Of a DNA stretch of 64,000 nucleotides, positions 1 to 64,000 are shown in pieces. The DNA lies in sequence record PQ356295.1. One strand, given 5' to 3'. Under the pieces are notes generated by a model. That model was not told the DNA's origin. It did no database searches and worked only from the letters and a program-made list of their open reading frames with translations. This DNA is from Escherichia phage KKE7M. How positions within the stretch are numbered: the first letter of the stretch is position 1; every line of letters starts with the position of its first letter. The translations under genes and the position numbers were made by a program.

Positions 1-14
1 CACAAGAAAAAGTA

Positions 15-43
15 TTGACAGTCTCTGAAAAACTTGATAAAGT
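15..43 (+). promoter_or_regulatory. sigma70-like promoter (TTGACA-17 nt-TAAAGT)
   Basis: TTGACA at 15-20, 17-nt spacer, TAAAGT at 38-43, about 55 nt upstream of first ORF. Confidence 0.45.
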
Positions 44-99
44 ATCCTCTGATAATTAATCTATCATAAACCCCCTCAAGGGGGTTATTAGGAGGAGAT

Positions 100-528
100 A
101 TGTTACCAGTACCTGTAATATTTGTAGAAAAAGCCTACTACTCTTTAGAACAAAACTGTAAAAGAGCTAAAAATTTTATTGAAAGTTTAGCAGAACAACG
201 TTACACTGTATCTAAAAAGGGATGGTTTAGAAATTCACAATATTTAGTCAACCCTTTCGGAGAAGTTCGTGTGTTGTACGGCAACACAGAAAACATCTTA
301 GAAAGAATGTTAGAACTAGATAGGATCTCCTCCTGTGATTATCAACTGTTGAAATTTTACGATGTGTCAGAAAACATTAAAAACTTTCTTGACGATTTGT
401 CTAAACGAAAAACAGAAGAAGATACAATACCAGTATCTATGGAAGAATTAACGTTCTTAAGAGATATTATGGTTTTTGAAGAAAACCCTGAAATTACAAA
501 AGAGGAGATTTTAAGTAGTGGCAAATAA
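100..528 (+). CDS. hypothetical protein (142 aa)
   Basis: ORF with AGGAGG RBS 6 nt upstream of ATG; no recognisable motif. Confidence 0.6.
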   Translation: MLPVPVIFVEKAYYSLEQNCKRAKNFIESLAEQRYTVSKKGWFRNSQYLVNPFGEVRVLYGNTENILERMLELDRISSCDYQLLKFYDVSENIKNFLDDLSKRKTEEDTIPVSMEELTFLRDIMVFEENPEITKEEILSSGK

Positions 529-1027
529 GTATGATCGTCCACCAACTGATTACTATCCTACTCCACAAAAATGTATAAATGCATTATTTAGTGTAATAGA
601 TTTTAATAACCTTAAAGAAGAAGGTTTTATTTTTGCAGAACCGTGTAAAGGCGCTGCTGCTGCAATTTATCAACATTTTCCAGAAGGATCAGAATATTGT
701 GAGTTAGAAGAAGGGAAGGATTATTTTAACCACGAATGGCATACTAAGCCGGATATTATAATCACAAATCCACCATTCAGACTTGCACTTGAGTTCTTGC
801 AAAAGAGCTTAAAAGAAGCAGACGTTTGCATATACTTGTTGCGTCTTGGGTTCCTAGAGTCTATTAAACGAAGGGAATTCCATAAACAGAATCCACCAAC
901 AAATTTGATTGTTCTCTCTGAACGACCATCTTTTGTTGCAGGTGGCACTGACAAGACAGCATATGCTTGGTACGTCTACGACCCAAAAAACAGGCTGGGT
1001 TTAACTCAACCTTTCTATTTTGTTTAA
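518..1027 (+). CDS. putative phage DNA N6-adenine methyltransferase (small Dam-like)
   Basis: GTG start overlapping upstream stop with GAGGAG RBS; DYYPTP near N-terminus and IIITNPPF (motif IV-like NPPF) preceded by EPCKGAAAA. Confidence 0.5.
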   Translation: MANKYDRPPTDYYPTPQKCINALFSVIDFNNLKEEGFIFAEPCKGAAAAIYQHFPEGSEYCELEEGKDYFNHEWHTKPDIIITNPPFRLALEFLQKSLKEADVCIYLLRLGFLESIKRREFHKQNPPTNLIVLSERPSFVAGGTDKTAYAWYVYDPKNRLGLTQPFYFV

Positions 1028-1040
1028 GAGGAGCATTTTT

Positions 1041-1271
1041 ATGACCGAGAAATTTATTGTTACTATGGAACTCACCTTTGATGAAGAAGATTTTGATCTT
1101 CACGTATCAACTAAAGCAGATAACATTCACACAACACAGAGTGTTGCAATCGCTATGTTCTTTAAACAAGCAATTGCAAAACAAGCTGAAGTGTGTGCTG
1201 GTTTAGCTGTAGAGTATGCAGAAGTTGTCAAGGTTCTTGAAAATGCTCGTAACAACGATTGGGAAGAATAA
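1041..1271 (+). CDS. hypothetical protein (76 aa)
   Basis: ATG 21 nt inside listed ORF, preceded by AGAGGAG RBS. Confidence 0.55.
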   Translation: MTEKFIVTMELTFDEEDFDLHVSTKADNIHTTQSVAIAMFFKQAIAKQAEVCAGLAVEYAEVVKVLENARNNDWEE

Positions 1272-1474
1272 TGGCATACAATTACTATCTGGTATATTTT
1301 AACGAAACTAAGAAAAAAGACACAGGGACTAATGTTTATGCGGAATCCGAAGAACACGCAAAAGCTATTGGTTCAGTGCTTCTTTCTAGAATAGCAGGTG
1401 AAGAAATTCCTGTAGAAGCTATCTTTGCAGAAGTTGATCCTGGTATTCAAGAAGATGATATTACCACTACTTAA
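1271..1474 (+). CDS. hypothetical protein (67 aa)
   Basis: ATG overlapping upstream stop (TAATGG); coupled translation. Confidence 0.5.
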   Translation: MAYNYYLVYFNETKKKDTGTNVYAESEEHAKAIGSVLLSRIAGEEIPVEAIFAEVDPGIQEDDITTT

Positions 1475-1531
1475 CTGTTGACTTTAACGTTAAGGTAGTG
1501 CATACTTCCTGTAACAGAACAGGAGGGTATT

Positions 1532-2194
1532 ATGAAGTTTGTACTGTATCATCGACTTTCTAAGAAGAAACAACAAGGCAACCAGTATGGTATAGAATCA
1601 CAGGAAGCAGATATCCAACGCTTCCTGGATTCACAAGAAAATTATACTATTGTAGGTAGCTTTGCAGAGTTTTATTCTGGTAAAGGCGATTGGAAGCAAC
1701 GTAGAGAGCTTGTAAAAGCTGTTAATCTTTGCAAAGAAACAGGTGCTACACTTGTTGTTGCTAAGGTTGACCGTCTTGGACGTAACACAGCTTCTGTTGC
1801 AACCTTGTTAGAGATGATTAATGTACGAATAGCAACGATGCCCTCCGCTGAAAATATGATAATAAATATTTTAGCAGTTCTGGCAGAAGAAGAGGCTCGT
1901 GCAATATCGGATCGTGTTAAGAAGAGCCTTAAGGTAGCAAAAGCGAAGGGAACGCTTCTTGGTGCAGCAAACCCTAAATACAAAAGAACAGATTATACGA
2001 AAACGGAAGAAGCAAAACGCTCAAAAGAGTTTGCGCTTTCTTTAAAAGATTCTTTAGTTGCATACAGGGCTTGTAAAACGCCATATATGACGATTGCAAA
2101 GCATCTGAATGAATCAGGAAAGAGAACTATTCGTGGGAGTTTGTTCGATGCCAAAGCGGTACAACGTCTTTGTGCAAAATTGAATATTAAATAA
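1532..2194 (+). CDS. small serine recombinase (resolvase/invertase family)
   Basis: N-terminal YHRLSKKKQ with candidate catalytic Ser, VVAKVDRLGRN resolvase core motif, C-terminal HTH-like segment; AGGAGG RBS. Confidence 0.75.
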   Translation: MKFVLYHRLSKKKQQGNQYGIESQEADIQRFLDSQENYTIVGSFAEFYSGKGDWKQRRELVKAVNLCKETGATLVVAKVDRLGRNTASVATLLEMINVRIATMPSAENMIINILAVLAEEEARAISDRVKKSLKVAKAKGTLLGAANPKYKRTDYTKTEEAKRSKEFALSLKDSLVAYRACKTPYMTIAKHLNESGKRTIRGSLFDAKAVQRLCAKLNIK

Positions 2195-2203
2195 GGAGGA
2201 AAC

Positions 2204-2407
2204 ATGGCAGTTCAATCTTTTGAGGAGACTGTTAAAAAACAATTCCTATCGAAGCGAGCGATGGTTGAATTTTTGCATTTTCTCGAAGTAGATAGGGTAC
2301 TTATTGAGACTACACCAGATGGTAACTGGCAAGTCTCGTATATTGCCACCAGGCATATCGTAGACAGTACGAAAGAAGAAATTTCGGAAGTTACGGTTGC
2401 TAGTTAA
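2204..2407 (+). CDS. hypothetical protein (67 aa)
   Basis: AAGGAGG RBS 5 nt upstream. Confidence 0.55.
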   Translation: MAVQSFEETVKKQFLSKRAMVEFLHFLEVDRVLIETTPDGNWQVSYIATRHIVDSTKEEISEVTVAS

Positions 2408-2418
2408 AGGAGTTAAAT

Positions 2419-2991
2419 ATGCGTTTAGCTTTTAACGGGAAGATAAGCACAGCAAACATATTATCAGCAATAGGATTATTAGGTAAAAAATTCACACCTT
2501 TCAGTTTACCCGTTTGTGTAGATTTTGATCATGTATTTGATATTAATAATCCTTCACGTTGTATCGCCAGAAGTAATATTGATAACCCAAGTGAAAATCT
2601 GTTTTATATTACTAAACCATCCCAAGCAATTTTGAATCAATGGGAAGCAGGTCTGATTAAACCAGGTAAATATTTTGCATTACTACCTTGTAAATCATTG
2701 GCTATAGAGGACAGTCTAAACTATGCAAACAATCTTATTGTTACAGCATTCATTGTCTCAGAAAAAGAAGAAACTGCGGCACTTGCAAACACTGTTAAAT
2801 CTTTGTATGATTCTTTGGGTGTTACTTACACTACATTCGTTTGTGAAGATATTCCTCATTGCGTTGAATTTGTAGTAAATGGTGTAACTGTATGTCGTGT
2901 AGAAACAACGCAAGATGAGGACGTTTTTATTACTGTAGCCGATGTAATATCTGAACCTGTGTTTAGTTACGCAGTTTCATTAACACATTAA
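2419..2991 (+). CDS. hypothetical protein (190 aa)
   Basis: AAAGGAG RBS; no motif recognised. Confidence 0.6.
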   Translation: MRLAFNGKISTANILSAIGLLGKKFTPFSLPVCVDFDHVFDINNPSRCIARSNIDNPSENLFYITKPSQAILNQWEAGLIKPGKYFALLPCKSLAIEDSLNYANNLIVTAFIVSEKEETAALANTVKSLYDSLGVTYTTFVCEDIPHCVEFVVNGVTVCRVETTQDEDVFITVADVISEPVFSYAVSLTH

Positions 2992-3001
2992 GGAGAAGGG
3001 G

Positions 3002-3328
3002 ATGAAAATAACGACAGAACAGGCTTTAATAGACAAAGGAAGGGAAATCTTAGAAAGTCATTTGGAGGATATTCAAAGGACTCCAGGGTATCTCGGCTGG
3101 CGTATACAAGAAGCCGTCGATTTTCTACCCCGAAAAAATAAAGAGATTGAGGTAAGATCTCTATTCCTCCTTGTTAAAGTAGATGGTGACGCTATATACA
3201 AAGATGTAGCGTCTCACATTGAACAAATAGAAGAAAAAGCCTACAAAGAATTTGCAGATCTTGTTGTAGAACATAATATAGAAGGTAAAGTTAATATCTT
3301 TATACTTATGGATTTTGAGGAGAATTGA
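3002..3328 (+). CDS. hypothetical protein (108 aa)
   Basis: AAGGAGAAGGGG RBS directly upstream. Confidence 0.6.
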   Translation: MKITTEQALIDKGREILESHLEDIQRTPGYLGWRIQEAVDFLPRKNKEIEVRSLFLLVKVDGDAIYKDVASHIEQIEEKAYKEFADLVVEHNIEGKVNIFILMDFEEN

Positions 3329-4071
3329 TGCTAGTATATCAAGAAATTAGTGTAAAAGATGATCAAGACCTGTTTATTATTGGTGATTTACATGGTTGCT
3401 TTGATTTGTACCAGAAAGGTGTTAATACTTTAGGTATCCGAGATCAAGATGTTGTTGTATCTTTAGGAGATCTTACAGATCGCGGCAAGCAGAATTTTCG
3501 TTGTACCGTTGAATTCACCAGAAAGCTAAATCGCTATGGTATTCGTGGAAATCACGAAGATATGATGATTAAAGGGTTGCTAGAAGGTGATAGACGATAT
3601 TACGAATGTTGGTTTCAGAACGGAGGCCATACAGTTCTAAATGAGTGTGGAGAAGAAGGTGCAACTGCTCTTGCTTTGATGCTAGAAGACTTACCTGTTG
3701 TACTTGTTGTCAATTATCGTAATATGAAACTAGGCTTTATTCACGGAGGATATCCTTCAGTTTTGGAACATCTGCCAGTGACGGAAGTTTTGCCATTTTG
3801 TTCGAATATGAATAAAGAACAAGTATCTCGATTCACAGAATCTTTAATGTGGGATCGTGATATGATAGATTGCGCCCTTGAAGGGATTCTTCTTCCTAGA
3901 GTTTCAGGAGTAGATTATGTATTTCACGGGCATTCTTATGTTCCTAAACCTGTGATTAGCAGTAATAGGGTATATATGGATACAGGATCTTGCTTCAATG
4001 GTAATTTAACCTTTGCATATTTTGATGATTCAAATACGTTACAATTTTATTCTACTTTAGAGGAGGACTAA
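3328..4071 (+). CDS. calcineurin-like metallophosphoesterase (Ser/Thr phosphatase-like)
   Basis: GDLHG, GDLTDRG and GNHE motifs in canonical order; GAGGAG RBS. Confidence 0.8.
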   Translation: MLVYQEISVKDDQDLFIIGDLHGCFDLYQKGVNTLGIRDQDVVVSLGDLTDRGKQNFRCTVEFTRKLNRYGIRGNHEDMMIKGLLEGDRRYYECWFQNGGHTVLNECGEEGATALALMLEDLPVVLVVNYRNMKLGFIHGGYPSVLEHLPVTEVLPFCSNMNKEQVSRFTESLMWDRDMIDCALEGILLPRVSGVDYVFHGHSYVPKPVISSNRVYMDTGSCFNGNLTFAYFDDSNTLQFYSTLEED

Positions 4072-4391
4072 TGTATAAAGTCACAATTAAAGAGACGGTA
4101 GGGAATATTACGAAAGAAACTACTATTGAAACAGAAGATGTTGAGTTAGTCAAAGAGCTTTTATTTCCAAAACCAGAAATAAAAGATAATGACGAACAGT
4201 TGGATGAAGATAATGAGACAGCAAGGGATAAATGGAAGAAACAACTAGCGGAGATTTGGAAAAAGCCTCAAGTAACGCCTCCATTTGATCCTCGTACACC
4301 TTATAATCCCTGGGAAATTGGAAGCCCTTGGTATACGTATCCTATTACTCCAATTGTTACTCCTAATATTATTCCCAATATTACTTGTTAA
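4071..4391 (+). CDS. hypothetical protein, Pro-rich C-terminus (106 aa)
   Basis: ATG overlaps upstream stop (TAATG); GGAGGA RBS. Confidence 0.55.
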   Translation: MYKVTIKETVGNITKETTIETEDVELVKELLFPKPEIKDNDEQLDEDNETARDKWKKQLAEIWKKPQVTPPFDPRTPYNPWEIGSPWYTYPITPIVTPNIIPNITC

Positions 4392-4401
4392 GGAGAAAAC
4401 C

Positions 4402-4980
4402 ATGAGCGATTTATTCTACACAGGTGTTGGTAGCAGAGACATTACAGACGAAGAATGGGACACTATGGTAGCTGTTGCAAAATGGTTATCTACATGGTTC
4501 ATTTTGCGATCTGGTAAAGCAGAAGGTGCAGATTCCGCATTTGAATGCGGGGTATATGATAGTGGAAACAATACAAAGAAAGAAATATACATTCCTTGGC
4601 CTTCGTTTAAAGGTAATGAGATAGAGGGAGAGGTTATTGTTCTTGACAGACCCGATAGTGTAAACTATGCTCTAACTTTGCAATATGCAAAAGAATTGCA
4701 TCCAGCTTGGGACAGATTATCTCAAGGTGCTAAAAAATTACATCAAAGAAATATCCACCAAGTTCTTGGCAGAGATCTTGAGAATCCAAAACCATCTTGT
4801 TTTCTTTTAGCTTGTGCAAATACAGATAAGAATGGAGATCCTTTAGGTGGTACAAGAACAGCTTGGATGTTGGCTAAAAAGTTTAATGTTCCTTGTTTTA
4901 ATATTCGAGGTAAAAGTAAAAAACAAATCTTCGAATTTATTAAACCTATTTTAGAGGAGAATGGTCTTGTCCAGAAATAA
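4402..4980 (+). CDS. SLOG-superfamily (DprA/Smf-like Rossmann fold) protein
   Basis: GVGSRDIT ... LRSGKAEGADSAFE resembles the DprA/SLOG nucleotide-binding motif; AAGGAGAA RBS; start trimmed from listed ORF to internal ATG. Confidence 0.5.
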   Translation: MSDLFYTGVGSRDITDEEWDTMVAVAKWLSTWFILRSGKAEGADSAFECGVYDSGNNTKKEIYIPWPSFKGNEIEGEVIVLDRPDSVNYALTLQYAKELHPAWDRLSQGAKKLHQRNIHQVLGRDLENPKPSCFLLACANTDKNGDPLGGTRTAWMLAKKFNVPCFNIRGKSKKQIFEFIKPILEENGLVQK

Positions 4981-5485
4981 TATAAGTGTCATTAAAGATA
5001 GCTTTATTGATGTAACAAACGATATTGTACCTACAATACAATATATAGTTGAGGCACAAGGTTTAAACTTCATACGTGATAAAGTTAAGATTGTTTTTCA
5101 TAACACTCCAGGTTTTGTAATAGTAGGTTCAACAGAAACGATGTATCCTACAGATCTGATCACTTTAGACAAAAACTTAACACAAGAAGAAGTAGAAATT
5201 CTTAACCTCTATTGGTTAGGTTTTAAAAGATATGAGGATACAGCTTTATCCCGAATGTCAACTATTTTAGCTAATATTCTGGTGCGGAAAATTTCTAAAA
5301 TATGGGATGAAGAAAACCCAGATGAAATAATTTTACACTTTGCTAAACCGGAAGACGGGGCATATGATATAGACACATCTGAAATGGCTTATGGGTTTAT
5401 TATTTCTGGTAATGTATTACAGATGGAATCTTTATTGTATGTTGAGACAGTAAAACACAATAACAATTACGAGGAGGTTGTATGA
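4961..5485 (+). CDS. hypothetical protein (174 aa)
   Basis: ORF overlapping upstream 3-prime end; GAGGAGAA upstream. Confidence 0.55.
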   Translation: MVLSRNNISVIKDSFIDVTNDIVPTIQYIVEAQGLNFIRDKVKIVFHNTPGFVIVGSTETMYPTDLITLDKNLTQEEVEILNLYWLGFKRYEDTALSRMSTILANILVRKISKIWDEENPDEIILHFAKPEDGAYDIDTSEMAYGFIISGNVLQMESLLYVETVKHNNNYEEVV

Positions 5486-5739
5486 AAGGTTTAGAGTTTA
5501 ACTTTGTAGATGCGTGGGAAGGATGGGATGAACTAGGAGTAGGGGATTTATGTTTTTATGATGTTACCTTGAAGGAAGAATACAAACATCTAGCTCCTAG
5601 TGAAGATTGCGATGTGATTCTATCTATTCTATTAAGTCAGTCTATAGTGCAATTCGATTTCTTAAAAGGTAGTGAATGTATTGAAAGTAAAGCATTCCGT
5701 TTGGAAGTTTCTCTTGGTGAAGAAATTCCTGTAGAATAA
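5482..5739 (+). CDS. hypothetical protein (85 aa)
   Basis: GAGGAGG RBS; ATGA overlap with upstream gene. Confidence 0.55.
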   Translation: MKGLEFNFVDAWEGWDELGVGDLCFYDVTLKEEYKHLAPSEDCDVILSILLSQSIVQFDFLKGSECIESKAFRLEVSLGEEIPVE

Positions 5740-5743
5740 TATA

Positions 5744-5766
5744 AACCCGCTTCGGCGGGTTTTTTG
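5744..5766 (+). terminator. rho-independent terminator
   Basis: ACCCGC-TTCG-GCGGGT hairpin followed by TTTTTG. Confidence 0.7.
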
Positions 5767-5795
5767 TTGACAACACCAGTTTTTTCGAATAAACT
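5767..5795 (+). promoter_or_regulatory. sigma70-like promoter (TTGACA-17-TAAACT)
   Basis: TTGACA immediately after terminator, 17-nt spacer, TAAACT; 26 nt upstream of next RBS. Confidence 0.5.
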
Positions 5796-5821
5796 ACAGA
5801 AAAACAGAAGAGGAGATTAGC

Positions 5822-6235
5822 ATGTACTATAGTGACTATTTTGTAAACCCAACAAAAGAACAACTTCAATCGGCAGTGGATAAGATGCAGATTGTAGTTA
5901 AAGAATGTGAGAAAATAAGAAAACAACTACAAGAAGAAACTGTTGTTGTTAATAAATGGTTTGGTCTTAGAAAGAAGGTTGTTAGTAAACACAATATCAT
6001 CCTTGAAAAAGCAAAAACGACAGGGACTAGTTACGCCTTACAAGGCTTGTTGCTAAATTACATTGATATAGAACAACATTCTCTTCTGCACTGTTGGCTT
6101 CACAGTCCTAGTATTGAGGATCTCTTGTTCTGGTTGTCGTGTGAATCTGTACTTTTAAACGAAAATGAGGCTTACCGTTTAAACTTCTGCCTTAAGGCAG
6201 AGTTACCAGCTAGTGTTAAGGAGAAGAAGCAATAA
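5822..6235 (+). CDS. hypothetical protein (137 aa)
   Basis: AGAGGAG RBS 6 nt upstream. Confidence 0.6.
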   Translation: MYYSDYFVNPTKEQLQSAVDKMQIVVKECEKIRKQLQEETVVVNKWFGLRKKVVSKHNIILEKAKTTGTSYALQGLLLNYIDIEQHSLLHCWLHSPSIEDLLFWLSCESVLLNENEAYRLNFCLKAELPASVKEKKQ

Positions 6236-7224
6236 TGAAAGTTTTAAGTCTTTTTGATGGTATGTCAGGAGGAATGCTTGCACTAAAAAGCGCAGGTATT
6301 GAAGTAGATAAGTATTATGCCTCAGAATTGGACAAATTTGCCATAGCTGAAAGCCAAGCCAATTTTCCAGATATTATTCAATTAGGTGATGTTACAAAAT
6401 GGAGAGAATGGGATATCCCGTGGGGAGAAATTGATCTTTTGTTAGGTGGTAGCCCGTGCCAAGGCTTCTCTTCTTCTGGTAAGGGTTTGAACTTTCAAGA
6501 TCCGCGATCTAAACTGTTCTTTGAATATGTTGAAATTCTTGAACATATTAAAAAGTTTAACCCTAATGTTAAGTTCATGCTTGAAAACGTTAAGATGAAG
6601 GTGGAGTGGGAAAACGTGATCACAAGTTACTTAGGTGTTGATCCCGTATTCATTAACTCCGCAGATTTCACGGCACAGAATAGGCAACGTTTATACTGGT
6701 GCAATTGGGAAATAAAACCTTGGGATATTACCAATGAAGTGTTGCAAGATATCATTGAAGATGATAGTATCGTAGACAGAGATAAGGCTTATTGCATAGA
6801 TGCAAATTATGCCAAAGGTGGTAATATAGAACAGTATTTTGAAAAGAGTCGCAGACAACTGGTTTTTTATCCGGCAGCAATATATGGGCGTAGAATTAAT
6901 GAAAATGGCAAACGTAGTACATCTAAAACTGATCGTTTGGTACATTGTTTGGAAGTTCAGGACAGTGAAAAAACTCGTTGCCTCACGACTGTGCCTAAAG
7001 ACGTACTACTAGCTTACATTCCACCTGGAAGATATCTAGATGCCTTTGAAAAATTGAGTGAAGGCGTACATTATAGAAAGTTAACGGTTAAAGAGTGTTG
7101 CCGCTTACAAGGTGTTCCAGATGATTACTTTAAAGTGAGTAGTAACACACAAGCATATAAGATGTTAGGCAATGGTTGGACTATACCTGTCATTGCGCAT
7201 ATTCTTAAATCTATGGAGGAATAA
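6235..7224 (+). CDS. DNA (cytosine-5)-methyltransferase
   Basis: Motif I LFDGMSGG, motif IV GGSPCQGFS, motif VI FMLENVK in canonical order; AAGGAGAAG RBS. Confidence 0.9.
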   Translation: MKVLSLFDGMSGGMLALKSAGIEVDKYYASELDKFAIAESQANFPDIIQLGDVTKWREWDIPWGEIDLLLGGSPCQGFSSSGKGLNFQDPRSKLFFEYVEILEHIKKFNPNVKFMLENVKMKVEWENVITSYLGVDPVFINSADFTAQNRQRLYWCNWEIKPWDITNEVLQDIIEDDSIVDRDKAYCIDANYAKGGNIEQYFEKSRRQLVFYPAAIYGRRINENGKRSTSKTDRLVHCLEVQDSEKTRCLTTVPKDVLLAYIPPGRYLDAFEKLSEGVHYRKLTVKECCRLQGVPDDYFKVSSNTQAYKMLGNGWTIPVIAHILKSMEE

Positions 7225-7346
7225 TGGAAACATTGTGGAAAGGCTGGAAGACTGCTCTGATAGCTTTTATAATTCCATTAACTTTTCTTGGTTGGTGTTT
7301 TTGGGAATTTATCTTTTGGGTAATTTCCCATATACATTGGGGGTAA
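7224..7346 (+). CDS. small hydrophobic protein (40 aa)
   Basis: ATG overlapping the methyltransferase stop (TAATGG), single predicted TM helix, stop 1 nt before next ATG; not in ORF track (<60 aa). Confidence 0.35.
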   Translation: METLWKGWKTALIAFIIPLTFLGWCFWEFIFWVISHIHWG

Positions 7347-7347
7347 T

Positions 7348-7959
7348 ATGACTCAAAAAGTTGCATATCAAGTAGATCGTGAAGATGGTGAAGGTAGCGT
7401 TGTAGTTTTTGATACACATGGTCTTGCAGCAAGACGCAGAGGCGCTTGTCTATTGGACATTGGTGGTGAAGATGAATACTGCACTGTACGTAGAGTAAAA
7501 GAATTTGATCAATACGCTGAAAAAGGTTTTGTACCTGCAAAAGCACTATTAGAAGCTGGATGGTGGATACCTAGTGCACATGATTATGATATTTTGGAAT
7601 CAGATACAGACGAGTTTAACAGTGAAAATTTTGTTTTCTCTCTGGATGAAAAATGCGTTTGGAAAGATTGGGATGAAATGGAACGCCATGCTTATTTTAT
7701 AAACGAAGCATTAGATCGTAAAACTTGGTTTGAAAATACAGTTAAAGCAGCGTATCCTCAATTTACTTTTACAGAGTTTTGGGGTGGCCCACACCATATT
7801 ACTCATGTGGCATACTTCGAGTTCCCAGGCTCACGCTATAAAGGTACTGTCTACTGGGATTGGGACGAGGACAAAGAACCTTCTGCTCAAGACTTCCGTT
7901 GCTATGTTTGTCAAGGTGATCAAGAAGCCCTTGACAAGTACCTTAAAAGTCTGGTATAA
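7348..7959 (+). CDS. hypothetical protein (203 aa)
   Basis: ORF tightly packed after upstream gene; no motif recognised. Confidence 0.6.
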   Translation: MTQKVAYQVDREDGEGSVVVFDTHGLAARRRGACLLDIGGEDEYCTVRRVKEFDQYAEKGFVPAKALLEAGWWIPSAHDYDILESDTDEFNSENFVFSLDEKCVWKDWDEMERHAYFINEALDRKTWFENTVKAAYPQFTFTEFWGGPHHITHVAYFEFPGSRYKGTVYWDWDEDKEPSAQDFRCYVCQGDQEALDKYLKSLV

Positions 7960-7976
7960 TCCGTAAAACTTAACCA

Positions 7977-8000
7977 AAGCCCCAAGCAGGGGCTTTATTT
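7977..8000 (+). terminator. rho-independent terminator
   Basis: AGCCCC-AAGC-AGGGGCT hairpin followed by TTATTT. Confidence 0.65.
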
Positions 8001-8013
8001 GTCTGGAGGATAT

Positions 8014-8547
8014 ATGGGTTTTGATGACATGTTATTATATGAGGAGGCTTGTGTGAAAGAAGCTATGGCTTTACCAGTTTTATCTATTGATATTACAACA
8101 GTAGACACTTTTTCAGATTGTGAAACGTGTGGATCGTATTCATCTATTGTACATGAAGTCAGTGGGGATTTAGGCACTTACGAAGATGGAGATTATGCAA
8201 GTTGTTTAGGTGATAATCGAGATGGTGAAGTGGCGAATGTTGCAAACTGGATCGCTTCTAAGTTAAAAGAAAGAAATCGTCCGTTCCCTAATCTTCTTAC
8301 ACCAGAATCTATGCTTAAAGCTGAACAAGAGATGGATGACTATGGTTATAAAGTAGATTATGACTATAATGATCCTACTTATAAAAAATTGAGTGACAAG
8401 TATTGGGAACTAGCTAATGCTTATGATAAATACTACTCTACAGAAAACATTGTTAAATTATTTTTAGATTTTGGAGTAGAAATTAATTGGGATTTCGAAG
8501 AGGAAGAGCGTTACGATGCATCTTATTGGGAGGACGAGGGTGAATGA
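8014..8547 (+). CDS. hypothetical acidic protein (177 aa)
   Basis: GGAGGA RBS before internal ATG of listed ORF. Confidence 0.55.
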   Translation: MGFDDMLLYEEACVKEAMALPVLSIDITTVDTFSDCETCGSYSSIVHEVSGDLGTYEDGDYASCLGDNRDGEVANVANWIASKLKERNRPFPNLLTPESMLKAEQEMDDYGYKVDYDYNDPTYKKLSDKYWELANAYDKYYSTENIVKLFLDFGVEINWDFEEEERYDASYWEDEGE

Positions 8548-9284
8548 TAGAACGAAAACCCTTACCAGATAGAGATTACTTGTTATCAAGGTTTAGTGTG
8601 GAGAATGGTCGTCTTGTTTGGAAACCTAAACCTTCTACAACAAAAGAGAACAAAAGGTGGAATAGCAGATACGCAGGGAAGATTGCAGGGACTATTGATA
8701 AAGTTGGTTACTCTCATGTCAAAATAGATGGTATTGTATATTTGGAGCACAGAATTTGTTTTAAAATGTATCATAATTACTGTCCAGATGTTATAGACCA
8801 TGACGACGGCAATAAACTTAATAATGCGGAAAGTAATTTATTGGATAGTAACTATTTATTAAATAATAACAATAGACACGTAGATGGGTTAGAAGGTATT
8901 TATGAAAAGGATGGTGTTTTTCTTTGGGTTATAAACTACAACCAAGAAACTTTCTCTGTTTCAGGTTTCAAAACTAAAGAGGAAGCTACTGTAGCTAGAG
9001 CTTTAGCAAAACAAGAAATTTTGAAAGGATCTTATATCAAAAAAGAAAAGAAGCGTATAGATAACACTTCAGGATTAAGTTGTGTGTTTGTGGCAACAAG
9101 AGAGAGAACATTCTTTTTCAAGTTTGTGTTTGACAAGACCGCTTATTGCAAATATGGTTTCAACGATCCAGAGAGATGTGCTATAGCTCTGGAGAAGTTA
9201 AGGTTGAAGGTGATGAAAGAAAAATATAAACCTGCAAATAAAAGCATTTGCGAAAAATATAAGGAGGAGATTTATGCCGCGTAG
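8544..9284 (+). CDS. HNH homing endonuclease-like protein
   Basis: YLEHRICFKMYHNYCPDVIDHDDGNKLNN matches the HNH_3-type motif (H..DH.DGNK.NN) typical of phage homing endonucleases. Confidence 0.7.
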   Translation: MIERKPLPDRDYLLSRFSVENGRLVWKPKPSTTKENKRWNSRYAGKIAGTIDKVGYSHVKIDGIVYLEHRICFKMYHNYCPDVIDHDDGNKLNNAESNLLDSNYLLNNNNRHVDGLEGIYEKDGVFLWVINYNQETFSVSGFKTKEEATVARALAKQEILKGSYIKKEKKRIDNTSGLSCVFVATRERTFFFKFVFDKTAYCKYGFNDPERCAIALEKLRLKVMKEKYKPANKSICEKYKEEIYAA

Positions 9285-10089
9285 AGTCATATTCATAACT
9301 GGCGCAGGACTATCTGTGGATAGCGGTATCCCAGCTTTTAGAACAGATACTTCTTCAGGGGAGGCGTTATGGTCTTCTTATGATCTTTCTGAGGTCTGTG
9401 ACATTTTCAACTTCCGTGATGGTTATCAGCAAGAACAAGGTGTTCTTGATGCTATGGGTGGTTTAGATGCGGAAGGATATAACCTCTACCGTAAAACTCA
9501 CGACTTTTACAATAAACGTCGCGTGGAATTAGCGAAAGTTGACCCGAATCCAGCACATCTTCAGATTGGAGAATGGTTCAAAAAATATGGCCCAGAACGA
9601 ATTCTTAACATTACTACTAACGTGGATGACCTCCTTGAACGAGCAGGAGTAAATAGGGAAGAAGTGCTACATGTGCACGGTTTTCTTCCTGAAATTACTT
9701 TTCAAAGAAAAGCTGGACAACCTACAATTGTAAAAGATGTTGGTTATCAAGCCATAGATGTAGATGACTACCATTATGTAAAACCTAATGTAATTTTCTT
9801 TGGAGAAGCTGCTCCACTTTACACAGATATGTATCATATTCTTGATACACTAACGGCTCAAGATATGGTTGTAGTAGTAGGATGTTCAAACCAAGTTATC
9901 AATTTTAATTGGGAATTATTCCCTGCACTTAATATGGGTACAAAAATGATCGTTGTTAACCCAGGAATTAATTACGAAGAAACTCTTCTTTACGAAGATA
10001 GAGGAGTCTTTGTTTATCGAGAAAAGGCCGCAGATGCTTTTAGCAATCCTGCTTTCATAAAAATGATAGAAGATCATTTGACTAAATAA
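9274..10089 (+). CDS. Sir2-family NAD-binding protein
   Basis: FITGAGLSVDSGIPAFR Rossmann motif (GAGxSxxSGIPxFR) and downstream HVHG catalytic His; AAGGAGGAG RBS. Confidence 0.8.
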   Translation: MPRRVIFITGAGLSVDSGIPAFRTDTSSGEALWSSYDLSEVCDIFNFRDGYQQEQGVLDAMGGLDAEGYNLYRKTHDFYNKRRVELAKVDPNPAHLQIGEWFKKYGPERILNITTNVDDLLERAGVNREEVLHVHGFLPEITFQRKAGQPTIVKDVGYQAIDVDDYHYVKPNVIFFGEAAPLYTDMYHILDTLTAQDMVVVVGCSNQVINFNWELFPALNMGTKMIVVNPGINYEETLLYEDRGVFVYREKAADAFSNPAFIKMIEDHLTK

Positions 10090-10097
10090 CTTAACCA

Positions 10098-10121
10098 AGG
10101 GGGCGAAAGCCCCTTTTCTTA
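10098..10121 (+). terminator. rho-independent terminator
   Basis: GGGGGC-GAAA-GCCCC hairpin followed by TTTTCTT. Confidence 0.65.
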
Positions 10122-10133
10122 TAGGAGAATATT

Positions 10134-10391
10134 ATGACCACAGAACAAATCGTTAAAGACCATTTTATGATGCACTACGTTTATTACTTCAATAATAATC
10201 AGCAGAAAGGTGAGGGATTTTGTTATCTATCCGCACAACAAGGTTTTGGTATCCGTCAAGCAGATATTAACGGGGCAGTAGCTGGGATTACAAAAGGCTT
10301 GGTTGCAAACCTTAAAGATAATGTTGTTGTTGTCCCAACGTGCATTTCTTATCTCTCAACCTGTCCTGAAGAAGATTTTATGCATTCCTAA
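10134..10391 (+). CDS. hypothetical protein (85 aa)
   Basis: AGGAGAA RBS; last gene of forward block. Confidence 0.5.
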   Translation: MTTEQIVKDHFMMHYVYYFNNNQQKGEGFCYLSAQQGFGIRQADINGAVAGITKGLVANLKDNVVVVPTCISYLSTCPEEDFMHS

Positions 10392-10461
10392 AACCTCCTG
10401 TAACGCATTCTAACGCACTTTTTATTTTAGTAATACGTTTCCCTACCTTATGCAAACAAAA

Positions 10462-10493
10462 GCCCCTAGAAGCGATTCTAGGGGCTTTATTTT
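10462..10493. terminator. bidirectional rho-independent terminator at convergent junction
   Basis: GCCCCTAGA-AGCGAT-TCTAGGGGC hairpin flanked by A-run and T-run, between converging blocks. Confidence 0.7.
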
Positions 10494-10566
10494 AGTCTTC
10501 TGTAAAATATCCTATGACAACAATGATAAAGATGATTAACACTACAATACTCTCTAATAAAGTCAT

Positions 10567-10788
10567 CTATAGATCTCGTTCATATAGTTCAATTATCAAT
10601 TCATCCTCTGCTGTTATCGTACCAATTTGCCAAGTGTGAAGATAAACCTCTGTATAAGAGTGTATCTTACTATCTAACAAGCACAGCCACGTATTGTTGC
10701 TTACCTTTTCTTGAATATGAACCTTAACCACGAAAGGGTGAGGGTTATCTACTAAGAAACCAATACTACCTTCTACAACTACAGACAT
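10567..10788 (-). CDS. hypothetical protein (73 aa)
   Basis: GGAGG RBS upstream on minus strand. Confidence 0.55.
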   Translation of the reverse strand: MSVVVEGSIGFLVDNPHPFVVKVHIQEKVSNNTWLCLLDSKIHSYTEVYLHTWQIGTITAEDELIIELYERDL

Positions 10789-10848
10789 AATACCTCCTAT
10801 TGTTTATGCTAAAAGTGTTTATAACATATAAAGAGCATATATACAAGA

Positions 10849-10872
10849 AAACCCGCCGAAGCGGGTTTATGC
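10849..10872 (-). terminator. rho-independent terminator (minus strand)
   Basis: ACCCGC-TTCG-GCGGGT hairpin with T-run on minus strand after upstream gene stop. Confidence 0.6.
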
Positions 10873-10873
10873 G

Positions 10874-11197
10874 TCATACAATGTGTTTTGTTTTAACGTG
10901 CGAAGATTTAAAAATCTTGTTATGTAATGAAATACGATTATCACGGAACACATAATAGTTAGCAACATCTGGTTTATCAACACAGAGTGTAGCCACAACT
11001 TTCATAGGTATAGATACATTCTCACGAAGAGTAACACTACCTTTCAAACGTTCAGATGAAATGTGAATCAAACCTTCTTTTTCATCAATGATGACTTCTT
11101 TAACATTTTTGAAATTATAACAAGAGTTATCAATATAAGACACCCTTGCTTTTGTTTGCTTCTGTTTAGGACGAGAACCAGTGTTTATTTTTTGCAT
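10874..11197 (-). CDS. hypothetical protein (107 aa)
   Basis: AAGGAAAA RBS upstream. Confidence 0.55.
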   Translation of the reverse strand: MQKINTGSRPKQKQTKARVSYIDNSCYNFKNVKEVIIDEKEGLIHISSERLKGSVTLRENVSIPMKVVATLCVDKPDVANYYVFRDNRISLHNKIFKSSHVKTKHIV

Positions 11198-11205
11198 AGT
11201 TTTCC

Positions 11206-11493
11206 TTATTTGCTTTCACGAGCAAAATAATAATTTTCATATTCATTACGTGTAACGATTTCTGGATGATCAGGTTCACCGTAACTAAGTTTAACTTCAG
11301 GATACACTTTGGTGTTGAATAGACACGTAACACCTCTCATATAATATCCTGTAGGACTTAAAACAACATCATCTTCACTTACACTTGAGAATTTTATTTC
11401 ACCATTAGTATCTTTGACGACAATAAGAGCATGTTCAGGCCAATCAAGATTCTCTTCTTTTAGTTTTTCATAAACTTCTTGTACTAGTTCCAT
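11206..11493 (-). CDS. hypothetical protein (95 aa)
   Basis: GAGGAGG RBS upstream. Confidence 0.6.
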   Translation of the reverse strand: MELVQEVYEKLKEENLDWPEHALIVVKDTNGEIKFSSVSEDDVVLSPTGYYMRGVTCLFNTKVYPEVKLSYGEPDHPEIVTRNEYENYYFARESK

Positions 11494-11503
11494 ATTGCCT
11501 CCT

Positions 11504-11675
11504 CAGATTACAAATTTTTCTTCTTCTGGTTTCTCGTAGTTGGGAGAATAAACGTGGGATGGATTAAAACCTTTAAAGCTACCTCGCCCTTTTCGTGGAC
11601 AATTGAACGTCTTAGCTTGGTGATCACCAAAAGATTTACCACAATGTACACATTTATAATTGGTATCTTTGAACA
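11504..11675 (-). CDS. small Cys-containing (zinc-ribbon-like) protein, about 57 aa
   Basis: Alternative frame to listed ORF 11508..11705; AAAGGAGAG RBS, CVHC...C...C pattern; coordinates approximate. Confidence 0.4.
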
Positions 11676-11724
11676 TTTTACTCTCCTTTGAAAGATAGGC
11701 TGCACAATAGTACAGCCTTTTAGA

Positions 11725-11832
11725 AAATTAGTGTTTAAATTTTTCGATTACTTCGTCAACTTTAGCGATGATAACATCCTGATACTTGTGACCAAAATAA
11801 CCAACAACAACACCAACAATAAACGTCATCAT
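11725..11832 (-). CDS. tiny hydrophobic protein, about 35 aa
   Basis: AAAAGGAGAAG RBS then ATGATG; not in ORF track; coordinates approximate. Confidence 0.3.
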
Positions 11833-12432
11833 TTACTTCTCCTTTTTAACTATAATGGCTTCTTCATTCAGAGTAAACAGCAAGGAAGATGTATCACCAA
11901 CACACCTTGCACCTGGAATGAGTTCTAAAATTTTAGAGGATATAGCAATAGTAGTGTCATCCAGTACGTATTCCCCAGGTAACAATCTTAATGTTATTGG
12001 AAAATCTACAGATGCCAGACCAGAGAACATCCCATCATTCAGAAGAATAACTTCTAAACCGCTATCTTCTTGTTGTGCATTATGCACTTTTTCAGGTAAG
12101 AAGTCAATACATTGATTTAAAATTTCTACATCTAATTCTACACCAGTCCTAGCCTTATAAACTCTAGCCAAATCTATGATCCGAGAATCAATGCTGGCGT
12201 AAGGAGATTCCAAGTGTTTTGGGTCAATAGGAGCAACGCGTAATTTACTATCGAGAGATATCCACGTTACAATCCACATTTCACCAACCCCAGGTTGATC
12301 TCGCGCAGTAAGGAATTCTACTAATGCTCCAGGATTAGGCATTATGTAATCTTGTGTGATCAACATGTTCTTTACTCGCAAAAGCATTCCTGGCTTTAGC
12401 AAGCCCTTCTCACCACTCCAATATTCTTTCAT
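11833..12432 (-). CDS. hypothetical protein (about 199 aa)
   Basis: Internal ATG preceded by AGGAGTAAAA RBS chosen over upstream alternative start. Confidence 0.6.
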   Translation of the reverse strand: MKEYWSGEKGLLKPGMLLRVKNMLITQDYIMPNPGALVEFLTARDQPGVGEMWIVTWISLDSKLRVAPIDPKHLESPYASIDSRIIDLARVYKARTGVELDVEILNQCIDFLPEKVHNAQQEDSGLEVILLNDGMFSGLASVDFPITLRLLPGEYVLDDTTIAISSKILELIPGARCVGDTSSLLFTLNEEAIIVKKEK

Positions 12433-12445
12433 TTTTACTCCTGAT

Positions 12446-12718
12446 TTAATGTCGTAGTTCACTAAACTTACAAACAAAGTGAACGTTAAGAAAAGTTAGT
12501 TTTCGATCTGGTGTAAACTCTGTTACTGTTTTATACACCTGTGCAATACCGAACCTGTTGACAGCAGGTACTGACAATTGGCTTATACACTTTATAGCTG
12601 ATAGTTTTGCCTCTTCTTCAGATGCAAAATAAGTAAACATACCTTCTTCGTCAACTATAATTTCTTGTGTAACGCAATCTACAAAACAAAAGAAAACGTT
12701 AGGTAATTTTTCCGACAT
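12446..12718 (-). CDS. hypothetical protein (about 90 aa)
   Basis: Start trimmed to internal ATG adjacent to upstream gene stop. Confidence 0.5.
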   Translation of the reverse strand: MSEKLPNVFFCFVDCVTQEIIVDEEGMFTYFASEEEAKLSAIKCISQLSVPAVNRFGIAQVYKTVTEFTPDRKLTFLNVHFVCKFSELRH

Positions 12719-12719
12719 A

Positions 12720-12932
12720 TTAGTTGTTCCTGTACTTAGAGAACAAAGTATTGACCAACCAATCAGCAAACAGTAGTCCAAGTGTACCAATACCGTAACC
12801 AATAAGCATAATGTAAGGCACGGCTTTATTTTCATTACCTGTCATTACTTCAGGAAAAATCAAAAATACGATACCGTTACCAACGATAATCCAGAACATA
12901 AGAAACACAAAAATACGAAGCAACATTGTCAT
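12720..12932 (-). CDS. small membrane protein (70 aa, 2 predicted TM)
   Basis: GGAGGAAG RBS; hydrophobic segments. Confidence 0.55.
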   Translation of the reverse strand: MTMLLRIFVFLMFWIIVGNGIVFLIFPEVMTGNENKAVPYIMLIGYGIGTLGLLFADWLVNTLFSKYRNN

Positions 12933-12933
12933 A

Positions 12934-13116
12934 TTATTCTTCCTCCTTCACTTCTTCAACTTTACGAAGCATACGTTTATCAAATGTAGCTTTCTGTAGT
13001 TGCTCATTAACATCAAACCACACTACTTCGCAAGTATCATAAGTAGATACCATTACAGTCATTAACATTTCTTCACTGGCAAGACGTACAATATCACCTG
13101 TTTTAATATTTACCAT
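12934..13116 (-). CDS. hypothetical protein (60 aa)
   Basis: GGAGGAG RBS upstream. Confidence 0.5.
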   Translation of the reverse strand: MVNIKTGDIVRLASEEMLMTVMVSTYDTCEVVWFDVNEQLQKATFDKRMLRKVEEVKEEE

Positions 13117-13520
13117 AACTCCTCCAGAAGTTTACCAAGTTTAGTTTTAAATTCATTATCCCACGCTGTGCTAACTATGTCAAGATTACCTTGTGAATTA
13201 CGTTTTGTCTCTAAATAGTAACCACCACGCTCATAGCGATGTTTTATATGCTCGATCAGACGTTCTTTATCACTCTTAGATAAATAATCATCAAACTCCC
13301 CATTGAAAAGATCTAAGATTGTTTGTCTATTATCTCCTAATTGAGTGATTCTAAAACTAATCAAACATCCCTGTAAACCTATATCTGTTTGTTTAAGGGA
13401 AAACCCATGACCAAAGCCGCCTGTAACTATAACAAGCGGTTTTCCTGTGATAGAGCTTTTAATAACATCTTGCTTAGGTTCTGCCAAAGATGTTAGAAAC
13501 CCTTTTAACCATTTGAACAT
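13110..13520 (-). CDS. hypothetical protein (136 aa)
   Basis: AGGAGAG RBS upstream. Confidence 0.6.
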   Translation of the reverse strand: MFKWLKGFLTSLAEPKQDVIKSSITGKPLVIVTGGFGHGFSLKQTDIGLQGCLISFRITQLGDNRQTILDLFNGEFDDYLSKSDKERLIEHIKHRYERGGYYLETKRNSQGNLDIVSTAWDNEFKTKLGKLLEELW

Positions 13521-13625
13521 AAACTCTCCTATGTGGCGTGGCTTTGCCTAAGCGCCGAAGGCGCGGATCAAATATAAGCTGAATTTATTACGCCCAGGTA
13601 GCCAGGGCGCATAAATATCAGAAAT

Positions 13626-13874
13626 TTACCATCGAATAACTATTCGAGTAAAGTTTTCATCGTAGTGGGATGTTTCTGTATCAATAAAAGTTGAAAAACC
13701 TTCAGCATCCAAGCTAACTTTTACAAAAGTTGGATAAAGCGTGTAGATAGCAACTTCTCTGTCCCCGTCTTTAGCTGCTCTCTCAATATACGCGTAGATA
13801 TTTTGTAAACTCTCCTTTGCTTTGTTAAGTTCTGCGTTTTCTGCCAGTTCTCTCATTTTATCTGCTACAGTCAT
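13626..13874 (-). CDS. hypothetical protein (82 aa)
   Basis: ATGA overlap with upstream gene; AAAGGATA upstream. Confidence 0.55.
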   Translation of the reverse strand: MTVADKMRELAENAELNKAKESLQNIYAYIERAAKDGDREVAIYTLYPTFVKVSLDAEGFSTFIDTETSHYDENFTRIVIRW

Positions 13875-14134
13875 TTGTCAGTATCCTTTTCAATAAAGCC
13901 TGTGGTTTTACAAGGTACACATTCATACATTTGTCCAACATCTGCAACCACCCAACCCATTCCACTGCAATAAGGACATATTGTTTTGTTCTCTTTAGCA
14001 TACACAGCCAGAAGTCTTTCTTCTAGCTTATTGTAATCAGCAAGAAGAACATAATCCCCTTCTGGATCTGGTACAATATCACATTGACCAGCAGCACCTT
14101 GGCTGTACACCTCTAAACCATATCGTGTAACCAT
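13871..14134 (-). CDS. hypothetical Cys-containing protein (about 87 aa)
   Basis: Start trimmed to ATG with GGAGTGGGAATA upstream; CPYC...CVPC pairs suggest a zinc ribbon. Confidence 0.55.
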   Translation of the reverse strand: MVTRYGLEVYSQGAAGQCDIVPDPEGDYVLLADYNKLEERLLAVYAKENKTICPYCSGMGWVVADVGQMYECVPCKTTGFIEKDTDK

Positions 14135-14352
14135 TATTCCCACTCCGCAATCAGTTTTGGATTTTCTGCACGAGAATAGAATGTTGTAATGTCACCGTAA
14201 GTGTACTCTTGTTCTGACAGCTTTACAAGAGAGATCATTTCACGATCTGGAGTACCAGAGATCCAATCAAATACAGCAACACCTCGTGGTGTTACATAGA
14301 AACCAGATGTATTACCCGTAAACTTATCTTTTGCTTTATATAATTTGTACAC
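14134..14352 (-). CDS. hypothetical protein (72 aa), GTG start
   Basis: GAGGAGTAGAAA RBS then GTG. Confidence 0.5.
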   Translation of the reverse strand: MYKLYKAKDKFTGNTSGFYVTPRGVAVFDWISGTPDREMISLVKLSEQEYTYGDITTFYSRAENPKLIAEWE

Positions 14353-14410
14353 TTTCTACTCCTCATAGATAAAATCTATTAAAAACCTGCTATCAATCAG
14401 TATAAACAGT

Positions 14411-14478
14411 TTTACTTTTCGTAAAAAACATGCTACCCTAATCTTATATACCGAGCGATAGCGAGGTAGAGAATATTC
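14411..14478 (+). repeat. copy A of a ~65-bp element (AAAAACATGCTACCCTAA ... GAGCGA-AGCGAG-TAG)
   Basis: Near-identical to copy B at 42238..42306; lies in a 200-bp gene-free gap. Confidence 0.4.
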
Positions 14479-14559
14479 CATGTTATACATGGAAAGAGTA
14501 TATGTAATGTTACTAACTCTATAACTAACTATATACTCTTTATATCTTACTTACTACTC

Positions 14560-14802
14560 TTATTGCAGTTCAAAGATATCCCCATCTCCATCATATCCAT
14601 ACTCTAACTCTCCTGTATCATATAATACAATAAAGTCTGTATCATCTTCAATAAAAGATTTAGCATAATCTACTAACTCTTCATTATCTTCATAACCTTC
14701 CAGGTACTCAATACGACCATTGATACACTTAGCTGCAACAATTCCTGGGCCATTGCTTGGAGTCCACTCACTGTATACTCGCATCCCTAATTCTTTAATC
14801 AT
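14560..14802 (-). CDS. hypothetical protein (about 80 aa)
   Basis: Start trimmed to ATG with GAGGAGACAAACA RBS. Confidence 0.55.
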   Translation of the reverse strand: MIKELGMRVYSEWTPSNGPGIVAAKCINGRIEYLEGYEDNEELVDYAKSFIEDDTDFIVLYDTGELEYGYDGDGDIFELQ

Positions 14803-15019
14803 TGTTTGTCTCCTCATAATCAATGTAATTGTAACACTTATTCTTTAAGAAATCTTCTGCTTGTTTATTGTGTTTTAGAATGGTGCACTTCTCTATATTG
14901 TGTTCTACATTATTATGTAGCTTGTATAAGTTAGATGCACCATACAGAATACCAATTAACAAAAGCAAAAAGATTGCTGTTGATAACAAAAATTGTTGCA
15001 ACTTGTTTACAGACTTCAT
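14795..15019 (-). CDS. small membrane-anchored protein (74 aa), paralog family B
   Basis: AAGGAGGG RBS; N-terminal TM helix; C-terminal motif shared with 19514..19732. Confidence 0.55.
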   Translation of the reverse strand: MKSVNKLQQFLLSTAIFLLLLIGILYGASNLYKLHNNVEHNIEKCTILKHNKQAEDFLKNKCYNYIDYEETNND

Positions 15020-15072
15020 AAACCCTCCTTATCGTTAGTACATACTGATACTAACAAGAAGTTAAGATCGTG

Positions 15073-15246
15073 TCAACATCTTTGTGTTAATTTTATCCAC
15101 TGTTCACATTCCTCTTTTGTGTCATACTCTACAGGCTTCCCTGTATCATTTCCACAACCATCTCCGAACGTAGCCCACCAGGAGAATAGAAAACAAGTTT
15201 CTCTTACTCTCCACTTATTGGCATAGGGTACAACATAATAACTCAT
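15073..15246 (-). CDS. small Cys-rich protein, about 57 aa
   Basis: ATGA overlap with upstream stop; not in ORF track; coordinates approximate. Confidence 0.4.
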   Translation of the reverse strand: MSYYVVPYANKWRVRETCFLFSWWATFGDGCGNDTGKPVEYDTKEECEQWIKLTQRC

Positions 15247-15494
15247 AAGATTGTGATCCTTAGCTCATTTTCTAAGGTATGTCTCACACACTCTTTGAAA
15301 TTGTTATCAATATACACCACACGTACTCCATGAGGTGTGTCTTTACATTCAAACACATTATATACAGTATCAGATAAGACATGTTGTACGTTTACTTGTC
15401 CAATGCCATCTTTAACCACAACCATTACTTTCAGTAAACTTGTATGGTTTTTAACTTCATCTTCTACGTATGCTACAACATCTTTGATATTCAT
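15243..15494 (-). CDS. hypothetical protein (83 aa)
   Basis: CAGGAGAA RBS upstream. Confidence 0.6.
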   Translation of the reverse strand: MNIKDVVAYVEDEVKNHTSLLKVMVVVKDGIGQVNVQHVLSDTVYNVFECKDTPHGVRVVYIDNNFKECVRHTLENELRITIL

Positions 15495-15790
15495 GGTTTC
15501 TCCTGTTTAAGTACGATATAAGATTGACGAGATTTCCATCGCCCTATCTTAACAAGGCAAATAATGCCTCTCTTTAACAAATATTTCATATCTTCGTCAT
15601 AAGCTGTTTGCAATTGCCACTTACTGTTAACAGGAAGCGAACCATGTACCCTTAAATGAGCTAACAAATACTTTCTTCGCTCTTTTCCATAAGGCAGGTA
15701 TTGCCATTCTTTCTTTGATACAGGTTCATGTACTTTGCGATGCCAGTAAGTAAGGTGTCTTCTTTTATGTAAACCCCTATTCCTTACCAT
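15491..15790 (-). CDS. basic His-rich protein (99 aa)
   Basis: GGAGGTAGAGG RBS; highly basic, His/Arg rich. Confidence 0.55.
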   Translation of the reverse strand: MVRNRGLHKRRHLTYWHRKVHEPVSKKEWQYLPYGKERRKYLLAHLRVHGSLPVNSKWQLQTAYDEDMKYLLKRGIICLVKIGRWKSRQSYIVLKQEKP

Positions 15791-16029
15791 TATACCTCTA
15801 CCTCCGTTACCCCAGGATCTCTAGTCCAGGTGTAGTAGAGCATACCATCTTCTTTCAGTGCAATGCGATCACTTTCGTCTCGAAGATATAGGTCACAAAC
15901 CACACGCAGTTGCGGATCTGATCCTAGTAGTTCGGAAACAATAAAGTCATCACCACTCATACGAGCAACAATCACTGCATATTGACCAGTATCTTCATCA
16001 AAAATTGGTTGTCCGATGTTTAATTGCAT
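15790..16029 (-). CDS. hypothetical protein (79 aa)
   Basis: AAGGAGACAA RBS upstream. Confidence 0.6.
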   Translation of the reverse strand: MQLNIGQPIFDEDTGQYAVIVARMSGDDFIVSELLGSDPQLRVVCDLYLRDESDRIALKEDGMLYYTWTRDPGVTEVEV

Positions 16030-16077
16030 TGTGTTGTCTCCTTATTCAGTACGTTGTTTTGTGCTGCGCACCAGCAC

Positions 16078-16215
16078 TCATAAAAACCTTGGGTTAATGG
16101 CATAGTGTAGTTTCCAGAAGGATCTCTTTCGAGATCCCCCATCTGCATAACAACCACTACCTAAGAACCATTTTTCAAAATCGGATAAATCATCCCAATC
16201 TACACTATGTTTCAT
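16078..16215 (-). CDS. small protein, about 45 aa
   Basis: Internal ATG 1 nt after upstream stop; weak RBS. Confidence 0.3.
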   Translation of the reverse strand: MKHSVDWDDLSDFEKWFLGSGCYADGGSRKRSFWKLHYAINPRFL

Positions 16216-16216
16216 A

Positions 16217-16675
16217 TTATACAGTCTTATACCCGACAATAGCAACCTGATTCGTAGGCTTCCAACGACCAATAATCTCACCAGAAATCTCTGTGCTACT
16301 GTTTATGTATTGGTAATGGGTATCATCATGATTAACCCACGCCATAATGTCAAGGGTAGGGGTTTTCACGTGTACCAGTAGTGTAGCCCATTCTGGGGCT
16401 TCTTTAATATCCACAGAATCTTGCCAATCTTCTTCGATGTGCCAAGTAGGTTCACCATCAACATCTGTAACGAAGAAACGAGCTTTCATACGTTTAAAGA
16501 ACATTGGTGTATACCCATGATCGCACTCTGGGATAAAATCATCCATCGTCTCGTCATAGGTGAAATATTGTCCATCTTTGTAATGAAAAGATGCACAAAA
16601 CAGTTCATTACGAGCAGGAACATGCCATACAGCTACAAAACTACGACCATGTGGATAATGTTTAACCTCTTGCAT
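16217..16675 (-). CDS. hypothetical protein (about 152 aa)
   Basis: Start trimmed to ATG with AAGGAGAAAA RBS. Confidence 0.6.
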   Translation of the reverse strand: MQEVKHYPHGRSFVAVWHVPARNELFCASFHYKDGQYFTYDETMDDFIPECDHGYTPMFFKRMKARFFVTDVDGEPTWHIEEDWQDSVDIKEAPEWATLLVHVKTPTLDIMAWVNHDDTHYQYINSSTEISGEIIGRWKPTNQVAIVGYKTV

Positions 16676-16691
16676 AGTTTTCTCCTTATTT

Positions 16692-17036
16692 TTATTCAAA
16701 AGAATCAATTCGATTTTGTTCTATGTCAATTGCAGCATCTAGGATAAGTTTTAATGCTTCAAATTGCAAGTGTTCTTCTAAAGAGAAGACATATAAAACA
16801 ACGGATTCCAAGTAAGACAGCACCCCAAGACTAAGAGTTGCAATTTCTACTCCTGCATCGGAGAAGCCTGTTTGCAAAACTTCTTTGAAGAAACGTTGTT
16901 TATCAACAATAGCAGATAAAATAAGCGTTTTACGCTCCTCTGCTGATCGTACTGTGCAGTATATGTTGCTAAAAGAGTCCAGCCACATTTTGATCATACC
17001 TTGTCGGTACATAAGGATTTCAATATCAGCCAACAT
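16692..17036 (-). CDS. hypothetical protein (about 114 aa)
   Basis: Start trimmed to ATG with GAGGAGAAATAAT RBS. Confidence 0.55.
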   Translation of the reverse strand: MLADIEILMYRQGMIKMWLDSFSNIYCTVRSAEERKTLILSAIVDKQRFFKEVLQTGFSDAGVEIATLSLGVLSYLESVVLYVFSLEEHLQFEALKLILDAAIDIEQNRIDSFE

Positions 17037-17037
17037 A

Positions 17038-17205
17038 TTATTTCTCCTCTGGAGAGAGATTCGAATTGATTTGATAGTAAAAATCAAAATCCTTGTGTTG
17101 ATTGCACCATTCTTGAGCTTCTTTAAACGACGCAAATTGCATAGTGAATGTTGCCATCCACGTGTTCATATTTTTATTGAACTTGTCGATAAAAAATGTT
17201 TGCAT
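17038..17205 (-). CDS. small protein, about 55 aa
   Basis: GGGAGGAATA RBS before internal ATG. Confidence 0.45.
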   Translation of the reverse strand: MQTFFIDKFNKNMNTWMATFTMQFASFKEAQEWCNQHKDFDFYYQINSNLSPEEK

Positions 17206-17423
17206 TATTCCTCCCATTTTATCCAAAGGCAGTATTCTGGAACATAAACCTCTTTCCCTTTGTTATTCACAAAGGTGTACTCCACAAATTCTGCTTTATA
17301 TGTTTTGTTATATTCCTGTGCTGCTGGCACAGGACATTTTGTAATGCGCGTTTCAGTCCAACGGCGGTGTATAACCGCCTTGTTCTTTGGATCAAACGGA
17401 TGTATAAAGTGTGTTTTACTCAT
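17205..17423 (-). CDS. hypothetical protein (about 72 aa)
   Basis: Internal ATG overlapping upstream gene end by 8 nt. Confidence 0.45.
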   Translation of the reverse strand: MSKTHFIHPFDPKNKAVIHRRWTETRITKCPVPAAQEYNKTYKAEFVEYTFVNNKGKEVYVPEYCLWIKWEE

Positions 17424-17820
17424 GTGCCATTTCCACAAGATTTTTAATCATAGTTTCTCGACAGAGATTCCACATATCTGAAGCAACCATAGAGGCATAT
17501 TCATCGGGGTTGGATTCTGGTAAAATCTCTTTGACTGCTTCTGGTGTCGGATTGCACATAGCAGGTAGTGCTTTAAGTGCATCTTCAATAGAGAGCTTCT
17601 TACCTTCACTGTAAATAATCTCGTAATCATAGTCATTTACATCTTCCGAAATATCCCGATCCAGGTAACGTACAGTGGAGTTATGCATTTTGTTCATAGA
17701 TTCACTAACACCAGCACCACAAAGCTGTGCAACTTCTTTAGAGATACAGTCACAAATAACAACTTCGTAAGGCTTTCCACCATAATACTGCGCATTATAT
17801 TTGATTTTAACAGACCACAT
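17416..17820 (-). CDS. hypothetical protein (134 aa)
   Basis: AAGGAGAG RBS upstream. Confidence 0.6.
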   Translation of the reverse strand: MWSVKIKYNAQYYGGKPYEVVICDCISKEVAQLCGAGVSESMNKMHNSTVRYLDRDISEDVNDYDYEIIYSEGKKLSIEDALKALPAMCNPTPEAVKEILPESNPDEYASMVASDMWNLCRETMIKNLVEMAHE

Positions 17821-17830
17821 ATTACTCTCC

Positions 17831-18517
17831 TTATTTAACGTGTTTTAGCAATTCAATGTTAGCAGAATAGTTTTCACCACAATTAGTAACGCTCAACAGT
17901 GACCATTTACAAGAGAATACACCTTTTAGATGATCTGGAATACACATCAACGGAACATAAACTGTTTCTGAATCTTCTGTTTGCTCTGTTTTGTTAACAT
18001 TGCAACAAAATGGCAATACATCATCATGAATCATTTTACATTCACTCAAATTGTCTAACATATGTGAAACTTGTTCTGAAGTTTCAAACATTTCTGCTTC
18101 ACAAGCCAGTGCACCAACCACTTGATAAGCCTCTCCACACAAATCTTCTAGTTCTAAAATACGTTCAGACATAGTTTCGATGATTGCTGATCGTGCTTTC
18201 ACTTTAGTTTCTGCTTCTTTAATTTTATTCTCAAGTTCGGCAATGTACTTCAGTAGTGCACTAACAACATCTTGAGTATTTTCTTGATCATCTTGGGAAA
18301 TTTTTACCAAAGAAGAAGCTGCTTTGCAGCGCACTTTAGGCTCTACGTAGCCAAAAGTCATATTTTCCGAAGAAGATTGTTGTGAAAACCAGTGTTTGTT
18401 CGAAGAAAACACAGGTTCATCTTCAAACCAGAACACATCCCCAGTAATATCACGAGCCATGAAGTTTGCATTATCTGGAACTTCGTAACGATGCCCTTCA
18501 AACATAATCTCTTTCAT
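17831..18517 (-). CDS. hypothetical protein with coiled-coil segment (228 aa)
   Basis: GGAGGATG RBS upstream. Confidence 0.65.
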   Translation of the reverse strand: MKEIMFEGHRYEVPDNANFMARDITGDVFWFEDEPVFSSNKHWFSQQSSSENMTFGYVEPKVRCKAASSLVKISQDDQENTQDVVSALLKYIAELENKIKEAETKVKARSAIIETMSERILELEDLCGEAYQVVGALACEAEMFETSEQVSHMLDNLSECKMIHDDVLPFCCNVNKTEQTEDSETVYVPLMCIPDHLKGVFSCKWSLLSVTNCGENYSANIELLKHVK

Positions 18518-19101
18518 TACACATCCTCCATTTGGAACATCTCTTTGTGGTTAGAATAGATCTGTTTGAAAATCTTGTCAAGGCGTTCATATGATTCTTT
18601 ATGCTCTTGTTTCCATCCGTGATTTCGGATTTTATCTGCCAGGTCATAAACCTCGCATAAAACTTTGGCAAAGTTGGTATTATTTATAGCACAAGCCTCA
18701 AAACCTTGAACTAAACCCTCTACATCGTACCACGTATAGTCAGAGTCACTAGGAGGCTTTCCTGCATCGGCTAAACGTTGCCTTACCCATTCAATACGTT
18801 TTTCATTCAAATGGCACTTACCTTCTCTGCACTCTTGTTCTAATTCTTCTTTAGATTCATTGAATGGGTGAAGGACAGGAAGTTCTGCTTTTTGCAATTG
18901 CTCCAGGTATTCACCTACAATGCGCATAGCTTCACTGTGTGTACACTTTCTGCCTGTGTGCCAGTAACGGAAGATACTTTCTGTTAAACAGATGTTTTTA
19001 CTAAACATCGCATTGTCTTTAACATTCGATCTAGTAACCCAGTCTATATAATATACATAAAACTGCAATAATTCATAACTGCTTGGTATAATTTTACTCA
19101 T
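18517..19101 (-). CDS. hypothetical protein (194 aa), paralog family A
   Basis: AAGGAGAAG RBS; shares LLQFY ... LHPFN ... motif set with 19725..20093 and 22021..22386. Confidence 0.65.
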   Translation of the reverse strand: MSKIIPSSYELLQFYVYYIDWVTRSNVKDNAMFSKNICLTESIFRYWHTGRKCTHSEAMRIVGEYLEQLQKAELPVLHPFNESKEELEQECREGKCHLNEKRIEWVRQRLADAGKPPSDSDYTWYDVEGLVQGFEACAINNTNFAKVLCEVYDLADKIRNHGWKQEHKESYERLDKIFKQIYSNHKEMFQMEDV

Positions 19102-19110
19102 GACTTCTCC

Positions 19111-19278
19111 TTAGTTGTGCAAAATGTTATCGATCAGTATGACTAGTAGTACGAGGATAGAAGGGAGCAGGAATAGAAATCTTAACATTATGTGATGCGT
19201 GTGAGAAGCGGCTTTAGCTCCAGCCGCCAATAAGCCTACTAGTCCTACAATAAAGAGGAGTTGTTCAGGGACACCCAT
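19111..19278 (-). CDS. small membrane protein, about 55 aa
   Basis: ATG adjacent to upstream stop; hydrophobic; not in ORF track; coordinates approximate. Confidence 0.35.
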   Translation of the reverse strand: MGVPEQLLFIVGLVGLLAAGAKAASHTHHIMLRFLFLLPSILVLLVILIDNILHN

Positions 19279-19279
19279 A

Positions 19280-19504
19280 TTATGGAACACTTGGATACTC
19301 CGTAAGTTTAGCTAACAGTTGAATATGTGGACACGTAAATTGTTGTCCTGGATAGCGTGAGCTAATATCCTCCAGTAAAGCGATCACAGCATTGTGCAAT
19401 GCTTCGTAATCTTCATAATACACCATTTCTCCATTAGGATCTTCAACAATATCGCAGTGACAAGCGTGAGCAGTACACGCATCCCATTCCAGACGTTTTA
19501 CCAT
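19280..19504 (-). CDS. hypothetical Cys/His-containing protein (74 aa)
   Basis: AAGGAGGA RBS upstream. Confidence 0.55.
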   Translation of the reverse strand: MVKRLEWDACTAHACHCDIVEDPNGEMVYYEDYEALHNAVIALLEDISSRYPGQQFTCPHIQLLAKLTEYPSVP

Positions 19505-19513
19505 AAATCCTCC

Positions 19514-19732
19514 TTACTTATACATTTGATATGATACATAACGATTGCAATCAAGTGCGAGAAACTTTTCAGCATCCCTTTGATGCTTGAACACAATACA
19601 CTGTTCTTTTTTAGCTTCACTTTCACGAGCTTCTCTTGCCATATAATCACCTAAACGAACGATATTAGAGAACAATACGTATGCAAGAATAAGACAAACA
19701 GTAATTGCACAGAAAATTTTAAACTTAACCAT
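19514..19732 (-). CDS. small membrane-anchored protein (about 72 aa), paralog family B
   Basis: Start trimmed to ATG with GGAGGGATACA RBS; TM helix plus C...FKH..AE.FL...C..Y motif shared with 14795..15019. Confidence 0.5.
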   Translation of the reverse strand: MVKFKIFCAITVCLILAYVLFSNIVRLGDYMAREARESEAKKEQCIVFKHQRDAEKFLALDCNRYVSYQMYK

Positions 19733-20093
19733 TGTATCCCTCCATATCACGAATACGATCAATCACCCATTGTACACGTTCTTTGTTAAGGTGTGCAGTG
19801 CCTAGCTCTGTTTCCGTAAAGTAATGTGAGAAATCTGTATTAAATGGATGTAAATGGTTCAAACCCGCTTTCTTAAACTGTTCCTTCATTTCCTCTCGTA
19901 CAGAGGATTGGAGTTTTGATACATTTTCAACATCTTTTATCCAAGCGATGTTATATAAGAAGTCTACAAGACACGTGCAAAGACCATAGTGCTTTTTGCT
20001 AAAGTTTGTATCTTCTTGTTCCAACCACCACTCATAAAATTGTAGCAAATAGGGGCTGCTTTTCATGTTACACACTTTATTATTCTCTTGCAT
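19725..20093 (-). CDS. hypothetical protein (122 aa), paralog family A
   Basis: AAGGAGAAG RBS; LLQFYEWW ... GLCTCL ... LHPFN ... QWVIDRI motifs. Confidence 0.6.
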   Translation of the reverse strand: MQENNKVCNMKSSPYLLQFYEWWLEQEDTNFSKKHYGLCTCLVDFLYNIAWIKDVENVSKLQSSVREEMKEQFKKAGLNHLHPFNTDFSHYFTETELGTAHLNKERVQWVIDRIRDMEGYNG

Positions 20094-20102
20094 GGCTTCT
20101 CC

Positions 20103-20402
20103 TTAATGCCAGTCTACGATCACTGAATCTACAAAACCCTCTTTGGTGTTTAAAGCATACACCTTACTAAGTCCACGCTCTCGTAGTGCTTCCATAGCAA
20201 GATCAATCAAATCAACTTGGCGTTTCCTTGCTTGTTCATTTGTCGGGTAGTCATCCAAACCGAAAACAGATGGTTTAAATGCTTTGGAGTATTTACCAGT
20301 CTTAGCCTGATCATAACAGTCCTGAATGACTTCATCAATAGGAAACCACAAGCCTTCTCCACTTTGTTTTGCAATACAACGCAGTTTTTCTGTAACAGTC
20401 AT
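20103..20402 (-). CDS. hypothetical protein (99 aa)
   Basis: AAAGGAGAGGAAG RBS. Confidence 0.6.
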   Translation of the reverse strand: MTVTEKLRCIAKQSGEGLWFPIDEVIQDCYDQAKTGKYSKAFKPSVFGLDDYPTNEQARKRQVDLIDLAMEALRERGLSKVYALNTKEGFVDSVIVDWH

Positions 20403-20611
20403 TCTTCCTCTCCTTTCAATTTACACTCAAAGATACCATTCTTAATGTTATCTGTCAAATAAAGGCTATCTTCTATCTCTTCTTTTGTATACACATAAGC
20501 CTCCTTTTCCACGTCAGTCAGACCTTGCATCGGAGCTAGTAGCCACCAGCCCCGCCAGTCAAACATAGGAGACTTATCAGATACACGAAGAATGTATCTG
20601 TCATTACACAT
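20399..20611 (-). CDS. hypothetical protein (about 70 aa)
   Basis: ATG close to upstream stop; weak RBS. Confidence 0.45.
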   Translation of the reverse strand: MCNDRYILRVSDKSPMFDWRGWWLLAPMQGLTDVEKEAYVYTKEEIEDSLYLTDNIKNGIFECKLKGEEE

Positions 20612-20612
20612 A

Positions 20613-21065
20613 TTATACAATGTTCACATGAACATCTGCAACACCAATAAGAGAATAGACTTCAACTACACTCTGTGTACGATCCAGCTTGTAACGTTTT
20701 GCCTCTTTTTCAACTTCCTCACGGTAGATGGTTTCCACGATTGGAACTCCATCCACTACAAGCAGGTATTTCTCTTCATGCTTACTTTTTGGTGCTTCTT
20801 CTAATACCTCTACAAAGTATTCAAACTCACTCTCTACAAGCAATGTGTAACACTGAAGAAAATCTCCTTCATTTTGAGTGATAATTTCTTGCTCTCCTGC
20901 TAAGGATTGCAAAGAAGTGACACCATACCAGTCATCAATATCTAATACACGAAAATAGGAATCACCTAAGAAAGAAGCAATCCTGCTATTGAACTCAGAC
21001 ACATTAGCAAACTTACGGATATAAGATTCGTTCTTAAAACGATACACTTTACCAATTTCAAACAT
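20613..21065 (-). CDS. hypothetical protein (150 aa)
   Basis: AAGGAG RBS upstream. Confidence 0.6.
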   Translation of the reverse strand: MFEIGKVYRFKNESYIRKFANVSEFNSRIASFLGDSYFRVLDIDDWYGVTSLQSLAGEQEIITQNEGDFLQCYTLLVESEFEYFVEVLEEAPKSKHEEKYLLVVDGVPIVETIYREEVEKEAKRYKLDRTQSVVEVYSLIGVADVHVNIV

Positions 21066-21076
21066 TACACAACTCC

Positions 21077-21259
21077 TTATTGTTCAATAGTAAAAGGAAT
21101 GATTTCACCATAACTGTGTTGCATTTGCATGGCATCCACTTCTGCTTCTGCGCGTTGTGCTAGTTCTAATGTTGCACAGATCTTGTAAGGGACAGTGCTG
21201 CATTGGTTCCAGTCTAGGGTATTCTTTGTTACTAAGTACACAGTAGTTTGTTTATCCAT
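21077..21259 (-). CDS. hypothetical protein (60 aa)
   Basis: AGAGAGGAAAAG RBS. Confidence 0.5.
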   Translation of the reverse strand: MDKQTTVYLVTKNTLDWNQCSTVPYKICATLELAQRAEAEVDAMQMQHSYGEIIPFTIEQ

Positions 21260-21274
21260 CTTCTTTTCCTCTCT

Positions 21275-21490
21275 TTAAACAGTATATTCGTGTGGAAGGA
21301 AAACATAGTCTTCTCCTTCAACAACATCAACTACTTCCCAATTCCAGCCAGGTACTTGGCTCATTGTCTTGAATGACACATAAGCAACTCCGCTGTAAGC
21401 TATATCGGCATCCAATATAAGAGGGAAAGCAACGTGTGTCAACCCCAGATAGCCACAATTATTCTCGATACACACCCTAATGCTTTTCAT
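21275..21490 (-). CDS. hypothetical protein (about 71 aa)
   Basis: Start trimmed to ATG with GGAGCATAAC RBS, 1 nt after upstream stop. Confidence 0.5.
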   Translation of the reverse strand: MKSIRVCIENNCGYLGLTHVAFPLILDADIAYSGVAYVSFKTMSQVPGWNWEVVDVVEGEDYVFLPHEYTV

Positions 21491-21491
21491 G

Positions 21492-21950
21492 TTATGCTCC
21501 ATTAAAGACGGGGCGTGTAGCGTTACGTTCATCATTCACTGTAATAAGGTTTTTCATAACCATAACACCCTGAATATAGCCTAGCCAACGATGGCGTTTG
21601 GTTTCAGACATACCATTACACCCATCCTGAATTTCATTCAACATCCACAGCAAGTGGGAAGCACCTGTTTCACTAGTATCTGGATCTTCTACAGAACTAA
21701 GAATCGTTTCATAGCGTTCACAAATTTCTGGGTAGAATTCATAATCCTGTAGTACATCTCGCATTTCTTGAATGAAGTGACGAGCAATAGGTTTTCCACG
21801 AAAATATTCATTGAGGAAATCAATAACACACATCTCACTGCCTGTCACCACGGAAGGCTTTCCTATGTTAAATTGAACACTCACACCGCATTCTTTTACA
21901 AGATTATGTACACGCTCCGTGTTAGCAAGATACAAAGATACAGTTTTCAT
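21492..21950 (-). CDS. hypothetical protein (152 aa)
   Basis: GAGAGGTG RBS upstream. Confidence 0.6.
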   Translation of the reverse strand: MKTVSLYLANTERVHNLVKECGVSVQFNIGKPSVVTGSEMCVIDFLNEYFRGKPIARHFIQEMRDVLQDYEFYPEICERYETILSSVEDPDTSETGASHLLWMLNEIQDGCNGMSETKRHRWLGYIQGVMVMKNLITVNDERNATRPVFNGA

Positions 21951-22020
21951 TTACACCTCTCATTAGTAGTTTGTTATGCGCGATATTGTATATCTTATGG
22001 AACACAGTGTACAGACATTT

Positions 22021-22386
22021 CTATTCAATGCAAGCATTATTTGCATCTTCGATTCTGTCTTTCACCCACTGCAATCTCTTTGGGTTGGTATGGCAAGAAT
22101 GTGTCTTACCTTCATCTTCATAACACAGAAGATCATAATTAAAGGGTAGGAAGGAGGATAGCCCAGCACACGTGAATTGCAGTTTCATCTCTTCCAGTGT
22201 TTTACTACGAACCATCTTGAAATATTCTATATCTTCTTCCGTAGGTTTTTTCTTTGACATAGTGGTTGCCAGGTAATCCATAAGGCAATTACACAAACCA
22301 ACATTCTCACGATGCATTGAGGAATGATCTTCCATCCATGCTTTGTAAAATTCTAACAGCAGAGGACTGCTAAGAGGAACACACAT
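22021..22386 (-). CDS. hypothetical protein (about 121 aa), paralog family A
   Basis: Start trimmed to ATG with AAAGGAGTC RBS; LLLEFY ... GLCNCL ... LPFN ... LQWVKDRI motifs. Confidence 0.55.
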   Translation of the reverse strand: MCVPLSSPLLLEFYKAWMEDHSSMHRENVGLCNCLMDYLATTMSKKKPTEEDIEYFKMVRSKTLEEMKLQFTCAGLSSFLPFNYDLLCYEDEGKTHSCHTNPKRLQWVKDRIEDANNACIE

Positions 22387-22747
22387 ATCAGACTCCTTTA
22401 TAAATTTACGTTTCATGCTACACATCATACAGCGTCTTTTCATCTATTACAAGAACAGCAACCTAGAAACATCATTAATAGAGGAATTAGTATAGGATTT
22501 CCCTATCAATTATTCTATATATACCTAATATTTTTAACACACCCCTTTGTACATAATATAGACAAATAAATATCTATGCCACAAAAATTTTCCGGTATAC
22601 CCGATTTATTTCGACACACCCCCTTTTCATAAGCGTAAAGCCAATAATATCAATAACTTGCCGCAAAATACTGCTCGCTTGCGAGAGGTGCTTAACGCGA
22701 TTTTTAGCGCCCCCGATTTCTGCCGACCGTCCCCCTCAAATATCAAT

Positions 22748-22776
22748 GAGAATTATTATCATTTGCATTATCATTC
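22748..22776. promoter_or_regulatory. Fur-box-like AT-rich palindrome
   Basis: GAGAATTATTATCATTTGCATTATCATTC resembles GATAATGATAATCATTATC. Confidence 0.3.
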
Positions 22777-22942
22777 AATGACTTATAAGACTTTTGATTA
22801 TTTTCTGAGCAAGAAAGGCACTACTCACAACAAAACAGATAAATTATAAGTAAATCAATGACTTGGCAAGTCTAAACATCTATATACACCTTGCCAAATG
22901 AAATGATCCTGCGTGAAATAGTGCTACCCGTGGAAGATAGCT

Positions 22943-22963
22943 GATAATGATTATCATTTGCAT
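22943..22963. promoter_or_regulatory. Fur-box-like AT-rich palindrome
   Basis: GATAATGATTATCATTTGCAT. Confidence 0.3.
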
Positions 22964-23272
22964 ATTTTCTATACTATAAAACTACCTAAAAATCAAGATA
23001 ATTCTGATTTATTGCGCTTTTAAGAGAATAGGCTCAACAAATAGGCTATAACTATGCTCAACAAATGATAGGTTATATGGGGCAATAGTATGAAAAACCA
23101 TCTATTCAGATATAAATAATTTTGCGCAATAATGGTGATATTTTTCTTGACAAGAAAGATTTCTTTGTGTTCACATAGCGTCCCCTGGAAGGTGGCGCAT
23201 TATGATCATCAATGTCATTGTTCACGATGTTTATTATTGAATAGCTTATTATATGTAGCTTATATTATAGCC

Positions 23273-23456
23273 AATGTTCCAAACATTAGCTAATAATAAC
23301 GCACCGCAACAATGTAAGGGATACAATATACCATGTATATTGTTGCGCTTGCAATTGTTGCAAGCTACATAAGCACAAATAATAACTATCGGTGATGGTT
23401 ATTATGTGGGGTGTGTAGTTGCGTTATTATTAGCCGCCTATGTGTCCGGCATAGGC
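23273..23456. other. nested inverted-repeat (multi-hairpin) structure in gene-free region
   Basis: 15-bp perfect inverted repeat GCTAATAATAACGCA / TGCGTTATTATTAGC encloses three internal hairpins; a fourth GCCTATG / CATAGGC hairpin follows. Confidence 0.5.
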
Positions 23457-23499
23457 TGCTAATGATACGCTTGCTAATTATATTTCTTGTTATAATTAT

Positions 23500-23826
23500 T
23501 GTATGAAATGATTACGGTATGAAATGATTATTTAGGTAATAGATAGTAAGGTAAAGATTAGATCATAAATAGATAGGATATTAATTATTTAGTAATGTTA
23601 CTAACAATTTAATAGTTACTTTGTGCAACAATTCGATAGATTATAGTTATAGTTTTAAAGGTTAGATAGATTATATTTAGCTTGGTAATGATTTATATTA
23701 GTTATTGTTGTTTAATATAAGGTTATCAATGAGATAGTAACAGTAAGTTATAAATAAAGGTGAAATAATTAGCTTTAATTTAGTTAGATAACTTATTATT
23801 TTATAGGTTAGATGGTCATAAGTTAA
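23500..23826. repeat. AT-rich iteron-like short repeats
   Basis: Dense reiteration of TAGATAG / GGTTAGAT / GATTATA words in about 330 bp without ORFs. Confidence 0.35.
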
Positions 23827-23899
23827 GAATGATTATCATTATTGCATTATGCAGTTTATTGCATAAATAATCAGCTATAAATGAGAATGATTATTATTT
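23827..23899. promoter_or_regulatory. pair of Fur-box-like palindromes
   Basis: GAATGATTATCATTATTGCATTATGC and GAGAATGATTATTATTT. Confidence 0.3.
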
Positions 23900-24104
23900 A
23901 AGAGGAAAGACAAGAAAAAGGCTGTTTTTGCCAGATAGTTACATGGAGAAATTAAAAATAAGCGGTCTAAAACACGTTGTAAGCGCCTTATGATCTTCAT
24001 GGTATGGTTGTTCATCTGCTCCTTGATTAGCTCGATACCGCGATCTATTCACTTTTTTCGGTGAACGTTTTTGATAGGTAAAAGCTATCATCTTTATTTA
24101 GGTA

Positions 24105-24130
24105 AAAAGAAAGGGCGCTTTGTGCGCCCT
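24105..24130 (-). terminator. rho-independent terminator (minus strand)
   Basis: GGGCGC-ACAAA-GCGCCC hairpin followed by TTTCTTTTT on minus strand after gene stop. Confidence 0.6.
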
Positions 24131-24145
24131 GGTGTGAAATGTTAT

Positions 24146-24529
24146 TTACTGATAAGCTGGATCGTTTGTTATATCAATCCAATGAGCTAAATTAATTTTA
24201 TTTTTTGCTTTCATTTTCTCGATCAAACGTTCGGCTAATGTCTCGGAACGAATATAAACATGCTCGCTAAAATCTTGCCCCGTTTCCTCGTCGATCATCT
24301 CGCGATATTCAATTTTCCCGATAAACGCATGATTCAGCGCATAAGTTTTACCCGTGTACCAGTTGTGCAAATGAATCTCACATTTATAATCATCGCTATA
24401 ACCTTCGGTTGTTCTAACTTCAACCAGATCGCCTTTAAACACTGATAAGCACCACATAGGATCACGATCTACAGCGCCGTTAAAGTCTTTACCGTTTACA
24501 GTAGCCGCCAGGTTGATGATATTGCTCAT
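24146..24529 (-). CDS. hypothetical protein (about 127 aa)
   Basis: Start trimmed to ATG with CGAGGAAT RBS downstream of a sigma70-like promoter. Confidence 0.6.
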   Translation of the reverse strand: MSNIINLAATVNGKDFNGAVDRDPMWCLSVFKGDLVEVRTTEGYSDDYKCEIHLHNWYTGKTYALNHAFIGKIEYREMIDEETGQDFSEHVYIRSETLAERLIEKMKAKNKINLAHWIDITNDPAYQ

Positions 24530-24575
24530 GGTGATTCCTCGTTTACCGTTTAAAATGATTTGCCCTACGTGATAA

Positions 24576-24604
24576 ATAATAATGTAAGCGCGATCCGGTG
24601 TCAA
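24576..24604 (-). promoter_or_regulatory. sigma70-like promoter (TTGACA-17-TATTAT), minus strand
   Basis: Consensus -35 and good -10 about 45 nt upstream of start codon. Confidence 0.5.
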
Positions 24605-24616
24605 TAAGAAAGTTAA

Positions 24617-24853
24617 TTATTTTGCATAATCAATAACAGCGCAGATTTTATCATTTACATCTTGTAAATCAAAAGCATAGGCGATCTTACCTTGCAATTT
24701 CCCACGGGTGAAACAGATACGATAAACGCCGTTTTTACTATCCTCTTCTGATTTTAGTATTTTTGCAACCGTTGCAATTAACAGATCATCAGAGTAAGCG
24801 ATAAAGCCACCACGTAAAATAGGTGATTTTTTGAGGATCATGACTTCTTTCAT
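24617..24853 (-). CDS. hypothetical protein (78 aa)
   Basis: AGGAAAAAG RBS upstream. Confidence 0.55.
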   Translation of the reverse strand: MKEVMILKKSPILRGGFIAYSDDLLIATVAKILKSEEDSKNGVYRICFTRGKLQGKIAYAFDLQDVNDKICAVIDYAK

Positions 24854-24901
24854 TTTCTTTTTCCTGTTTTCGTTTTGGGTATGTTCTACCCTCTAAAAAC
24901 A

Positions 24902-24930
24902 ATATTAAACTGCTATGATTTATCGGTCAA
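24902..24930 (-). promoter_or_regulatory. sigma70-like promoter (TTGACC-17-TAATAT), minus strand
   Basis: -35/-10 pair about 50 nt upstream of 24853 start. Confidence 0.45.
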
Positions 24931-25275
24931 TAGATGAGATTGTAAAGATTTGATAGTTTATTCCTTTGATGTTTTGTTGTTTGATAGTTATTAGCTATCA
25001 ATATATAGCGGGATCTTCCGGTGATTATCTTCCCCTGTCCCCAGGTGCCGCCCGTTCCATAATAATAATCAAAAGCAGGGTAAAAGGCAAGATAAAAAGC
25101 AAATTATTTCCTATGTGCTTTAAACGCTCTAAACAGCTTTATAACAGCTTTTTCATCCTGGTAAGGGGATTAATCATCCCTACCTTGTTTAAGCGGTTAC
25201 AGTCGGTTTTAGATGGTTTTACGCCACCTTTACGCCTATTCTTTACGTGTTGTTTCCATCGTGAAAAAAGAATAC

Positions 25276-25308
25276 AAAAAAGGGCGCTTAGTGCGCCCCT
25301 TTCTTTTA
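25276..25308. terminator. bidirectional rho-independent terminator
   Basis: GGGCGC-TTAGT-GCGCCC hairpin flanked by A-run and T-run. Confidence 0.6.
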
Positions 25309-25315
25309 CCGTGTA

Positions 25316-25705
25316 TTAATATTCGTTATAATACATCGCTAATTTTTCATCAAAAGCCGATTGACGATCAGCATACTCCCAAAACATTTCCTGATCCTGT
25401 TGGTCATCTTCATCCATCATGTTAAACTGTGCTACTTCCTGGTAAGTGATCGCCATATTATAACGATAGGTGATCTCTTCTGCGATGTTTTCCGGTAAAG
25501 ATGATTCTACACTGTCTAACAGCATATTTAACATCATTTCAGCCGCTTTTTCATCATTATCAAAGCAGTAAGCAGACCATGCCGCATGATGCTTATTCTT
25601 CATCTTTGCAATCAAGCCATTGACTAAAAAAGGCGCTACGTTGTTAACGATACCCTGTAAAGATTGGAATTTTTCAACGTTAGAAACAGAAACCAGGTTG
25701 CGCAT
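25316..25705 (-). CDS. hypothetical protein (about 129 aa)
   Basis: Start trimmed to ATG downstream of promoter-hairpin cassette; AAAAAGG RBS. Confidence 0.6.
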   Translation of the reverse strand: MRNLVSVSNVEKFQSLQGIVNNVAPFLVNGLIAKMKNKHHAAWSAYCFDNDEKAAEMMLNMLLDSVESSLPENIAEEITYRYNMAITYQEVAQFNMMDEDDQQDQEMFWEYADRQSAFDEKLAMYYNEY

Positions 25706-25728
25706 AGTATTTACCTTTTTGATTACCT

Positions 25729-25787
25729 GGCGGGAAACCATTTCCCGCCTACGTGGTAAATAATACCATACTGGGGATCGGTGTCAA
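25729..25787 (-). promoter_or_regulatory. promoter + leader-hairpin cassette 1 (TTGACA-17-ATTATT then GGCGGGAAA-TGG-TTTCCCGCC)
   Basis: On minus strand: consensus -35, -10, then perfect 9-bp GC-rich hairpin, then RBS and ATG. Confidence 0.6.
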
Positions 25788-25793
25788 TACTTT

Positions 25794-26180
25794 TTATTCA
25801 ATATAAATCAAATTATCTTCACCAATGTAAGCATGCACCGATGGCATTAATTTAGCGGCATTTGTTAGGCGGTTCGCCGTGTTAGTGGTGTATATTTCAG
25901 GGCGATCCCAAAAGCCTACGCCGTGACCGTTACGGGTAAAATGTAAATCATTCCCGATCTGGTTTGCTGTAGCGCCGTCGCTCATTGCCTCAGAGATAGC
26001 TGCAACATTGGCATTACAAAAGGCGGTCACATCGCTGGTAATACGTTTCAGGGCGCTAGAAGAAAAATCATAATCGTCTAGATTCTCAATATATTCCCCA
26101 TTGTGATCCGTCGCTGGTTCGGCAAAAATAAAGGCTTCTTTATAGCCGTTGATCATTTCGTTAATGATTTCTGTTTTCAT
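25794..26180 (-). CDS. hypothetical protein (128 aa)
   Basis: ATGA overlap with upstream gene. Confidence 0.6.
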   Translation of the reverse strand: MKTEIINEMINGYKEAFIFAEPATDHNGEYIENLDDYDFSSSALKRITSDVTAFCNANVAAISEAMSDGATANQIGNDLHFTRNGHGVGFWDRPEIYTTNTANRLTNAAKLMPSVHAYIGEDNLIYIE

Positions 26181-26392
26181 GCTGTACGCTCAACAATAAT
26201 AATGGTTTGCGGGATCTCGTTTTCTACTACTATCAAGGCTTTTTTCTGCGTGATAGATATCTTTACCCGCTTCAGCGTGGCGGTAAAGTCTTTCATTTCG
26301 TCACGTGGTGTTTTAGTGCAATACCAGATCTCAGGTTTACCTATTTGCAAGCCGCGTAAAAATTCCGTTTTACCTGTCTTATTCGTGATCAT
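26177..26392 (-). CDS. hypothetical protein (about 71 aa)
   Basis: ATG with AAGGTGA RBS. Confidence 0.5.
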   Translation of the reverse strand: MITNKTGKTEFLRGLQIGKPEIWYCTKTPRDEMKDFTATLKRVKISITQKKALIVVENEIPQTIIIVERTA

Positions 26393-26402
26393 TTGTTTCA
26401 CC

Positions 26403-26507
26403 TTATCCAATACCGTGGGAAGATAGGATCATGTTAGCCATAGTTGCAATCACTCCAACCGATAACGCCAGGCCCACTATTACAACCGTGAAAATTTTCT
26501 CTAACAT
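26403..26507 (-). CDS. tiny hydrophobic peptide, about 34 aa
   Basis: GAGGGTAGC RBS directly downstream of cassette 2; one TM helix; not in ORF track. Confidence 0.35.
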   Translation of the reverse strand: MLEKIFTVVIVGLALSVGVIATMANMILSSHGIG

Positions 26508-26525
26508 GATGCTACCCTCATTAGT

Positions 26526-26587
26526 GGGCGTTGCCTTATTGCCCCGCCCTATGTGATACATATTATCAGCTTATTAGCCGTTGTCAA
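26526..26587 (-). promoter_or_regulatory. promoter + leader-hairpin cassette 2 (TTGACA-16-TAATAT, variant hairpin)
   Basis: Same architecture as cassette 1; hairpin variant GGGCGGGGCAA...GCAACGCCC. Confidence 0.55.
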
Positions 26588-26692
26588 TTACTTTTTTAAA
26601 CTTCTTTCAAAGAGAAGATCATCGATCTCAGAAACAATAAGCGTTATCAAAGGAATAATAACCGCCGCGCACATCATGGTAAGAATAATCAT
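26588..26692 (-). CDS. tiny hydrophobic peptide, about 34 aa
   Basis: ATG downstream of cassette 3; AGAGAGAA ribosome site; not in ORF track. Confidence 0.35.
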   Translation of the reverse strand: MIILTMMCAAVIIPLITLIVSEIDDLLFERSLKK

Positions 26693-26709
26693 TTTAGTTC
26701 TCTCTATTC

Positions 26710-26769
26710 TGGCGGGAAACCATTTCCCGCCCTACGTGGTACACTTTACCAGATAACCGCATATTGTCA
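26710..26769 (-). promoter_or_regulatory. promoter + leader-hairpin cassette 3 (TTGACA-16-TAAAGT + GGCGGGAAA-TGG-TTTCCCGCC)
   Basis: Identical hairpin to cassette 1. Confidence 0.6.
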
Positions 26770-26771
26770 AA

Positions 26772-26966
26772 CTATTTTTTACAAGGGATCAGTAAACTTC
26801 TCGCTACTGCTTCACGAAAACCTTTACTTTTTATTAGATCTATTGTTGCAGGGTGACAAGTAAAAGCCTTTGACCATTTTTGATCACCTGGTTTACGGGC
26901 GAAAATGTATACTTCCCCGTCAATTTCATCCCAACGAGTATTGCTTGTTAGTTTTTTAAGCGCCAT
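26772..26966 (-). CDS. hypothetical protein (about 64 aa)
   Basis: Start trimmed to ATG preceded by AAAGAGAAATC leader downstream of cassette 4. Confidence 0.5.
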   Translation of the reverse strand: MALKKLTSNTRWDEIDGEVYIFARKPGDQKWSKAFTCHPATIDLIKSKGFREAVARSLLIPCKK

Positions 26967-26987
26967 GATGATTTCTCTTTTAGTTGT

Positions 26988-27045
26988 GAGCGGCACTATT
27001 GCCGCCCTACGCAATACATTCTACCCTATTTATAATTGTTGTCAA
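26988..27045 (-). promoter_or_regulatory. promoter + leader-hairpin cassette 4 (TTGACA-16-TAGAAT + GCGGCA-ATAG-TGCCGC)
   Basis: Hairpin variant retains pairing via compensatory changes. Confidence 0.55.
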
Positions 27046-27046
27046 A

Positions 27047-27316
27047 CTATTTTTTCAAGCTCGCCCAGTCAAAACACGGCGGGATCTCGTTAAAACTTGT
27101 GCCCTGTAAAGCACATAATTTTTTAGCAATAGCCGCCGTGACCTGGCGCTGTACGCGCGGATCTGCTACTGATTGGAGAAAGTAGGCGGCTTTATATGTG
27201 ATCATGCTTTCGCCTGTTTCCTTGTTAACATGATGCACTATTTTAGCCTTATCATCTTTTACCAGGGTGTAACCGGATTCGATGGCCTTGATTGCAACGT
27301 CCAATGATATTTTCAT
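27047..27316 (-). CDS. hypothetical protein (89 aa)
   Basis: AAAGAGATAAATC leader then ATG, directly after hairpin. Confidence 0.6.
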   Translation of the reverse strand: MKISLDVAIKAIESGYTLVKDDKAKIVHHVNKETGESMITYKAAYFLQSVADPRVQRQVTAAIAKKLCALQGTSFNEIPPCFDWASLKK

Positions 27317-27335
27317 GATTTATCTCTTTATTGAT

Positions 27336-27355
27336 GGCGGGGAATACTCCCCGCC
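27336..27355 (-). promoter_or_regulatory. intergenic leader hairpin without own promoter (GGCGGGG-AGTATT-CCCCGCC)
   Basis: GC-rich hairpin between two same-operon genes; no U-tract. Confidence 0.4.
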
Positions 27356-27362
27356 TTATTAA

Positions 27363-27533
27363 TTACTCTTCATCGTCGCCGTTGTAGTATTCAATGCCGT
27401 TTTCATCGGTTACGGTAATATTAACGCCACCGATAGCAACACGATCACGGGCAAACGTCATGGCTTCATTTAAATCTTCAGACCAAAAAATATTGTGACC
27501 TTTGCGCGATACGTAAAACATAGTCGGGATCAT
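27363..27533 (-). CDS. small protein, about 56 aa
   Basis: AGAAGAGAAACAAATC leader then ATG downstream of cassette 6; not in ORF track. Confidence 0.5.
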   Translation of the reverse strand: MIPTMFYVSRKGHNIFWSEDLNEAMTFARDRVAIGGVNITVTDENGIEYYNGDDEE

Positions 27534-27557
27534 GATTTGTTTCTCTTCTGCTGTGAG

Positions 27558-27616
27558 CGGGAAACCATTTCCCGCCCTATGTGATAAACTTTACTACGTT
27601 GTTTGCCTACTGTCAA
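27558..27616 (-). promoter_or_regulatory. promoter + leader-hairpin cassette 6 (TTGACA-17-TAAAGT + GCGGGAAA-TGG-TTTCCCGC)
   Basis: Same architecture. Confidence 0.6.
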
Positions 27617-27617
27617 A

Positions 27618-27902
27618 TTATTTTTTAATGTTTTGCCCTACAAAATTGATCACATCTTTAAGCTGTTTCTCAGTCATGATCGTGCCTGGTAGTTCCTCTT
27701 TGATTTCTTGCGGTAAATAGATATTACCGCGCCAGGTTAATAAACAACCGTTTTGATCTTCGCAGATAGAATAAGAGAAGATCCACTCATTATCATTCTC
27801 AAGCTCCCAAAAGCACAAAAAATCTTCTTTCCCTAAGTTTTCAACGGTTAAGCATAAGCCGCGACGTGCTGCATAGTTGGAAAGTGCTTTTGTGATCTTC
27901 AT
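27618..27902 (-). CDS. hypothetical protein (94 aa)
   Basis: AGAAGAGATAAGAT leader then ATG downstream of cassette 7. Confidence 0.6.
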   Translation of the reverse strand: MKITKALSNYAARRGLCLTVENLGKEDFLCFWELENDNEWIFSYSICEDQNGCLLTWRGNIYLPQEIKEELPGTIMTEKQLKDVINFVGQNIKK

Positions 27903-27921
27903 ATCTTATCTCTTCTGTTAA

Positions 27922-27985
27922 GGCGGGAAAACCATTTCCCCGCTCTATGAGATACAATATACCCCTTATCAGGTGTGCTGTCAAT
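27922..27985 (-). promoter_or_regulatory. promoter + leader-hairpin cassette 7 (TTGACA-17-TATATT + GCGGGGAAA-TGG-TTTTCCCGCC)
   Basis: Same architecture, 1-nt hairpin variant. Confidence 0.6.
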
Positions 27986-28308
27986 CAATAATCTTTAATA
28001 TTTTCCACATTTACAAAAGTGTGTTTATTTTCTAAGTTTTCGCCGTACCATTGCCCAATGTTGATTTCTGCGGTGCGCAACCAGGACATGCCGCGTTCTA
28101 TCTTTTTGCTTGCAATGTCGATCCGGCTTTTACATAGTGCTTTCGCTTGCAATGTAAAAACACTATTGCCCTGTAATGCTTCCAGGTCATCATGTGCAAG
28201 GCGATACTCTTTAAAGCCTGATTCTATCATTTCAATAGCATCAAGTAAACGCGCGCGATGATAGAAAAAATCAGAGTTATCCAAATAAACACCGATCACA
28301 GATTTCAT
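27985..28308 (-). CDS. hypothetical protein (about 107 aa)
   Basis: Start trimmed to ATG with AAAAGGG RBS. Confidence 0.6.
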   Translation of the reverse strand: MKSVIGVYLDNSDFFYHRARLLDAIEMIESGFKEYRLAHDDLEALQGNSVFTLQAKALCKSRIDIASKKIERGMSWLRTAEINIGQWYGENLENKHTFVNVENIKDY

Positions 28309-28329
28309 AATTTTACCCTTTTGTTTGCG

Positions 28330-28379
28330 GCCTTTGCCGTTTTCAAGATATAGTTTAAAGCATAACAAAAAATTGTCAA
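28330..28379 (-). promoter_or_regulatory. sigma70-like promoter (TTGACA ... TAAACT), minus strand
   Basis: Consensus -35 with plausible -10 upstream of 28308 start; no GGCGGG hairpin. Confidence 0.4.
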
Positions 28380-28408
28380 GCCTTTAAAGCGTACAACTAT
28401 AAAACCTA

Positions 28409-28528
28409 TTAAAACACAATGTATAACAACATGGCTATAGTAGCAATACAACATAAAGCCATGCTTGTTTTCCTTCCTTCCTCGTATGCTGGATTTATTA
28501 CGCTATATTGTACGGGAATAATTTTCAT
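28409..28528 (-). CDS. tiny hydrophobic peptide, about 39 aa
   Basis: AAGGAAACAGC RBS; not in ORF track. Confidence 0.3.
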   Translation of the reverse strand: MKIIPVQYSVINPAYEEGRKTSMALCCIATIAMLLYIVF

Positions 28529-28537
28529 GCTGTTTCC

Positions 28538-28633
28538 TTAATGTCTTAAAACGTGGTTTACAATAGAAACAAGTATACAGAAGAAAAAAGATCCTGACAA
28601 TAAGATCCCGAAAAATAAATGTAAATAGGGCAT
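28538..28633 (-). CDS. tiny hydrophobic peptide, 31 aa
   Basis: AAGGAGTAAAACC RBS 2 nt after upstream stop; codon-by-codon check gives MPYLHLFFGILLSGSFFFCILVSIVNHVLRH. Confidence 0.35.
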   Translation of the reverse strand: MPYLHLFFGILLSGSFFFCILVSIVNHVLRH

Positions 28634-28637
28634 GGTT

Positions 28638-28940
28638 TTACTCCTTAAAAAAATCATTGACAATTAAACTGATAACGCCCAGCACCAGATCACCAGGTAG
28701 CGCCGCGCTTTCGTTGTTGCTTGTTTGCACTTCCTCACTAGTACCAGCATGATAGATTGCATGGTAAGCAATAGTATAATAACCTTTCGTTATTTCTTTA
28801 AGATTAATGATTAGCACGTTATTTGTTTCATCTTGAAACAATTTAGCGGTGATAGTATTGTTTTCTTTTACACTATCGACTTTTATTGATGGATCATTTA
28901 CACCAGAAAAAAGAAAAAACGTTTTAGCTATGCCGTTCAT
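28638..28940 (-). CDS. hypothetical protein (100 aa)
   Basis: AAAGGAGAAC RBS. Confidence 0.6.
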   Translation of the reverse strand: MNGIAKTFFLFSGVNDPSIKVDSVKENNTITAKLFQDETNNVLIINLKEITKGYYTIAYHAIYHAGTSEEVQTSNNESAALPGDLVLGVISLIVNDFFKE

Positions 28941-28962
28941 GTAGTTCTCCTTTGTTGTGTGT

Positions 28963-28991
28963 ATCTTATAACGTGCTTTCTATGTTGTCAA
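28963..28991 (-). promoter_or_regulatory. sigma70-like promoter (TTGACA-17-TAAGAT), minus strand
   Basis: -35 overlaps stop codon of upstream gene. Confidence 0.45.
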
Positions 28992-29389
28992 TCTTTTATT
29001 TCGGTGCATTTTGCTAGGGTATACGTTGCAAGTGCTGACACTAGTTTTTCATTGTTACGATCTGCGGCTGTACTGTGTACTTTTTGGATACTTTTTAACC
29101 ACGGTGTAAAATTTTGAGTAGTGAGCACACTGGTAATAATTTCACATGGCACGTTTTCATTTAAGCCATTAACAATAGATTTATCTATTTTTGCCGTTAA
29201 TTGTGTAACAGCACCATAAGCGATCATGTGTGAATCCTCCATGATTTCATCGGGGATCGCATTATTAATGATCATGACGTTTTCCATTGCATCAACGGCG
29301 CTTAATTCTGCTACTGTGGAGGATATCGCCGCGTGAGATGTTCCAACCATGCCAAAAGAGATTAAACCAGCGATCAATAATTTTTTCAT
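28988..29389 (-). CDS. putative secreted/periplasmic protein with signal peptide (about 133 aa)
   Basis: MKKLLIAGLISFGMVGTSHA signal-peptide-like N-terminus; GAGGCAAGAA RBS. Confidence 0.6.
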   Translation of the reverse strand: MKKLLIAGLISFGMVGTSHAAISSTVAELSAVDAMENVMIINNAIPDEIMEDSHMIAYGAVTQLTAKIDKSIVNGLNENVPCEIITSVLTTQNFTPWLKSIQKVHSTAADRNNEKLVSALATYTLAKCTEIKD

Positions 29390-29397
29390 TTCTTGCC

Positions 29398-29580
29398 TCA
29401 TATATGTTTTATTGAGATTATATTGTCACTATATACAACGTTTTTCAACGTGTCAATAAAAATTTTATTGTCTTCAATCCCCAGGATCACGCCGCTAGTT
29501 ATAAAGCCATATTGATCACGATATCTGGCGCATAACCTTTGCCCCTGGGCTAGTGCCTTGCTTATTTCGTCTAATTTCAT
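29398..29580 (-). CDS. hypothetical protein (about 60 aa)
   Basis: Internal ATG preceded by CAGGAGC RBS. Confidence 0.5.
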   Translation of the reverse strand: MKLDEISKALAQGQRLCARYRDQYGFITSGVILGIEDNKIFIDTLKNVVYSDNIISIKHI

Positions 29581-29667
29581 TTTTAAAGCTCCTGTAAAGC
29601 CGTCTAACGTTGATTTATAGGCTTGCCCTGGCGTTACCATTGCCTATGGGTAACAAGCCTCTATATA

Positions 29668-29700
29668 AGCTAAAAGGGCGCTTATTGCGCCCTTTTTGTT
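29668..29700. terminator. bidirectional rho-independent terminator
   Basis: AGGGCGC-TTATT-GCGCCCT hairpin flanked by A-run and T-run. Confidence 0.55.
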
Positions 29701-29836
29701 ATTCGTTCCAGTGTCTTTTTGTGCTGCGATCTCTTTTTGTTTTGTTCCGCTTATCGCCTTTCTTGGTAATCTCTTCGTTCCAATTTTTACGCGCCTTGCT
29801 GCGGTTGAATTTTTCGATCTGCTGTGATGCGTTCAT
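29699..29836 (-). CDS. small highly basic protein, about 45 aa
   Basis: AAGAGGAAAAAAC RBS; K/R-rich; not in ORF track. Confidence 0.4.
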   Translation of the reverse strand: MNASQQIEKFNRSKARKNWNEEITKKGDKRNKTKRDRSTKRHWNE

Positions 29837-29851
29837 GTTTTTTCCTCTTAA

Positions 29852-30211
29852 TTACGCAACGTTATGCTGTTTTGCCAGGGTTACAATCATGCTTGCAATA
29901 TATAACCAATAATTTTCCCTCTCACGGGTAACGGTTGTTTCTTTGCTTGTTTCTTTTATGTACTTCCATTCAATTAACAAGTGATCGATCTCGTTATAAT
30001 CAAAAGCAATATTGACTTCTGACGGTAAACCTTGTAACCATGAGGCTATTGCCTTGATCACGTTATAATTGTAACGTTTTTGATTATCGGGATACCAGTA
30101 TTCAGAGTTAAAACGGCGCATCAGTTCGGTGATCTTTTCTTTTTCGGTTGTAGTACCATCAAAAGAAATAGCCGACACAATGTAAGTTTTAATTGCTTTT
30201 ACTGATTTCAT
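29852..30211 (-). CDS. hypothetical protein (119 aa)
   Basis: AAAGAGATAAGATT leader then ATG downstream of cassette 8. Confidence 0.6.
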   Translation of the reverse strand: MKSVKAIKTYIVSAISFDGTTTEKEKITELMRRFNSEYWYPDNQKRYNYNVIKAIASWLQGLPSEVNIAFDYNEIDHLLIEWKYIKETSKETTVTRERENYWLYIASMIVTLAKQHNVA

Positions 30212-30231
30212 AATCTTATCTCTTTATTGAT

Positions 30232-30290
30232 GGCGGGAAACCATTTCCCGCCGTTGTTGTTACTTTACTTATAAATGATGCTACTGTCAA
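30232..30290 (-). promoter_or_regulatory. promoter + leader-hairpin cassette 8 (TTGACA-17-TAAAGT + GGCGGGAAA-TGG-TTTCCCGCC)
   Basis: Identical hairpin. Confidence 0.6.
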
Positions 30291-30297
30291 GCGAATA

Positions 30298-30468
30298 TTA
30301 TTTATTTTTTAACGTTAATGTTCCCAGCTTATCAGCGTGACGCAGACCAGGAAAGATCCATTTTCCTGATTCATCTTTCACCGGGGCTTTAAGCGTAGCG
30401 CCCAGGTTGGCGGCGTTAACTTTACGTGCAACGTTGCGAGCGGCTTCACGGGTGGCGAAAGTGATCAT
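30298..30468 (-). CDS. small protein, about 56 aa
   Basis: AGAAGAGGAAACATC leader then ATG downstream of cassette 9; not in ORF track. Confidence 0.45.
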   Translation of the reverse strand: MITFATREAARNVARKVNAANLGATLKAPVKDESGKWIFPGLRHADKLGTLTLKNK

Positions 30469-30491
30469 GATGTTTCCTCTTCTCTTTGTTA

Positions 30492-30554
30492 GGCGGTGGG
30501 CTATTCCACCGCCTTAATGAATATAATTTACTTTATTGATGGCCCTGGAGTCAA
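30492..30554 (-). promoter_or_regulatory. promoter + leader-hairpin cassette 9 (TTGACT-18-TAAATT + GGCGGTGG-AATAGC-CCACCGCC)
   Basis: Variant hairpin with compensatory substitutions; -35 embedded in a second short palindrome. Confidence 0.5.
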
Positions 30555-30572
30555 GGCCATCTAAAAATAAAT

Positions 30573-30914
30573 TTACTCGTTTTCTTCCAGCTCTGAAAGA
30601 TCTTCTTTCACTTCTTCGAGCTCTGTCTGCAATTCTTGGTACTCTTCATCGTCCTCAATATCCAGGCTGCCGATGTAGTCGCTAAATCCGCAGCGGTAAG
30701 CGATAGGATCTAACTCCTTGAGGATACGCGACGGAAGAAAAGAAATGTCTCCGATCATAATTTCGCCGTAGATCTCGTCTAACCATTCATCATAGTTTTC
30801 GTCGTACTTGTCCTCGTCGATTTCAAAGTTATCGATCTTGTTCTCAAGGTCTGCGATCTGTTTTTTCAGCGCGGCGATCTGCATAGCTTTTTCTGCGGCG
30901 GTCATAGTAGTCAT
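30573..30914 (-). CDS. acidic coiled-coil protein (113 aa)
   Basis: AAAGGAGAAAAC RBS; Asp/Glu-rich with heptad-like pattern. Confidence 0.6.
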   Translation of the reverse strand: MTTMTAAEKAMQIAALKKQIADLENKIDNFEIDEDKYDENYDEWLDEIYGEIMIGDISFLPSRILKELDPIAYRCGFSDYIGSLDIEDDEEYQELQTELEEVKEDLSELEENE

Positions 30915-30939
30915 GGTGTTTTCTCCTTTTGTGTATTCT

Positions 30940-30994
30940 GGGAAGTTTTCCCGTTTACGTGTTTAAGTATATCGATTTTAGTTATCTTGTCAAT
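30940..30994 (-). promoter_or_regulatory. sigma70-like promoter (TTGACA-16-TATACT) with degenerate leader hairpin
   Basis: GGGAA-AAC-TTCCC mini-hairpin downstream of -10. Confidence 0.45.
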
Positions 30995-31001
30995 ATTATT
31001 T

Positions 31002-31229
31002 TTAGTTTAACTGATCCAGGCACAACAAGCGATCAACATTTAGATCGGTTAGGCTAATCGTTGGCACTTGGTAGGCTTCGATGTACTCAACGCTCGACCA
31101 TTGCCCAAAGTTAGCGACCGCCCAGCTATTCAAGGAGGAGTGAAGATCATCCCCTTTCTTCTCGGTGATAACTGCTACTACCTGGGATATTCCAACCGTG
31201 CCGGATACGCGAACAATAACGATAGCCAT
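31002..31229 (-). CDS. hypothetical protein (75 aa)
   Basis: AAAGAAAGG leader then ATG downstream of cassette 10. Confidence 0.55.
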   Translation of the reverse strand: MAIVIVRVSGTVGISQVVAVITEKKGDDLHSSLNSWAVANFGQWSSVEYIEAYQVPTISLTDLNVDRLLCLDQLN

Positions 31230-31251
31230 AATGTTAACCTTTCTTTGATTT

Positions 31252-31311
31252 GGCGGGAAACCATTTCCCGCCCTATGCGATAAACTATACCAGATTAAAA
31301 AACGTTGTCAA
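31252..31311 (-). promoter_or_regulatory. promoter + leader-hairpin cassette 10 (TTGACA-16-TATAGT + GGCGGGAAA-TGG-TTTCCCGCC)
   Basis: Identical hairpin. Confidence 0.6.
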
Positions 31312-31320
31312 CTGCTTTTA

Positions 31321-31560
31321 TTACATTCCTACCATAGCGGCGCGGATACTGGTTTTACTGAATTTATAGCCATCTGGCGTAGTATTTTGGCCCATTTCGT
31401 TAAGTAGTGACATCATTTCACGCGCGGCGTTATCTTTATTGTTGTTCACGGCTATAAATTCTTTTGCCATATTATAAAAACCTGGATCGTTATTAATCCA
31501 AAGGCTTACATTCCAATGAGTTTTATTTTTGTGACCGTTGTACATTTTAGATTTAGCCAT
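31321..31560 (-). CDS. hypothetical protein (79 aa)
   Basis: AAAAGAGATTAACATC leader then ATG downstream of cassette 11. Confidence 0.6.
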   Translation of the reverse strand: MAKSKMYNGHKNKTHWNVSLWINNDPGFYNMAKEFIAVNNNKDNAAREMMSLLNEMGQNTTPDGYKFSKTSIRAAMVGM

Positions 31561-31585
31561 GATGTTAATCTCTTTTTCAGTGAGG

Positions 31586-31642
31586 CGGGAACTATTCCCG
31601 CTCTCGATATAAGTATTATATGCTTTTTATTCGTGCTGTCAA
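31586..31642 (-). promoter_or_regulatory. promoter + leader-hairpin cassette 11 (TTGACA-16-TATAAT + GCGGGAA-TAGT-TCCCGC)
   Basis: Perfect consensus -35/-10; variant hairpin. Confidence 0.6.
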
Positions 31643-31648
31643 TGCTTT

Positions 31649-32014
31649 TTATAAATCTTTTTTGCGTTTAACATCGCTTGCATGACTGTATACAGCGATC
31701 CCATTGTCACGGCAAAAACGGGAAAGGTAAGCATAATTTGAAAAGTCTTTACCTTCCAGGTTGATAACCTTGCTAAACTCTTCCAGGGCAACGGTATCAA
31801 AATGATCACCATAACCATATTGAAACGGAACGTTAACGACTTCAATCAGTTTACCGCCGATCTCAACGTCAACCATCAAAGAGAAATAAGTATTACCATA
31901 CGACTTTTGAAACCAGCGACGGGCGCTAATATGTACCGCTTCAATGCTGGATAGCTCAATTTTAGCAGTGTTAGCCAGGGTAGCATAAGCAGAAACATTG
32001 ATATTTTTAGCCAT
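31649..32014 (-). CDS. hypothetical protein (121 aa)
   Basis: AAAAGAGATTAAAGAC leader then ATG. Confidence 0.6.
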   Translation of the reverse strand: MAKNINVSAYATLANTAKIELSSIEAVHISARRWFQKSYGNTYFSLMVDVEIGGKLIEVVNVPFQYGYGDHFDTVALEEFSKVINLEGKDFSNYAYLSRFCRDNGIAVYSHASDVKRKKDL

Positions 32015-32040
32015 AGTCTTTAATCTCTTTTGATTAGTTA

Positions 32041-32090
32041 GGAGTATTCCCGATAAAAGTTATTATGCTTGTGCTATCGTTCGTTGTCAA
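32041..32090 (-). promoter_or_regulatory. sigma70-like promoter (TTGACA-17-CATAAT)
   Basis: -35/-10 upstream of 32014 start; hairpin degenerate. Confidence 0.45.
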
Positions 32091-32109
32091 TAGCACAAGA
32101 CTAAAACTT

Positions 32110-32289
32110 TTAACGATAATCATCATAGGCTTTATTGACCTGGCGAATATAGCATTCAAAAGCTAGATCAATAGATTTATATTCACGGATATAATCACCA
32201 TAGGAAACCACATACATTTCTATAGCTTCCTCATATGCCAGGATGATAGAATCTAAACCTACGATCTCAGTCTTTGCAATAATAGCCAT
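32110..32289 (-). CDS. small protein, about 59 aa
   Basis: CTAAGGAATAAAAGC RBS; not in ORF track; coordinates approximate. Confidence 0.45.
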   Translation of the reverse strand: MAIIAKTEIVGLDSIILAYEEAIEMYVVSYGDYIREYKSIDLAFECYIRQVNKAYDDYR

Positions 32290-32348
32290 GCTTTTATTCC
32301 TTAGTAATGTTTCAATCTATATAAGCATTATAGCTTACTGATTTCAGG

Positions 32349-32432
32349 TGTCAAGTGATTTTTTATTTCACCTTATGGGGCGTTGCCCCGCTTTATGTGG
32401 TACATATTACGGGGCTTATTTGCATATGTCAA
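32349..32432 (-). promoter_or_regulatory. tandem promoters (TTGACA-17-TAATAT and TTGACA-16-TATAAT) flanking a GGGGC-AAC-GCCCC hairpin
   Basis: Two consensus promoters 70 bp apart on minus strand upstream of 32289 start. Confidence 0.5.
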
Positions 32433-32435
32433 GCC

Positions 32436-32990
32436 TTACACAATGCAATTTTCATAATTTTTTAGGGCTTGTCTTTTTTCCTCTTCTGTCGGCATGTATG
32501 GCTGGATCTCTTCCTCTTCCAGAGTAGGCATGATTTCTTCCTCTTCCTCCTGGTCGCCCTGGTCTTCCTCTTGCGCTATGGTAACAAGTTTATTGATCTT
32601 CTCCTGGGCTTTAATCAATTTTGCATCTAGCACCATTTTAGCGGTGTTGTATACAGTCCAGGCCATGCGCTTTTCTTCGTATGCCTTATCTAGTGCGGCT
32701 AATTTAGCGGGATACTCTTCCAACACCTTAAAAGCCGGATCAATGTTGTACAAGGGATTATTTTTAGCGTCATCGCTTGGATCTGCGGCGCTTGCAATGT
32801 CAGCGTTACCATTCGCCAGCCATCCAGGACGAACGGATCGCGTCCTGGTGTTGCCGTTGCTCTTTGCCGCTCGATTTCCTATCTGCTCCCCGCTATACCC
32901 TACCATGTGATCGATCATGTCATCTGGTATTATGCGCGGATCATTTGCGTCATGCTTTACCCAGGACTGGATCACATATTCACGCCCCAT
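32436..32990 (-). CDS. hypothetical protein with acidic C-terminal region (184 aa)
   Basis: AGAAGAGG RBS upstream. Confidence 0.6.
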   Translation of the reverse strand: MGREYVIQSWVKHDANDPRIIPDDMIDHMVGYSGEQIGNRAAKSNGNTRTRSVRPGWLANGNADIASAADPSDDAKNNPLYNIDPAFKVLEEYPAKLAALDKAYEEKRMAWTVYNTAKMVLDAKLIKAQEKINKLVTIAQEEDQGDQEEEEEIMPTLEEEEIQPYMPTEEEKRQALKNYENCIV

Positions 32991-32991
32991 G

Positions 32992-33252
32992 CTAGTTCGC
33001 CTCTTCTGTTAGTAGTTTACATACCTTAAACATGCTTGCAGCGTCTTTTGACGGTAGCCAGCCTATTCGATACACTCCAGGATCTGGATTAGTTACATCA
33101 GTCAGTTGCGCGTTGCGATGATTAAAAATAGTGTAACCGCCGCCAGCACGGGGATAAACATTATCTTTAAACCTGATAGCGTATCTCGCCAGGTCGAACG
33201 TTGTAGCATGTTCAAAAGCGATCACATTATCAAAAACTTTTAGAAAAAACAA
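32992..33252 (-). CDS. hypothetical protein (86 aa), TTG start
   Basis: GGGGAGGA RBS 5 nt before TTG. Confidence 0.5.
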   Translation of the reverse strand: MFFLKVFDNVIAFEHATTFDLARYAIRFKDNVYPRAGGGYTIFNHRNAQLTDVTNPDPGVYRIGWLPSKDAASMFKVCKLLTEEAN

Positions 33253-33254
33253 GA

Positions 33255-33401
33255 TTATCCTCCCCAGCGTTTAAAGCCCGTTGCACGGTTATTTTTTAGC
33301 TCTCGTTTTAGTCTCTTGCAACGGTTTACAAGTGCAAACCGTGCCGGAGTCGTAACAGTAGCGCCGTTTTTGGTATGAATACTCATTACATATTGTTTCA
33401 T
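33255..33401 (-). CDS. small basic protein, about 48 aa
   Basis: AGGATAAAACTTT then ATG downstream of cassette 13; not in ORF track. Confidence 0.4.
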   Translation of the reverse strand: MKQYVMSIHTKNGATVTTPARFALVNRCKRLKRELKNNRATGFKRWGG

Positions 33402-33420
33402 AAAGTTTTATCCTATATAA

Positions 33421-33473
33421 GCGGGAACAATTCCCGCTTTAAGATAGCTTATCAGGTTTTAGTGCAATGTCAA
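33421..33473 (-). promoter_or_regulatory. promoter + leader-hairpin cassette 13 (TTGACA-16-TAAGCT + GCGGGAA-TTGT-TCCCGC)
   Basis: Same architecture, variant loop. Confidence 0.55.
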
Positions 33474-33479
33474 CCGTTT

Positions 33480-33842
33480 TTATTCGTAAATTTTACCGCT
33501 TTCTACCCATACCATAACACGGCGCATGTTATCCCATGCATCTTGTTGCAGATTTAAGGCATGCAATTCTTCCGTGGTGCTCATACCTAGAACGGGCTTG
33601 CTATATGTTACAAAGAGATCGCCAGCATATTCATAAGCCAGGGTAAGATCACATTGAATCATCTTTTTAATCATAGCATCAAGCATCATATTAGCGGCAT
33701 GTTGATCACGTTTCAGCGGTAACGTTGCGATCTGTGTGCGATAGCTTTCGATCCGTGCATCCACTGCATCACGCGAAAGGTTTTTCACGTCATCGCGGAA
33801 AGATACCAGATTAAACATGATAGTATTGATTTGCTTGCTCAT
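33480..33842 (-). CDS. hypothetical protein (120 aa)
   Basis: AAAGAAAGGGTAACACA leader then ATG downstream of cassette 14. Confidence 0.6.
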   Translation of the reverse strand: MSKQINTIMFNLVSFRDDVKNLSRDAVDARIESYRTQIATLPLKRDQHAANMMLDAMIKKMIQCDLTLAYEYAGDLFVTYSKPVLGMSTTEELHALNLQQDAWDNMRRVMVWVESGKIYE

Positions 33843-33864
33843 TGTGTTACCCTTTCTTTGATTT

Positions 33865-33924
33865 GGCGGGAAACCATTTCCCGCCTTATGTGGTATATAT
33901 TACCAGATTATTTTTCAGTGTCAA
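33865..33924 (-). promoter_or_regulatory. promoter + leader-hairpin cassette 14 (TTGACA-16-TAATAT + GGCGGGAAA-TGG-TTTCCCGCC)
   Basis: Identical hairpin. Confidence 0.6.
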
Positions 33925-33927
33925 GCC

Positions 33928-34200
33928 TTAAAACAAAAATGCTATATCTTGCGCTTTTAGTGTAGTGTCGATCATTTTCGGGCTTTTATAATCGACAAAG
34001 CGCGCGGTTTTTTCAATAACGAAGCCGAGGTAATCTTGTTTATTGAAATCACATTCTTTTTTAAATGTTTCCCGTGCCACTGTGATCGCTGCGTCCAGGG
34101 ATAAACGTCCATCAATATTGATGTTAGCGAAAGATCCGCCACCGCGCATAGGTTTACCAGTGATACCCTTTACGATCATTGATGCGCTATATGATGCCAT
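33928..34200 (-). CDS. hypothetical protein (90 aa)
   Basis: AGAAGAGAGAAATAATC leader then ATG downstream of cassette 15. Confidence 0.6.
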   Translation of the reverse strand: MASYSASMIVKGITGKPMRGGGSFANINIDGRLSLDAAITVARETFKKECDFNKQDYLGFVIEKTARFVDYKSPKMIDTTLKAQDIAFLF

Positions 34201-34224
34201 GATTATTTCTCTCTTCTGTTATGA

Positions 34225-34280
34225 GCGGCACTATTGCCGCCCTATGTGATACATCTTATCAGATTAAAAAACGTTGTCAA
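34225..34280 (-). promoter_or_regulatory. promoter + leader-hairpin cassette 15 (TTGACA + GCGGCA-ATAG-TGCCGC)
   Basis: Same variant hairpin as cassette 4. Confidence 0.55.
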
Positions 34281-34289
34281 GAATATTTT

Positions 34290-34385
34290 TTAGAAAATAA
34301 CAACCGCTACTACAATCCAAAATGGAACGGCTAGAATGATAGCGTTAATCGTTCCAACCGTCAAGCTGTTTTCTTTCTTGATCAT
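34290..34385 (-). CDS. tiny hydrophobic peptide, 31 aa
   Basis: First ORF after the outermost promoter of the array; weak RBS; not in ORF track. Confidence 0.25.
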   Translation of the reverse strand: MIKKENSLTVGTINAIILAVPFWIVVAVVIF

Positions 34386-34512
34386 CGTTATCAACCTTTT
34401 ATAAGTAATGTTATTGTGACGGTGGATTGTGGAGATCCTCACCTTTGCCCGTCCTGCATTGCACCCGCCTTTTATTTATTGTCGTTGTGCCTTGCCCCCC
34501 TCGACAAGATGA

Positions 34513-34541
34513 ATAATATGTTATTACCCTGGTAACGTCAA
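34513..34541 (-). promoter_or_regulatory. sigma70-like promoter (TTGACG-17-TATTAT), outermost promoter of reverse array
   Basis: -35/-10 pair followed by about 120-nt GC-rich leader. Confidence 0.4.
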
Positions 34542-34651
34542 CCATTTTTTTAATCTTTTTTCATTTCTTTTTTGCTTGCTATCTATAAAGGAAACGGCTA
34601 TTATCTTTCTACCGCGCCAACCAGGGCGCACATCAAAGAAAGGGCGATACC

Positions 34652-34918
34652 ATGACAAATACTCCTTTACATCTCATGCACTCATTGGGCTGGCAAGGCG
34701 GCACGGTGCACCAGGTAGCAAGCGCAACGGGCTTAAAGGTTGAAACCGTTCTCAACCTGGGCGATCATAAGGTGGAAGAGATAGATCATTTTGATACGTT
34801 CGCAAATGGTTATCTATGGGCTTGCAGTGGCGGCGGGGAAAGCAAGATCCCACCAGGGGCGCGGGGCGACATGTATTTTTGGTTAGGTGTCCTATCCTGG
34901 CAAGAAAACAAAAAATAA
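34652..34918 (+). CDS. hypothetical protein (88 aa), GC-rich codon usage
   Basis: Forward ORF in otherwise gene-free region; weak RBS; composition differs from neighbours. Confidence 0.4.
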   Translation: MTNTPLHLMHSLGWQGGTVHQVASATGLKVETVLNLGDHKVEEIDHFDTFANGYLWACSGGGESKIPPGARGDMYFWLGVLSWQENKK

Positions 34919-34921
34919 TCT

Positions 34922-34950
34922 TGACAAGCCCAGGGATCGGGCTTATACTG
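34922..34950 (+). promoter_or_regulatory. sigma70-like promoter (TTGACA-17-TATACT) driving GC-rich non-coding transcript
   Basis: Consensus -35/-10 with no credible ORF downstream for more than 700 nt. Confidence 0.45.
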
Positions 34951-35180
34951 TTTTACATACAGAAGAGGAAGCGCCACCCCCACGGCGTAAAGGCGGGGCT
35001 AACATACCAGGGGGGCACTGGTTGGAAGGTTGATCGCCGGTAGCTCGTCTAAAATAAATTTGTAAAGAAATGTAAAGATAAAAATAATCGCTTGCTTTTG
35101 TTGTTGGTTATGCTATTCTTATTGTATGGCGAGGGGACACGGGAGCGCGAGACAAACACCACCCCTGCGCGTTATTCTCT

Positions 35181-35292
35181 AAATGAGAAAAATTCTCATT
35201 TGCTAACGATTCTCATTCTCTTACTGAGAATGATTATCACTTACATAATTAAATGATAATGATTCTCATTTACAAATGAGAATGATTATCAT
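35181..35292. promoter_or_regulatory. cluster of Fur-box-like palindromes
   Basis: AAATGAGAAAAATTCTCATTT, GAGAATGATTATCAC and AAATGATAATGATTCTCATTTACAAATGAGAATGATTATCAT. Confidence 0.35.
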
Positions 35293-35313
35293 ACGCACAC
35301 CTATAAAAACACG

Positions 35314-35520
35314 AAATTGAACTTTTCATTTTTGATTTTTCTACGGAAAAAGGCAAAAAAACTTTAAATAAACTGGGGAATTTTTAAAAAATTGAAGTTT
35401 TCATTTTCAAAATCTGGATAGAAATACATACAAAAACTTTAAATAATTTTGACCAAACTTGAACTTTTCATTTTCTAAATTTGTACCCAAAAATCTGTAA
35501 AAACTTTAAATAATTTTGTA
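35314..35520. repeat. three tandem direct repeats of about 67 bp
   Basis: Units start at about 35314, 35387 and 35455; each is AAAtTGAAcTTTTCATTTT ... AAAAACTTTAAATAA. Confidence 0.6.
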
Positions 35521-35732
35521 CTTTTTATAAAAATGATTTTACTGTTCTGTTATAAGTAGTAGTTAAGAGATAGTATGTCTTTTAAAGATCAGATACCATA
35601 GTCCAACAAACAAATTAAATACTTTATTAACAGGGTATAGAATACTACTTACTCTGGATATATTATTCAGAGGGTGAATTTCCGTACATGAAACCCACAC
35701 CCCTTTTTATAAAAATAAAAATTTTCAAAATA

Positions 35733-36284
35733 TCAGGAAATATCAGATTGTGCTTTTAGATAAACAGCAAGGTCTGTATGCCATTTTCCTAAAAGATTTT
35801 GTCCTTTCCAACAATCCTTATTTTCCACGTCACGATCCCACATCCCCATTTTGATACCATAAATAGAATCATAAGGGCTTGCCTCTACGAACTCCTTATC
35901 TGCGTAAGCGATAAGTTTATTTTTGAGATCTTCATTTTGTGTGTATTTAAGATACAAACCACGCTTGACAATCTTCTCCCGTAAAGAAGCCCAAGTATCT
36001 TCATCGTAATCTTTAACTAATCTACCTAGTCGCTTATAATATGCCTGTTCTTTTTCTCCTGTATATCTTAGATCTCCGGTTAAAATAGAAGATGCAATGT
36101 TGTAATCATAAAACAAACATGCTTTTCTCCACATCATATATTGTTCCACACAAGTAAATTCAACAGAACTTGTAATAGAATTATTATACTTGGGTGCTAA
36201 AGGTTCAATAAAAGATGATAGATACCAGTTGCTAAATTCATCTTTTGCTGAAAAGAAGAACACATACTTATCAGTAATCCGCAT
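35733..36284 (-). CDS. NADAR (YbiA-like, DUF1768) domain protein
   Basis: FFF...FSNWY.S.F ... EQYMMWRKA.LFYD pattern of the NADAR family; AAGGAG RBS. Confidence 0.7.
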   Translation of the reverse strand: MRITDKYVFFFSAKDEFSNWYLSSFIEPLAPKYNNSITSSVEFTCVEQYMMWRKACLFYDYNIASSILTGDLRYTGEKEQAYYKRLGRLVKDYDEDTWASLREKIVKRGLYLKYTQNEDLKNKLIAYADKEFVEASPYDSIYGIKMGMWDRDVENKDCWKGQNLLGKWHTDLAVYLKAQSDIS

Positions 36285-37274
36285 TTACATCTCCTTACTG
36301 TATACTAATTTGCCACCATATTGTGTAATAATTTTTTGAAGATTTTCCAAATCAGAAACACTTACTGTTTCTGTATAACCGTCTTTCAACTCTCTTTCCG
36401 TTAAAATACCAGTTTTTAATTTTTTCTTTATAGCTCTTTCAGCAGCCTTACATTGTTTTACTGTGCTAAAATCATATAAACAAATACGCTCCATAGGAAA
36501 CATATTACGGCTATTTTGAATTTTTAATCGTCTATCACTATCTTTAGCTATACCAAACTTAAGAGCAACTATAATATTATCATCCTTAACAATATTAATA
36601 TATAACTGCTGCTGACTATGACCAGCACACATAGGACAACCTCGACCGAGGCTTAATAAATTATGAGCACTCCCTATCTGCTCACCATGCACAAGACAAA
36701 AATATTTAAACTTACCTATAGAAGAGGGTTTGGTAATCCAATCTACCCAGACATACCCTTTCCCTTCTACTTCCTTTTTTACCCTATAGGTGATCTGGTC
36801 TTCTGTATACCGATAGTTCCCACAACGACACGGAATATACCCTCGTTTAAGGTTATCTCCTTCAGAGTAAAATTTACCATCACAAACACCTGCTTGAACA
36901 TATTCATCATGAGAGCAAACAGGACATTCAACCATCCAGATAATATTCCTACATCCTTTACCCCGTGTTCCTGTGTTAGTGAAGATAGTGCCTTCCTTAA
37001 ATTCCCCTGTAGAAAAGAAATCTGCAATATGTTGATCGTCGGACATTGTTTGTGACTTCCTTATATTCTTCCTCCTACATTGTGGACAACCGCTACCACA
37101 TTTAAAACTGTTAATACTTGTAGTATCCCATTTATAACCACAATGGCACAACAAATCAAGTTTTGTGTGGACCCCTTTCCATTGTCCCGTCCATCCTAAG
37201 ATTTGGATTTGCTTACTCTCTGCTATTGGTATACACTCTTCTTTATATTGTTCCCATGATTTTGGTGCTGCCAT
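36285..37274 (-). CDS. Cys-rich zinc-ribbon repeat protein with C-terminal T5orf172/GIY-YIG-like domain
   Basis: Four or more CxxC pairs (GSGCPQC, ECPVCSHDEY, IPCRCGNY, GRGCPMCAG) then KFGIAKDSDRRLKIQNS ... AERAIKKKL ... DGYTETV; AAGAGGAG RBS. Confidence 0.55.
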   Translation of the reverse strand: MAAPKSWEQYKEECIPIAESKQIQILGWTGQWKGVHTKLDLLCHCGYKWDTTSINSFKCGSGCPQCRRKNIRKSQTMSDDQHIADFFSTGEFKEGTIFTNTGTRGKGCRNIIWMVECPVCSHDEYVQAGVCDGKFYSEGDNLKRGYIPCRCGNYRYTEDQITYRVKKEVEGKGYVWVDWITKPSSIGKFKYFCLVHGEQIGSAHNLLSLGRGCPMCAGHSQQQLYINIVKDDNIIVALKFGIAKDSDRRLKIQNSRNMFPMERICLYDFSTVKQCKAAERAIKKKLKTGILTERELKDGYTETVSVSDLENLQKIITQYGGKLVYSKEM

Positions 37275-37313
37275 CTACTACTCCTCTTATTAAATCTGGC
37301 ATTAATGCAAGAA

Positions 37314-37337
37314 AACCCGCCGAAGCGGGTTTTTATT
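37314..37337 (-). terminator. rho-independent terminator (bidirectional-capable)
   Basis: ACCCGC-CGAA-GCGGGT hairpin with flanking T/A runs after AAA ATPase gene. Confidence 0.65.
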
Positions 37338-37348
37338 TGCTGGCTTAC

Positions 37349-38476
37349 TTAAAACACACTTGCCAAAGTTGCACCATTGGTGATAGTTGGTTCCAGAACA
37401 ATACGGAAAGAATCTTCTGGATCATCACTAAACACAACGATTTTACCGCCTGTGATAAGATCTGCTTTCATTTTTGTCGCATTCAATGGAATTCGAGCAT
37501 CGCCTTCATCATCAAAAACCACGTAAGAGCTATTAGCAAGGGCTTCTTTAGAGTCTGCATCACTTGGAGATGACAAGTACACGTCTAGTGTGCACGAACC
37601 ACCTAAAAAGATTGCAGGTGTAAAGTTATGCCAACTAGATACCCAGCTAACTTTCTGAAGTTTTCCATTAATAACAACGCTGCTGATATCCCATTTATTA
37701 CCACCACCTAAAGAAACGCCCATCATAGAGATGCATTCTTTAAAGGATAAATCAGGGTAGAAATTAAGTTCTTCTACTATACCTTGGATCACATCAAAGG
37801 ACAACTCTAAACTTACATCCCAAAGTCTTTGGAAATTATCAAAGTGTGCTTTGTTATCCAGGTTTTTATCTAAATAGTCAATCATAGTTTCTAGTGAGAT
37901 TTTATCATAATTAAAATTATAAAACACACGACTAGGACGATTTAAAAAGAATTCAGAGATAAAACCACTGTTTTTAGTCAGAATAAACAGTTTATTACCA
38001 CTGCCAGTACCATCTAACAAAGTGAGAAGTGCTTCTTGATCTTGTTTCTTCTCATATACTTTATCAAACTCGTCAAAAATAATCACTGCTTTGTCGGTGA
38101 TCTTGCTAATAAGTTCAATGAAATTAGCATCACTGTAGGCTTGAGTAACCATAATAGTTGGAATACCTTCTTCTACAAGATCACGACTAATGAGTTTGGC
38201 TAACATAGTTTTACCACTACCCTTAGTTCCTGTCAGAAGCAAGCCTGTATTTTTACCTTGTGCACTCCGGCGATGGAATGTACGGATAACGTGATTTGCT
38301 CGTTTTTCTGTTTCACCATACAGAACATCCGGTACACCTGTTAGATTACCACGGCTTAAAAAATAATTGCCAAGGGGATCACGACTAACAGTATAGAATC
38401 CAGGTGGAAGATAGTTAGATTCCACGCCCATATCTTTATTTACACTTACAATATCACCATAAATCGTGTATTTCAT
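37349..38476 (-). CDS. AAA-family ATPase (paralog 1)
   Basis: Walker A GTKGSGKT, Walker B IIFDEFDK, downstream LLTLLDG ... LFILTKN; about 45 percent identical to 52455..53615. Confidence 0.8.
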   Translation of the reverse strand: MKYTIYGDIVSVNKDMGVESNYLPPGFYTVSRDPLGNYFLSRGNLTGVPDVLYGETEKRANHVIRTFHRRSAQGKNTGLLLTGTKGSGKTMLAKLISRDLVEEGIPTIMVTQAYSDANFIELISKITDKAVIIFDEFDKVYEKKQDQEALLTLLDGTGSGNKLFILTKNSGFISEFFLNRPSRVFYNFNYDKISLETMIDYLDKNLDNKAHFDNFQRLWDVSLELSFDVIQGIVEELNFYPDLSFKECISMMGVSLGGGNKWDISSVVINGKLQKVSWVSSWHNFTPAIFLGGSCTLDVYLSSPSDADSKEALANSSYVVFDDEGDARIPLNATKMKADLITGGKIVVFSDDPEDSFRIVLEPTITNGATLASVF

Positions 38477-38487
38477 TTTAACCCCTT

Positions 38488-38925
38488 TTATTTTTGTTGA
38501 GATGAACGAATTAAATCAGCAGCAAATTCAATCAGATACACTTTTGGTGCAATAATGATTTTTAGCCAATCAAAATTCGAAAAGAAAATAACAAATCCTA
38601 AAAAGAAAAAGAAAGCACAGACAACAAGACCAACAATAGGTAAAGCAGATACTTCACCATAACGATCTCGTGACCACAGGCATTCTTTATCTTTAATTGC
38701 TTTTACGATGTTCCGCACAGCAATAAAAGTAATAAACATAAAGCAAATACTAAAAAGTTGCCATAAACCTGCGGATACTGCTTTCCACACTAATAATTGA
38801 TGGATTACTTCTGGAATTTGTTGTTTTCCAAACTCTACAACATCACTCATTGTTTGAATAGTGACGTTAACCATGTTCAGAAGTACATCCGTTGCTTTAT
38901 CTGCGATTACGTTTGTTTTACTCAT
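38488..38925 (-). CDS. membrane protein (145 aa)
   Basis: GAGGAATAAAGA RBS; several hydrophobic helices. Confidence 0.6.
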   Translation of the reverse strand: MSKTNVIADKATDVLLNMVNVTIQTMSDVVEFGKQQIPEVIHQLLVWKAVSAGLWQLFSICFMFITFIAVRNIVKAIKDKECLWSRDRYGEVSALPIVGLVVCAFFFFLGFVIFFSNFDWLKIIIAPKVYLIEFAADLIRSSQQK

Positions 38926-38940
38926 TCTTTATTCCTCACT

Positions 38941-39113
38941 TACCTTTTAAGGAAACCAATCATAATGAAGAACCACATCCAGGCAGGAGAGATAATAAAG
39001 CCAAAGAAACCGCAAATAACCGCTTTCTTAATCTCTTCCAGACAACCCACTAGGAAAAGAACGAGTGAGACTACAATCCAAATAGCCATAAATACTGTAA
39101 CAAAGAAACTCAT
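38941..39113 (-). CDS. small membrane protein, about 57 aa
   Basis: ACGGGAGAAAGGT RBS; hydrophobic; not in ORF track; coordinates approximate. Confidence 0.35.
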
Positions 39114-39133
39114 ACCTTTCTCCCGTCTGTATT

Positions 39134-39385
39134 TTAAAATTCAACCACCACTTTATCGAGGTGCTCTGCTTCAACTTGATCTAATGTTAACACCTCAACT
39201 AAACCCTTGTCAATACCTAATTTAATAACATCAACATATTGTCCAAACAGATCCTGGATAGATATCTTGTGTTCGACAACAACAACCACTTCATTCCCTT
39301 TTGTGAATTCTCTCCATACACGTCCACATTTGAAAATAAAGTCTGCTTCATCTGCTGTTATCATTTTAGGTTTGATACTTAACAT
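39134..39385 (-). CDS. hypothetical protein (83 aa)
   Basis: ATGA overlap with upstream gene. Confidence 0.55.
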   Translation of the reverse strand: MLSIKPKMITADEADFIFKCGRVWREFTKGNEVVVVVEHKISIQDLFGQYVDVIKLGIDKGLVEVLTLDQVEAEHLDKVVVEF

Positions 39386-39936
39386 TATAAAACTCCGTAT
39401 TCCGGCTCAAAATCATATTTTTCACAAATCATGTCCCAGCGTTCGTTACCGAAGCTGCGACCACAAATTGCATCGTAAGCATAATGCTCTGCTAACCATT
39501 TTACAACAGTGTCTACATCATTATCAAGTGGTAATCTGAATTCTTTGCCATAGCGCATACGAAGAACAAATTCACCCCCTTCTTCAAACAAGTGCATATG
39601 GCTTTTTGCATAAGAAGCCAGGTTGAAAAAAGATACCTCTTCCCAGCATTCTTTTTCCACTGCAATCCCGTGATCAACAACTAAAGCACCGATGACGCGA
39701 TACATAATAGGGCTAAACAGTGCGCTTGAGTTAGGCTGATCTTCAACTATAGACCAACCTGTTCCCTGCCAAATTTCATTTTTGAACCATTGTTCCATGT
39801 TATTTCCTTTTTCGTCTACAAGGGATTGGTTACGCATTTCAAACCATTCCCCTTCGCAAAAGTATGTATGTTTAACACGTTTGCCTTTTAACATTGCTTC
39901 TTTGGCTTCTACCCAAGTCAGATCGGTGTTTTGCAT
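39385..39936 (-). CDS. hypothetical protein (about 183 aa)
   Basis: Start trimmed to ATG with GAGGAGATAAACGA RBS downstream of promoter. Confidence 0.6.
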   Translation of the reverse strand: MQNTDLTWVEAKEAMLKGKRVKHTYFCEGEWFEMRNQSLVDEKGNNMEQWFKNEIWQGTGWSIVEDQPNSSALFSPIMYRVIGALVVDHGIAVEKECWEEVSFFNLASYAKSHMHLFEEGGEFVLRMRYGKEFRLPLDNDVDTVVKWLAEHYAYDAICGRSFGNERWDMICEKYDFEPEYGVL

Positions 39937-39968
39937 TCGTTTATCTCCTCTCATTTGTGTATGCATTA

Positions 39969-39996
39969 AGATTAGCACAATAAAACAGTATGTCAA
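39969..39996 (-). promoter_or_regulatory. sigma70-like promoter (TTGACA-16-TAATCT) at divergent junction
   Basis: -35/-10 pair about 30 nt upstream of first gene of reverse operon. Confidence 0.45.
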
Positions 39997-40052
39997 TACT
40001 TGATCTGAAATTAGTTTCTGGTACTCTGTGTGTATCGTAACAAAAGAGGTAG

Positions 40053-40346
40053 ATGATGAACATTACTTTAGCAACTAAGAATATTTCTGAAACAATTAAC
40101 GGTTTTGGTGTGATTGTAGCCTTGCACGGTAACAATGAGAAATGGTTGGCTTCTTTTGAAGAGGATCGTCAGCACAACATCATTTTAGATGCTCCTATAA
40201 AAGTTATGCATATTGTTGGTGAAAGCAAAGTGCTCACTTCCTCCCGTTCAAGGGAACAAATTACAAATGAATTAGTAAAACTGCTTGACAATGTTCTTAA
40301 CATGTTTGATGATGCTCCCATCAACACAAAACGTGTCTTAATGTGA
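40053..40346 (+). CDS. hypothetical protein (97 aa)
   Basis: AAAGAGGTAGATG RBS; first gene of forward block. Confidence 0.6.
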   Translation: MMNITLATKNISETINGFGVIVALHGNNEKWLASFEEDRQHNIILDAPIKVMHIVGESKVLTSSRSREQITNELVKLLDNVLNMFDDAPINTKRVLM

Positions 40347-40358
40347 GAGGAGAACCAA

Positions 40359-40646
40359 ATGTATTATTCACAAGACGAAGTAGCAAACATTAAACTGGCA
40401 GTGGGCGATCTTATTGTGTCACCTAACTACTATTGGGATAACACAGACTTGGTTGAAGTAGTAACCTATGTTGGAGTTGAAGGTATTGTGCTCTACACAC
40501 TAGGTGGAGGTGTTGTTGGGGAAATGGAACGTTATACGACAACGAAGAAACTGGTAAGCTCTTATCACATGTTTTTACACCAAGGTTCGGAAGAGTATAC
40601 AGATTTCTTGTTGAAATTAGATGCAGATCGGGAGAAGGCACGATGA
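40359..40646 (+). CDS. hypothetical protein (95 aa)
   Basis: GAGAGGAGAACC RBS. Confidence 0.6.
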   Translation: MYYSQDEVANIKLAVGDLIVSPNYYWDNTDLVEVVTYVGVEGIVLYTLGGGVVGEMERYTTTKKLVSSYHMFLHQGSEEYTDFLLKLDADREKAR

Positions 40647-40996
40647 AAATTGTACACGATGAAATTCAATTTGAAGAGAGTGATCTTCTTGATCTGGATG
40701 TGACACTAAGTAAACTGATCTACAATGCACTTTCTGCGTATCGTGCAAAAGTGATAGCCACAAACAATGTTAAAATTCCTAGTGGGTTACTTCGTCGGAT
40801 GTACCCACACGCTAAAGGTGACTATCTACCTTATATGGAAGAACGAGCAGCAGAACACTGGTTAGAAATTCTTGAAAAAATGGAGTCTTCTTTTAAGGAC
40901 TCAACTCCACCAGAAGAAGTTAATGAAAAACAACGGCAAGATCGTTTAGAAGGTCGTATTTTGTTTGCTAAGTATTTTCATAACCTGTGGATGTAA
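40643..40996 (+). CDS. hypothetical protein (117 aa)
   Basis: ATGA overlap; GGAGAAGG upstream. Confidence 0.6.
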   Translation: MKIVHDEIQFEESDLLDLDVTLSKLIYNALSAYRAKVIATNNVKIPSGLLRRMYPHAKGDYLPYMEERAAEHWLEILEKMESSFKDSTPPEEVNEKQRQDRLEGRILFAKYFHNLWM

Positions 40997-41008
40997 CAAG
41001 GAGTAAAG

Positions 41009-41164
41009 ATGGTTATCTACAAAAATAAGTTCACTGGCTGTCTGCGTAAATTTATTGACAAAAAAGGGTATGTTTCTGTTGACAATGGTGTTACGTGGGT
41101 GCAAAATGGCACTTCAGAACAACTGATCAGGGCTTTACCTTACTACGAGGAGTCTACAAAATGA
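41009..41164 (+). CDS. small protein, 51 aa
   Basis: ACAAGGAGTAAAG RBS; stop overlaps next ATG; not in ORF track. Confidence 0.5.
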   Translation: MVIYKNKFTGCLRKFIDKKGYVSVDNGVTWVQNGTSEQLIRALPYYEESTK

Positions 41165-41361
41165 CAGAATGGGTAAAAGTAGAAGATCCATACGATATCC
41201 CACTAGGTGAGTATGTGGTGGTAATGGAAGATGGTGGAAAAGGGTATTGTGAAGTGCATAAAAGTATGTCTGGTAAGATTATTGTGGTGAACCATCATTT
41301 TCACTTTGATTACCCTCCCATTGTGGCATATATGCCTTTACCTAAATATGAAGGGGATTAA
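41161..41361 (+). CDS. hypothetical protein (66 aa)
   Basis: CGAGGAG RBS before internal ATG of listed ORF. Confidence 0.55.
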   Translation: MTEWVKVEDPYDIPLGEYVVVMEDGGKGYCEVHKSMSGKIIVVNHHFHFDYPPIVAYMPLPKYEGD

Positions 41362-41508
41362 ATGTTATTCTTTAGACTTAATATTGCTTTTTGTTTGTTT
41401 GCAAATATTGCATTCTGGGTATTGGGTAGTGTAAAATTAGGCTACTTCTTTATTGTACTACAAGCTATTTGTTTAGCTGGTCAAATAATCACTAAGGGGC
41501 GAGTATGA
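41362..41508 (+). CDS. small membrane peptide, 48 aa
   Basis: AAGGGGATTAA then ATG; hydrophobic; stop overlaps next start; not in ORF track. Confidence 0.4.
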   Translation: MLFFRLNIAFCLFANIAFWVLGSVKLGYFFIVLQAICLAGQIITKGRV

Positions 41509-41933
41509 CACAACAAATCCAAGACAAGTTTAATGAACTCTATCCAGCAAGCGAAAGCGGCACTCATAACGTGCGTAAATCGCTCTATAACGTCTTTAAA
41601 GCAGGATGGGAGGCTTGCCTTCAGGCTCAAGAGGAACCAGCGTCAGGGACGCGTAACGGCTTTTATATCCCGATTGTTGAAAGTGAGGAAGGATGGGGTA
41701 GCAAACATGATGGTTATATGGTAGGATTCACCATAGAAGATCTTGAAGAACGCCGTAAAGTCTTTGAGGCAGCTAATACAGAAAAGTATGGCTACTATTA
41801 TGAACGACCTGTTCGTTACATTCCTGTTGTGCTTAGTCCTAAAGCTGTTGAAACAATGTCTGCAACAGAAAAAGAAAGGACTCGCCATTGTGTATGGTTT
41901 GATGATATTGACGATTTTCGATTTGGAGAATAA
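41505..41933 (+). CDS. hypothetical protein (142 aa)
   Basis: AAGGGGCGAGT RBS. Confidence 0.6.
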   Translation: MTQQIQDKFNELYPASESGTHNVRKSLYNVFKAGWEACLQAQEEPASGTRNGFYIPIVESEEGWGSKHDGYMVGFTIEDLEERRKVFEAANTEKYGYYYERPVRYIPVVLSPKAVETMSATEKERTRHCVWFDDIDDFRFGE

Positions 41934-41936
41934 ATT

Positions 41937-42209
41937 ATGAAAAATAAACACCCTTACTATAAATTATTGCATGTACTGCGCCGATTGCGCAATAAACAGA
42001 TTGAAGATTTCCGTCACTTCAAGCGTGATCGTGTGAATCGTCAATGGATGGATCATCGTTTCTTCTCTCTAACTATACGTAAGTTCCGTGAAGAGATTAA
42101 GAAGACAGACCAGGTAATTGCAGGTGCTAAACGTGCAATCTCTATGTCAAAGATCACAGGTGTAAATCATATGTACGACTTCAAAACAGACTCTGTTGTA
42201 CCTATGTAA
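41937..42209 (+). CDS. hypothetical basic protein (90 aa)
   Basis: GGAGAATAAATT upstream. Confidence 0.55.
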   Translation: MKNKHPYYKLLHVLRRLRNKQIEDFRHFKRDRVNRQWMDHRFFSLTIRKFREEIKKTDQVIAGAKRAISMSKITGVNHMYDFKTDSVVPM

Positions 42210-42237
42210 AAGTATTTTGTAAAGTTTTGTGGAGAGT

Positions 42238-42306
42238 ATTGACTTTTTCAGAAAAACATGCTACCCTAAACCTGAAAGGTGACGAGCGAAGCGAGTTAGT
42301 ATTCTC
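42238..42306 (+). repeat. copy B of the ~65-bp element (TTGACTTTTTCAGAAAAACATGCTACCCTAA ... GAGCGAAGCGAGTTAG)
   Basis: Matches copy A at 14411..14478; here begins with TTGACT and precedes a forward gene. Confidence 0.4.
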
Positions 42307-42373
42307 TATAGATATTGTTCCTGTCACTCATGGAGGGGCAGGAACAGAGTATATTACTGTATAGGAGAATACT

Positions 42374-42640
42374 ATGGATGTTACTACACTAAGGTTTATA
42401 CTTCTCTTCTTACTTATAGTTATAGGATTAATTGTTATACCCTATCTATATGTCTACATGTTATCTTGTAAGTATGGTTATGATCGTATACCATTTTACT
42501 ATTTAATACCTGTCTTAATTATCTATCTATTTCTCTTTTGTAGATATTGCCCTGAATTAGTCCCTGAACACTGGAAGTTAGAACCTGTTGAAGTTTACTA
42601 TTGTGAATGGAAGACAGAATACAGATCTAACAGTAATTAG
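42374..42640 (+). CDS. membrane protein (88 aa)
   Basis: ATAGGAGAATACT RBS; two hydrophobic helices. Confidence 0.55.
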   Translation: MDVTTLRFILLFLLIVIGLIVIPYLYVYMLSCKYGYDRIPFYYLIPVLIIYLFLFCRYCPELVPEHWKLEPVEVYYCEWKTEYRSNSN

Positions 42641-42700
42641 TTATTGACTCTATCTACTAAATAATCTAGACTCTATGTAAAATTTACTAAGGAGACTACT

Positions 42701-42865
42701 ATGCAAAACATTTCTATCACTAAAACAAAAAGATCTGTACCTAAACTTACTCACTCTACATATCCTGTTATCATCCGTAAAGGAAAAGAATGGATTAAAG
42801 ATGATCATGGTGGTTATGTAGAAGTGTCAAAGCTGAAAGAAGCAGAAGTTAACTTTGTACGCTAA
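42701..42865 (+). CDS. small protein, 54 aa
   Basis: CTAAGGAGACTACT RBS; not in ORF track. Confidence 0.5.
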   Translation: MQNISITKTKRSVPKLTHSTYPVIIRKGKEWIKDDHGGYVEVSKLKEAEVNFVR

Positions 42866-42875
42866 GGAGTAGACT

Positions 42876-43157
42876 ATGACTGAAGAATTTAAGCAATGGT
42901 TTGATAAAACCTTCCCACCACATATGTGGCCTAACGAAGAAGAACGTCAAGAAGTGATGATCTACACTTGGCTTGCCTGGCGGGATGGTATCCGTAGCAA
43001 AGAAGCACAGGAAGAGGAACCTATTGCCTACATCTTTAAACATCCAGCAGGTAAGTTGTTTTGGGCTTTAACAGATGAAAGTAATAAAGATCAACACGAT
43101 GTTATTCCTGTGTATACCAAGAGCAATGTAAAGGATCAATCAGATGACAAGGTATAG
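42876..43157 (+). CDS. hypothetical protein (93 aa)
   Basis: GCTAAGGAGTAGACT RBS. Confidence 0.6.
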   Translation: MTEEFKQWFDKTFPPHMWPNEEERQEVMIYTWLAWRDGIRSKEAQEEEPIAYIFKHPAGKLFWALTDESNKDQHDVIPVYTKSNVKDQSDDKV

Positions 43158-43626
43158 CATATGGGGTAGAATGGGCGAAGACCATGATTACTATTGCTTG
43201 AAAAGTAATGTTGAACAGGCAGATGTTGATAAAATTATAAAGCACTACCTAAAAACATGGCGTGAAGTGGAGTTTAGAGAGTTCGCTATCCTCCATAGTC
43301 AAGAAGGAGAAAAGGAGATAGACATGAGTACACTAACTAAAGCAGTACAAACGCATAAGGAGTATGAGGAAGCAGTTAAAGATGAAGTGAACCCTACTTC
43401 ACTGACGTTCGAAAACCTCACCCCTTTGTTTTGGTCATATGATGGTAATGAAATTTTTACACATGATACACCAGAGGCTGTTAAAAATTGGGAAGGCTGT
43501 TGTAATTCCTATGAGGTGTTATATGTTGTAGAAGAAGATGATACGTACATTATGTTCCGCATAGATAACGGTTGTGGTGATCAGTGGGATATTGTTCTTT
43601 CTAAACATTTGCAATTGGGTGGTTAA
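43144..43626 (+). CDS. hypothetical protein (160 aa)
   Basis: ORF overlapping upstream gene end. Confidence 0.6.
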   Translation: MTRYSIWGRMGEDHDYYCLKSNVEQADVDKIIKHYLKTWREVEFREFAILHSQEGEKEIDMSTLTKAVQTHKEYEEAVKDEVNPTSLTFENLTPLFWSYDGNEIFTHDTPEAVKNWEGCCNSYEVLYVVEEDDTYIMFRIDNGCGDQWDIVLSKHLQLGG

Positions 43627-43627
43627 A

Positions 43628-43990
43628 ATGCTAAAGTACCTGATGATCACTTGGTTATGTTTACTTTCATTTGCGGGGCATGCAACAGAAGGTTTTAAAC
43701 TTGGTGCTGACGGTACTAAATTCTTTACATATTGGGGTGGGAAAGCCTTATACCAAGAAGAAAAGAATAGCATAGAATGTACGGTTAGTAAGAAGATTAA
43801 ATCAGTAGATCAATATGGGGATGCCTATACTGGTGTAGGTTTTAACTGTGGAAAAGATTTATTTCTATTTGTTAAGAAGTATTTAGATGTTAACCTTGTA
43901 TTGCTTATTGTTATAGATCCTGCTAAGTTTGAAGAGCGTAAAGCATATCGTGCAGATATGTTCCTAGAATATGATGATAAGGAGAAATAA
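43628..43990 (+). CDS. putative secreted protein with signal peptide (about 120 aa)
   Basis: Start trimmed to MLKYLMITWLCLLSFAGHA signal-peptide-like N-terminus. Confidence 0.55.
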   Translation: MLKYLMITWLCLLSFAGHATEGFKLGADGTKFFTYWGGKALYQEEKNSIECTVSKKIKSVDQYGDAYTGVGFNCGKDLFLFVKKYLDVNLVLLIVIDPAKFEERKAYRADMFLEYDDKEK

Positions 43991-44341
43991 ATGCTTGATG
44001 TAACTATTAATGGTGTTAAATATATTCCTTATGTAGAGAAAAGCAATCCTGATGCCCTGGATGTTATGTTTGAGGATTCAGACCTTGGTACTGTCACTGT
44101 ACGGGAATATTTCCGACAACTACTCTCTACGTTATGGAGAGAAGAAGAGTGTTTTAATGGTAAACGTCCATTTGGTAATTCATGCTGGCAATTTGATATG
44201 ATCCGTGCCTTAATTGAGGCAGGGTATATTGAAGGTACAGTTGTGTACGATGAAGATGGATATCCAGAAGAAACTGATTACGACAGTAAAGAAGCTAATA
44301 AATTTATACAGGGCTTGATTGCACAGATGTGTTTGGGTTAA
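43991..44341 (+). CDS. hypothetical protein (116 aa)
   Basis: AAGGAGAAATAA RBS. Confidence 0.6.
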   Translation: MLDVTINGVKYIPYVEKSNPDALDVMFEDSDLGTVTVREYFRQLLSTLWREEECFNGKRPFGNSCWQFDMIRALIEAGYIEGTVVYDEDGYPEETDYDSKEANKFIQGLIAQMCLG

Positions 44342-44342
44342 T

Positions 44343-44729
44343 ATGAAAGTATTAAATTTCTACCATTTAGGTAAAGTAATACCTGAAGGTGCAGTGTACA
44401 TTGGCAGAGCTATGCCTCATATGGGGTTAAAAGCCTCAAAGTTTGCAAATCCTTTTAAGTTAAAGGATGATGAGCCACGAGGATCAACTATACAAAGATA
44501 TAAAGAGTGGTTGTGGGAGCAAATTCGTTGTGGTAAAATCACTCTTGAAGATTTGTTAGAATTAGAAGGGAAAGACTTAGTTTGCTTCTGCTCACCTCAA
44601 CCTTGTCATGGTGATGTGTTGGTAGCAGCGGTTGCTTGGGCTAGAACAGAGTGGGATAAAAGGCATCCTACTTACACAGATGATTATTGGATTTGGGAGG
44701 ATATTTATGAAGACTACACAAGAAATTAA
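44343..44729 (+). CDS. DUF4326-like protein
   Basis: GRAMPHMGLKASKFANPF ... YKEWLWEQI ... LVCFCSPQPCHGDVL pattern. Confidence 0.5.
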   Translation: MKVLNFYHLGKVIPEGAVYIGRAMPHMGLKASKFANPFKLKDDEPRGSTIQRYKEWLWEQIRCGKITLEDLLELEGKDLVCFCSPQPCHGDVLVAAVAWARTEWDKRHPTYTDDYWIWEDIYEDYTRN

Positions 44730-45072
44730 CGTATTTGATCTGTCAGGTTTAGATATGGAAAAAGCAACCCTGTATCATCACGATAAAGATAACATTACGT
44801 ACATCTACATCGGAGCAGATAAATATAACATTCCTGAAAACTCCCTGGCAGTAATGAAGGAAGGGGATATGCCTTTGCAAGAGAAGATGATTGGTTTTTC
44901 CTTTCGTCAAGATGTTAAGATGGATGGTGTTATTGCTGTCTTCCAGGTGGACGAGTTTTATATGGTTACTTTTGTCACACCAAATTTCACCAATATTAAT
45001 GGGGAAGAGGCAGCAAACGATGTTATTGTTTTAACGTTGGGTAATGCCTTAAAAGATTTAGAAAACGTTTAA
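44707..45072 (+). CDS. hypothetical protein (about 121 aa)
   Basis: GGAGGATATTT RBS before internal ATG. Confidence 0.5.
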   Translation: MKTTQEINVFDLSGLDMEKATLYHHDKDNITYIYIGADKYNIPENSLAVMKEGDMPLQEKMIGFSFRQDVKMDGVIAVFQVDEFYMVTFVTPNFTNINGEEAANDVIVLTLGNALKDLENV

Positions 45073-45093
45073 CAAACCAATAAGGAAAATATA

Positions 45094-45609
45094 ATGTTTT
45101 TTGATGCTCAATCTCCACTTGTTGACTCTGTAAGCAGGGCGGTAATATATCCAGACTTTGATGAAAGAGAAATATGGCTTAAGGAACACCACTATGATCC
45201 AGAAAATGTCAACTGGTGCAATCTGGATGTTGGTAAATATCCGCGAGATAAGGGCATCTTGAAATATTATGCTTGCTATACGGTGGATAACATCTATGAA
45301 TATTATGTGTTTCGTAGTTTGATTATCCATCTAAATAAATTGGGTGCTCTAACAGGGGATTCTCAATTCACTCTAGGCCACTATAAACCATTTAAGAAAG
45401 GTGGAGAGCACTTTCCAAGTAATTGGATTATACAAACATTAAAAGATAATTCTCGTGCTAGTGATGTTATCCCGGACAAAAAAGAAAAGTGGACATGGCA
45501 TGAGCAAATGGAGTATATTATACAACATATGCCACAACGTGTATTGTACGATGAAAAGTTGGTCAACCGTTGTGCCGAGTTAATACAAATTGTTAAGGGG
45601 TTTTACTAG
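45094..45609 (+). CDS. hypothetical protein (171 aa)
   Basis: ATAAGGAAAATATA RBS. Confidence 0.6.
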   Translation: MFFDAQSPLVDSVSRAVIYPDFDEREIWLKEHHYDPENVNWCNLDVGKYPRDKGILKYYACYTVDNIYEYYVFRSLIIHLNKLGALTGDSQFTLGHYKPFKKGGEHFPSNWIIQTLKDNSRASDVIPDKKEKWTWHEQMEYIIQHMPQRVLYDEKLVNRCAELIQIVKGFY

Positions 45610-45617
45610 GGGGAAAT

Positions 45618-46094
45618 ATGTCTAAACGTTTTGGTCGTAATCAAAAAAGAAAGTTAAGTGCTCAACTAGCAGCTTTGCAAAAAGAGGTTAACACTTTACA
45701 AAAAAGTGTTTGTGAACTCAAGGAACAAAACCAGCTTGAAAAAGAGTGTATTCAGCTTACACAGGAAGTTATTGGGGAGTATTTCCCTTCATTAGTGCCT
45801 AAGAAGGTGGCTCTTAGGGAAAATCTACCTTTTGCCTTATCCTTGATGCAAACAAGGGATAGATTCCAAACTGAAACTGATGATTTGATGTTTGCAATGC
45901 ATCAATTACGTGGTTTAGAATATACAGCACGAGTGGATAAACTTCGTAACATGTTATATGTGCGGGTAGAAACACCTAAAGGTGAGACAGTAGCATTTAA
46001 TTATAATTTCCAACAGCTACCTGATCACATTATTGAACAAATTTTAAAACGAGATTTTGTTCCTATGCTTGTTAAACAAATTAAGAGAGGTTGA
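45618..46094 (+). CDS. hypothetical protein (158 aa)
   Basis: GGGGGAAAT RBS. Confidence 0.6.
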   Translation: MSKRFGRNQKRKLSAQLAALQKEVNTLQKSVCELKEQNQLEKECIQLTQEVIGEYFPSLVPKKVALRENLPFALSLMQTRDRFQTETDDLMFAMHQLRGLEYTARVDKLRNMLYVRVETPKGETVAFNYNFQQLPDHIIEQILKRDFVPMLVKQIKRG

Positions 46095-46095
46095 A

Positions 46096-47832
46096 ATGGC
46101 TAAGAAAGAGTTGAGTTTTACTCCAACAGAAGAGCAAACAGCTATTAAGGAGGCTTTTCCAGATCATCGGTTTTTAACTATCCAAGCTAAATCTGGATCA
46201 GGAAAAACGTCAACACTTTATTTGCTGGCTAACAGTACAGAAGATCGCATTCTTTACTTAGCTTTCAATAAAAGCATGGCAGAAGAAGCACGGCGTAAGA
46301 TGCCACCAAATGTAGAATGCCGTACATTGCATTCCATTTGCTATCAATTCCTGGATCATCGTTTACGTGCAAAACTGTCACGACCAGAAGGACAGTATGT
46401 TAACGTTGCAGGTACAGGTAGTGAGATAGCAAAGAAATTTAAGATTAATAATCTTATTGATAAACGAGGGAAAACACTTTTAACTCGTGCTATGATTGGT
46501 TTAATGATCAAGCAAACCGTAGGTAAGTTTGAATTTTCGGATGATCCTTTTATCAGCCGTAAACATTTTCCTGGTGTACATCTTGCAGATATTAAAAGAA
46601 AAGGTATTAACGAACACAAACTAATTACAGAAGTAGTTAAGTATGCAAAACAATTGTGGCGAGAGCGCATTGACCCTAACACAGATACTTTGATGACGCA
46701 CGACACCTATGTAAAATTGTTTGAATTGTCTGGTGCTGACCTTGGTTATGACATTATTTTTGGGGATGAATTCCAGGATGTTAACCCTGCATTCTTGTCT
46801 ATTCTGCGGAATGCTAAATCTGCAAAACAAGTAGTGGTGGTGGGAGATGAATATCAGAGCATCTACCAGTTCCGTGGAAGCCAAAATATGATGAAGGAAA
46901 CCTCTACATATGGGGCAGAGCTTCCATTAACTGCTTGCTTCCGTTTTGGCCCCAAAGTGGCAAATATTGCGAATATGATTTTAAGTGATAAAGAACCTTT
47001 GCGTCATCCTTTGGTTGGTAAAGGCTTTGATACTGTAGTAGGTAGCTACAAATCAGATGTTGTAGACTATACAAAACCTTACACTATCATCTTTCGCAAG
47101 AATTTAACCTTGCTTATGGAGGCAATGGATCGTATTGCAGATGGGGAAGAAATTATTATTAACGTAGATACCAGGGATTTTATCTCTATGGTAGATAGTG
47201 TTAATGCTCTTCGGAGAGGAGATATTGAGAAAGTAAAACATGAAACTGTATTACCTTACGCAGACTGGAATGAATTTGTTGAGTGTGCAGAGGCTGATCC
47301 AGATGCTAAACGCTTGTTAAACATTGTAGTTTCTGGTAAGGCAAACACTATAGCACATACACTTAGAACGCATAGAAATTCTCCTACAGCAAAAGTCACA
47401 CTGACTACAGCACATAAGTCTAAAGGTTTGGAGTGGGATCAGGTTATTGTTGCTAATGATTTTCCTTCCAACTATGATAAAAAGACTGGTGAATGGGTAG
47501 GACTAGAAGAGGCAGAGCGAAACCTACTGTATGTAGCGCATACCCGTTGTGTTAAATGCTTACAATGGAACACAACCGTACAGGAGATTATAGATATCAA
47601 CCGTGTTGCAACAGAGAAAGTACCAACAAGCCCTACTTTACCGATCAATGGTATTAAACTTGGTGTATTTGGCGCTGGCACATCTCGAAAAACTGTAGAA
47701 AAATTTGTTGCAGATTCTTTTGATGGTAACTATAATCATGCACAAGCATATGAGAGTTGGCTAGAGGAAGGTGAAGGTGATTTCTTAGGTGAAATAAATC
47801 TTTTACCAGATATAAATAAACTGGTAAACTAA
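46096..47832 (+). CDS. UvrD/Rep-like superfamily 1 DNA helicase
   Basis: TEEQ then Walker A AKSGSGKTST, Walker B IIFGDEFQD, VVVVGDEYQSIYQFRG helicase motif; AAGAGAGG RBS. Confidence 0.8.
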   Translation: MAKKELSFTPTEEQTAIKEAFPDHRFLTIQAKSGSGKTSTLYLLANSTEDRILYLAFNKSMAEEARRKMPPNVECRTLHSICYQFLDHRLRAKLSRPEGQYVNVAGTGSEIAKKFKINNLIDKRGKTLLTRAMIGLMIKQTVGKFEFSDDPFISRKHFPGVHLADIKRKGINEHKLITEVVKYAKQLWRERIDPNTDTLMTHDTYVKLFELSGADLGYDIIFGDEFQDVNPAFLSILRNAKSAKQVVVVGDEYQSIYQFRGSQNMMKETSTYGAELPLTACFRFGPKVANIANMILSDKEPLRHPLVGKGFDTVVGSYKSDVVDYTKPYTIIFRKNLTLLMEAMDRIADGEEIIINVDTRDFISMVDSVNALRRGDIEKVKHETVLPYADWNEFVECAEADPDAKRLLNIVVSGKANTIAHTLRTHRNSPTAKVTLTTAHKSKGLEWDQVIVANDFPSNYDKKTGEWVGLEEAERNLLYVAHTRCVKCLQWNTTVQEIIDINRVATEKVPTSPTLPINGIKLGVFGAGTSRKTVEKFVADSFDGNYNHAQAYESWLEEGEGDFLGEINLLPDINKLVN

Positions 47833-47842
47833 GGGGGTTAAA

Positions 47843-48094
47843 GTGGCAGGGTATCATTTGAAGGAGATTAGCAAAGAGGAATATGGTTCTGTTGCTAAGA
47901 TTCAAGAAGAGCTTTATGAACTTCAAGATGCTATTGATCAAGATTGCAAGCTGATGCAACTTATTGAGTTATCAGATATTGTAGGCGCTGTTGAAGGTGT
48001 TCTTGAACAGCATTTTCCTGAGATGACGCTTCAAGATTTGATCACTATGTCAAACATTACTAAACGTGCATTCCGCAGCGGAGGTCGATCATGA
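47843..48094 (+). CDS. hypothetical protein (83 aa), GTG start
   Basis: AAGGGGGTTAAA then GTG. Confidence 0.5.
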   Translation: MAGYHLKEISKEEYGSVAKIQEELYELQDAIDQDCKLMQLIELSDIVGAVEGVLEQHFPEMTLQDLITMSNITKRAFRSGGRS

Positions 48095-48663
48095 ATGTTG
48101 CAGTAATAGCTCAAGCTATTGCTTACTATGGTCGGTTTGCACAAATGTTGGAAGTTCCATATCTCGTGGATGCTGATATACTGGCGTACACACTACCAGA
48201 AAATAAAGAGGATCGCCCGTTAGGGCATCCTAACGGTAAATACTATGTAGCTAGTGCAGAACAATCTTTCCTGCAAATGGAGAAGGATGGTTTTGAATTT
48301 GCAGCAGGTAATCCATATATGGCACTAACGCCATGTTACCGTACAGAAGAAAATTTAGATGATACCCATTTTAATATTTTCTTGAAATTGGAGTTGATTG
48401 AGTTCTACCCTGATGCTACAATTGAAGAGTATGCTAACGCTATGCGTTGTTTCTTCTCTACTTATTATGGAGTTAAAACATATTTAGTACCCACTAATAT
48501 TGGGGTTGACGTAGAGGATGAATATGGTTTAGAATTAGGTTCATTCGGTATGAGGGAGTCTCCAAAAGGTCATCCTTATATCTATGCAACAGGTATTGCA
48601 GAGCCTAGGGCTTCACTGGCAATAAACCGTGTTGTAAATAACATTCAAAGCATTAGCAAATAA
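48091..48663 (+). CDS. hypothetical protein (190 aa)
   Basis: GGAGGTCGATC RBS; no confident family assignment. Confidence 0.6.
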   Translation: MNVAVIAQAIAYYGRFAQMLEVPYLVDADILAYTLPENKEDRPLGHPNGKYYVASAEQSFLQMEKDGFEFAAGNPYMALTPCYRTEENLDDTHFNIFLKLELIEFYPDATIEEYANAMRCFFSTYYGVKTYLVPTNIGVDVEDEYGLELGSFGMRESPKGHPYIYATGIAEPRASLAINRVVNNIQSISK

Positions 48664-48675
48664 GAGGAGAATAGA

Positions 48676-49110
48676 ATGTCTATTGTGACACAAATGAAAG
48701 CAGATCGTATCTTAGCACGTACAACCGATAAAGGTGCTTTTGCTTTGTTAACTAATATTATTGGTGAGTTTGACCTTGCTCGTACTCAAAAGGCAAATCT
48801 AAACAAATCAGAAGACGATATTATGATTAACATTGTTAAGATTGGTATTGCACACGCTAAAGAGGAACTAGACTCGCTTAAGAAAGTTAATGCCTCCATT
48901 AGCAAATGTGAGCGAGCTATGCGTGATATCACCACTCTGGAAAAATATTTACCAGAAATGCTATCTGAAGATGATCTTCGCGCTATTGCTGAAGAATTTG
49001 CCTTGACAGGCAAGAAAATGCCAGATATGATGAAACACCTTAAAGCAGAGTATCCGAATCAATATGATGGAAAACTTGCTTCTACCATTGCAAAAGAAAT
49101 TTTAAACTAA
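48676..49110 (+). CDS. GatB/YqeY-domain protein
   Basis: Length and pattern (KADRIL ... EKYLPEMLSEDDLRAIAEE ... MMKHLK) match YqeY-like helical domain. Confidence 0.55.
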   Translation: MSIVTQMKADRILARTTDKGAFALLTNIIGEFDLARTQKANLNKSEDDIMINIVKIGIAHAKEELDSLKKVNASISKCERAMRDITTLEKYLPEMLSEDDLRAIAEEFALTGKKMPDMMKHLKAEYPNQYDGKLASTIAKEILN

Positions 49111-49127
49111 TTTAGAAGGAGAACATA

Positions 49128-50078
49128 ATGATTGCATTTTACGCTAATAAACTGGAAGTTAAAAAAGCAGCAGAAGAGATGGGTATCCTGCATATTCTTA
49201 ACGAAGCAATTCACAAAAGTTTTGGTTACACGTCTGAAGCAGAAATCAATGATCTGATTCACAGTGTTAATGACTTGTTCTTCTACCCTAACTTTCTACA
49301 GCAATTAGATGGTTGTGGATTTGAATATATGGAGCTTCATCCTGAATATACATTTATGGAAGTAACACCTGAAAATTTTCTGGAGATTATTCGTACTGAA
49401 TATCTTGCTAAAGAGGATAAAGAAAAAGATATGGCTGAAAAAGTACAACTGACTGTGCATAATACGTGTTTCCTGGATACTGATGCCACGGAAGAAGATA
49501 TTAGTTATCTGCTTTCCGTTTGTAATCCTCGTTGTCCACAACCACATTGGAAAAATGCAGATCATTATCTAATGTATTCAACTGAAGAAAACATTACTTT
49601 CTTCGATGAAAACAGTGGTATTAATGGTGCACATAAGAATTCTCCATATCGGAAAGATCGGTTTGTAGTTGATGTAAAAACATTTACTAAACTGTTTGAG
49701 GAGTATTATTCAAAAGATGAAAGTAAAACTGAATCTTCACCAAAACCACGTTTTCGCCGACCGCGTAAACCTGTGCCTACTCGTTCTGTAAGTTATGTTC
49801 GTATCATTTACACTACACAGCAGGTATATACTCTTAAGAACGTAAGTGTTCTTACTGTACAAGAAGATGCAATTAATATTGTGCGCAATAATGTTATTAC
49901 AGAGGGTATTGAGGAAAAGATTATGTCTGTTATCGATCCTAAACTTGTTATGGCAATCATTATTAATGAACCAAAAGGTGTAACAACATTGTTCCGAAAT
50001 ATTCACGGTACTTGGGAAACTCAAGTTGACGGTTTGACTTCTGACGGTTGTACACGTATTACCAAAAACCTTGACTAA
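49128..50078 (+). CDS. hypothetical protein (316 aa)
   Basis: GAAGGAGAACATA RBS. Confidence 0.6.
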   Translation: MIAFYANKLEVKKAAEEMGILHILNEAIHKSFGYTSEAEINDLIHSVNDLFFYPNFLQQLDGCGFEYMELHPEYTFMEVTPENFLEIIRTEYLAKEDKEKDMAEKVQLTVHNTCFLDTDATEEDISYLLSVCNPRCPQPHWKNADHYLMYSTEENITFFDENSGINGAHKNSPYRKDRFVVDVKTFTKLFEEYYSKDESKTESSPKPRFRRPRKPVPTRSVSYVRIIYTTQQVYTLKNVSVLTVQEDAINIVRNNVITEGIEEKIMSVIDPKLVMAIIINEPKGVTTLFRNIHGTWETQVDGLTSDGCTRITKNLD

Positions 50079-50126
50079 GATCAAGGACAATCTTACGAAA
50101 AAGATTTAAAATAAAGATCCACCCTA

Positions 50127-50155
50127 AAGCCAGCTTAATGCTGGCTTTTATTTTC
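50127..50155 (+). terminator. rho-independent terminator
   Basis: AAGCCAGC-TTAAT-GCTGGCTT hairpin followed by TTATTTT. Confidence 0.65.
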
Positions 50156-50167
50156 CACGGAGGATTA

Positions 50168-51967
50168 ATGACCCAAAAACTATATGAGGATGTAATCGGA
50201 TTCCTCGAACAAACATCCGAAGAATTTACTCGTGAAAATGCAAACAAACCTGCAATGATTGTTAATACTCACCGAGACTTACTAGCAGGTATCCTAAGCA
50301 AGCACATGGCAATGACCCATATTTTACCGGAAGATCTGGCAGAATGGCATAAAAGTGGGTATGGTCACATTCACGATTTAGATTATTTACTCTCACCTCT
50401 AACTAATTGTTGCCTGGTAAATTACCAAGATATGCTTGAGAATGGTTTCCGTATTGGTAATGCACATATTGAAAAACCAAAATCTATTGGTGTAGCAACT
50501 ACTGTTCTAACTCAAATTATTCAAGCAGTAGCTTCTAGCCAATATGGTGGACAAACTTGTGCACATATTGATACTGGGCTTAGTCAATACGTTAAAGCAA
50601 GTTTTAATAAAATATATGCCGATGTTGGCGATTATGATATTGCTATGCGTATGGTAGATAAACAGGTTTACGATGCAATGCAAACTTTAATCTACCAGGT
50701 GAACACCCTAATGAGTGTAAATGGTCAGTCACCTTTTATAACAATTAGTTTAGGTTTGGATACCTCTGCTTTTGGTAGAATGATCACTAAAAACTACCTA
50801 ATGGTGCACAAACAAGGATTAGGAAAAGATAGGGTAACTCCTGTGTTTCCTAAAGTTATCTTCTTCTTAGAAGATGGTGTTAACATGAAAGCTGGCGATC
50901 CAAACTATGATTTGAAGCAACTGGCAATGGAGTGTTGTGCTGAACGCATTTATCCTGATTTTATCTCTGTACCTTTAAACAAAGAAGTTACAGGATCTTC
51001 AGATGGTCGCGTCACAAGCATGGGTTGCCGTAGTTTCTTGTCATACTATGCAACAGAGCAAGGTGAAAAATATGATGGTCGTTTCAACTTAGGCGTAGTT
51101 TCTTTAAACTTACCTATCATTGCAGCGGAGTCCCGTGAAAAGGGCATCTTATTTACTGAACTGTTGGAACAACATATGGAGATGGCGTATAAGGCACATA
51201 TGCTACGTGTTAACCGTATTAGACATACCAAAGCATCTCAAAACCCTACATTGTTTATGGAAGGGGCTTTAGCTCGACTAGAAGCTAATGAAGAGATTGG
51301 TAAACTATTTGAAGGTGGTTATGCCTCTATTAGTATCGGTTATGTAGGTTTAGCAGAAGCTATGGAGATTTTATACCCAAATAACACCAATCCAAAAGCT
51401 ATGGGTAAAAACATCCTTCAATATATGAAGGATATCTGTTGCACATTTAAAGAACGTTCTGGTTTAGCTTTTAGTTTGTATGGCACACCAGCAGAATCCT
51501 TGTGTTATAAATTTGCCAAAGCATTAAATGATCGCTATCCTGGTTCTATTGATCGTGACTACTTGACAAACTCTTTCCATCAACCTGTATGGATGCACAC
51601 TACCCCGTTCCAAAAGTGGGATTATGAGGAAGGTTTTGCACAAATTAGTAATGGTGGGAACATAGGTTATGTAGAAACACCAAACCTTAAAAATAACTTG
51701 CAAGCACTGGAAACTCTTGTAGATTATGCCTACAATAAAATTCCTTATTTTGGCGTGAACCAACCTGTAGATCAGTGTTTCAAATGTGGTTTTCATGGTG
51801 AATTTAAAGCAACGGCTAAAGGCTTCGAGTGTCCAAGTTGCGGTAATCATGAAGAAGAATCCATATCTGTGATCAGAAGAGTGTCAGGATACCTTTCTGC
51901 CCCTAACTCTCGCCCTTATAATAAAGGTAAAATGCAAGAGGTACTAGAAAGGGAGAAACATTTTTGA
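50168..51967 (+). CDS. nrdD: anaerobic ribonucleoside-triphosphate reductase NrdD
   Basis: Length about 600 aa, C-terminal CxxC ... CPSC zinc site and glycyl-radical motif RRVSGYLS; immediately followed by NrdG. Confidence 0.9.
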   Translation: MTQKLYEDVIGFLEQTSEEFTRENANKPAMIVNTHRDLLAGILSKHMAMTHILPEDLAEWHKSGYGHIHDLDYLLSPLTNCCLVNYQDMLENGFRIGNAHIEKPKSIGVATTVLTQIIQAVASSQYGGQTCAHIDTGLSQYVKASFNKIYADVGDYDIAMRMVDKQVYDAMQTLIYQVNTLMSVNGQSPFITISLGLDTSAFGRMITKNYLMVHKQGLGKDRVTPVFPKVIFFLEDGVNMKAGDPNYDLKQLAMECCAERIYPDFISVPLNKEVTGSSDGRVTSMGCRSFLSYYATEQGEKYDGRFNLGVVSLNLPIIAAESREKGILFTELLEQHMEMAYKAHMLRVNRIRHTKASQNPTLFMEGALARLEANEEIGKLFEGGYASISIGYVGLAEAMEILYPNNTNPKAMGKNILQYMKDICCTFKERSGLAFSLYGTPAESLCYKFAKALNDRYPGSIDRDYLTNSFHQPVWMHTTPFQKWDYEEGFAQISNGGNIGYVETPNLKNNLQALETLVDYAYNKIPYFGVNQPVDQCFKCGFHGEFKATAKGFECPSCGNHEEESISVIRRVSGYLSAPNSRPYNKGKMQEVLEREKHF

Positions 51968-52434
51968 ATTACGCCGGATATGAACCTGTTGACATGCTCA
52001 ACGGTGACGGTGTAAGATGCTCTTTGTGGGTGAGCGGTTGTAGCCACGGCTGTCGTGGCTGCTTTAACCAGAAAGCCTGGTCGTATAACTACGGACAAGA
52101 GTTCACTGCTGAAACATTAGATCTTATCTTGGAAGATTTATCTCGACCTTTCATTAAAGGATTAACAGTTTTAGGTGGTGAACCTCTTGACAAAGAGAAC
52201 ATTGATACTGTAGAGTATGTTCTTGAGAAGGTAAGAGATTGTTTTGGAAACAAAAAAGATATTGTCTTATATACAGGATATCTTTTTGAAGAAATTCCAG
52301 ATAAAATTAAAAAACTGGTTGACATAGTGATAGATGGTAAGTATGATATGAATCAACCAACAACGAAACGTTATAGAGGTTCAGATAATCAACGAATGTG
52401 GGTTAAGAAAGACAACATTTGGGAATCTGACTAA
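51964..52434 (+). CDS. nrdG: anaerobic ribonucleotide reductase activating protein NrdG (radical SAM)
   Basis: MNYAGYEPVDMLNGDGVRCSLWVSGCSHGCRGCFN parallels the NrdG N-terminus including the radical-SAM Cys cluster; TTG start overlapping nrdD stop. Confidence 0.85.
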   Translation: MNYAGYEPVDMLNGDGVRCSLWVSGCSHGCRGCFNQKAWSYNYGQEFTAETLDLILEDLSRPFIKGLTVLGGEPLDKENIDTVEYVLEKVRDCFGNKKDIVLYTGYLFEEIPDKIKKLVDIVIDGKYDMNQPTTKRYRGSDNQRMWVKKDNIWESD

Positions 52435-52454
52435 ATTAAATAGAGGAGAAAACT

Positions 52455-53615
52455 ATGTTTACAGTATTCGGCAATCAAATCTTCCTGCGTCAGAAATCTG
52501 GTACAGATATTGAAGAAATTCCAGCAGGAACTTTTGGTGTAGGTGTTACTCAAAGTGGTGAGTTCTTCTTGTATCCTAAAAACGATATGGAAGTCCCTTC
52601 AGTAACATACGGTGATACTGATGATAAATCAGAACGTATTATCAAAACGTTCCTTAGCCGCAAAGGTAAAAACACAGGTGTTCTCCTTGAAGGTACGAAA
52701 GGTAGCGGTAAAACTTTGCAAGCTAAAATGCTGTCTTCTGCTCTTCGTGAAATGGGTATTCCTACTATTTCTATCGGTAGTGCTTTTAATGGTGAAGGCT
52801 TTATCAATTTTATGTCTAAAACCACACAACCTGTGATGATTATGATCGATGAATTTGATAAACTGTATGCTGAAAAAGATGCACAAGATGGTTTGCTTAC
52901 CCTGCTGGATGGTGTTGGTGGCTACGACAAACTGTTTGTATTGACTAAAAATGATGGTTATGTATCAGAATTTTTGCGTAATCGTCCTAGCCGTATTTTC
53001 TACAGTTTTAGCTATAAGAAACTACCTAAAGCTACTATGGATGATTATCTGGCTAAAAATCTGGAGAACAAAGCCTTCTTACCAGATTTTGAAACGCTTT
53101 ATAATCTCTCCGTGGATTTGAACTTTGATATTGTTCAGTCATTAGTAGAAGAACTTAACCGTTACCCTAATGACAAATTCTCTGATGCACTTGCATTGAT
53201 GGGTATCAGTATTACTGAACACCGCTATGCTGCAAAAGAGGTTAAACTTCTGAAAGTTAACGGTGTAGATCGTACAGGAGATGTTTCGGCAGATACCGAT
53301 ATTGACGGTATGACAGCACAAGGTTTGTTTAGCGGTAATCGTTATGTTGTAGCTGTAGACCATAAACTAGGTGAAGAGCATCTTCCTGAAATGGAAGGGA
53401 TCGTTACCGTAGAAGATAAAGATGAAGAAGGTGACTACTACTGGGGTGTAGACCGTATCTTGCTGACGTATGATGAAAAACACATTCGTACAATGGGTGG
53501 TGACGGTTATCACTTTATGTTCACCGATGATAAAGGTAACAACATTGAAGTTGTTATTAAAAACAAAGAACGTAAAAATTACACAGAGTATGTGTTTGGT
53601 GGTCGTTCTTACTAA
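52455..53615 (+). CDS. AAA-family ATPase (paralog 2)
   Basis: Walker A GTKGSGKT, Walker B IMIDEFDK, LLTLLDG ... LFVLTKN; paralog of 37349..38476. Confidence 0.8.
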   Translation: MFTVFGNQIFLRQKSGTDIEEIPAGTFGVGVTQSGEFFLYPKNDMEVPSVTYGDTDDKSERIIKTFLSRKGKNTGVLLEGTKGSGKTLQAKMLSSALREMGIPTISIGSAFNGEGFINFMSKTTQPVMIMIDEFDKLYAEKDAQDGLLTLLDGVGGYDKLFVLTKNDGYVSEFLRNRPSRIFYSFSYKKLPKATMDDYLAKNLENKAFLPDFETLYNLSVDLNFDIVQSLVEELNRYPNDKFSDALALMGISITEHRYAAKEVKLLKVNGVDRTGDVSADTDIDGMTAQGLFSGNRYVVAVDHKLGEEHLPEMEGIVTVEDKDEEGDYYWGVDRILLTYDEKHIRTMGGDGYHFMFTDDKGNNIEVVIKNKERKNYTEYVFGGRSY

Positions 53616-53623
53616 GTGATAAA

Positions 53624-53650
53624 AGGAGGCGAAAGCCTCCTTTATTTATA
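53624..53650 (+). terminator. rho-independent terminator
   Basis: GGAGGC-GAAA-GCCTCC hairpin followed by TTTATTT. Confidence 0.65.
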
Positions 53651-53661
53651 TGGAGGGTATT

Positions 53662-53853
53662 ATGGATCATTATTTTGTTTTTAAAGATAAAGTTGATACC
53701 GCAGGTGGTCACGTTGCTAAAAATGATCGTGACATTAAAGAAGTATTAGGAGATCTGATTAACATTTTAGAACAAAAAGAGTTGCTTTTAGATAAGGATA
53801 TTGCTAGACTTCTTGGTGTGGGGATAAGTGACATACAAAGATTACCATTCTAA
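53662..53853 (+). CDS. hypothetical protein (63 aa)
   Basis: TGGAGGGTATT RBS before internal ATG. Confidence 0.5.
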   Translation: MDHYFVFKDKVDTAGGHVAKNDRDIKEVLGDLINILEQKELLLDKDIARLLGVGISDIQRLPF

Positions 53854-53864
53854 AGGGGAAGAAA

Positions 53865-54020
53865 ATGCTTACAGATGATGAATATAAAGCTATCCAAGAA
53901 AAACTGACGGAGCTTGAAATTCTTGCTGTCAATATTAAAGATCAATCACATGCTGGAAAGTTACTACGTCAAGAGATTAATAAAATTAAGCAGATGATAT
54001 TCTTTTGGACGGAGGATTAA
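53865..54020 (+). CDS. small protein, 51 aa
   Basis: AAAGGGGAAGAAA RBS; stop 1 nt before next ATG; not in ORF track. Confidence 0.45.
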   Translation: MLTDDEYKAIQEKLTELEILAVNIKDQSHAGKLLRQEINKIKQMIFFWTED

Positions 54021-54021
54021 A

Positions 54022-54678
54022 ATGACTGTTAAGCATATTTCTTTTGATGTATGGAATACTCTTATTACTGCTAACCCTTTGTATGCAGAAGAGCGCAACA
54101 AGGTTATTGCCGAGTATGCCTCTTGTTCTGAGGTAGAAGCAGCTACCGTATATAAAGAGGTAAAAACTCTCCTGGATTTAAAAGCAGAAAAAGGCATTTG
54201 TGGAACATCTAGAAATGCTTGGGAAACACTTTCTGCTCATTTGAACATTGAGCTTGATAAAGTAGATGGGTTAAAAAGAGACTGTTTAGCAATGTTTATA
54301 AAACATCCTCCAACATTAAACCCTGAACTTTGCAAGAAGTTGGAAGAGCTAAGTTCAACCTATTCTTTGAGTATTAAGAGCAATACTAATTTTGTACCAG
54401 GTAGCTTCTTAGCTGTCTATTCTGGCTTGACAAAATTACCATTTGACTTTATGCATTTTTCTGATGAGTTTTGCTTGTGTAAACCAGATCCTAGGTTTTT
54501 TAAACTCTCTTTTGATGAAATGGTAACGTTTGATCTCGCACCAGAGGAGATCTTACACGTTGGAGATAGTTTGATTTATGATGGAAAAGCTGTTGACATA
54601 GGAATGAAGTTCTGTCATATTATTAATCCAGAAGACTTGTTGGCTAAACTTAAAAAAGAGGAACTTATTAATGCGTAA
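54022..54678 (+). CDS. HAD-superfamily hydrolase
   Basis: N-terminal ISFDVWNTLI (motif I with nucleophile Asp) and C-terminal HVGDSLIYDGKAVD (motif IV); GGAGGATTAAA RBS. Confidence 0.7.
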   Translation: MTVKHISFDVWNTLITANPLYAEERNKVIAEYASCSEVEAATVYKEVKTLLDLKAEKGICGTSRNAWETLSAHLNIELDKVDGLKRDCLAMFIKHPPTLNPELCKKLEELSSTYSLSIKSNTNFVPGSFLAVYSGLTKLPFDFMHFSDEFCLCKPDPRFFKLSFDEMVTFDLAPEEILHVGDSLIYDGKAVDIGMKFCHIINPEDLLAKLKKEELINA

Positions 54679-55528
54679 TCAAATTCAACATTTTGCTAAT
54701 ACTTTTACTAACCTGAAGGAAGCAAAATTTAACATTGCAGATTATTCCAAGCTAAAGTTTGGTAGTAACCAGGCAGCAAAAAGAATGGGGCGCATTCTGG
54801 CTGAAAGTTTCTTTTCTAAGTATGAAGAACGACTGGTAAATGAAAGTTTTGTTGTTATTCCATCTCCATATAACTATGTGAAAAATGCAGCTACAGTGTT
54901 ATCTGAACATTTTGTAGATCACCTCAACTACCTAATCTCTATCAAAGGAGGTAAAGCAGTGGAGTGGGATATCGTTCATCGTAAAGTGAGCTACATTAAT
55001 GATTATGGATTTCTTAGCAAAGAAGATCGTAAGGCTTTGATCGATGGTGACACTTTCTCTATCAATCGTGATTTCTGGGGTAATAAAACTCTGATTTTCA
55101 TTGATGATGTTAATATTACAGGAACACACGAAGAAAAACTTATTGAAATTTTAGACAAAGAAGGTGTTGAAAACGATACGTTTTTCCTGTACTTTGCAAA
55201 GTATGAAGGTACAGAAGCCAATACCGAAGCTGCACTTAACTTCAACTATATCAACAATCTGGCAGCTTTTATTAAAATGATTAAGCAAGAAACTGATGCT
55301 AAATGTTTGGTTCGTCCTATTAAGTATCTAATGAGTCAAAGCGAAGTTGATTTTAAAATTGCACTTTCACAACTTCCTTTGTATTATGTAGAACAACTGT
55401 TCTTTGGTTGCCTTGCAGAAGGTTACAATAACGTTGAAAAATACAAAGAGAACTTTGATTTCCTACGTCAATTTTTTGAAAGCAACATTATCAACAAATC
55501 TAATGTTAAAGGGGATTATTATGTCTAA
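54671..55528 (+). CDS. phosphoribosyltransferase (type I PRT fold) domain protein
   Basis: PRPP-binding loop TLIFIDDVNITGTHEEK; overlaps both neighbours. Confidence 0.7.
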   Translation: MRNQIQHFANTFTNLKEAKFNIADYSKLKFGSNQAAKRMGRILAESFFSKYEERLVNESFVVIPSPYNYVKNAATVLSEHFVDHLNYLISIKGGKAVEWDIVHRKVSYINDYGFLSKEDRKALIDGDTFSINRDFWGNKTLIFIDDVNITGTHEEKLIEILDKEGVENDTFFLYFAKYEGTEANTEAALNFNYINNLAAFIKMIKQETDAKCLVRPIKYLMSQSEVDFKIALSQLPLYYVEQLFFGCLAEGYNNVEKYKENFDFLRQFFESNIINKSNVKGDYYV

Positions 55529-56237
55529 TAAAGTAATGACTTTCGGAGATCCTATCACCAATATTACAGAAAAAGATTTTGGGCGTGTAGCAACAGATAA
55601 AGATGGTGTCTTAAGAATTCGTGTGCAAGGTATTACAGCACAGGATGAATACGCTGTGTATGTTTCAGGTCTTAACTATATTGATGATCGCATTACACAA
55701 AACTTTGCACTGATCGGTGGTGTAGAGAAAATGTACTGGGAAGATGAAATTGTAATAAGTTATCCAGCAGGTATCGTTGAGGTATACGGTGATCTTTTAG
55801 CAGCAGCCGAGAGAGGCGATATAGACGCTATAGCACACTGCTGTAACTGTTTTTGCACTATGGGTAGTGGTATTGCACCAAAAATTAAAAGCAAGTGGCC
55901 TGGTGCGTTTAAAGCAGATTGTGCCACTAAACGTGGTGATTATAAAAAATTAGGTACGTTTACCAAATATACAGAAAACAATTTGACAATTTATAATTTA
56001 TATGGACAATATGGTTATAGTAGTCGTGAGGAAGGTAAGCGTGACCTGAATTATGAAGCTATCTACAATGCGCTAGATAGTATGGGAGACGATGTTGTAT
56101 CTTCAGGCGGTAAAATTGTAGGTTTACCAATGCTTGGTTGTGGTTTGGCTGGAGGTTCTTGGAATATTGTAAAACTTATGATCGAAGAAACTCTAGTAAA
56201 CAAAGGTTTAAATGTAATTGTTTACAAACTGAAATAA
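55521..56237 (+). CDS. macro-domain-like (ADP-ribose binding/processing) protein
   Basis: DAIAHCCNCFCTMGSGIAPKI and later GLPMLGCGLAGGSW resemble the two glycine-rich macro-domain loops; about 80-aa N-terminal extension. Confidence 0.55.
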   Translation: MSNKVMTFGDPITNITEKDFGRVATDKDGVLRIRVQGITAQDEYAVYVSGLNYIDDRITQNFALIGGVEKMYWEDEIVISYPAGIVEVYGDLLAAAERGDIDAIAHCCNCFCTMGSGIAPKIKSKWPGAFKADCATKRGDYKKLGTFTKYTENNLTIYNLYGQYGYSSREEGKRDLNYEAIYNALDSMGDDVVSSGGKIVGLPMLGCGLAGGSWNIVKLMIEETLVNKGLNVIVYKLK

Positions 56238-56246
56238 GGAGAAAGT

Positions 56247-56453
56247 ATGGCAGGTGTTTTAGCAGTATTAGGTTGTTTTATTGTTGTGTTCTTGATTGTG
56301 TTAATCCCTAGTTGGCTACTGCTTTTAGCATACAATTATATGATTGACATTATCGGCTTAGACTGGCATCATGTTCCTGTAACGTTTTGGAGTGTAGTCT
56401 GTGTGACGTTCATTCTTGCGGTACTCCGTGGTATCTTTCAATCTAACAAATAA
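56247..56453 (+). CDS. small membrane protein (68 aa)
   Basis: AAGGAGAAAGT RBS; two TM helices. Confidence 0.55.
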   Translation: MAGVLAVLGCFIVVFLIVLIPSWLLLLAYNYMIDIIGLDWHHVPVTFWSVVCVTFILAVLRGIFQSNK

Positions 56454-56467
56454 GAGAGGATCTTTAT

Positions 56468-56716
56468 ATGCGTAAAGTAAATGTTGAAGTGCTTGAAAAA
56501 TTTATAAACACTCGTGATTGTACTATCGGCAAGGTTTACGAGGCTATTCTCATTGAAGATGGAGATGAAGTTCCTGCTCCGTATCATGCCTTTAATGGTC
56601 AGGTTAGCAAAGTGGAAGGTGGTCTTGCTATTTGCTTTATTGATGATGTAGGTGATGCTGTAGCTTTCCCTATCATTAACAAAGAAGATAAACTTAAAAT
56701 TACAGAACTGAACTAG
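56468..56716 (+). CDS. hypothetical protein (82 aa)
   Basis: AGAGAGGATC RBS. Confidence 0.55.
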   Translation: MRKVNVEVLEKFINTRDCTIGKVYEAILIEDGDEVPAPYHAFNGQVSKVEGGLAICFIDDVGDAVAFPIINKEDKLKITELN

Positions 56717-56793
56717 TTGACTTTCTTTAAAAACAGTTTATAGTATAAGACATAGAGCGGAGGATTGTCCTCCGCATTAAAGAGGAGAAGAGA

Positions 56794-57771
56794 ATGCAAC
56801 TGGGTTTCCCAATTATTGATGTGGTTGTTTTAGTGGGTATTTTAGTGTTGTCGATTTGTATTGATTTCTTTGGACACAGAGAAAACAAAGAGATTTCATT
56901 TAAATCGGCAGTTGGTTGGTCAATTTTCTGGATTGGGGTATCATTAGCCTACTATGGTTTTGTATACTTCCAACACGGTGCTGATTTTGCGAGCTTGTTC
57001 TTGAGTGGATATGTGTTGGAGAAATCTCTTTCTGTAGATAACTTAGTAGTATTTGTGGCAGTATTCGCAAGTTTTGGTATTAAAAGCACACACTTGCAAC
57101 ACAAGATTCTACTTTGGGGTATTGCAGGTGCGATTGTCTTCCGAGGTGTGTTTGTAGCAGTAGGCACTTACTTGTTGAGTTTGGGCTGGTATGTTAATAT
57201 CTTCTTCGGTGCGGTCATCCTTTTCTGTGCAGCTAAAATGGTATTCGCGGGAGATAATGACGCAGAAGTTGATTACTCTAAACACTGGGCTACTCGCATT
57301 GTTCGTAAGCTGTTCCCTGTATCTGATCAGATGGATGGTGAGAAGTTCTTCACAATCAAAAATGGTGTTCGTGTACCAACTCCGGCTCTGGTTTGTGTGT
57401 TTGTAATGGAAATGGTTGACGTAATCTTTGCAGTAGACTCTGTTCCAGCAGTAATTGCAGTGACACAAGAACCTCTGCTTGTATTTTCTTCAATGCTGTG
57501 TGCAATTTTAGGTCTACGTGCTCTGTTCTTTGTCCTTAGTGTTGCACTGAAGTATTTGGTTCATCTGGAGAAAGCAGTTATCGTAGTCCTGGTGTTTGTG
57601 GGTGTAAAACTGATGTATCACCCGTTTGCAGAAACTCTGCACGCAAAAGTCAGTTTCCTGCCAGCACACATTGATCCGACGATCAGTATGTATATTGTGT
57701 TAGGTACTCTTGGGCTGGGTGTTATTGCAAGTTTAATCTTCCCTGAAAAAGAAGACCAGACTGTTGCTTAA
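56794..57771 (+). CDS. terC: TerC-family integral membrane protein
   Basis: Multi-pass membrane protein with EKSLSVDNLVVF and AVDSVPAVIAVTQEPLLVFSSMLCAILGLRALFF TerC signatures; AGAGGAGAAG RBS. Confidence 0.8.
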   Translation: MQLGFPIIDVVVLVGILVLSICIDFFGHRENKEISFKSAVGWSIFWIGVSLAYYGFVYFQHGADFASLFLSGYVLEKSLSVDNLVVFVAVFASFGIKSTHLQHKILLWGIAGAIVFRGVFVAVGTYLLSLGWYVNIFFGAVILFCAAKMVFAGDNDAEVDYSKHWATRIVRKLFPVSDQMDGEKFFTIKNGVRVPTPALVCVFVMEMVDVIFAVDSVPAVIAVTQEPLLVFSSMLCAILGLRALFFVLSVALKYLVHLEKAVIVVLVFVGVKLMYHPFAETLHAKVSFLPAHIDPTISMYIVLGTLGLGVIASLIFPEKEDQTVA

Positions 57772-57777
57772 TTCATT

Positions 57778-57800
57778 AAGCCCCTTCGGGGGCTTTGTTG
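57778..57800 (+). terminator. rho-independent terminator
   Basis: AGCCCC-TTCG-GGGGCT hairpin followed by TTGTTG. Confidence 0.6.
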
Positions 57801-57810
57801 AGGTGATCTG

Positions 57811-58017
57811 ATGGTGGTTTTACGTGTTCTTTGGATTCTGTTTGAAAATATTTGTTTTGCTTTAGGGTTATTTTGTTTGATTTTTATCTTGACAACATAT
57901 ATTGATAACCATACAATTACTATCAACAGGAACGGAGAACAGATGTATTGTTTCTCTAGGGATTTTAAAAATTGTGTTGAGACTTTAAATGAGAGGGTTA
58001 CAAATGAAAAACATTAA
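57811..58017 (+). CDS. small membrane protein (68 aa)
   Basis: GAGGTGATCTG then ATG; hydrophobic N-terminus. Confidence 0.45.
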   Translation: MVVLRVLWILFENICFALGLFCLIFILTTYIDNHTITINRNGEQMYCFSRDFKNCVETLNERVTNEKH

Positions 58018-58594
58018 ATCTTTTATTGTTGCAGTTGTATTAGGTAGTGCATTGCTGGTAGGTTGTGATGATTCTGAAAATGTACAAAATCAACGTTACC
58101 AACAAACACCAAATCAGATGGTAGATGAACAATATGTGAATCAGCCTGCACCTCAAGTTGTTCAAGCAGCACCTGCACAACCTTCAACAGTTGTTGTGCA
58201 AGGAGGCGGCAGTGGTTCTTCTGGTGTAGGTGACTTTGCTACAGGTATGCTTCTTGGTCATATGTTGAGTGGTAACAGTGGCGGTGGTGGTTATAGAGAT
58301 GGTGGTAGCAATACAACCATTATTAATAACAATGCTGCCCCTACAACTAACAGTAAATCATATACAACACAAAAGCGTAGTTTTTATGATAAACCTGTAA
58401 ATACATATACAACCACTAAACAAAACACAATTAAGCAGCAAAGTGTACAAACGTATTCACGCCCATCAACAACAAAAGTGAATAGTGATTACTCTGCTCG
58501 TAAGTCTTACTCAAGTCCTATTAGCTCTTATAGTAAGTCTTCGAAAAGTTATTCTTCGTCGAAACGTAGTTTTAGTAGCTCACGTCGTCGTTAA
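58004..58594 (+). CDS. lipoprotein with glycine-zipper and Ser/Tyr/Lys-rich tail
   Basis: Signal peptide ending in lipobox LLVGC; GGGSGSSGVGDFATGMLLGHMLSGNSGGGG glycine zipper; low-complexity C-terminus. Confidence 0.6.
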   Translation: MKNIKSFIVAVVLGSALLVGCDDSENVQNQRYQQTPNQMVDEQYVNQPAPQVVQAAPAQPSTVVVQGGGSGSSGVGDFATGMLLGHMLSGNSGGGGYRDGGSNTTIINNNAAPTTNSKSYTTQKRSFYDKPVNTYTTTKQNTIKQQSVQTYSRPSTTKVNSDYSARKSYSSPISSYSKSSKSYSSSKRSFSSSRRR

Positions 58595-58629
58595 TAATTT
58601 AATACAGATTAAATAAGAAGGAGAAACAG

Positions 58630-59481
58630 ATGAAACTAGAAGTTGGTAAAGTGTATCGCCTGGAAGGTTGGATCTTTAATCAAGAAATTCTTGAGAAGAA
58701 TAAAGATGGTTTTGAGTTTGTTGGTACTACCAAAGAAAGTATGCACGATGACGAATATTGTAAATTCGTTGGTAAAAATACAGGTCAAGAACAATTTTGC
58801 TTTAAAAGCGCAATCGGTGATTATGCTTCTGTAATGCCAACACCAGAAAAAACTTCGAAGCCATATACTGTCTTTGGTGTAAAACTTGAAGAACTGGTAG
58901 AACACCCACGTTTTGAAGAGTTTAAGGTTGCTGCAATGTGCAAGCATTCTGAAATTAAGATACATAATTTGTTTGATTTAGAAGATCGTTTTGATATCTT
59001 TATGTATGATCGCAGGGGAAAGCATTTTGATGCAACGACTTCAAAATTTGCTGCAACAGAGGATATTAAAATCCTTGATGTTGATACCTTTCTTGATAGT
59101 GTATCGTTTGTATTCATTCCTAAGTACAAAAAACGTAGTGATCATAAACGTGTGAAAGGAACTCCTCGTAAGAAACGTACTGTAAACAAAGCAACTTTGC
59201 ATTTCACTTCTGGTGATAAGTATACTCTCAAAGGGTTTGAAAGTGTTTTGTATGATGCTGGAACGGGTAATATCAAGTTTATTATTAAGGCAACCTACAA
59301 AGGTACGGTATTGCACGAAGAGGCTGTTACACTGCCTGTATTCGATATCTCTCGTGTTGAGGTACGGGGTGTTAAAGAGTCCTTCGATCTGGATTTCTTA
59401 ACCACTAATGCTACTGGTTATGTTAATCTGGAAGCAGATGGAGCATTTATTACTACAAATTATTTAGATATGTTTGTTTAA
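58630..59481 (+). CDS. hypothetical protein (283 aa)
   Basis: AAGAAGGAGAAACAG RBS. Confidence 0.6.
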   Translation: MKLEVGKVYRLEGWIFNQEILEKNKDGFEFVGTTKESMHDDEYCKFVGKNTGQEQFCFKSAIGDYASVMPTPEKTSKPYTVFGVKLEELVEHPRFEEFKVAAMCKHSEIKIHNLFDLEDRFDIFMYDRRGKHFDATTSKFAATEDIKILDVDTFLDSVSFVFIPKYKKRSDHKRVKGTPRKKRTVNKATLHFTSGDKYTLKGFESVLYDAGTGNIKFIIKATYKGTVLHEEAVTLPVFDISRVEVRGVKESFDLDFLTTNATGYVNLEADGAFITTNYLDMFV

Positions 59482-59549
59482 TACTTAATTTGTGTTATGA
59501 TGGTGGTACAGAGGTATCACCATCTACTAAAGAATATGGAGGAAATTGA

Positions 59550-60653
59550 ATGTCCAGTCCTTTTATCAGTGCCGTAAAAAGCAAACCGTCTGAAATGAGT
59601 GTATTCACGGCAACAACAGAAAAAAGTAAGTCTTTGTTTGCTCCAAGTGCTATGGATGCAAGTCCTGTATATGCCCCTGCTGTTGCACGACCTGTACAAA
59701 TGCTGCCTCCAATGTCTCGTGAAGAGATTGAACAGGTTGGTGCTGATGCAGGACTTACTCTTCGTAACCTTAATGCTGAAGTGCTTAAACACCAGCGTTC
59801 ATCTCAGGGAGATGAAATGAGTGAACGTTTAACTGCACTTATTAAGCAAGCAAAGCAACTTGATCCTAATTCTATTAAACAATCTAAAGGTTTAGGTAAG
59901 TTAGTTAAGAAAGTATTAGGTATGAAAGAAGATTTGTTTGGAGAATTTGACACCATCAATAATCGTATTGAAGGTTTGGTAAAGACACTACAAACAGACT
60001 TGAAAAAAGAAGAAGATTCTTTACGATATCTGCAACGTTTAGAAGAGGCTATTGCAAAATATGCTCTTAGCTTAAACAGGGATATAGAGCTTCTAACAGC
60101 TACTTATGAAAAAGAAGAAGTTCGCCTTAATACACTACCTGAAAATGAAGTAGAAGAGCGTCAACGTACTCGTGATACTATGGATCTGCTTGAAATTCGT
60201 ATTGCAGACCTGAAAGCCTTGCGTTTACTGTGTGTTCAGATGGGGCCACGTGTACAAAGTATGCAGAAAGTATCTGCAAGTTTGATGCGATCAGCACGTA
60301 ACATTGTGAATAATGTTATCCCTGCTTACTCTGCAAACTTTTCTATGTATATTGAAAGTCTACGCCAGAAGAAAGCAGCCGATACGCAGAACAATGTACT
60401 GAATGAGTTTAATGCTGCTATTGCAATGGGTAGTGATCTGGCTGCACAAAACCAAATTGAAGCTACGCAACTTGCTAATCGTCAAGTATTGGATATTGAA
60501 ACATTACGTCGCGATCAAGAAAACTTAGTTAAAATGTTGGAAGAAACTAACCGAATCAACACTGAAGCCCGTGCTGCTCGTATTGATTACATTCAAGAAG
60601 TGCAATCTCTTGAAGATGGTATGATTCAAACTGTTAAACGTGGTCTACTTTAA
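59550..60653 (+). CDS. telA: TelA-like (toxic anion resistance family) coiled-coil protein
   Basis: About 370 aa, largely alpha-helical/coiled-coil, length and pattern consistent with TelA/KlaA; sits between TerC and TerD. Confidence 0.55.
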   Translation: MSSPFISAVKSKPSEMSVFTATTEKSKSLFAPSAMDASPVYAPAVARPVQMLPPMSREEIEQVGADAGLTLRNLNAEVLKHQRSSQGDEMSERLTALIKQAKQLDPNSIKQSKGLGKLVKKVLGMKEDLFGEFDTINNRIEGLVKTLQTDLKKEEDSLRYLQRLEEAIAKYALSLNRDIELLTATYEKEEVRLNTLPENEVEERQRTRDTMDLLEIRIADLKALRLLCVQMGPRVQSMQKVSASLMRSARNIVNNVIPAYSANFSMYIESLRQKKAADTQNNVLNEFNAAIAMGSDLAAQNQIEATQLANRQVLDIETLRRDQENLVKMLEETNRINTEARAARIDYIQEVQSLEDGMIQTVKRGLL

Positions 60654-60666
60654 GGAGAAATATATT

Positions 60667-60873
60667 ATGAATATTAAAATTTACAAACTGTCTGGTTCTA
60701 TGATCGCTGTCCAGTACGACAATGAAGATCGTTATGTTCTCCTCCAGGATGCTTGGTTAGATGATCCTAATGTATTTACTGTCCTGCGAGAACTACGTTC
60801 TGTCTATACCTATTCTTCTAAAGATGGTTTTGATAGTTCAACGATGGAATTGGTAAAAGAGGAGAATGTGTAA
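60667..60873 (+). CDS. hypothetical protein (68 aa)
   Basis: TAAGGAGAAATATATT RBS. Confidence 0.5.
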   Translation: MNIKIYKLSGSMIAVQYDNEDRYVLLQDAWLDDPNVFTVLRELRSVYTYSSKDGFDSSTMELVKEENV

Positions 60874-61073
60874 TGAGTAAAGATATTCACTTAACTCGTG
60901 AAGAGTTACAAACCATTATGGAAGATGCTTTCATTGATGGTTGGAAACAAGGTCAAGAGTCAGATTGGTATGATGCCGAAGATTTTTTGTATTATCATAT
61001 GACTGCACCTGTAGATGAGCAAACACACTCTGAAACAACTTTGGCTATAATTGATCTTAAGGCTGGTGTATAA
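60873..61073 (+). CDS. hypothetical acidic protein (66 aa)
   Basis: ATG overlaps upstream stop; GGAGAATG upstream. Confidence 0.5.
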   Translation: MSKDIHLTREELQTIMEDAFIDGWKQGQESDWYDAEDFLYYHMTAPVDEQTHSETTLAIIDLKAGV

Positions 61074-61636
61074 TGGGATGTTTTAGTTTCTTGTGCAAAG
61101 AATCTGGTCATGCTGCTCTTTCTACCTCTTTCGATGGCTCTCCTTGCTACCTATTTCTTTTGAAAGGTGGTAAAGTTGTTGAAGAGATGTATGGCAATTA
61201 TGATAGCTATGGTAGTGTTTTCTCTAACGAAGAAGATAAACATGGCAATCGTAAAAGATTCAAGTGGTCTATGCCTTGGGAAGAAGTTTGTAATTTGATG
61301 TTCTCTTCCGATCTTGGGGATGGTATTGCTATGGTGTTAGAAGAGCACTTTACAGGTGAGATCCCAACAGAAAGATCTGAAGAAGACCCTAACCAGGGCT
61401 GGGGTGATGGAGAAGAAGATCCAGATTGCTTCTTCAGCACTGAAAATAATAAATTTAAACGTGTTGACAATCCTTACCACAAAGTGCATAATACTTGCAT
61501 TGAGACAGAAGAAGACTCAAAGCTAGAAATTGAAGATGATTTAGTTGTAACTATCTCTTTAAACGAGTTGCAAAAGATCACCAGAGAGGCTTTCTATTTA
61601 GGCTTGAGAGCAGGTAAAGGAGAAGACAGTGCTTAA
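61073..61636 (+). CDS. hypothetical acidic protein (187 aa)
   Basis: TAATGG overlap with upstream gene. Confidence 0.55.
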   Translation: MGCFSFLCKESGHAALSTSFDGSPCYLFLLKGGKVVEEMYGNYDSYGSVFSNEEDKHGNRKRFKWSMPWEEVCNLMFSSDLGDGIAMVLEEHFTGEIPTERSEEDPNQGWGDGEEDPDCFFSTENNKFKRVDNPYHKVHNTCIETEEDSKLEIEDDLVVTISLNELQKITREAFYLGLRAGKGEDSA

Positions 61637-61898
61637 ATTTAATATCAAAGACGACAAATCAGATGAACCTAAATGTTTTGGAGAACTTGACGCAGGTGAT
61701 ACATTCGTATATTATGTTGCCTATCAAGATGCTGGTTTAGATACGTTCAGAAACTTAGTGTTTATTAAGGTTAATACAAACCAAGCAATGTGTCTGAATG
61801 GTTCACAAAGAGGTCAACTTAACTGTATTTTATATGATACAGAAGTAGTAGAAGTGGATTTAGAAGTTACTAACATTACACTCAGAAAGGAGAAATAA
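61629..61898 (+). CDS. hypothetical protein (89 aa), GTG start
   Basis: AAAGGAGAAGACA then GTG. Confidence 0.5.
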   Translation: MLKFNIKDDKSDEPKCFGELDAGDTFVYYVAYQDAGLDTFRNLVFIKVNTNQAMCLNGSQRGQLNCILYDTEVVEVDLEVTNITLRKEK

Positions 61899-61899
61899 T

Positions 61900-62694
61900 A
61901 TGTCCAATAAAATCAGTCTTAAAAAACGTCAAGAAACTCTTACTGTATCTCTGCGTAAGAAAAAGATTAACGATGTTGTTCTTCGTGTCGGTAGCGCCTT
62001 AGATATTTCGGGCAGTATGTGTGAACTGTATCGTGATGGCACTGTTAGTGATTTTGTAGGTAAACTGCTGCCGTTTGGTATGAAGTTTGATGATAATGCA
62101 CAGATTGACATGTGGGCTTTCAATAGTTCTTCTTTTGAACTGCCTCCTGCAACGGCTGATGTGTATGATGATTATGTCGGCTCTTGCATGTCTAATGTTT
62201 GCATCAACGGTGGTACAGCTTATGCTCCAGTAATGCAAGAGATTTATGATACATACTTCGGCAGTGTACCTATGAAAAATATTACACGCGAAGTCGTTGA
62301 GTATGAAGAAGTCCCAGCTAAGGGTTTCCTTGCTAAACTAACTGGTAAAAAAGAACTTGTAGAAGTAACACGTACTGTTGTAGAACAGGTTGTAGATACT
62401 GATGCACAAGTTGATCGTACTCCTGCAATGATTTTCTTCCAAACTGACGGGGAAAACATGGATACTTCAGCAGTACGTAGCTTACTGAACAAACACCGCA
62501 ATACGCCTGTTTACTGGTTTATGGTTGGTGTAGGTAATGCAAACTTTAAATTCCTGAAAGACTTGGCAAAAGAATACGATAATGTTGATTTTATCGGTAT
62601 TGCAGATTTGTCCTTGTCTGATGAAGAACTTTACGATAAACTGTTATCCGAAGAGTTTGGCGAGTGGGTTAAAAAATTTGGAGCAAAAGCGTAA
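61900..62694 (+). CDS. von Willebrand factor A (vWA) domain protein, TerY-like
   Basis: MIDAS motif LDISGSM after a TerD-like ISLKK ... VSL N-terminal segment; AGAAAGGAGAAATAAT RBS. Confidence 0.65.
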   Translation: MSNKISLKKRQETLTVSLRKKKINDVVLRVGSALDISGSMCELYRDGTVSDFVGKLLPFGMKFDDNAQIDMWAFNSSSFELPPATADVYDDYVGSCMSNVCINGGTAYAPVMQEIYDTYFGSVPMKNITREVVEYEEVPAKGFLAKLTGKKELVEVTRTVVEQVVDTDAQVDRTPAMIFFQTDGENMDTSAVRSLLNKHRNTPVYWFMVGVGNANFKFLKDLAKEYDNVDFIGIADLSLSDEELYDKLLSEEFGEWVKKFGAKA

Positions 62695-62766
62695 AAAACG
62701 CTTGACTTTGTAGAAAAGATTAGTAAAATAGACAACGTAAATTAACAACAAAGGAGATAATAAATT

Positions 62767-63363
62767 ATGACTCAGAAAATTTCCCTGAAAAAAGGTTCTA
62801 GCGAAAAAGTTTCTCTGAAAAAGATTGCACCAGCACTGAAACGCATTCGTCTGGAATTCTCTTGGAAATCTAACGAAAAACTGGATCTGGATGTTAGTGC
62901 TCTGATTTGCCGACACAACGCATCTGGTCTGCCGGAACTGTTGTCTCCTCGCCACCTGGTGTGCTACGCACAGAAATTTGATCCTGAACGTTCTACTTTT
63001 GCAGGTGAAGATGTTCGTGACGGTGTAGGACAAATGGAGCAGATTGATGTTACACTGGATAATATCTCTGCTGAAGCACAGGAAATTGCATTCGTAATTA
63101 CTATTGATGACGAAACGGGTAAGAAACGCCTTGGTCACGCTACCGAAGGTTTCCTTAAAATCTTCGATGATGAACGTAATGTTGAACTGCTGGACTTTGA
63201 CTTCTTGGCTCCAGAACTTGCAGGTAACACCATTTGCCACGTTGCCTCCCTGGTACGGGAAGATAGTGAATGGAAACTGAAAGCATATGGTGTAGGTAAA
63301 GCTGGGCTTGACATTTACGATGTAGTTAAAGCGTTTGGCGCTGGCGACGATTGGTTCGAGTAA
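62767..63363 (+). CDS. terD: TerD-family stress protein
   Basis: ISLKKG ... VSLKK start, LDLDVSALI, GEDVRDGVGQMEQIDV, LLDFDFL and WKLKAYGVG match TerD domain blocks; AAAGGAGATAATAAATT RBS. Confidence 0.8.
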   Translation: MTQKISLKKGSSEKVSLKKIAPALKRIRLEFSWKSNEKLDLDVSALICRHNASGLPELLSPRHLVCYAQKFDPERSTFAGEDVRDGVGQMEQIDVTLDNISAEAQEIAFVITIDDETGKKRLGHATEGFLKIFDDERNVELLDFDFLAPELAGNTICHVASLVREDSEWKLKAYGVGKAGLDIYDVVKAFGAGDDWFE

Positions 63364-63371
63364 TAAATCAT

Positions 63372-63395
63372 AGCGCCCTTCGGGGCGCATATTTA
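63372..63395 (+). terminator. possible terminator (weak T-tract)
   Basis: GCGCCC-TTCG-GGGCGC hairpin followed by ATATTTAAAA. Confidence 0.4.
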
Positions 63396-63415
63396 AAATA
63401 AAAGAGGAGAAAACA

Positions 63416-64000
63416 ATGAGTATTACTTTAGAAGGTCAAAAACTTATTCGTAGCGGCAATTTTCTTGTAGATATTGACAACAATGAAGATTATGCTTTAG
63501 AAGTTAGTGATGTGCTGTTTGATGCTTTGCAGTCTGGTTTCAATTTTGAAGTTTATGAAGTAATCCGTGGAACTAAACTCAGAGAAACCCTTGGATCATC
63601 TAGTGATGTTTATTCGGCAATCTGGCAATATTTCGGGTTAATGGAGGGTAAGACATATCTTACTGATAGTTATTCTGAAGATGTTGTTTATCTTGATATG
63701 GAAGAGTTTCGTCGTCTGTTCAAAAGTGAAGAAAATGAAGAAGAGGGCGAACTTTTTGAAGGAATTACTCTTGAAGGTAATGTTGAAATTGTGTATAAAG
63801 CAGGGAAAACATTCCATTTGCGCGAAAACGGTAAAGCAAAAGTTGATTTTGTAAACAAGACAGTGACAACTGAACATAATTATCTTAAAGATGGTCAACC
63901 AGCTTTTGAACGTGTAAAAATTAAATTTAAAGTGTTGTCTGCACTAGTTACGGATCAAGAACGTATTGATTTTGTAGAAGATGGTGTAGTAACTCATACA
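63416..64000 (+). CDS. hypothetical protein, 3-prime truncated by window end
   Basis: AAAAGAGGAGAAAACA RBS, ATG at 63416, open to end of window. Confidence 0.5.
   Translation, partial: MSITLEGQKLIRSGNFLVDIDNNEDYALEVSDVLFDALQSGFNFEVYEVIRGTKLRETLGSSSDVYSAIWQYFGLMEGKTYLTDSYSEDVVYLDMEEFRRLFKSEENEEEGELFEGITLEGNVEIVYKAGKTFHLRENGKAKVDFVNKTVTTEHNYLKDGQPAFERVKIKFKVLSALVTDQERIDFVEDGVVTHT

Follow-up and report, generated by a model that had tools for sequence, protein, structure and literature searches.

Array of small genes with reiterated promoter-hairpin cassettes

The window, the whole 64-kb stretch of DNA analysed here, comes from a Justusliebigvirus, a phi92-like coliphage. Its minus strand carries a hyperplastic array (24146-34545) of 31 small genes, all on that strand and encoding 31-184 aa, from g01 (34385-34290) to g31 (24529-24146). 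Every array gene fell into function-unknown PHROG families or into no family, and the sole Pfam match was that of g31 (PF06019, Phage_30_8). Tiny hydrophobic peptides, whose number an earlier note on this DNA had overstated as many, make up 5 of the 31 products, and very basic small peptides, such as the 45-aa product of g14, are also encoded. No integrase or other dedicated recombinase was found within the array or adjoining it. We located 23 near-consensus sigma-70 promoters on the array's minus strand, 22 upstream of genes and one orphan, together with about 15 GC hairpins, comprising 13 full promoter-plus-hairpin cassettes, one hairpin alone and one geneless orphan cassette; weak hairpins follow three further promoters (g11, g20 and g30). 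The array of about 30 small genes with reiterated cassettes was thus confirmed, but the claim that each gene is wired to a cassette went too far: nine genes lack their own promoter and are translationally coupled or tightly packed, five promoters (g01, g07, g08, g16 and g17) have no hairpin, and neither does that of g31.

A full cassette of about 80-100 nt (spacers are uniform, 78-104 nt) leads from the preceding gene's stop codon through a near-consensus sigma-70 promoter, in many cases with an extended -10, a conserved C-A/G-T-A-G-G start region, the GC hairpin and an A-rich, unstructured segment containing an unpaired AAGAG-type ribosome site to the ATG, which agrees with the module originally described. 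The stem begins 6-16 nt, mostly 10-12 nt, downstream of the -10, and the hairpin sets in 0-5 nt past the predicted transcription start. Stems are 5-9 bp long with loops of 3-6 nt, and several different stems occur inside one genome. When leaders were folded from the predicted start, the 13 strong hairpins reached ΔG of -11.7 to -18.7 kcal/mol (z -2.4 to -5.9), and the ribosome site stayed unpaired, never overlapped by or paired with the hairpin. Relative to transcription, the G-rich arm came first in 33/33 distinct hairpin types from 16 phages (159 G versus 40 C in the 5' arms). The cassette hairpins lack a U-tract, as had been noticed earlier, and give way to A-rich sequence, whereas the three true terminators of the array do carry one.

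Following the minus strand, the first array promoter (TTGACG, 34513-34541) precedes g01 by a 128-nt leader without a cassette hairpin (34383-34541). The g02 cassette (34198-34280) consists of a promoter at 34253-34280, the hairpin GGGCGGCA-ATAG-TGCCGCTC at 34223-34242 (ΔG -14.4, z -4.0) and the ATG at 34200. That of g03 (33840-33924) has an extended -10 promoter (33897-33924), the hairpin GGCGGGAAA-TGG-TTTCCCGCC (33865-33885; ΔG -15.5, z -3.7) and its ATG at 33842, and that of g04 (33399-33473) a promoter at 33446-33473, the hairpin AAGCGGGAA-TTG-TTCCCGCTT at 33419-33439 and its ATG at 33401. The geneless orphan cassette (32375-32432) pairs a promoter (32404-32432) with the hairpin GCGGGGCAACGCCCCAT (32375-32391). 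A second, perfect promoter (32327-32354) lies directly after it and serves g07; this unit and that of g08 (32062-32090) consist of a promoter only (32012-32354). In the g09 cassette (31558-31642), a perfect promoter (31615-31642) is followed by a hairpin at 31582-31605 (core GCGGGAA-TAG-TTCCCGC, ΔG -15.3) and the ATG at 31560; in that of g10 (31227-31311), an extended -10 promoter (31284-31311) by a hairpin at 31252-31272 (ΔG -15.4) and the ATG at 31229. The g11 cassette (30912-30993; promoter 30966-30993, ATG 30914) has only the weak hairpin GGGAA-AAC-TTCCC (30940-30952; ΔG -6.2, z -1.3). For g12 (30466-30554; promoter 30525-30554, ATG 30468) the hairpin is AGGCGGTGG-AATAGC-CCACCGCCT at 30491-30514 (ΔG -18.7, z -5.9), and for g13 (30209-30290; promoter 30262-30290, ATG 30211) it lies at 30232-30252 (ΔG -15.5).

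Further along, the promoters of g16 (29428-29456, inside g15) and g17 (28963-28991) stand without hairpin (28938-29456), and g20 (28306-28379; promoter 28352-28379, ATG 28308) has the weak hairpin CGGC-AAAG-GCCG (28328-28339; ΔG -6.0). The g21 cassette (27900-27984; promoter 27956-27984, ATG 27902) contains GCGGGGAAA-TGG-TTTTCCCGC at 27923-27943 with one G·U pair, and that of g22 (27531-27616; promoter 27588-27616, ATG 27533) a hairpin at 27555-27577 with a closing G·U (ΔG -15.8). The promoterless hairpin unit of g23 (27314-27355) starts 8 nt past the g22 stop codon with GGCGGGGA-GTAT-TCCCCGCC (27336-27355; 33.4 bits in the covariance model), followed by a ribosome site and the ATG at 27316. 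The g24 cassette (26964-27045; promoter 27018-27045, ATG 26966) repeats GGGCGGCA-ATAG-TGCCGCTC at 26988-27007 (ΔG -15.1); that of g25 (26690-26770; promoter 26743-26770, ATG 26692) has its hairpin at 26711-26731, and that of g26 (26505-26587; promoter 26560-26587, ATG 26507) the imperfect GGGCGGGGCAATAAGGCAACGCCC at 26526-26549 (ΔG -16.8). The g29 cassette (25703-25787) has an extended -10 promoter (25760-25787), a hairpin at 25729-25749 and its ATG at 25705, and that of g30 (24851-24930) a TTGACC promoter (24902-24930), the hairpin GGGTA-GAACA-TACCC (24877-24891; ΔG -7.1, z -3.8) and its ATG at 24853. In the degraded g31 cassette (24527-24604; promoter 24576-24604, ATG 24529), the start motif CACGTAGGGC is kept and the hairpin is absent (ΔG -0.9). 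A canonical minus-strand intrinsic terminator (24109-24133) with stem AAAGGGCGC-loop-GCGCCCTTTT and a U-tract closes the array, and two sisters that share its stem and also have a U-tract lie at 25278-25302 and 29672-29696.

The commonest hairpin, the 21-mer GGCGGGAAATGGTTTCCCGCC, occurs exactly at 25729, 26711, 30232, 31252 and 33865 and with one mismatch at 27556, always on the minus strand, with 0 expected in shuffles. These sites match those given previously, as do the other stems, namely GCGGCA/TGCCGC at 26988 and 34223, GGCGGGG/CCCCGCC at 27336, GCGGGAA/TTCCCGC at 31582 and 33419, and GGCGGTGG/CCACCGCC at 30491. The combined pattern TTGACA-N16-18-TAnnnT-N9-14-GCGGS had 12 minus-strand matches, all within 25744-34280, versus 0.01 expected. 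A covariance model of the hairpin found 15 minus-strand sites in the 64-kb window, all in 25721-34250, and none in the 89 kb that make up the rest of the ESCO8 genome; the family is confined to this single array within the whole genome. No match to the hairpin was found in E. coli genomes or Rfam, and blastn against T4-like phages revealed no sequence similarity to the cassettes, including no homology to the promoter-early-stem-loop (PeSL) cassettes of T4-type phages.

Gene gain and loss at the cassettes

The array was covered to at least 80% in only 3 of 299 phage records, versus 54 and 53 records for equal-sized flanking controls, one of which (11500-21899) also holds about 30 small genes, without cassettes. 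In the alignment with related phages that the earlier note had proposed, gain and loss breakpoints fell at cassette boundaries: 28 of 38 lay between genes, in 24% of the sequence, and 4 of 38 within the 72% that is coding, although purifying selection alone would enrich breakpoints in spacers. Six of nine close relatives lack g25 along with half of each flanking cassette, and the deletion junction in these six phages, with a 27-nt overlap, is a chimera of the g25-cassette promoter and the g26-cassette hairpin. The cassettes are direct repeats sharing up to about 70 nt, and chimeric cassettes at some junctions are what homologous recombination between them would be expected to produce. At the SD2 deletion junction the overlap is 71 nt; such long homology was seen in only 2 of about 13 events, the remainder sharing 6-16 nt. 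The g11 and g30 slots, flanked by conserved cassettes, are occupied by 3-4 alternative genes among relatives, three alleles being seen for g30. Genome comparison shows genes between cassettes to be deleted, inserted or replaced among relatives, with the cassettes as the sites.

Conservation of the stem among relatives

Orthologous leaders were selected via the downstream gene and not via the hairpin. An ortholog of the g29 cassette is retained in Av-05, TH18, PVP-SE1, GAP31, KP13-26, EC152, R7 and GE_vB_MG. Among g29 leaders of nine phages, whose proteins share 43-72% aa identity, the hairpin stays while the flanking leader diverges, and 97% of cells were paired versus 33-64% in slid controls. 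Stem position 2 is GC, CG or AU and position 7 is AU, GC or GU; GAGAG/CTCTC in Av-05 corresponds to GCAAG/CTTGC in TH18, and the G·U pair of g21 is a compensated G-C pair in the ortholog of Antha and others. However, six of the nine stem pairs never vary among orthologs, so that stem sequence is conserved as well as structure, and covariation is modest, with few compensatory changes. The proposal of selection on structure rather than sequence is supported by the pairing kept with different arms, with the conservation of sequence as a caveat. In the sense strand, G·U mismatches outnumbered A·C (10 versus 4, p = 0.18), an excess that is suggestive only. The loop of g04 is TTG, CTA or TAG among near-identical relatives. 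The preferred stem differs by lineage, GGCGGGAA in phi92-like and GCCGGGG in PVP-SE1-like phages, which fits gene conversion but would also suit a sequence-specific binding partner.

Possible role of the hairpin

We consider it fairly probable that this non-T4 lineage has in the array a PeSL-like modular system of early genes, based on a separate, lineage-specific cassette family with the stem-loop in the mRNA leader; both the early timing and the leader role are what we infer. Unmodified host RNA polymerase would transcribe each small gene from its own promoter right after infection, so that every mRNA would start with the hairpin. In the RNA, the hairpin would form a 5'-proximal protective or insulating structure, retarding 5'-end-dependent decay and leaving the ribosome site free regardless of the downstream gene. 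The second nucleotide of the predicted transcript is U, which RppH disfavours at this position. With the start set at the eighth nucleotide after the -10, most leaders carry 3-4 unpaired 5' nucleotides; since RppH and RNase E require only 2 and favour at least 3 (PMC8833179), protection would be partial at best. In every part accessible to sequence analysis, the interpretation of the earlier note is supported.

We do not think that the hairpin is a terminator. An attenuator or terminator that damps read-through from tandem upstream promoters, leaving each gene expressed mainly from its own promoter, is unlikely, even though termination is the published function of PeSL stem-loops, those of RB49 having lowered expression of a downstream lacZ to a similar extent as rrnB T1 (PMC2839356). 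With twenty-odd strong promoters in tandem and only three canonical terminators, transcription would otherwise pile up, and the hairpin-only unit at 27336-27355 is placed 8 nt after a stop codon. However, A-rich sequence replaces the U-tract behind every hairpin, the array closes its transcription units with textbook hairpin-plus-U-tract terminators, and a terminator would not need the fixed distance from the -10; in T4-type PeSLs the stem-loop takes five different positions (PMC2839356). A terminator placed after the cassette's promoter, where the hairpin is, would moreover cut short the transcripts that this promoter starts.

The palindrome might instead be recognized in trans, either in DNA, as an operator (+5 to +25) through which a repressor from phage or host shuts off early promoters, or in RNA by a phage protein, which could be an N-like antiterminator or a nuclease of the RegB type that marks early transcripts. 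We give this little credence, despite the perfect 9-3-9 inverted repeat in the classic operator position just past the start, a largely conserved stem with its own consensus per lineage, the conserved flanking start motif, basic peptides such as that of g14, and the early shut-off to be expected from the Srd-like anti-sigma candidate reported for rV5-type phages (PMC3606486). Half-site sequence and spacing are not fixed, as stems, stem lengths and loops vary within one genome; the loop is also free to vary among near-identical phages (TTG, CTA, TAG), asymmetric G·U pairs are tolerated, the strict G-arm-first polarity is unexpected of a symmetric DNA operator, and the search yielded no candidate binding protein or Rfam match. 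Least probable of all, and very unlikely in our view, the hairpins would be selfish or neutral palindromes or mere recombination substrates that hitch-hike beside promoters where insertions are tolerated. Breakpoints and chimeric junctions at cassettes, the CTA versus TAG loop inversion indicative of DNA-level hairpin events, and identical 21-mers before unrelated genes, suggesting copy-and-spread, would suit such elements, but not the retention of the hairpin before the same gene at 43-72% protein identity in a diverged leader, its constant promoter distance and polarity, or a ribosome site that it always leaves free.

Comparison with known systems

Lambda nut (boxB) and HK022 put likewise encode RNA hairpins a short way after early phage promoters. 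In contrast to them, the cassette hairpins have no boxA-like partner, known N-like protein or Rfam match, and are reiterated along the array instead of occurring once per operon. The favoured leader role resembles that of stabilizing 5' stem-loops, one of which is present in the T7 phi10 leader of pET vectors. In the E. coli ompA and papA mRNAs (Emory, Bouvet and Belasco 1992, as cited in PMC3997798), the transcript likewise opens with a plain GC hairpin, whose stem sequence is interchangeable if pairing is kept and which leaves the downstream ribosome site free. Here, however, the predicted single-stranded 5' tail is mostly 3-4 nt, still usable by RppH and RNase E (PMC8833179), and the hairpin is reiterated before more than 12 unrelated genes within a mobile cassette. 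Phage morons, promoter-gene-terminator units (concept in PMC2839356), are also small accessory genes that bring their own promoter, but they end in terminators and lack flanking conserved repeats, whereas in the array no terminators separate the genes and recombination acts on the repeated cassette itself. Integron attC arrays, a comparison also drawn by the PeSL authors (PMC2839356), share tandem small promiscuous genes parted by structured, imperfectly conserved inverted repeats where gain and loss occur; unlike them, the array has no integrase or dedicated recombinase in or beside it, its cassettes carry the promoter, and its junctions resemble products of ordinary homologous or microhomology-based recombination.

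PeSL cassettes are known from the T4-type phages RB49/phi1, PST/T4 and nt-1/KVP40 (Arbiol et al. 2010, PMC2839356; Comeau et al. 2014, PMC4122927), whereas the lineage here comprises Stephanstirmvirinae and Vequintavirinae. The PeSL stem-loop precedes the promoter, overlaps it or lies inside it, while here it follows the predicted start at a near-fixed distance and has no U-rich or -10-derived tail, which makes a terminator role unlikely. The resemblance that the earlier note had suggested does not extend to sequence or to the stem-loop placement of most PeSLs, but it holds for gene gain and loss at cassette boundaries. Both are intergenic composites that run from the upstream stop codon through a strong sigma-70-like promoter, a G-run/C-run stem-loop and a Shine-Dalgarno sequence to the start codon, cluster in a hyperplastic region before function-unknown genes, and include solo or degraded copies; in both, cassettes delimit the indels and gene replacements that distinguish close relatives, and chimeric cassettes remain at junctions. 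Promoter-plus-hairpin units as sites of gene gain, loss and swap are a pattern so far described only for T4-type phages.

Organization of the small-gene array

The minus strand of 24146–34545 of phage KKE7M carries 31 small genes of 31–184 aa, numbered here g01 (high coordinates) to g31 (low coordinates), in a region that is 95–97% identical to phi92-like coliphages (Justusliebigvirus, Stephanstirmvirinae, ~147 kb), ESCO8 being the best match. The gene map and promoter search revealed 23 minus-strand promoters in the array, composed of TTGACA (at most one mismatch), a spacer of 16, 17 or 18 nt, and TAnnnT; two of them are perfect at 12/12 positions and six have an extended -10. A strong hairpin follows 13 of these promoters and a weak hairpin three more. 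An earlier note on this sequence described each gene as wired to a cassette of promoter, GC-rich leader hairpin, ribosome site and ATG. This holds for the 13 promoters with a strong hairpin but is overstated for the array, in which six promoters have no hairpin and nine genes follow closely behind another gene and have no promoter of their own. The coordinates and alternative stems reported there were all right to within a few bases, and the hairpin that it had named as the commonest, GGCGGGAAA-TGG-TTTCCCGCC, was found in five exact copies and one with a single mismatch, against none expected in shuffled sequences. The joint pattern of a promoter, 9–14 nt and GCGGS gave 12 matches versus 0.01 expected, all between 25744 and 34280.

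Incomplete units also occur on the minus strand, namely a strong hairpin with no promoter (27336–27355) and an orphan cassette (32375–32432) with full promoter and hairpin but no gene, directly after which lies a second, perfect promoter (32327–32354). Judged by its layout, the orphan cassette looks like a solo remnant of excision, comparable to the 'degraded' copies among the promoter-early stem-loop (PeSL) cassettes of T4-type phages (PMC4122927).

All array gene products fall into a PHROG family of unknown function or into none. The sole Pfam assignment is that of g31 (24146–24529) to PF06019, Phage_30_8 (E = 4e-29), the family of T4 gp30.8, whose function is itself unknown; through this match, one gene family is common to the array and a non-essential region of T4. 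The g31 cassette has lost its hairpin and kept the start motif CACGTAGGGC. Hydrophobic peptides, said in the earlier note to be many, number five. Two other products, of g14 (29699–29836; 45 aa) and g04 (33255–33401; 48 aa), are very basic, K/R-rich small proteins, and from this composition one may speculate that they are nucleic-acid-binding peptides and candidate partners of the hairpin.

Non-coding elements within and beside the array

Two long non-coding regions flank the array and contain clusters (22732–22968, 23821–23898 and 35180–35300) of a 19-nt palindromic box, AATGAGAATGATTATCATT, with 11 matches versus 0.12 expected. It is similar to the Fur-box consensus of E. coli, GATAATGATAATCATTATC; a search for the latter with at most three mismatches gave 4 matches versus 0.04 expected. 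A phage regulator or host Fur might use these clusters as operators, or they might belong to an origin. Adjoining one Fur-box-like cluster, a gene-free AT-rich stretch holds three iteron-like direct repeats of ~70 nt at 35314–35534 (AAxTTGAACTTTTCATTTT...AAAAACTTTAAATAA). Inside the array, a 462-nt gene-free spacer (24854–25315) separates the g29 terminator from g30; it is kept in most relatives and replaced in phage cardinal. An Rfam search of this spacer returned only a chance-level score, and the spacer may encode a small RNA or a regulatory region.

Cassette anatomy and leader folding

Full-cassette spacers are uniform in length (78–104 nt) and share one order: upstream stop codon, promoter, about 7 nt, the motif C-A/G-T-A-G-G, hairpin, an A-rich unpaired stretch and ATG. 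The stop codon often abuts or overlaps the -35 (TAATTTGACA, TGATTGACA), and an AAGAG-type ribosome site lies within the A-rich stretch, 6–9 nt before the ATG. For folding, transcription was assumed to start at the 8th nt past the -10, a purine, on the basis of the usual spacing and the pyrimidine–purine rule. The stem starts 6–16 nt after the -10, most often at 10–12 nt, which puts it at the predicted start or beyond, so that it would be transcribed into the cassette's own mRNA; one outlier starts at 3 nt. Folded from that start, the leaders formed one hairpin and left the ribosome site free; the 13 strong hairpins had dG values of -11.7 to -18.7 kcal/mol and z-scores down to -5.9, and the hairpin-less leaders of g31, g07 and g08 served as internal negative controls. 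With the start assumed at the purine 8 nt past the -10, the unpaired 5′ tail was predicted to be 0–5 nt, mostly 3–4 nt. The g12 promoter has, in addition to its leader hairpin, an inverted repeat, ATGGCC-TTGACTCCAG-GGCCAT (30539–30560), that encloses the -35, a position matching the typical one of RB49-type PeSL stem-loops.

Distribution of the hairpin family

A covariance model built from the hairpin and its flanks found 15 sites on the minus strand of the 64-kb window, every one of them in 25721–34250, and two marginal matches in the rest of the window. In the other 89 kb of ESCO8 it detected no sites except one weak match beside the tail-sheath gene. Sensitive blastn with one whole cassette matched 130 phage records, mainly of Stephanstirmvirinae type and roughly 130–156 kb, and gave two weak partial matches in other large phages; T4-like phages were not among the 130 records. 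The distant relatives Av-05, TH18, PVP-SE1, GAP31 and KP13-26 have an equal architecture with other stems. No match to the hairpin was found in 5,426 complete E. coli genomes, and an Rfam 15 search of 22000–37000 yielded no match, only two sub-threshold chance-level scores, indicating that the hairpin belongs to no known RNA family and is not a repeat of the host. A peptide-pattern scan of IMG/VR with g29 recovered three loci, two of which are known phages. Among the records ~95% identical to the array, 22 are named 'Campylobacter phage' (~146 kb, host C. jejuni, unannotated), including MG065639, MG065645, MG065656 and MG065689; these are probably mislabelled or from a contaminating coliphage.

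Conservation and covariation of the stem

The hairpin has a constant polarity. Of the 33 distinct hairpin types that follow sense-strand promoters in 16 phage loci, all have the G-rich arm first (159 G versus 40 C), although the nominal p-value overstates independence because the copies share ancestry. Constant polarity and position make sense for an element that is read in the transcript.

Since MAFFT misaligned the 3′ arms of 16 raw leaders, a gap-free 9-3-9 seed was used instead. Its pairing was 100%, but the seed had itself been selected for pairing and this figure is not an unbiased test. We therefore turned to leaders picked by the downstream protein g29 and not by the hairpin, from nine phages of Stephanstirmvirinae and Vequintavirinae with 43–72% protein identity. 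In these ortholog leaders 97% of stem cells pair, versus 33–64% with slid partners. Compensatory changes were found at two of the nine stem pairs, position 2 being GC, CG or AU and position 7 AU, GC or GU, while six of the nine pairs are invariant. Further examples came from another leader, with GAGAG/CTCTC in Av-05 versus GCAAG/CTTGC in TH18, and from the g21 hairpin, with G.U in the window and G-C in phage Antha. Several different stems coexist within one genome, and each lineage has its own preferred stem. An asymmetry between G.U and A.C mismatches, considered as proof of selection at the RNA level, was dropped, as the counts of 10 versus 4 were not significant (p = 0.18). Judged from these alignments, the stem structure is maintained and the stem sequence is conserved as well; the covariation is real and rests on few events. 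The proposal of the earlier note that selection acts on structure rather than sequence is supported by the pairing in orthologs and limited by the invariant pairs and lineage-specific stems.

The arms of the g04 hairpin (33419–33439), AAGCGGGAA/TTCCCGCTT, are identical in the window and in the orthologs of nine close phi92-like relatives, and the 3-nt loop varies among these near-identical phages, being TTG, CTA or TAG. Two of these loops, CTA and TAG, are each other's reverse complement, as a small inversion between the perfect arms would leave them; this is the signature of a DNA-level hairpin or template-switch event.

Gene turnover at cassettes

The array is far more variable than its surroundings. 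At least 80% of it was covered in 3 of 299 matching records (95–97% identity), compared with 54 and 53 records for equal-sized flanking segments. Small gene size alone does not explain this plasticity, because the control segment 11500–21899 also holds about 30 small genes, without cassettes. BLAST of the window against the nine close relatives revealed about 13 distinct events with 38 breakpoints inside the array. Intergenic sequence, which makes up 24% of the array, received 28 of the 38. Another six are no more than 6 nt away from a gene edge, and the other four are inside genes, three of these at most 9 nt from the edge. Such enrichment in spacers is also expected from selection against gene disruption, and it is the junctions that are more telling. 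The gene g25 is missing in six phages, with flanks that overlap by 27 nt, and direct reading of this junction in ESCO8 identified a chimera of the g25-cassette promoter and the g26-cassette hairpin, joined within CAyrTAGGGCGGG. In SD2, g22–g24 are missing with a 71-nt overlap at the junction. Conserved promoter halves bound the g11 slot, for which four alternative contents were found; the g30 slot has three. The remaining junctions share just 6–16 nt. In the compared genomes, recombination between cassettes is specifically indicated by the chimeric cassette and by the long stretches shared at junctions. Gene gain and loss fall at cassette boundaries, the outcome for which the earlier note had proposed an alignment of relatives.

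A separate 87-nt insertion, found in ESCO8 (10311–10399 of the compared segment) and also in cardinal and alia, maps to 31319–31321 of the window. It carries a 26-codon ORF (MKHRSTYLTKRFSLDHKLGYYGRNRK) with its own ribosome site and no promoter, and sits after a stop codon, just ahead of the cassette that follows.

Possible roles of the leader hairpin

Our analysis shows the cassette architecture, its confinement to one region, the maintenance of the stem and the turnover of genes at cassettes. Taken as a whole, the unit is probably an expression cassette with an RNA-level leader hairpin that doubles as a recombination module. The host polymerase, still unmodified, would use the near-consensus promoters as soon as infection begins, in which case each mRNA would begin with the hairpin; sigma-70-type promoters and an Srd-like anti-sigma candidate have been reported for this phage group (rV5; PMC3606486). 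The sequence argues against an intrinsic terminator. No U-tract follows the cassette hairpins, the downstream sequence is A-rich, and none of the hairpins was called as a terminator on the coding (minus) strand, the terminator-like calls at 27336, 30228 and 32376 all being on the non-coding strand. The three genuine terminators of the array, in contrast, are textbook hairpin-plus-U-tract structures with one common stem. A terminating hairpin would also abort the transcripts of its own cassette, and the earlier view of a leader element fits these observations. A simple DNA operator is unlikely as well, given that stem length, loop length and sequence all vary within one genome.

For the hairpin itself, we tentatively suggest a 5′ protective or insulating element of the ompA type (references in PMC3997798), an analogy that is possible but short of probable. 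It draws on three features: the hairpin has a fixed place close to the 5′ end, the ribosome site is left unpaired, and changes in the stem are tolerated. Its weak point is the predicted tail of 3–4 nt, which suffices for both RppH and RNase E, enzymes that need at least two unpaired 5′ nucleotides and prefer at least three (PMC8833179); the second nucleotide of the predicted transcripts is U, which RppH disfavours. We consider it improbable that the hairpin is a dedicated cis-signal for a phage-encoded factor and at the same time a DNA site of active cassette exchange, in an integron-like 'plug-and-play' array. Were this so, the hairpin could mark all early mRNAs for antitermination, for protection or for destruction at a set time, and a phage recombination or endonuclease function could capture cassettes and exchange them between co-infecting phages. 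Compatible with such a signal are a stem consensus specific to each lineage, the conserved flanking C-A/G-T-A-G-G, a polarity without exceptions and the inverted loop.

Prior record and significance

In the literature searched, which did not include the phi92 and PVP-SE1 genome papers, no description of these cassettes in phi92-, rV5- or PVP-SE1-like phages was found, nor was any relevant transcriptomics of this group. The rV5 paper lists only 33 promoters and 20 terminators (PMC3606486), the phi92 database record annotates ribosome sites only, and the searched papers and records on the group do not record a link between cassettes and gene turnover. We regard the finding as solid and testable, and not as a surprise. 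It would extend the PeSL principle, in which regulatory cassettes double as portable homology for accessory-gene shuffling, to large virulent phages of an unrelated group, and it suggests that this principle is a general, convergent route by which phages maintain a quickly evolving 'toolbox' of genes for host takeover or anti-defence. Phages of the phi92, rV5 and PVP-SE1 group are widely used in phage therapy and biocontrol, and the 10-kb array is the region most likely to encode strain differences in host range or defence evasion. The cassette is also a natural compact part, consisting of a strong promoter, leader hairpin and ribosome site, whose effect on mRNA stability is directly testable.

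Comparison with known systems

Morons, integron arrays and 5′ stabilisers each resemble the array in single respects only. The closest described system is that of the PeSL cassettes of T4-type phages (PMC2839356, PMC4122927), as the earlier note had proposed without confirming homology. Both have a strong early sigma-70-like intergenic promoter, an adjacent stable stem-loop of a G-run and a C-run, and a Shine–Dalgarno site with ATG; both are clustered in a hyperplastic region ahead of genes without known function, show cassette-bounded indels and replacements between close relatives, and include chimeric and degraded copies. However, PeSL stem-loops precede the promoter, lie in it or overlap it, or come just before the start, whereas the array hairpin is part of the transcribed leader, at a constant distance, and, unlike them, has no plausible termination tail. 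PeSLs are further characterized by circular excision products (mini-circles) and by stem-loops that terminate or attenuate transcription, a role against which the sequence of the array hairpins speaks. The array also belongs to another phage lineage (Justusliebigvirus) and has no detectable sequence similarity to PeSLs. PeSL sequences themselves differ between T4-like lineages (PMC2839356, PMC4122927), so the class is architectural and not homologous. By analogy, then, the array works like a PeSL system and is not a homologous member of it.

Follow-up and report, generated by a model that had tools for sequence, protein, structure and literature searches.

The gene-free gap at 24855-25315 of the window (the whole 64,000-nt stretch of the KKE7M genome analyzed here) is best read, with a probability of roughly 0.55, as a composite intergenic control region of a minus-strand early-gene array in which a conserved motif module operates at the RNA level. 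KKE7M is a phi92/rV5-type coliphage, and all local genes lie on the minus strand. As predicted from the sequence and followed in that direction, the gap comprises a terminator, a 185-nt spacer, a sigma-70-type promoter, the motif, a dyad, an IHF-like site, and the promoter and ribosome site of a 78-aa gene (Table 1). The motif sequence is absent from the RNA-family library Rfam 15, yet it recurs behind a promoter in distantly related phages, and most likely serves as a leader module or an early non-coding RNA. The original suggestion of a candidate non-coding RNA locus is supported in substance but not in its reason or its place, which is a conserved minus-strand block (25061..25000) and not the terminator.

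Table 1. Features of the gap and the second motif locus in the KKE7M window.
Feature	Coordinates	Strand	Basis or description
Intrinsic terminator of gene 25316..25705	25276..25304	minus	stem AGAAAGGGGCGC/GCGCCCTTTTTT, loop ACTAA, T-run
Justusliebigvirus-specific spacer	25091..25275	minus	185 nt, without conserved ORF or hairpin
Sigma-70-type promoter, TTGCCT-17-TATTAT (predicted)	25062..25090	minus	consensus scan, 9/12 matches
Conserved non-coding motif	25000..25061	minus	covariance model R1: 70.2 bits, E 2e-17
Dyad, TTGATAG-N7-CTATCAA	24981..25001		inverted repeat; 7-nt spacer free, arms conserved
Candidate IHF-like site, TATCAAATCTTTA	24943..24955	minus	consensus match only, read from sequences
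Early promoter of 78-aa gene, TTGACC-17-TAATAT (predicted)	24902..24930	minus	consensus scan
5' UTR of 78-aa gene	24854..24901	minus	small hairpin GGGTA-GAACA-TACCC, read from sequence
Second, degenerate motif copy	35122..35180	plus	R1 19.5 bits, E about 0.005-0.015

The gap spans 461 bp, compared with 12-88 bp or overlaps between neighboring genes of the same array, and is flanked by the 78-aa gene (24617..24853) and the next gene (25316..25705/25741), both on the minus strand. Between them we found only three ORFs, none of them credible: a 117-aa TTG ORF (24966..25319) and a 70-aa ORF on the plus strand, and a 25-aa ORF on the minus strand. Four of five close relatives (L001, L002, L004, and L019) have one to three stop codons within the 117-aa ORF, with a frameshift as well in L004 and L019, and this ORF gave no PHROG family match; the earlier claims that the region is gene-free and that its plus-strand ORFs are not credible were both borne out. 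In the 155 phage records that match the gap, annotators either left the region empty or placed there plus-strand ORFs that are broken in sister genomes, and not one of these records holds an intact gene at the gap position. The proposal of a deleted-gene remnant or frameshifted pseudogene is not supported by this comparison. The left 70 bp of the gap (24855-24925) represent the promoter and 5' UTR of the 78-aa gene cassette rather than orphan DNA. ARAGORN detected no tRNA or tmRNA gene in the 64-kb window, which also gave no Rfam 15 match at the gathering threshold. At E values up to 10, the 24700-25450 segment yielded only weak terminator or AT-rich matches (best 23 bits against a threshold of 50), and seven loci with canonical motif copies yielded none at E values up to 1. 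A homology search of E. coli likewise returned no match. The neighboring genes are without assigned function, gp30.8-like, or NADAR, with no initiator gene identified among them.

The hairpin GGGCGC-TTAGT-GCGCCC at 25282-25298, called on both strands by a pattern scan (8 terminator-like sites in 4.5 kb versus 3.1 expected), had been described as a strong bidirectional terminator ending the gap. By its stem, loop, U-tract, and post-stop position, 12 nt downstream of the stop codon of the gene starting at 25316, it is a real rho-independent terminator. On the minus strand it forms 12 pairs (6 G-C) around a 5-nt loop followed by TTTTTTG, with a fold energy of -18.8 kcal/mol, and none of its 29 columns vary among six close relatives; a twin with the same GGGCGC/GCGCCC stem lies at 24130..24112. 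The plus-strand fold has 6 pairs followed by an interrupted U-tract, CTTTCTTTT, and serves no gene. Given the minus-strand orientation of the local genes, transcription would meet the terminator at the beginning of the gap and not at its end, and the terminator is bidirectional in structure only, as no credible plus-strand gene runs into it. The adjacent spacer (25091-25275) contains two short repeats, AACAGCTTT and TTTACGCC, each present twice, and a hairpin at 25165-25181 that, read directly, is not kept in L009. Query positions 238-461 were covered by Justusliebigvirus records only, and outside this genus the spacer showed only weak DNA similarity to Klebsiella phage FKP3 (approximately 46 nt) and, in inverted orientation, to intergenic DNA of Certrevirus (23 nt). 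Phapecoctavirus and Vequintavirus have no such spacer, and their terminator directly adjoins the motif. The spacer may harbor an ancient, fully decayed gene.

The promoter next to the motif has its predicted minus-strand transcription start near 25055, 5-7 nt ahead of the GGCA of the motif; the -10 box ends 12 nt before the local copy, and 2 of 37 columns in the 25059-25095 stretch vary among the six close relatives. The scan scores consensus matches only and found 26 promoter-like sites in the 4.5-kb region versus 17.6 expected. A literature search found no transcriptome for Stephanstirmvirinae or Vequintavirinae. Across the extracts, a -35/-10 pair with at least 7 of 12 matches and a -10 box ending 12-23 nt before GGCA was present in 31 of 32, with at least 9 matches in 26; in Vequintavirus, Phapecoctavirus, and Certrevirus, the loop of the upstream terminator contains the -35 box. 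Past the motif, the dyad is followed by two additional CTATCAA half-sites, and the G+C content falls to 27% at 24900-24999, the lowest in the neighborhood. Changes in the dyad arms occur without compensation (phAPEC8, A73, L014, and BME3), which fits a protein site and not an RNA stem. The TTGATAG sequence showed no enrichment, and Fur, DnaA, and FNR sites were ruled out as the identity of the dyad by spacing or sequence. Fur-box-like 7-1-7 sites occur elsewhere in the 64-kb window, with none in the gap. The candidate IHF-like site fits the IHF consensus WATCAANNNNTTR; relative to the next promoter it occupies roughly -45 to -65, and Phapecoctavirus keeps it as ..CTATCAAATCTTTACAAT... The -35 box of that next promoter forms the recombination junction of the 78-aa gene cassette: homology breaks exactly at 24926 in BME3, Paula, and many other records, and BME3 lacks the cassette that holds the 5' UTR. 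The ribosome site AGGA (24865..24862) precedes the ATG at 24853 by 8 nt.

Beyond the genus, the gap retains nothing but the motif block. Conservation is limited to 24926-25091 (approximately 87%) in Phapecoctavirus and to 25018-25075 (approximately 84%) in Vequintavirinae; the Justusliebigvirus Bas62/JohannJBalmer was 98% identical over the 1.5 kb compared. The motif takes the nearly invariant form GGCACCUG-loop-CAGGGG-RAGAYAAWCAC over about 55 bases, with the family consensus (AU)GGCACCUG-N3-4-CRGGGGGAGACAAWCAC, and 19 columns are invariant across 23 aligned sequences. In KKE7M, the core (25049..25018) reads GGCACCUGGGGACAGGGGAAGAUAAUCACCGG, with the potential hairpin CCUG-GGGA-CAGG and an invariant purine- and A-rich tail; this gap copy is a diverged form with three tail changes and a lost UGCC block. 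Carriers include Stephanstirmvirinae, Vequintavirinae (Vequintavirus and Certrevirus), Klebsiella phage FKP3, Barbavirus, and, in part, Pakpunavirus, along with about 20 uncultivated carriers (5 IMG/VR contigs, 16 metagenome contigs, and 1 MAG contig) whose matches range in G+C from 0.44 to 0.67. The hosts comprise those of Escherichia, Klebsiella, Cronobacter, Pectobacterium, Rheinheimera, and Pseudomonas phages plus uncultivated ones. A loose pattern of the motif gave 121 matches in bacterial genomes, about the chance expectation; only the two in contig L095 were genuine, and most of the others were due to chance or coding sequence, a conserved Pseudomonas gene among them. In the natural variant OZ035773, a viable 675-bp deletion (24443-25117) removes the motif as well, indicating that the gap copy is dispensable. 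The searches turned up no partner of the motif, and within the 64-kb window we found no target for its tail beyond its own antisense strand. In some motif variants, GGGGAGACAAACA resembles GGGGAGCAAACA of 16S rRNA (helix 24), and AUCACC the 16S 3' end. A sigma-54 promoter (TGGCAC..TGCA) was rejected on reading the sequence: GG and GC are spaced by 8 nt where 10 would be needed, and the KKE7M copy has CGGCAC. Numerous GenBank records of related phages begin 1-3 kb away from the motif, within a neighboring 1.7-kb ORF-free region, and in PaP1, whose genome ends are described as experimentally determined (PMC3652863), the motif lies 12.6 kb from the record end; a link between the motif and genome termini was rejected on both grounds.

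Evidence for RNA structure in the motif is modest and consists of a 4-6-bp hairpin with wobble-compatible and few compensatory changes. RNAalifold applied to the MAFFT alignment predicted a 4-bp hairpin with 13 one-sided wobble-compatible changes and no two-sided change. In the model-fitted alignment, 99.3% of cells were paired, and two pairs showed two-sided change, compared with 0.1 in shuffles (reached by 2 of 500); the compensatory cases appear only where the alignment had been fitted to the model, the unbiased one giving none. Barba shows a change of C-G to A-U, and a degenerate copy one of C-G to G-C. The hairpin changes are wobble-compatible on the transcribed sense strand only, with C-G to U-G seen two to three times and U-A/U-G 12-13 each. 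A helix closing the motif distinguished cognate from non-cognate duplexes at p ~0.02 overall, heterogeneously between lineages, with the KKE7M gap copy ranking 17th of 20. It is weak and of variable register in the lineage of KKE7M itself, and because the register differs between lineages it could not enter one alignment and a fixed closing helix was rejected. The rV5 motif has an 8-bp closing helix (z -4.3), and the stand-alone units of contig L095 consist of promoter, motif, and hairpin followed by GUGCCAU, complementary to the 5' AUGGCAC; in this contig, each of the two copies comes with distal segments able to pair with the 5' end and the G-run, and z was -2.2 for the stretch spanning the whole unit and -3.5 for the stretch of the other copy, promoter included. 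The KKE7M motif and its 208-nt leader folded no better than shuffled sequence (z 0.13 and -0.47). No same-strand gene follows the motif in Barba, JG004, L095, or the second KKE7M copy, which suggests that the motif is not simply an mRNA leader.

An RNA-level module has to be weighed against other accounts of the same conservation. That the gap is neutral leftover DNA, the decayed rest of a lost gene cassette with function limited to terminator and promoter, is very unlikely. Its lineage-specific spacer with an unkept hairpin, the gain and loss of cassettes at the locus, and the viability of the 675-bp deletion would all fit; however, such decay leaves unexplained a motif with 1 of 59 columns variable among six close relatives that is retained between phage subfamilies and in metagenomes, none of the relatives carries an intact gene at the gap position, and even the spacer (16 of 180 columns variable, 0.089 per column) varies about half as much as adjoining third codon positions (~0.17, from 22 changes at ~130 such positions in the flanking gene, where 22 of 25 substitutions fall at codon position 3). 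It is also highly improbable that the motif is a micro-protein gene for a 17-28-aa peptide, which in many lineages would read M-A-P-D/E-A-G-G-D-K-H-x-x-C-x-x-F... Such a frame is open in POP15, FKP3, L023/L025, L029, L032, and both L095 copies, is annotated as a gene in FKP3, Barba, and RudolfGeigy, and shows codon-3 variation (GAT/GAG/GAA, GCA/GCG, AAA/AAT) with recurrent Cys and Phe. Against this, no ATG overlies the motif in the KKE7M gap copy, phAPEC8, Murica, rV5, A73, or any other Vequintavirus or Stephanstirmvirinae copy, no Shine-Dalgarno site was found, and where an ATG exists it follows the predicted transcription start by only ~5-15 nt. The lineages with a 4-nt loop (L022, Barba, and all coliphages) and CR3 (one extra G) are out of frame with the downstream invariant block but retain it, the +1 indels of L022, Barba, and CR3 leave the nucleotides GGAGACAAACA intact, stop positions range from 17 to >50 codons, and most would-be third positions are invariant. 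These patterns indicate that the motif is not protein-coding. A DNA-level element, in which the invariant 30 bp serve as a duplex-binding or pause site and the RNA is irrelevant, is unlikely as well; examples would be a sigma-dependent pause module, or an operator or roadblock covering promoter positions +5 to +40. Conservation of primary sequence with almost no covariation fits a protein-binding site in DNA equally well, the motif keeps a fixed position relative to the -10 box, neighboring dyads point to DNA-binding proteins acting in the region, and the tail of the gap copy holds GATAAT, a -10-like hexamer on the non-template strand. Yet the block is asymmetric and without dyad symmetry, hairpin substitutions preserve pairing on the transcribed sense strand only, three copies (Barba, L025b, and L032b) show compensatory or mismatch-repairing changes, and both L095 copies have distal complements of the 5' end and G-run. 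This account would further need a DNA-binding protein that is conserved over such different hosts and phages and holds 30 bp invariant.

The second KKE7M copy bears on a further alternative. It reads ..GCGAGACAAACACC.., closed by GCGAGGGG/CCCUGCGC, and lies behind a TATTCT -10 box in an 800-bp ORF-poor region with Fur-box-like palindromes, where five TGAGAAT-N-ATTATCA-type boxes and three ~62-bp tandem repeats were found. On the model of T4 ori(uvsY)/ori(34), ColE1 RNA II, and mitochondrial CSB II, these loci could be origin-type regions, a reading we regard as rather unlikely: a G-rich transcript (CAGGGG../CGGGGGGAGAC) would form an R-loop or primer or open adjacent AT-rich DNA, which would hold repeated sites for an initiator and for IHF. 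Lineage-specific repeat arrays do occur 50-300 nt after the motif in independent lineages, including AAATGTGGC/GCCACAT in L025 (>8 copies), AAAATGTGGT in L022 (>6 copies), GTGATGACATCA/GATGAAATCA in L018, CGGTCATGG/CTCGGACATGG in L032, CTGTCCAGTTCCTAAAAAT in JG004 (~4 copies), and AATTTACAT repeats in Barba, in addition to the boxes and tandem repeats of the second KKE7M locus. The gap itself has the dyad with extra half-sites, the IHF-like site, and the AT-rich stretch, several motif copies lead into no gene, and at least two copies per genome with a tolerated deletion recall the multiple origins of T4. However, neither L095 copy is followed by repeats, and the 7-bp dyad with two half-sites in the gap, its sequence not enriched, differs from classic 17-22-bp iterons. 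No DnaA box was seen on reading the sequence, no initiator was identified among the neighboring genes, and GC skew turns at ~10 kb and 40 kb, tracking gene orientation, and not at 25 kb. Initiators and origins also usually co-evolve, and yet the block is invariant across very different phages. The authors of the rV5 genome likewise sought an origin by skew analysis and found none, the skew changes being linked to orientation only (PMC3606486).

In the RNA-level reading that we prefer, host RNA polymerase would start near 25055 early in infection, placing the motif at the extreme 5' end of the transcript, which would fold into the short hairpin CACCUG/CAGGGG with the loop GGGA. The hairpin would expose the near-invariant tail RAGAYAAWCAC, to which a C-rich segment a few bases downstream could pair back, and a highly conserved partner would recognize the module through this tail. 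The module would work as RNA, either as a stand-alone small RNA (contig L095) or as a 5' leader (KKE7M gap), and the KKE7M transcript would continue through the dyad, the IHF-like site, and the AT-rich stretch into the next promoter and genes. What such a module does is more tentative: it could act on adjacent DNA as an origin-type or activating transcript, or with similar plausibility in trans as a regulatory or decoy RNA, whereas modification of the transcribing polymerase in cis, by put-like read-through, seems rather doubtful.

Each of these possibilities has known counterparts. HK022 putL and putR are phage cis-acting processive antiterminator RNAs, part of the nascent 5' transcript after an early promoter with terminators downstream; put RNA, with two stem-loops in ~70 nt, is known only from HK022-like temperate phages. 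The motif is similarly promoter-proximal in a terminator-rich early array (e.g., the downstream terminator at 24130..24112), with read-through as a prediction only; unlike put, it combines a single short hairpin with an invariant tail and is found in large virulent myoviruses. No put model matched in the Rfam scans. In common with transcript-primed origins such as T4 ori(uvsY)/ori(34), ColE1 RNA II, and CSB II, the motif transcript would enter an easily unwound or repeat-bearing region, bears a G-run (CRGGGGGAGAC), and exists in several copies per genome of which one can be lost, but it shows no skew signal at the motif, no repeats in L095, and extra invariant sequence on both sides of the G-run that those origins lack. 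Phage RNA decoys (RNA anti-CRISPR solitary repeats; phiTE pseudo-ToxI) combine a small hairpin with a short single-stranded handle in accessory early regions; the motif is single-copy rather than tandem, and its recurrence in phages of very different hosts is not predicted by a host-specific decoy. Pectobacterium phage phiTE is a member of a motif-carrying genus, and we saw no resemblance of the motif to the E. coli type I-E/I-F repeats or to ToxI. The motif also resembles the T4 band C/D RNAs, PAK_P3 sRNA1/sRNA2, and PAK_P4 as16 in being intergenic, non-coding, and from large lytic phages. The PAK RNAs are short intergenic non-coding transcripts of virulent phages (PMC4933390, PMC5563952). 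PAK_P3 sRNA1 and sRNA2 were rejected as homologues, the motif being absent from both. Where PAK_P4 has the intergenic region homologous to the Pakpunavirus motif copy, its record lists a promoter and an ncRNA based on RNA-seq, with the annotated start of as16 ~20 nt after a partial motif core; this annotation is the sole, indirect evidence on transcription starts. Unlike such orphan phage sRNAs, which are late and genus-specific, the motif stands behind early-type promoters and spans several subfamilies.

It is conceivable, though far from assured, that the motif represents a new, widespread phage RNA class with an early host-type promoter and an invariant tail that engages a universally conserved host machine. 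The module may act on the polymerase that makes it, providing put-like read-through of terminator-rich early arrays or, where it faces converging genes, long antisense transcripts, or it may be a primer or R-loop former acting on the replication apparatus; either version would account for ~30 nt being fixed in phages whose hosts differ widely. Phage therapy collections make wide use of large virulent myoviruses of the rV5, phi92, and PAK_P1 types, and their early regions are almost wholly unannotated; genome annotators now leave the motif blank or put spurious ORFs over it. A near-invariant block whose surrounding genes have all been exchanged or have lost recognizable similarity points strongly to a core mechanism, and the motif offers an experimental handle of ~55 nt with a defined (predicted) promoter, natural variants, and one natural deletion. 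As an RNA, it would be a new family among the very few non-coding RNAs known from strictly lytic phages; as a DNA site, it would mark a conserved control point.

The gap between the 78-aa gene (24617..24853) and gene 25316..25705, whose start is PHROG-supported, is indeed gene-free. It measures 461 bp, with other gaps nearby at 12-88 bp. The biggest ORF within it (plus strand, 24966..25319, 117 aa) matched no PHROG family, and of five close relatives four have it broken by a frameshift or stop codons; two pieces of it are called in Escherichia phage JohannJBalmer and nothing by other annotators. The surrounding 1.5 kb shares 98% identity with JohannJBalmer and 95-97% with other Justusliebigvirus genomes (Stephanstirmvirinae, phi92/phAPEC8 group). 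Genes around the gap lie without exception on the minus strand, every local gene has a predicted promoter of the TTGACA-16/17-TATTAT type, and hairpin terminators follow several of them. The alternative of a pseudogene or deleted-gene remnant is not supported; the gap is a real control region rather than DNA in decay. On the minus strand, its GGGCGC-TTAGT-GCGCCC hairpin (12 pairs, T6 tract, -18.8 kcal/mol) makes a good intrinsic terminator. This hairpin lies 12 nt past the stop codon of gene 25316..25705 and therefore starts the gap in the direction of transcription, so the strong terminator of the original prediction is real but does not end the gap. Terminators 24112-24130 and 25276-25304, 1.15 kb apart, have the stem GGGCGC/GCGCCC in common and differ only in their loops (ACAAA vs ACTAA), which means that the array has used one terminator sequence more than once. 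Two neighbouring genes, one for a T4 gp30.8-family protein (24146-24532, minus; Pfam PF06019, E 4e-29), the other for a NADAR-domain protein (35733-36284, minus; PF08719, E 2.5e-36), look like accessory genes, consistent with a variable early region.

BLAST of the gap revealed layered conservation: Justusliebigvirus genomes carry all of it, Phapecoctavirus retains 24926-25091 alone (~87%), and Vequintavirinae retain 25018-25075 alone (~84%). The conserved block, a non-coding motif, was searched for with degenerate patterns, BLAST and a covariance model (R1), and was found in Vequintavirus, Certrevirus (CR3, POP15), Klebsiella phage FKP3, Barbavirus (Rheinheimera phage) and, truncated, Pakpunavirus (JG004/PAK_P4), with further copies in 5 IMG/VR contigs, 16 metagenome contigs and one MAG contig. 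The consensus, (AU)GGCACCUG - 3-4 nt - CRGGGGGAGACAAWCAC, holds 19 invariant columns across 23 non-identical sequences; the gap copy departs from it at three tail positions and no longer has a UGCC block downstream. Besides this one strong copy, the window contains one degenerate copy (35122-35180, plus strand). Across 185,579 bacterial and archaeal genomes a loose pattern matched 121 times, near chance expectation, and only two matches, both on one contig, are genuine; the block is essentially phage-specific. Neither the window copy nor canonical copies matched Rfam 15, and our literature search found no publication describing the element; the rV5 paper mentions only a 'non-coding' box and an unsuccessful origin search (PMC3606486). 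Locus L095 (CAZFPB010000002.1, 232001-240000) belongs to a contig of 330 kb that was binned as Pseudobdellovibrionaceae. Here the motif copies, two of them full and one degenerate, stand alone and run antisense to arrays of small genes without known function; the contig may be a prophage, a huge phage or mis-binned.

Features of the gap and its counterparts in relatives, with variable columns counted among six close relatives
Feature	Position	Strand	Variable columns	Remarks
Predicted promoter TTGACC-17-TAATAT, 5' UTR and ribosome site of the 78-aa gene cassette	24855-24925
Conserved block (motif)	25061..25000	minus	1/59	..UAUGGAACGGGC GGCACCUG GGGA CAGGGG AAGAUAAUCACC GGAAGAUCCCGCUAU..
Predicted motif promoter TTGCCT-17-TATTAT	25090..25062	minus	2/37
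Spacer between terminator and block	25091-25275		16/180	185 nt; Justusliebigvirus-specific
Terminator	25276-25304	minus	0/29
Dyad/IHF region			9/74	dyad TTGATAG-N7-CTATCAA follows the block; arms conserved, spacer free
Neighbouring gene			25/390	22 at third codon positions
Fused terminator-promoter in relatives	L005 1340-1375; L006 1255-1285; L007 1345-1375; L010 680-715; L011 905-940			loci of compared phages

The low variation of the motif, together with a natural deletion, shows that the window copy is under purifying selection in nature yet not essential: the deposited genome OZ035773.1 ('Justusliebigvirus VEcB') has a 675-bp deletion of 24443-25117 (junction equivalent to 24442/25118, ~10 bp overlap) by which the gp30.8-like gene loses its N-terminus and the 78-aa gene, dyad and motif are gone, with the second locus still present. 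Cassettes also vary, as BME3 lacks 24607-24925, Paula has a different gene there and ESCO8 an extra gene. The junctions coincide with -35 boxes at ~24604 (24604-24606) and 24926-24930 (loci L002-L004), and for this reason we assign 24855-24925 to the 78-aa cassette. Such precise exchange at early-promoter -35 boxes suggests that cassettes are shuffled by promoter-mediated recombination. The block of phAPEC8, Murica, rV5 and A73 has no spacer before it: the terminator abuts it directly, the terminator loop contains a -35 box (TTGACT or TTGCAA), and right after the T-tract comes a -10 box (TATTCT or TATACT). This fused terminator-promoter stands upstream of the motif in Phapecoctavirus, Vequintavirus and Certrevirus; the window has retained TATTCT after its terminator and lost the -35 box.

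The block opens with ATG in many lineages, where it would translate as MAPD/EAGGDKH... A micro-protein gene is very unlikely on three grounds. Coliphage copies, including that of the window, have no ATG, a 4-nt loop (L022, Barba) or an extra G (CR3) shifts the frame and leaves the downstream nucleotides unchanged, and the would-be ORF has no ribosome site before it, with the predicted transcription start only ~5-15 nt upstream. The constraint therefore falls on nucleotides, not amino acids.

Whether these nucleotides act as RNA or solely as a DNA site was weighed on several lines of evidence. A promoter-like site precedes the block in the same orientation, its -10 box ending 12-23 nt before the motif's GGCA in 31 of 32 extracts, and this arrangement counts in favor of RNA. 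The same holds for the CACCUG/CAGGGG helix, in which all changes preserve pairing on this strand (C-G to U-G; U-A to or from U-G), Barba has A-U in place of a C-G pair, and degenerate copies in L025 and L032 repair an internal A.G mismatch or flip a pair. Two L095 copies are each a complete unit in itself, convergent with neighbouring genes: promoter, motif and hairpin are followed by GUGCCAU, which is complementary to the 5' AUGGCAC; one folds better than shuffled sequence over the whole unit (z -2.2), and the other gave z -3.5 over a stretch that also includes its promoter. The rV5 copy has an 8-bp closing helix (z -4.3), and the homologous region of the PAK_P4 record has an ncRNA and a promoter in its RNA-seq-based annotation; these observations likewise count for RNA. 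Against it, RNAalifold returned 4 pairs only and no two-sided covariation, the closing helix, weak in the lineage of the window, changes its register, and shuffled sequence folds as well as the window motif and leader do. On balance, sequence comparison suggests that the block functions as RNA (probability roughly 0.6-0.7), and a DNA site alone appears quite improbable.

The DNA following the block carries signals of its own. Changes in the dyad arms are uncompensated, and with conserved arms and a free spacer the dyad is more likely a putative protein site than a stem. Two additional CTATCAA half-sites, an IHF-consensus match (TATCAAATCTTTA) and the neighbourhood's lowest G+C also follow the window block. 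Elsewhere the block is followed by lineage-specific repeat arrays, each different (loci L018, L022, L025 and L032, JG004, Barba), by Fur-box-like TGAGAAT-N-ATTATCA boxes (Certrevirus and the window's second locus) and, in four lineages, by no same-strand gene. Such surroundings suggest either a transcript that works on or together with the DNA beside it, in the manner of an origin-type region, or repeats that are independent operators; GC skew gave no support for an origin at the block's position.

Other non-coding regions of the window share some of these signals. The palindrome TGAKAAT-N-ATTMTCA, which we take to resemble the 7-1-7 form of the Fur box, occurs 13 times at ≤2 mismatches (2.45 expected; 0/100 shuffles reach 13), clustered in two large non-coding regions (22747, 22942, 23824, 23882 and 35184-35291), and could represent host Fur sites or phage-regulator sites. 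The ORF-poor 800 bp at 34919-35732, bounded by a small island of plus-strand genes on one side and by converging minus-strand genes on the other, contains the degenerate motif copy, five of these palindromes (35184-35291) and three ~62-bp tandem repeats (TTGAACTTTTCATTTT..AAAAACTTTAAATAA, 35309-35520). It looks like an origin or regulatory hub, and one relative's record annotates the equivalent as 'repeat_region'. At 34921-35078 (plus), a strong predicted promoter (TTGACA-17-TATACT) precedes a G+C-rich segment of ~125 nt whose conservation in phages of Klebsiella, Pectobacterium, Enterobacter and Raoultella (~82-86%) far exceeds that of its flanks; the segment had no Rfam match and a fold not stabler than shuffled (z 0.36), and may be another non-coding element. 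Directly after terminator 24130..24112 lies an ORF-free, AT-rich 1.7 kb (22444-24110) with many short repeats (TAGATAG, GGTATGAAATGATTA twice, GCTCAACAAAT twice) and four Fur-box-like sites. Many relatives' GenBank records begin or end within it, at ~22.4-23.1 kb as extrapolated from match coordinates, and it may correspond to the 'non-coding' box of the rV5 genome map (PMC3606486).

The proposal of a non-coding RNA locus was thus right in spirit, although the terminator itself is not the signal; the promoter-proximal conserved motif is, judged by its sequence, most likely an early RNA. As to its role, an origin-type or activating transcript is a tentative possibility, as is a trans-acting regulatory or decoy RNA, and a cis modification of RNA polymerase like that by put, the HK022 antiterminator RNAs, seems rather doubtful. 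What stands out in the gap is thus a diverged copy of a promoter-proximal non-coding motif, undescribed so far, that is widespread among large lytic phages.
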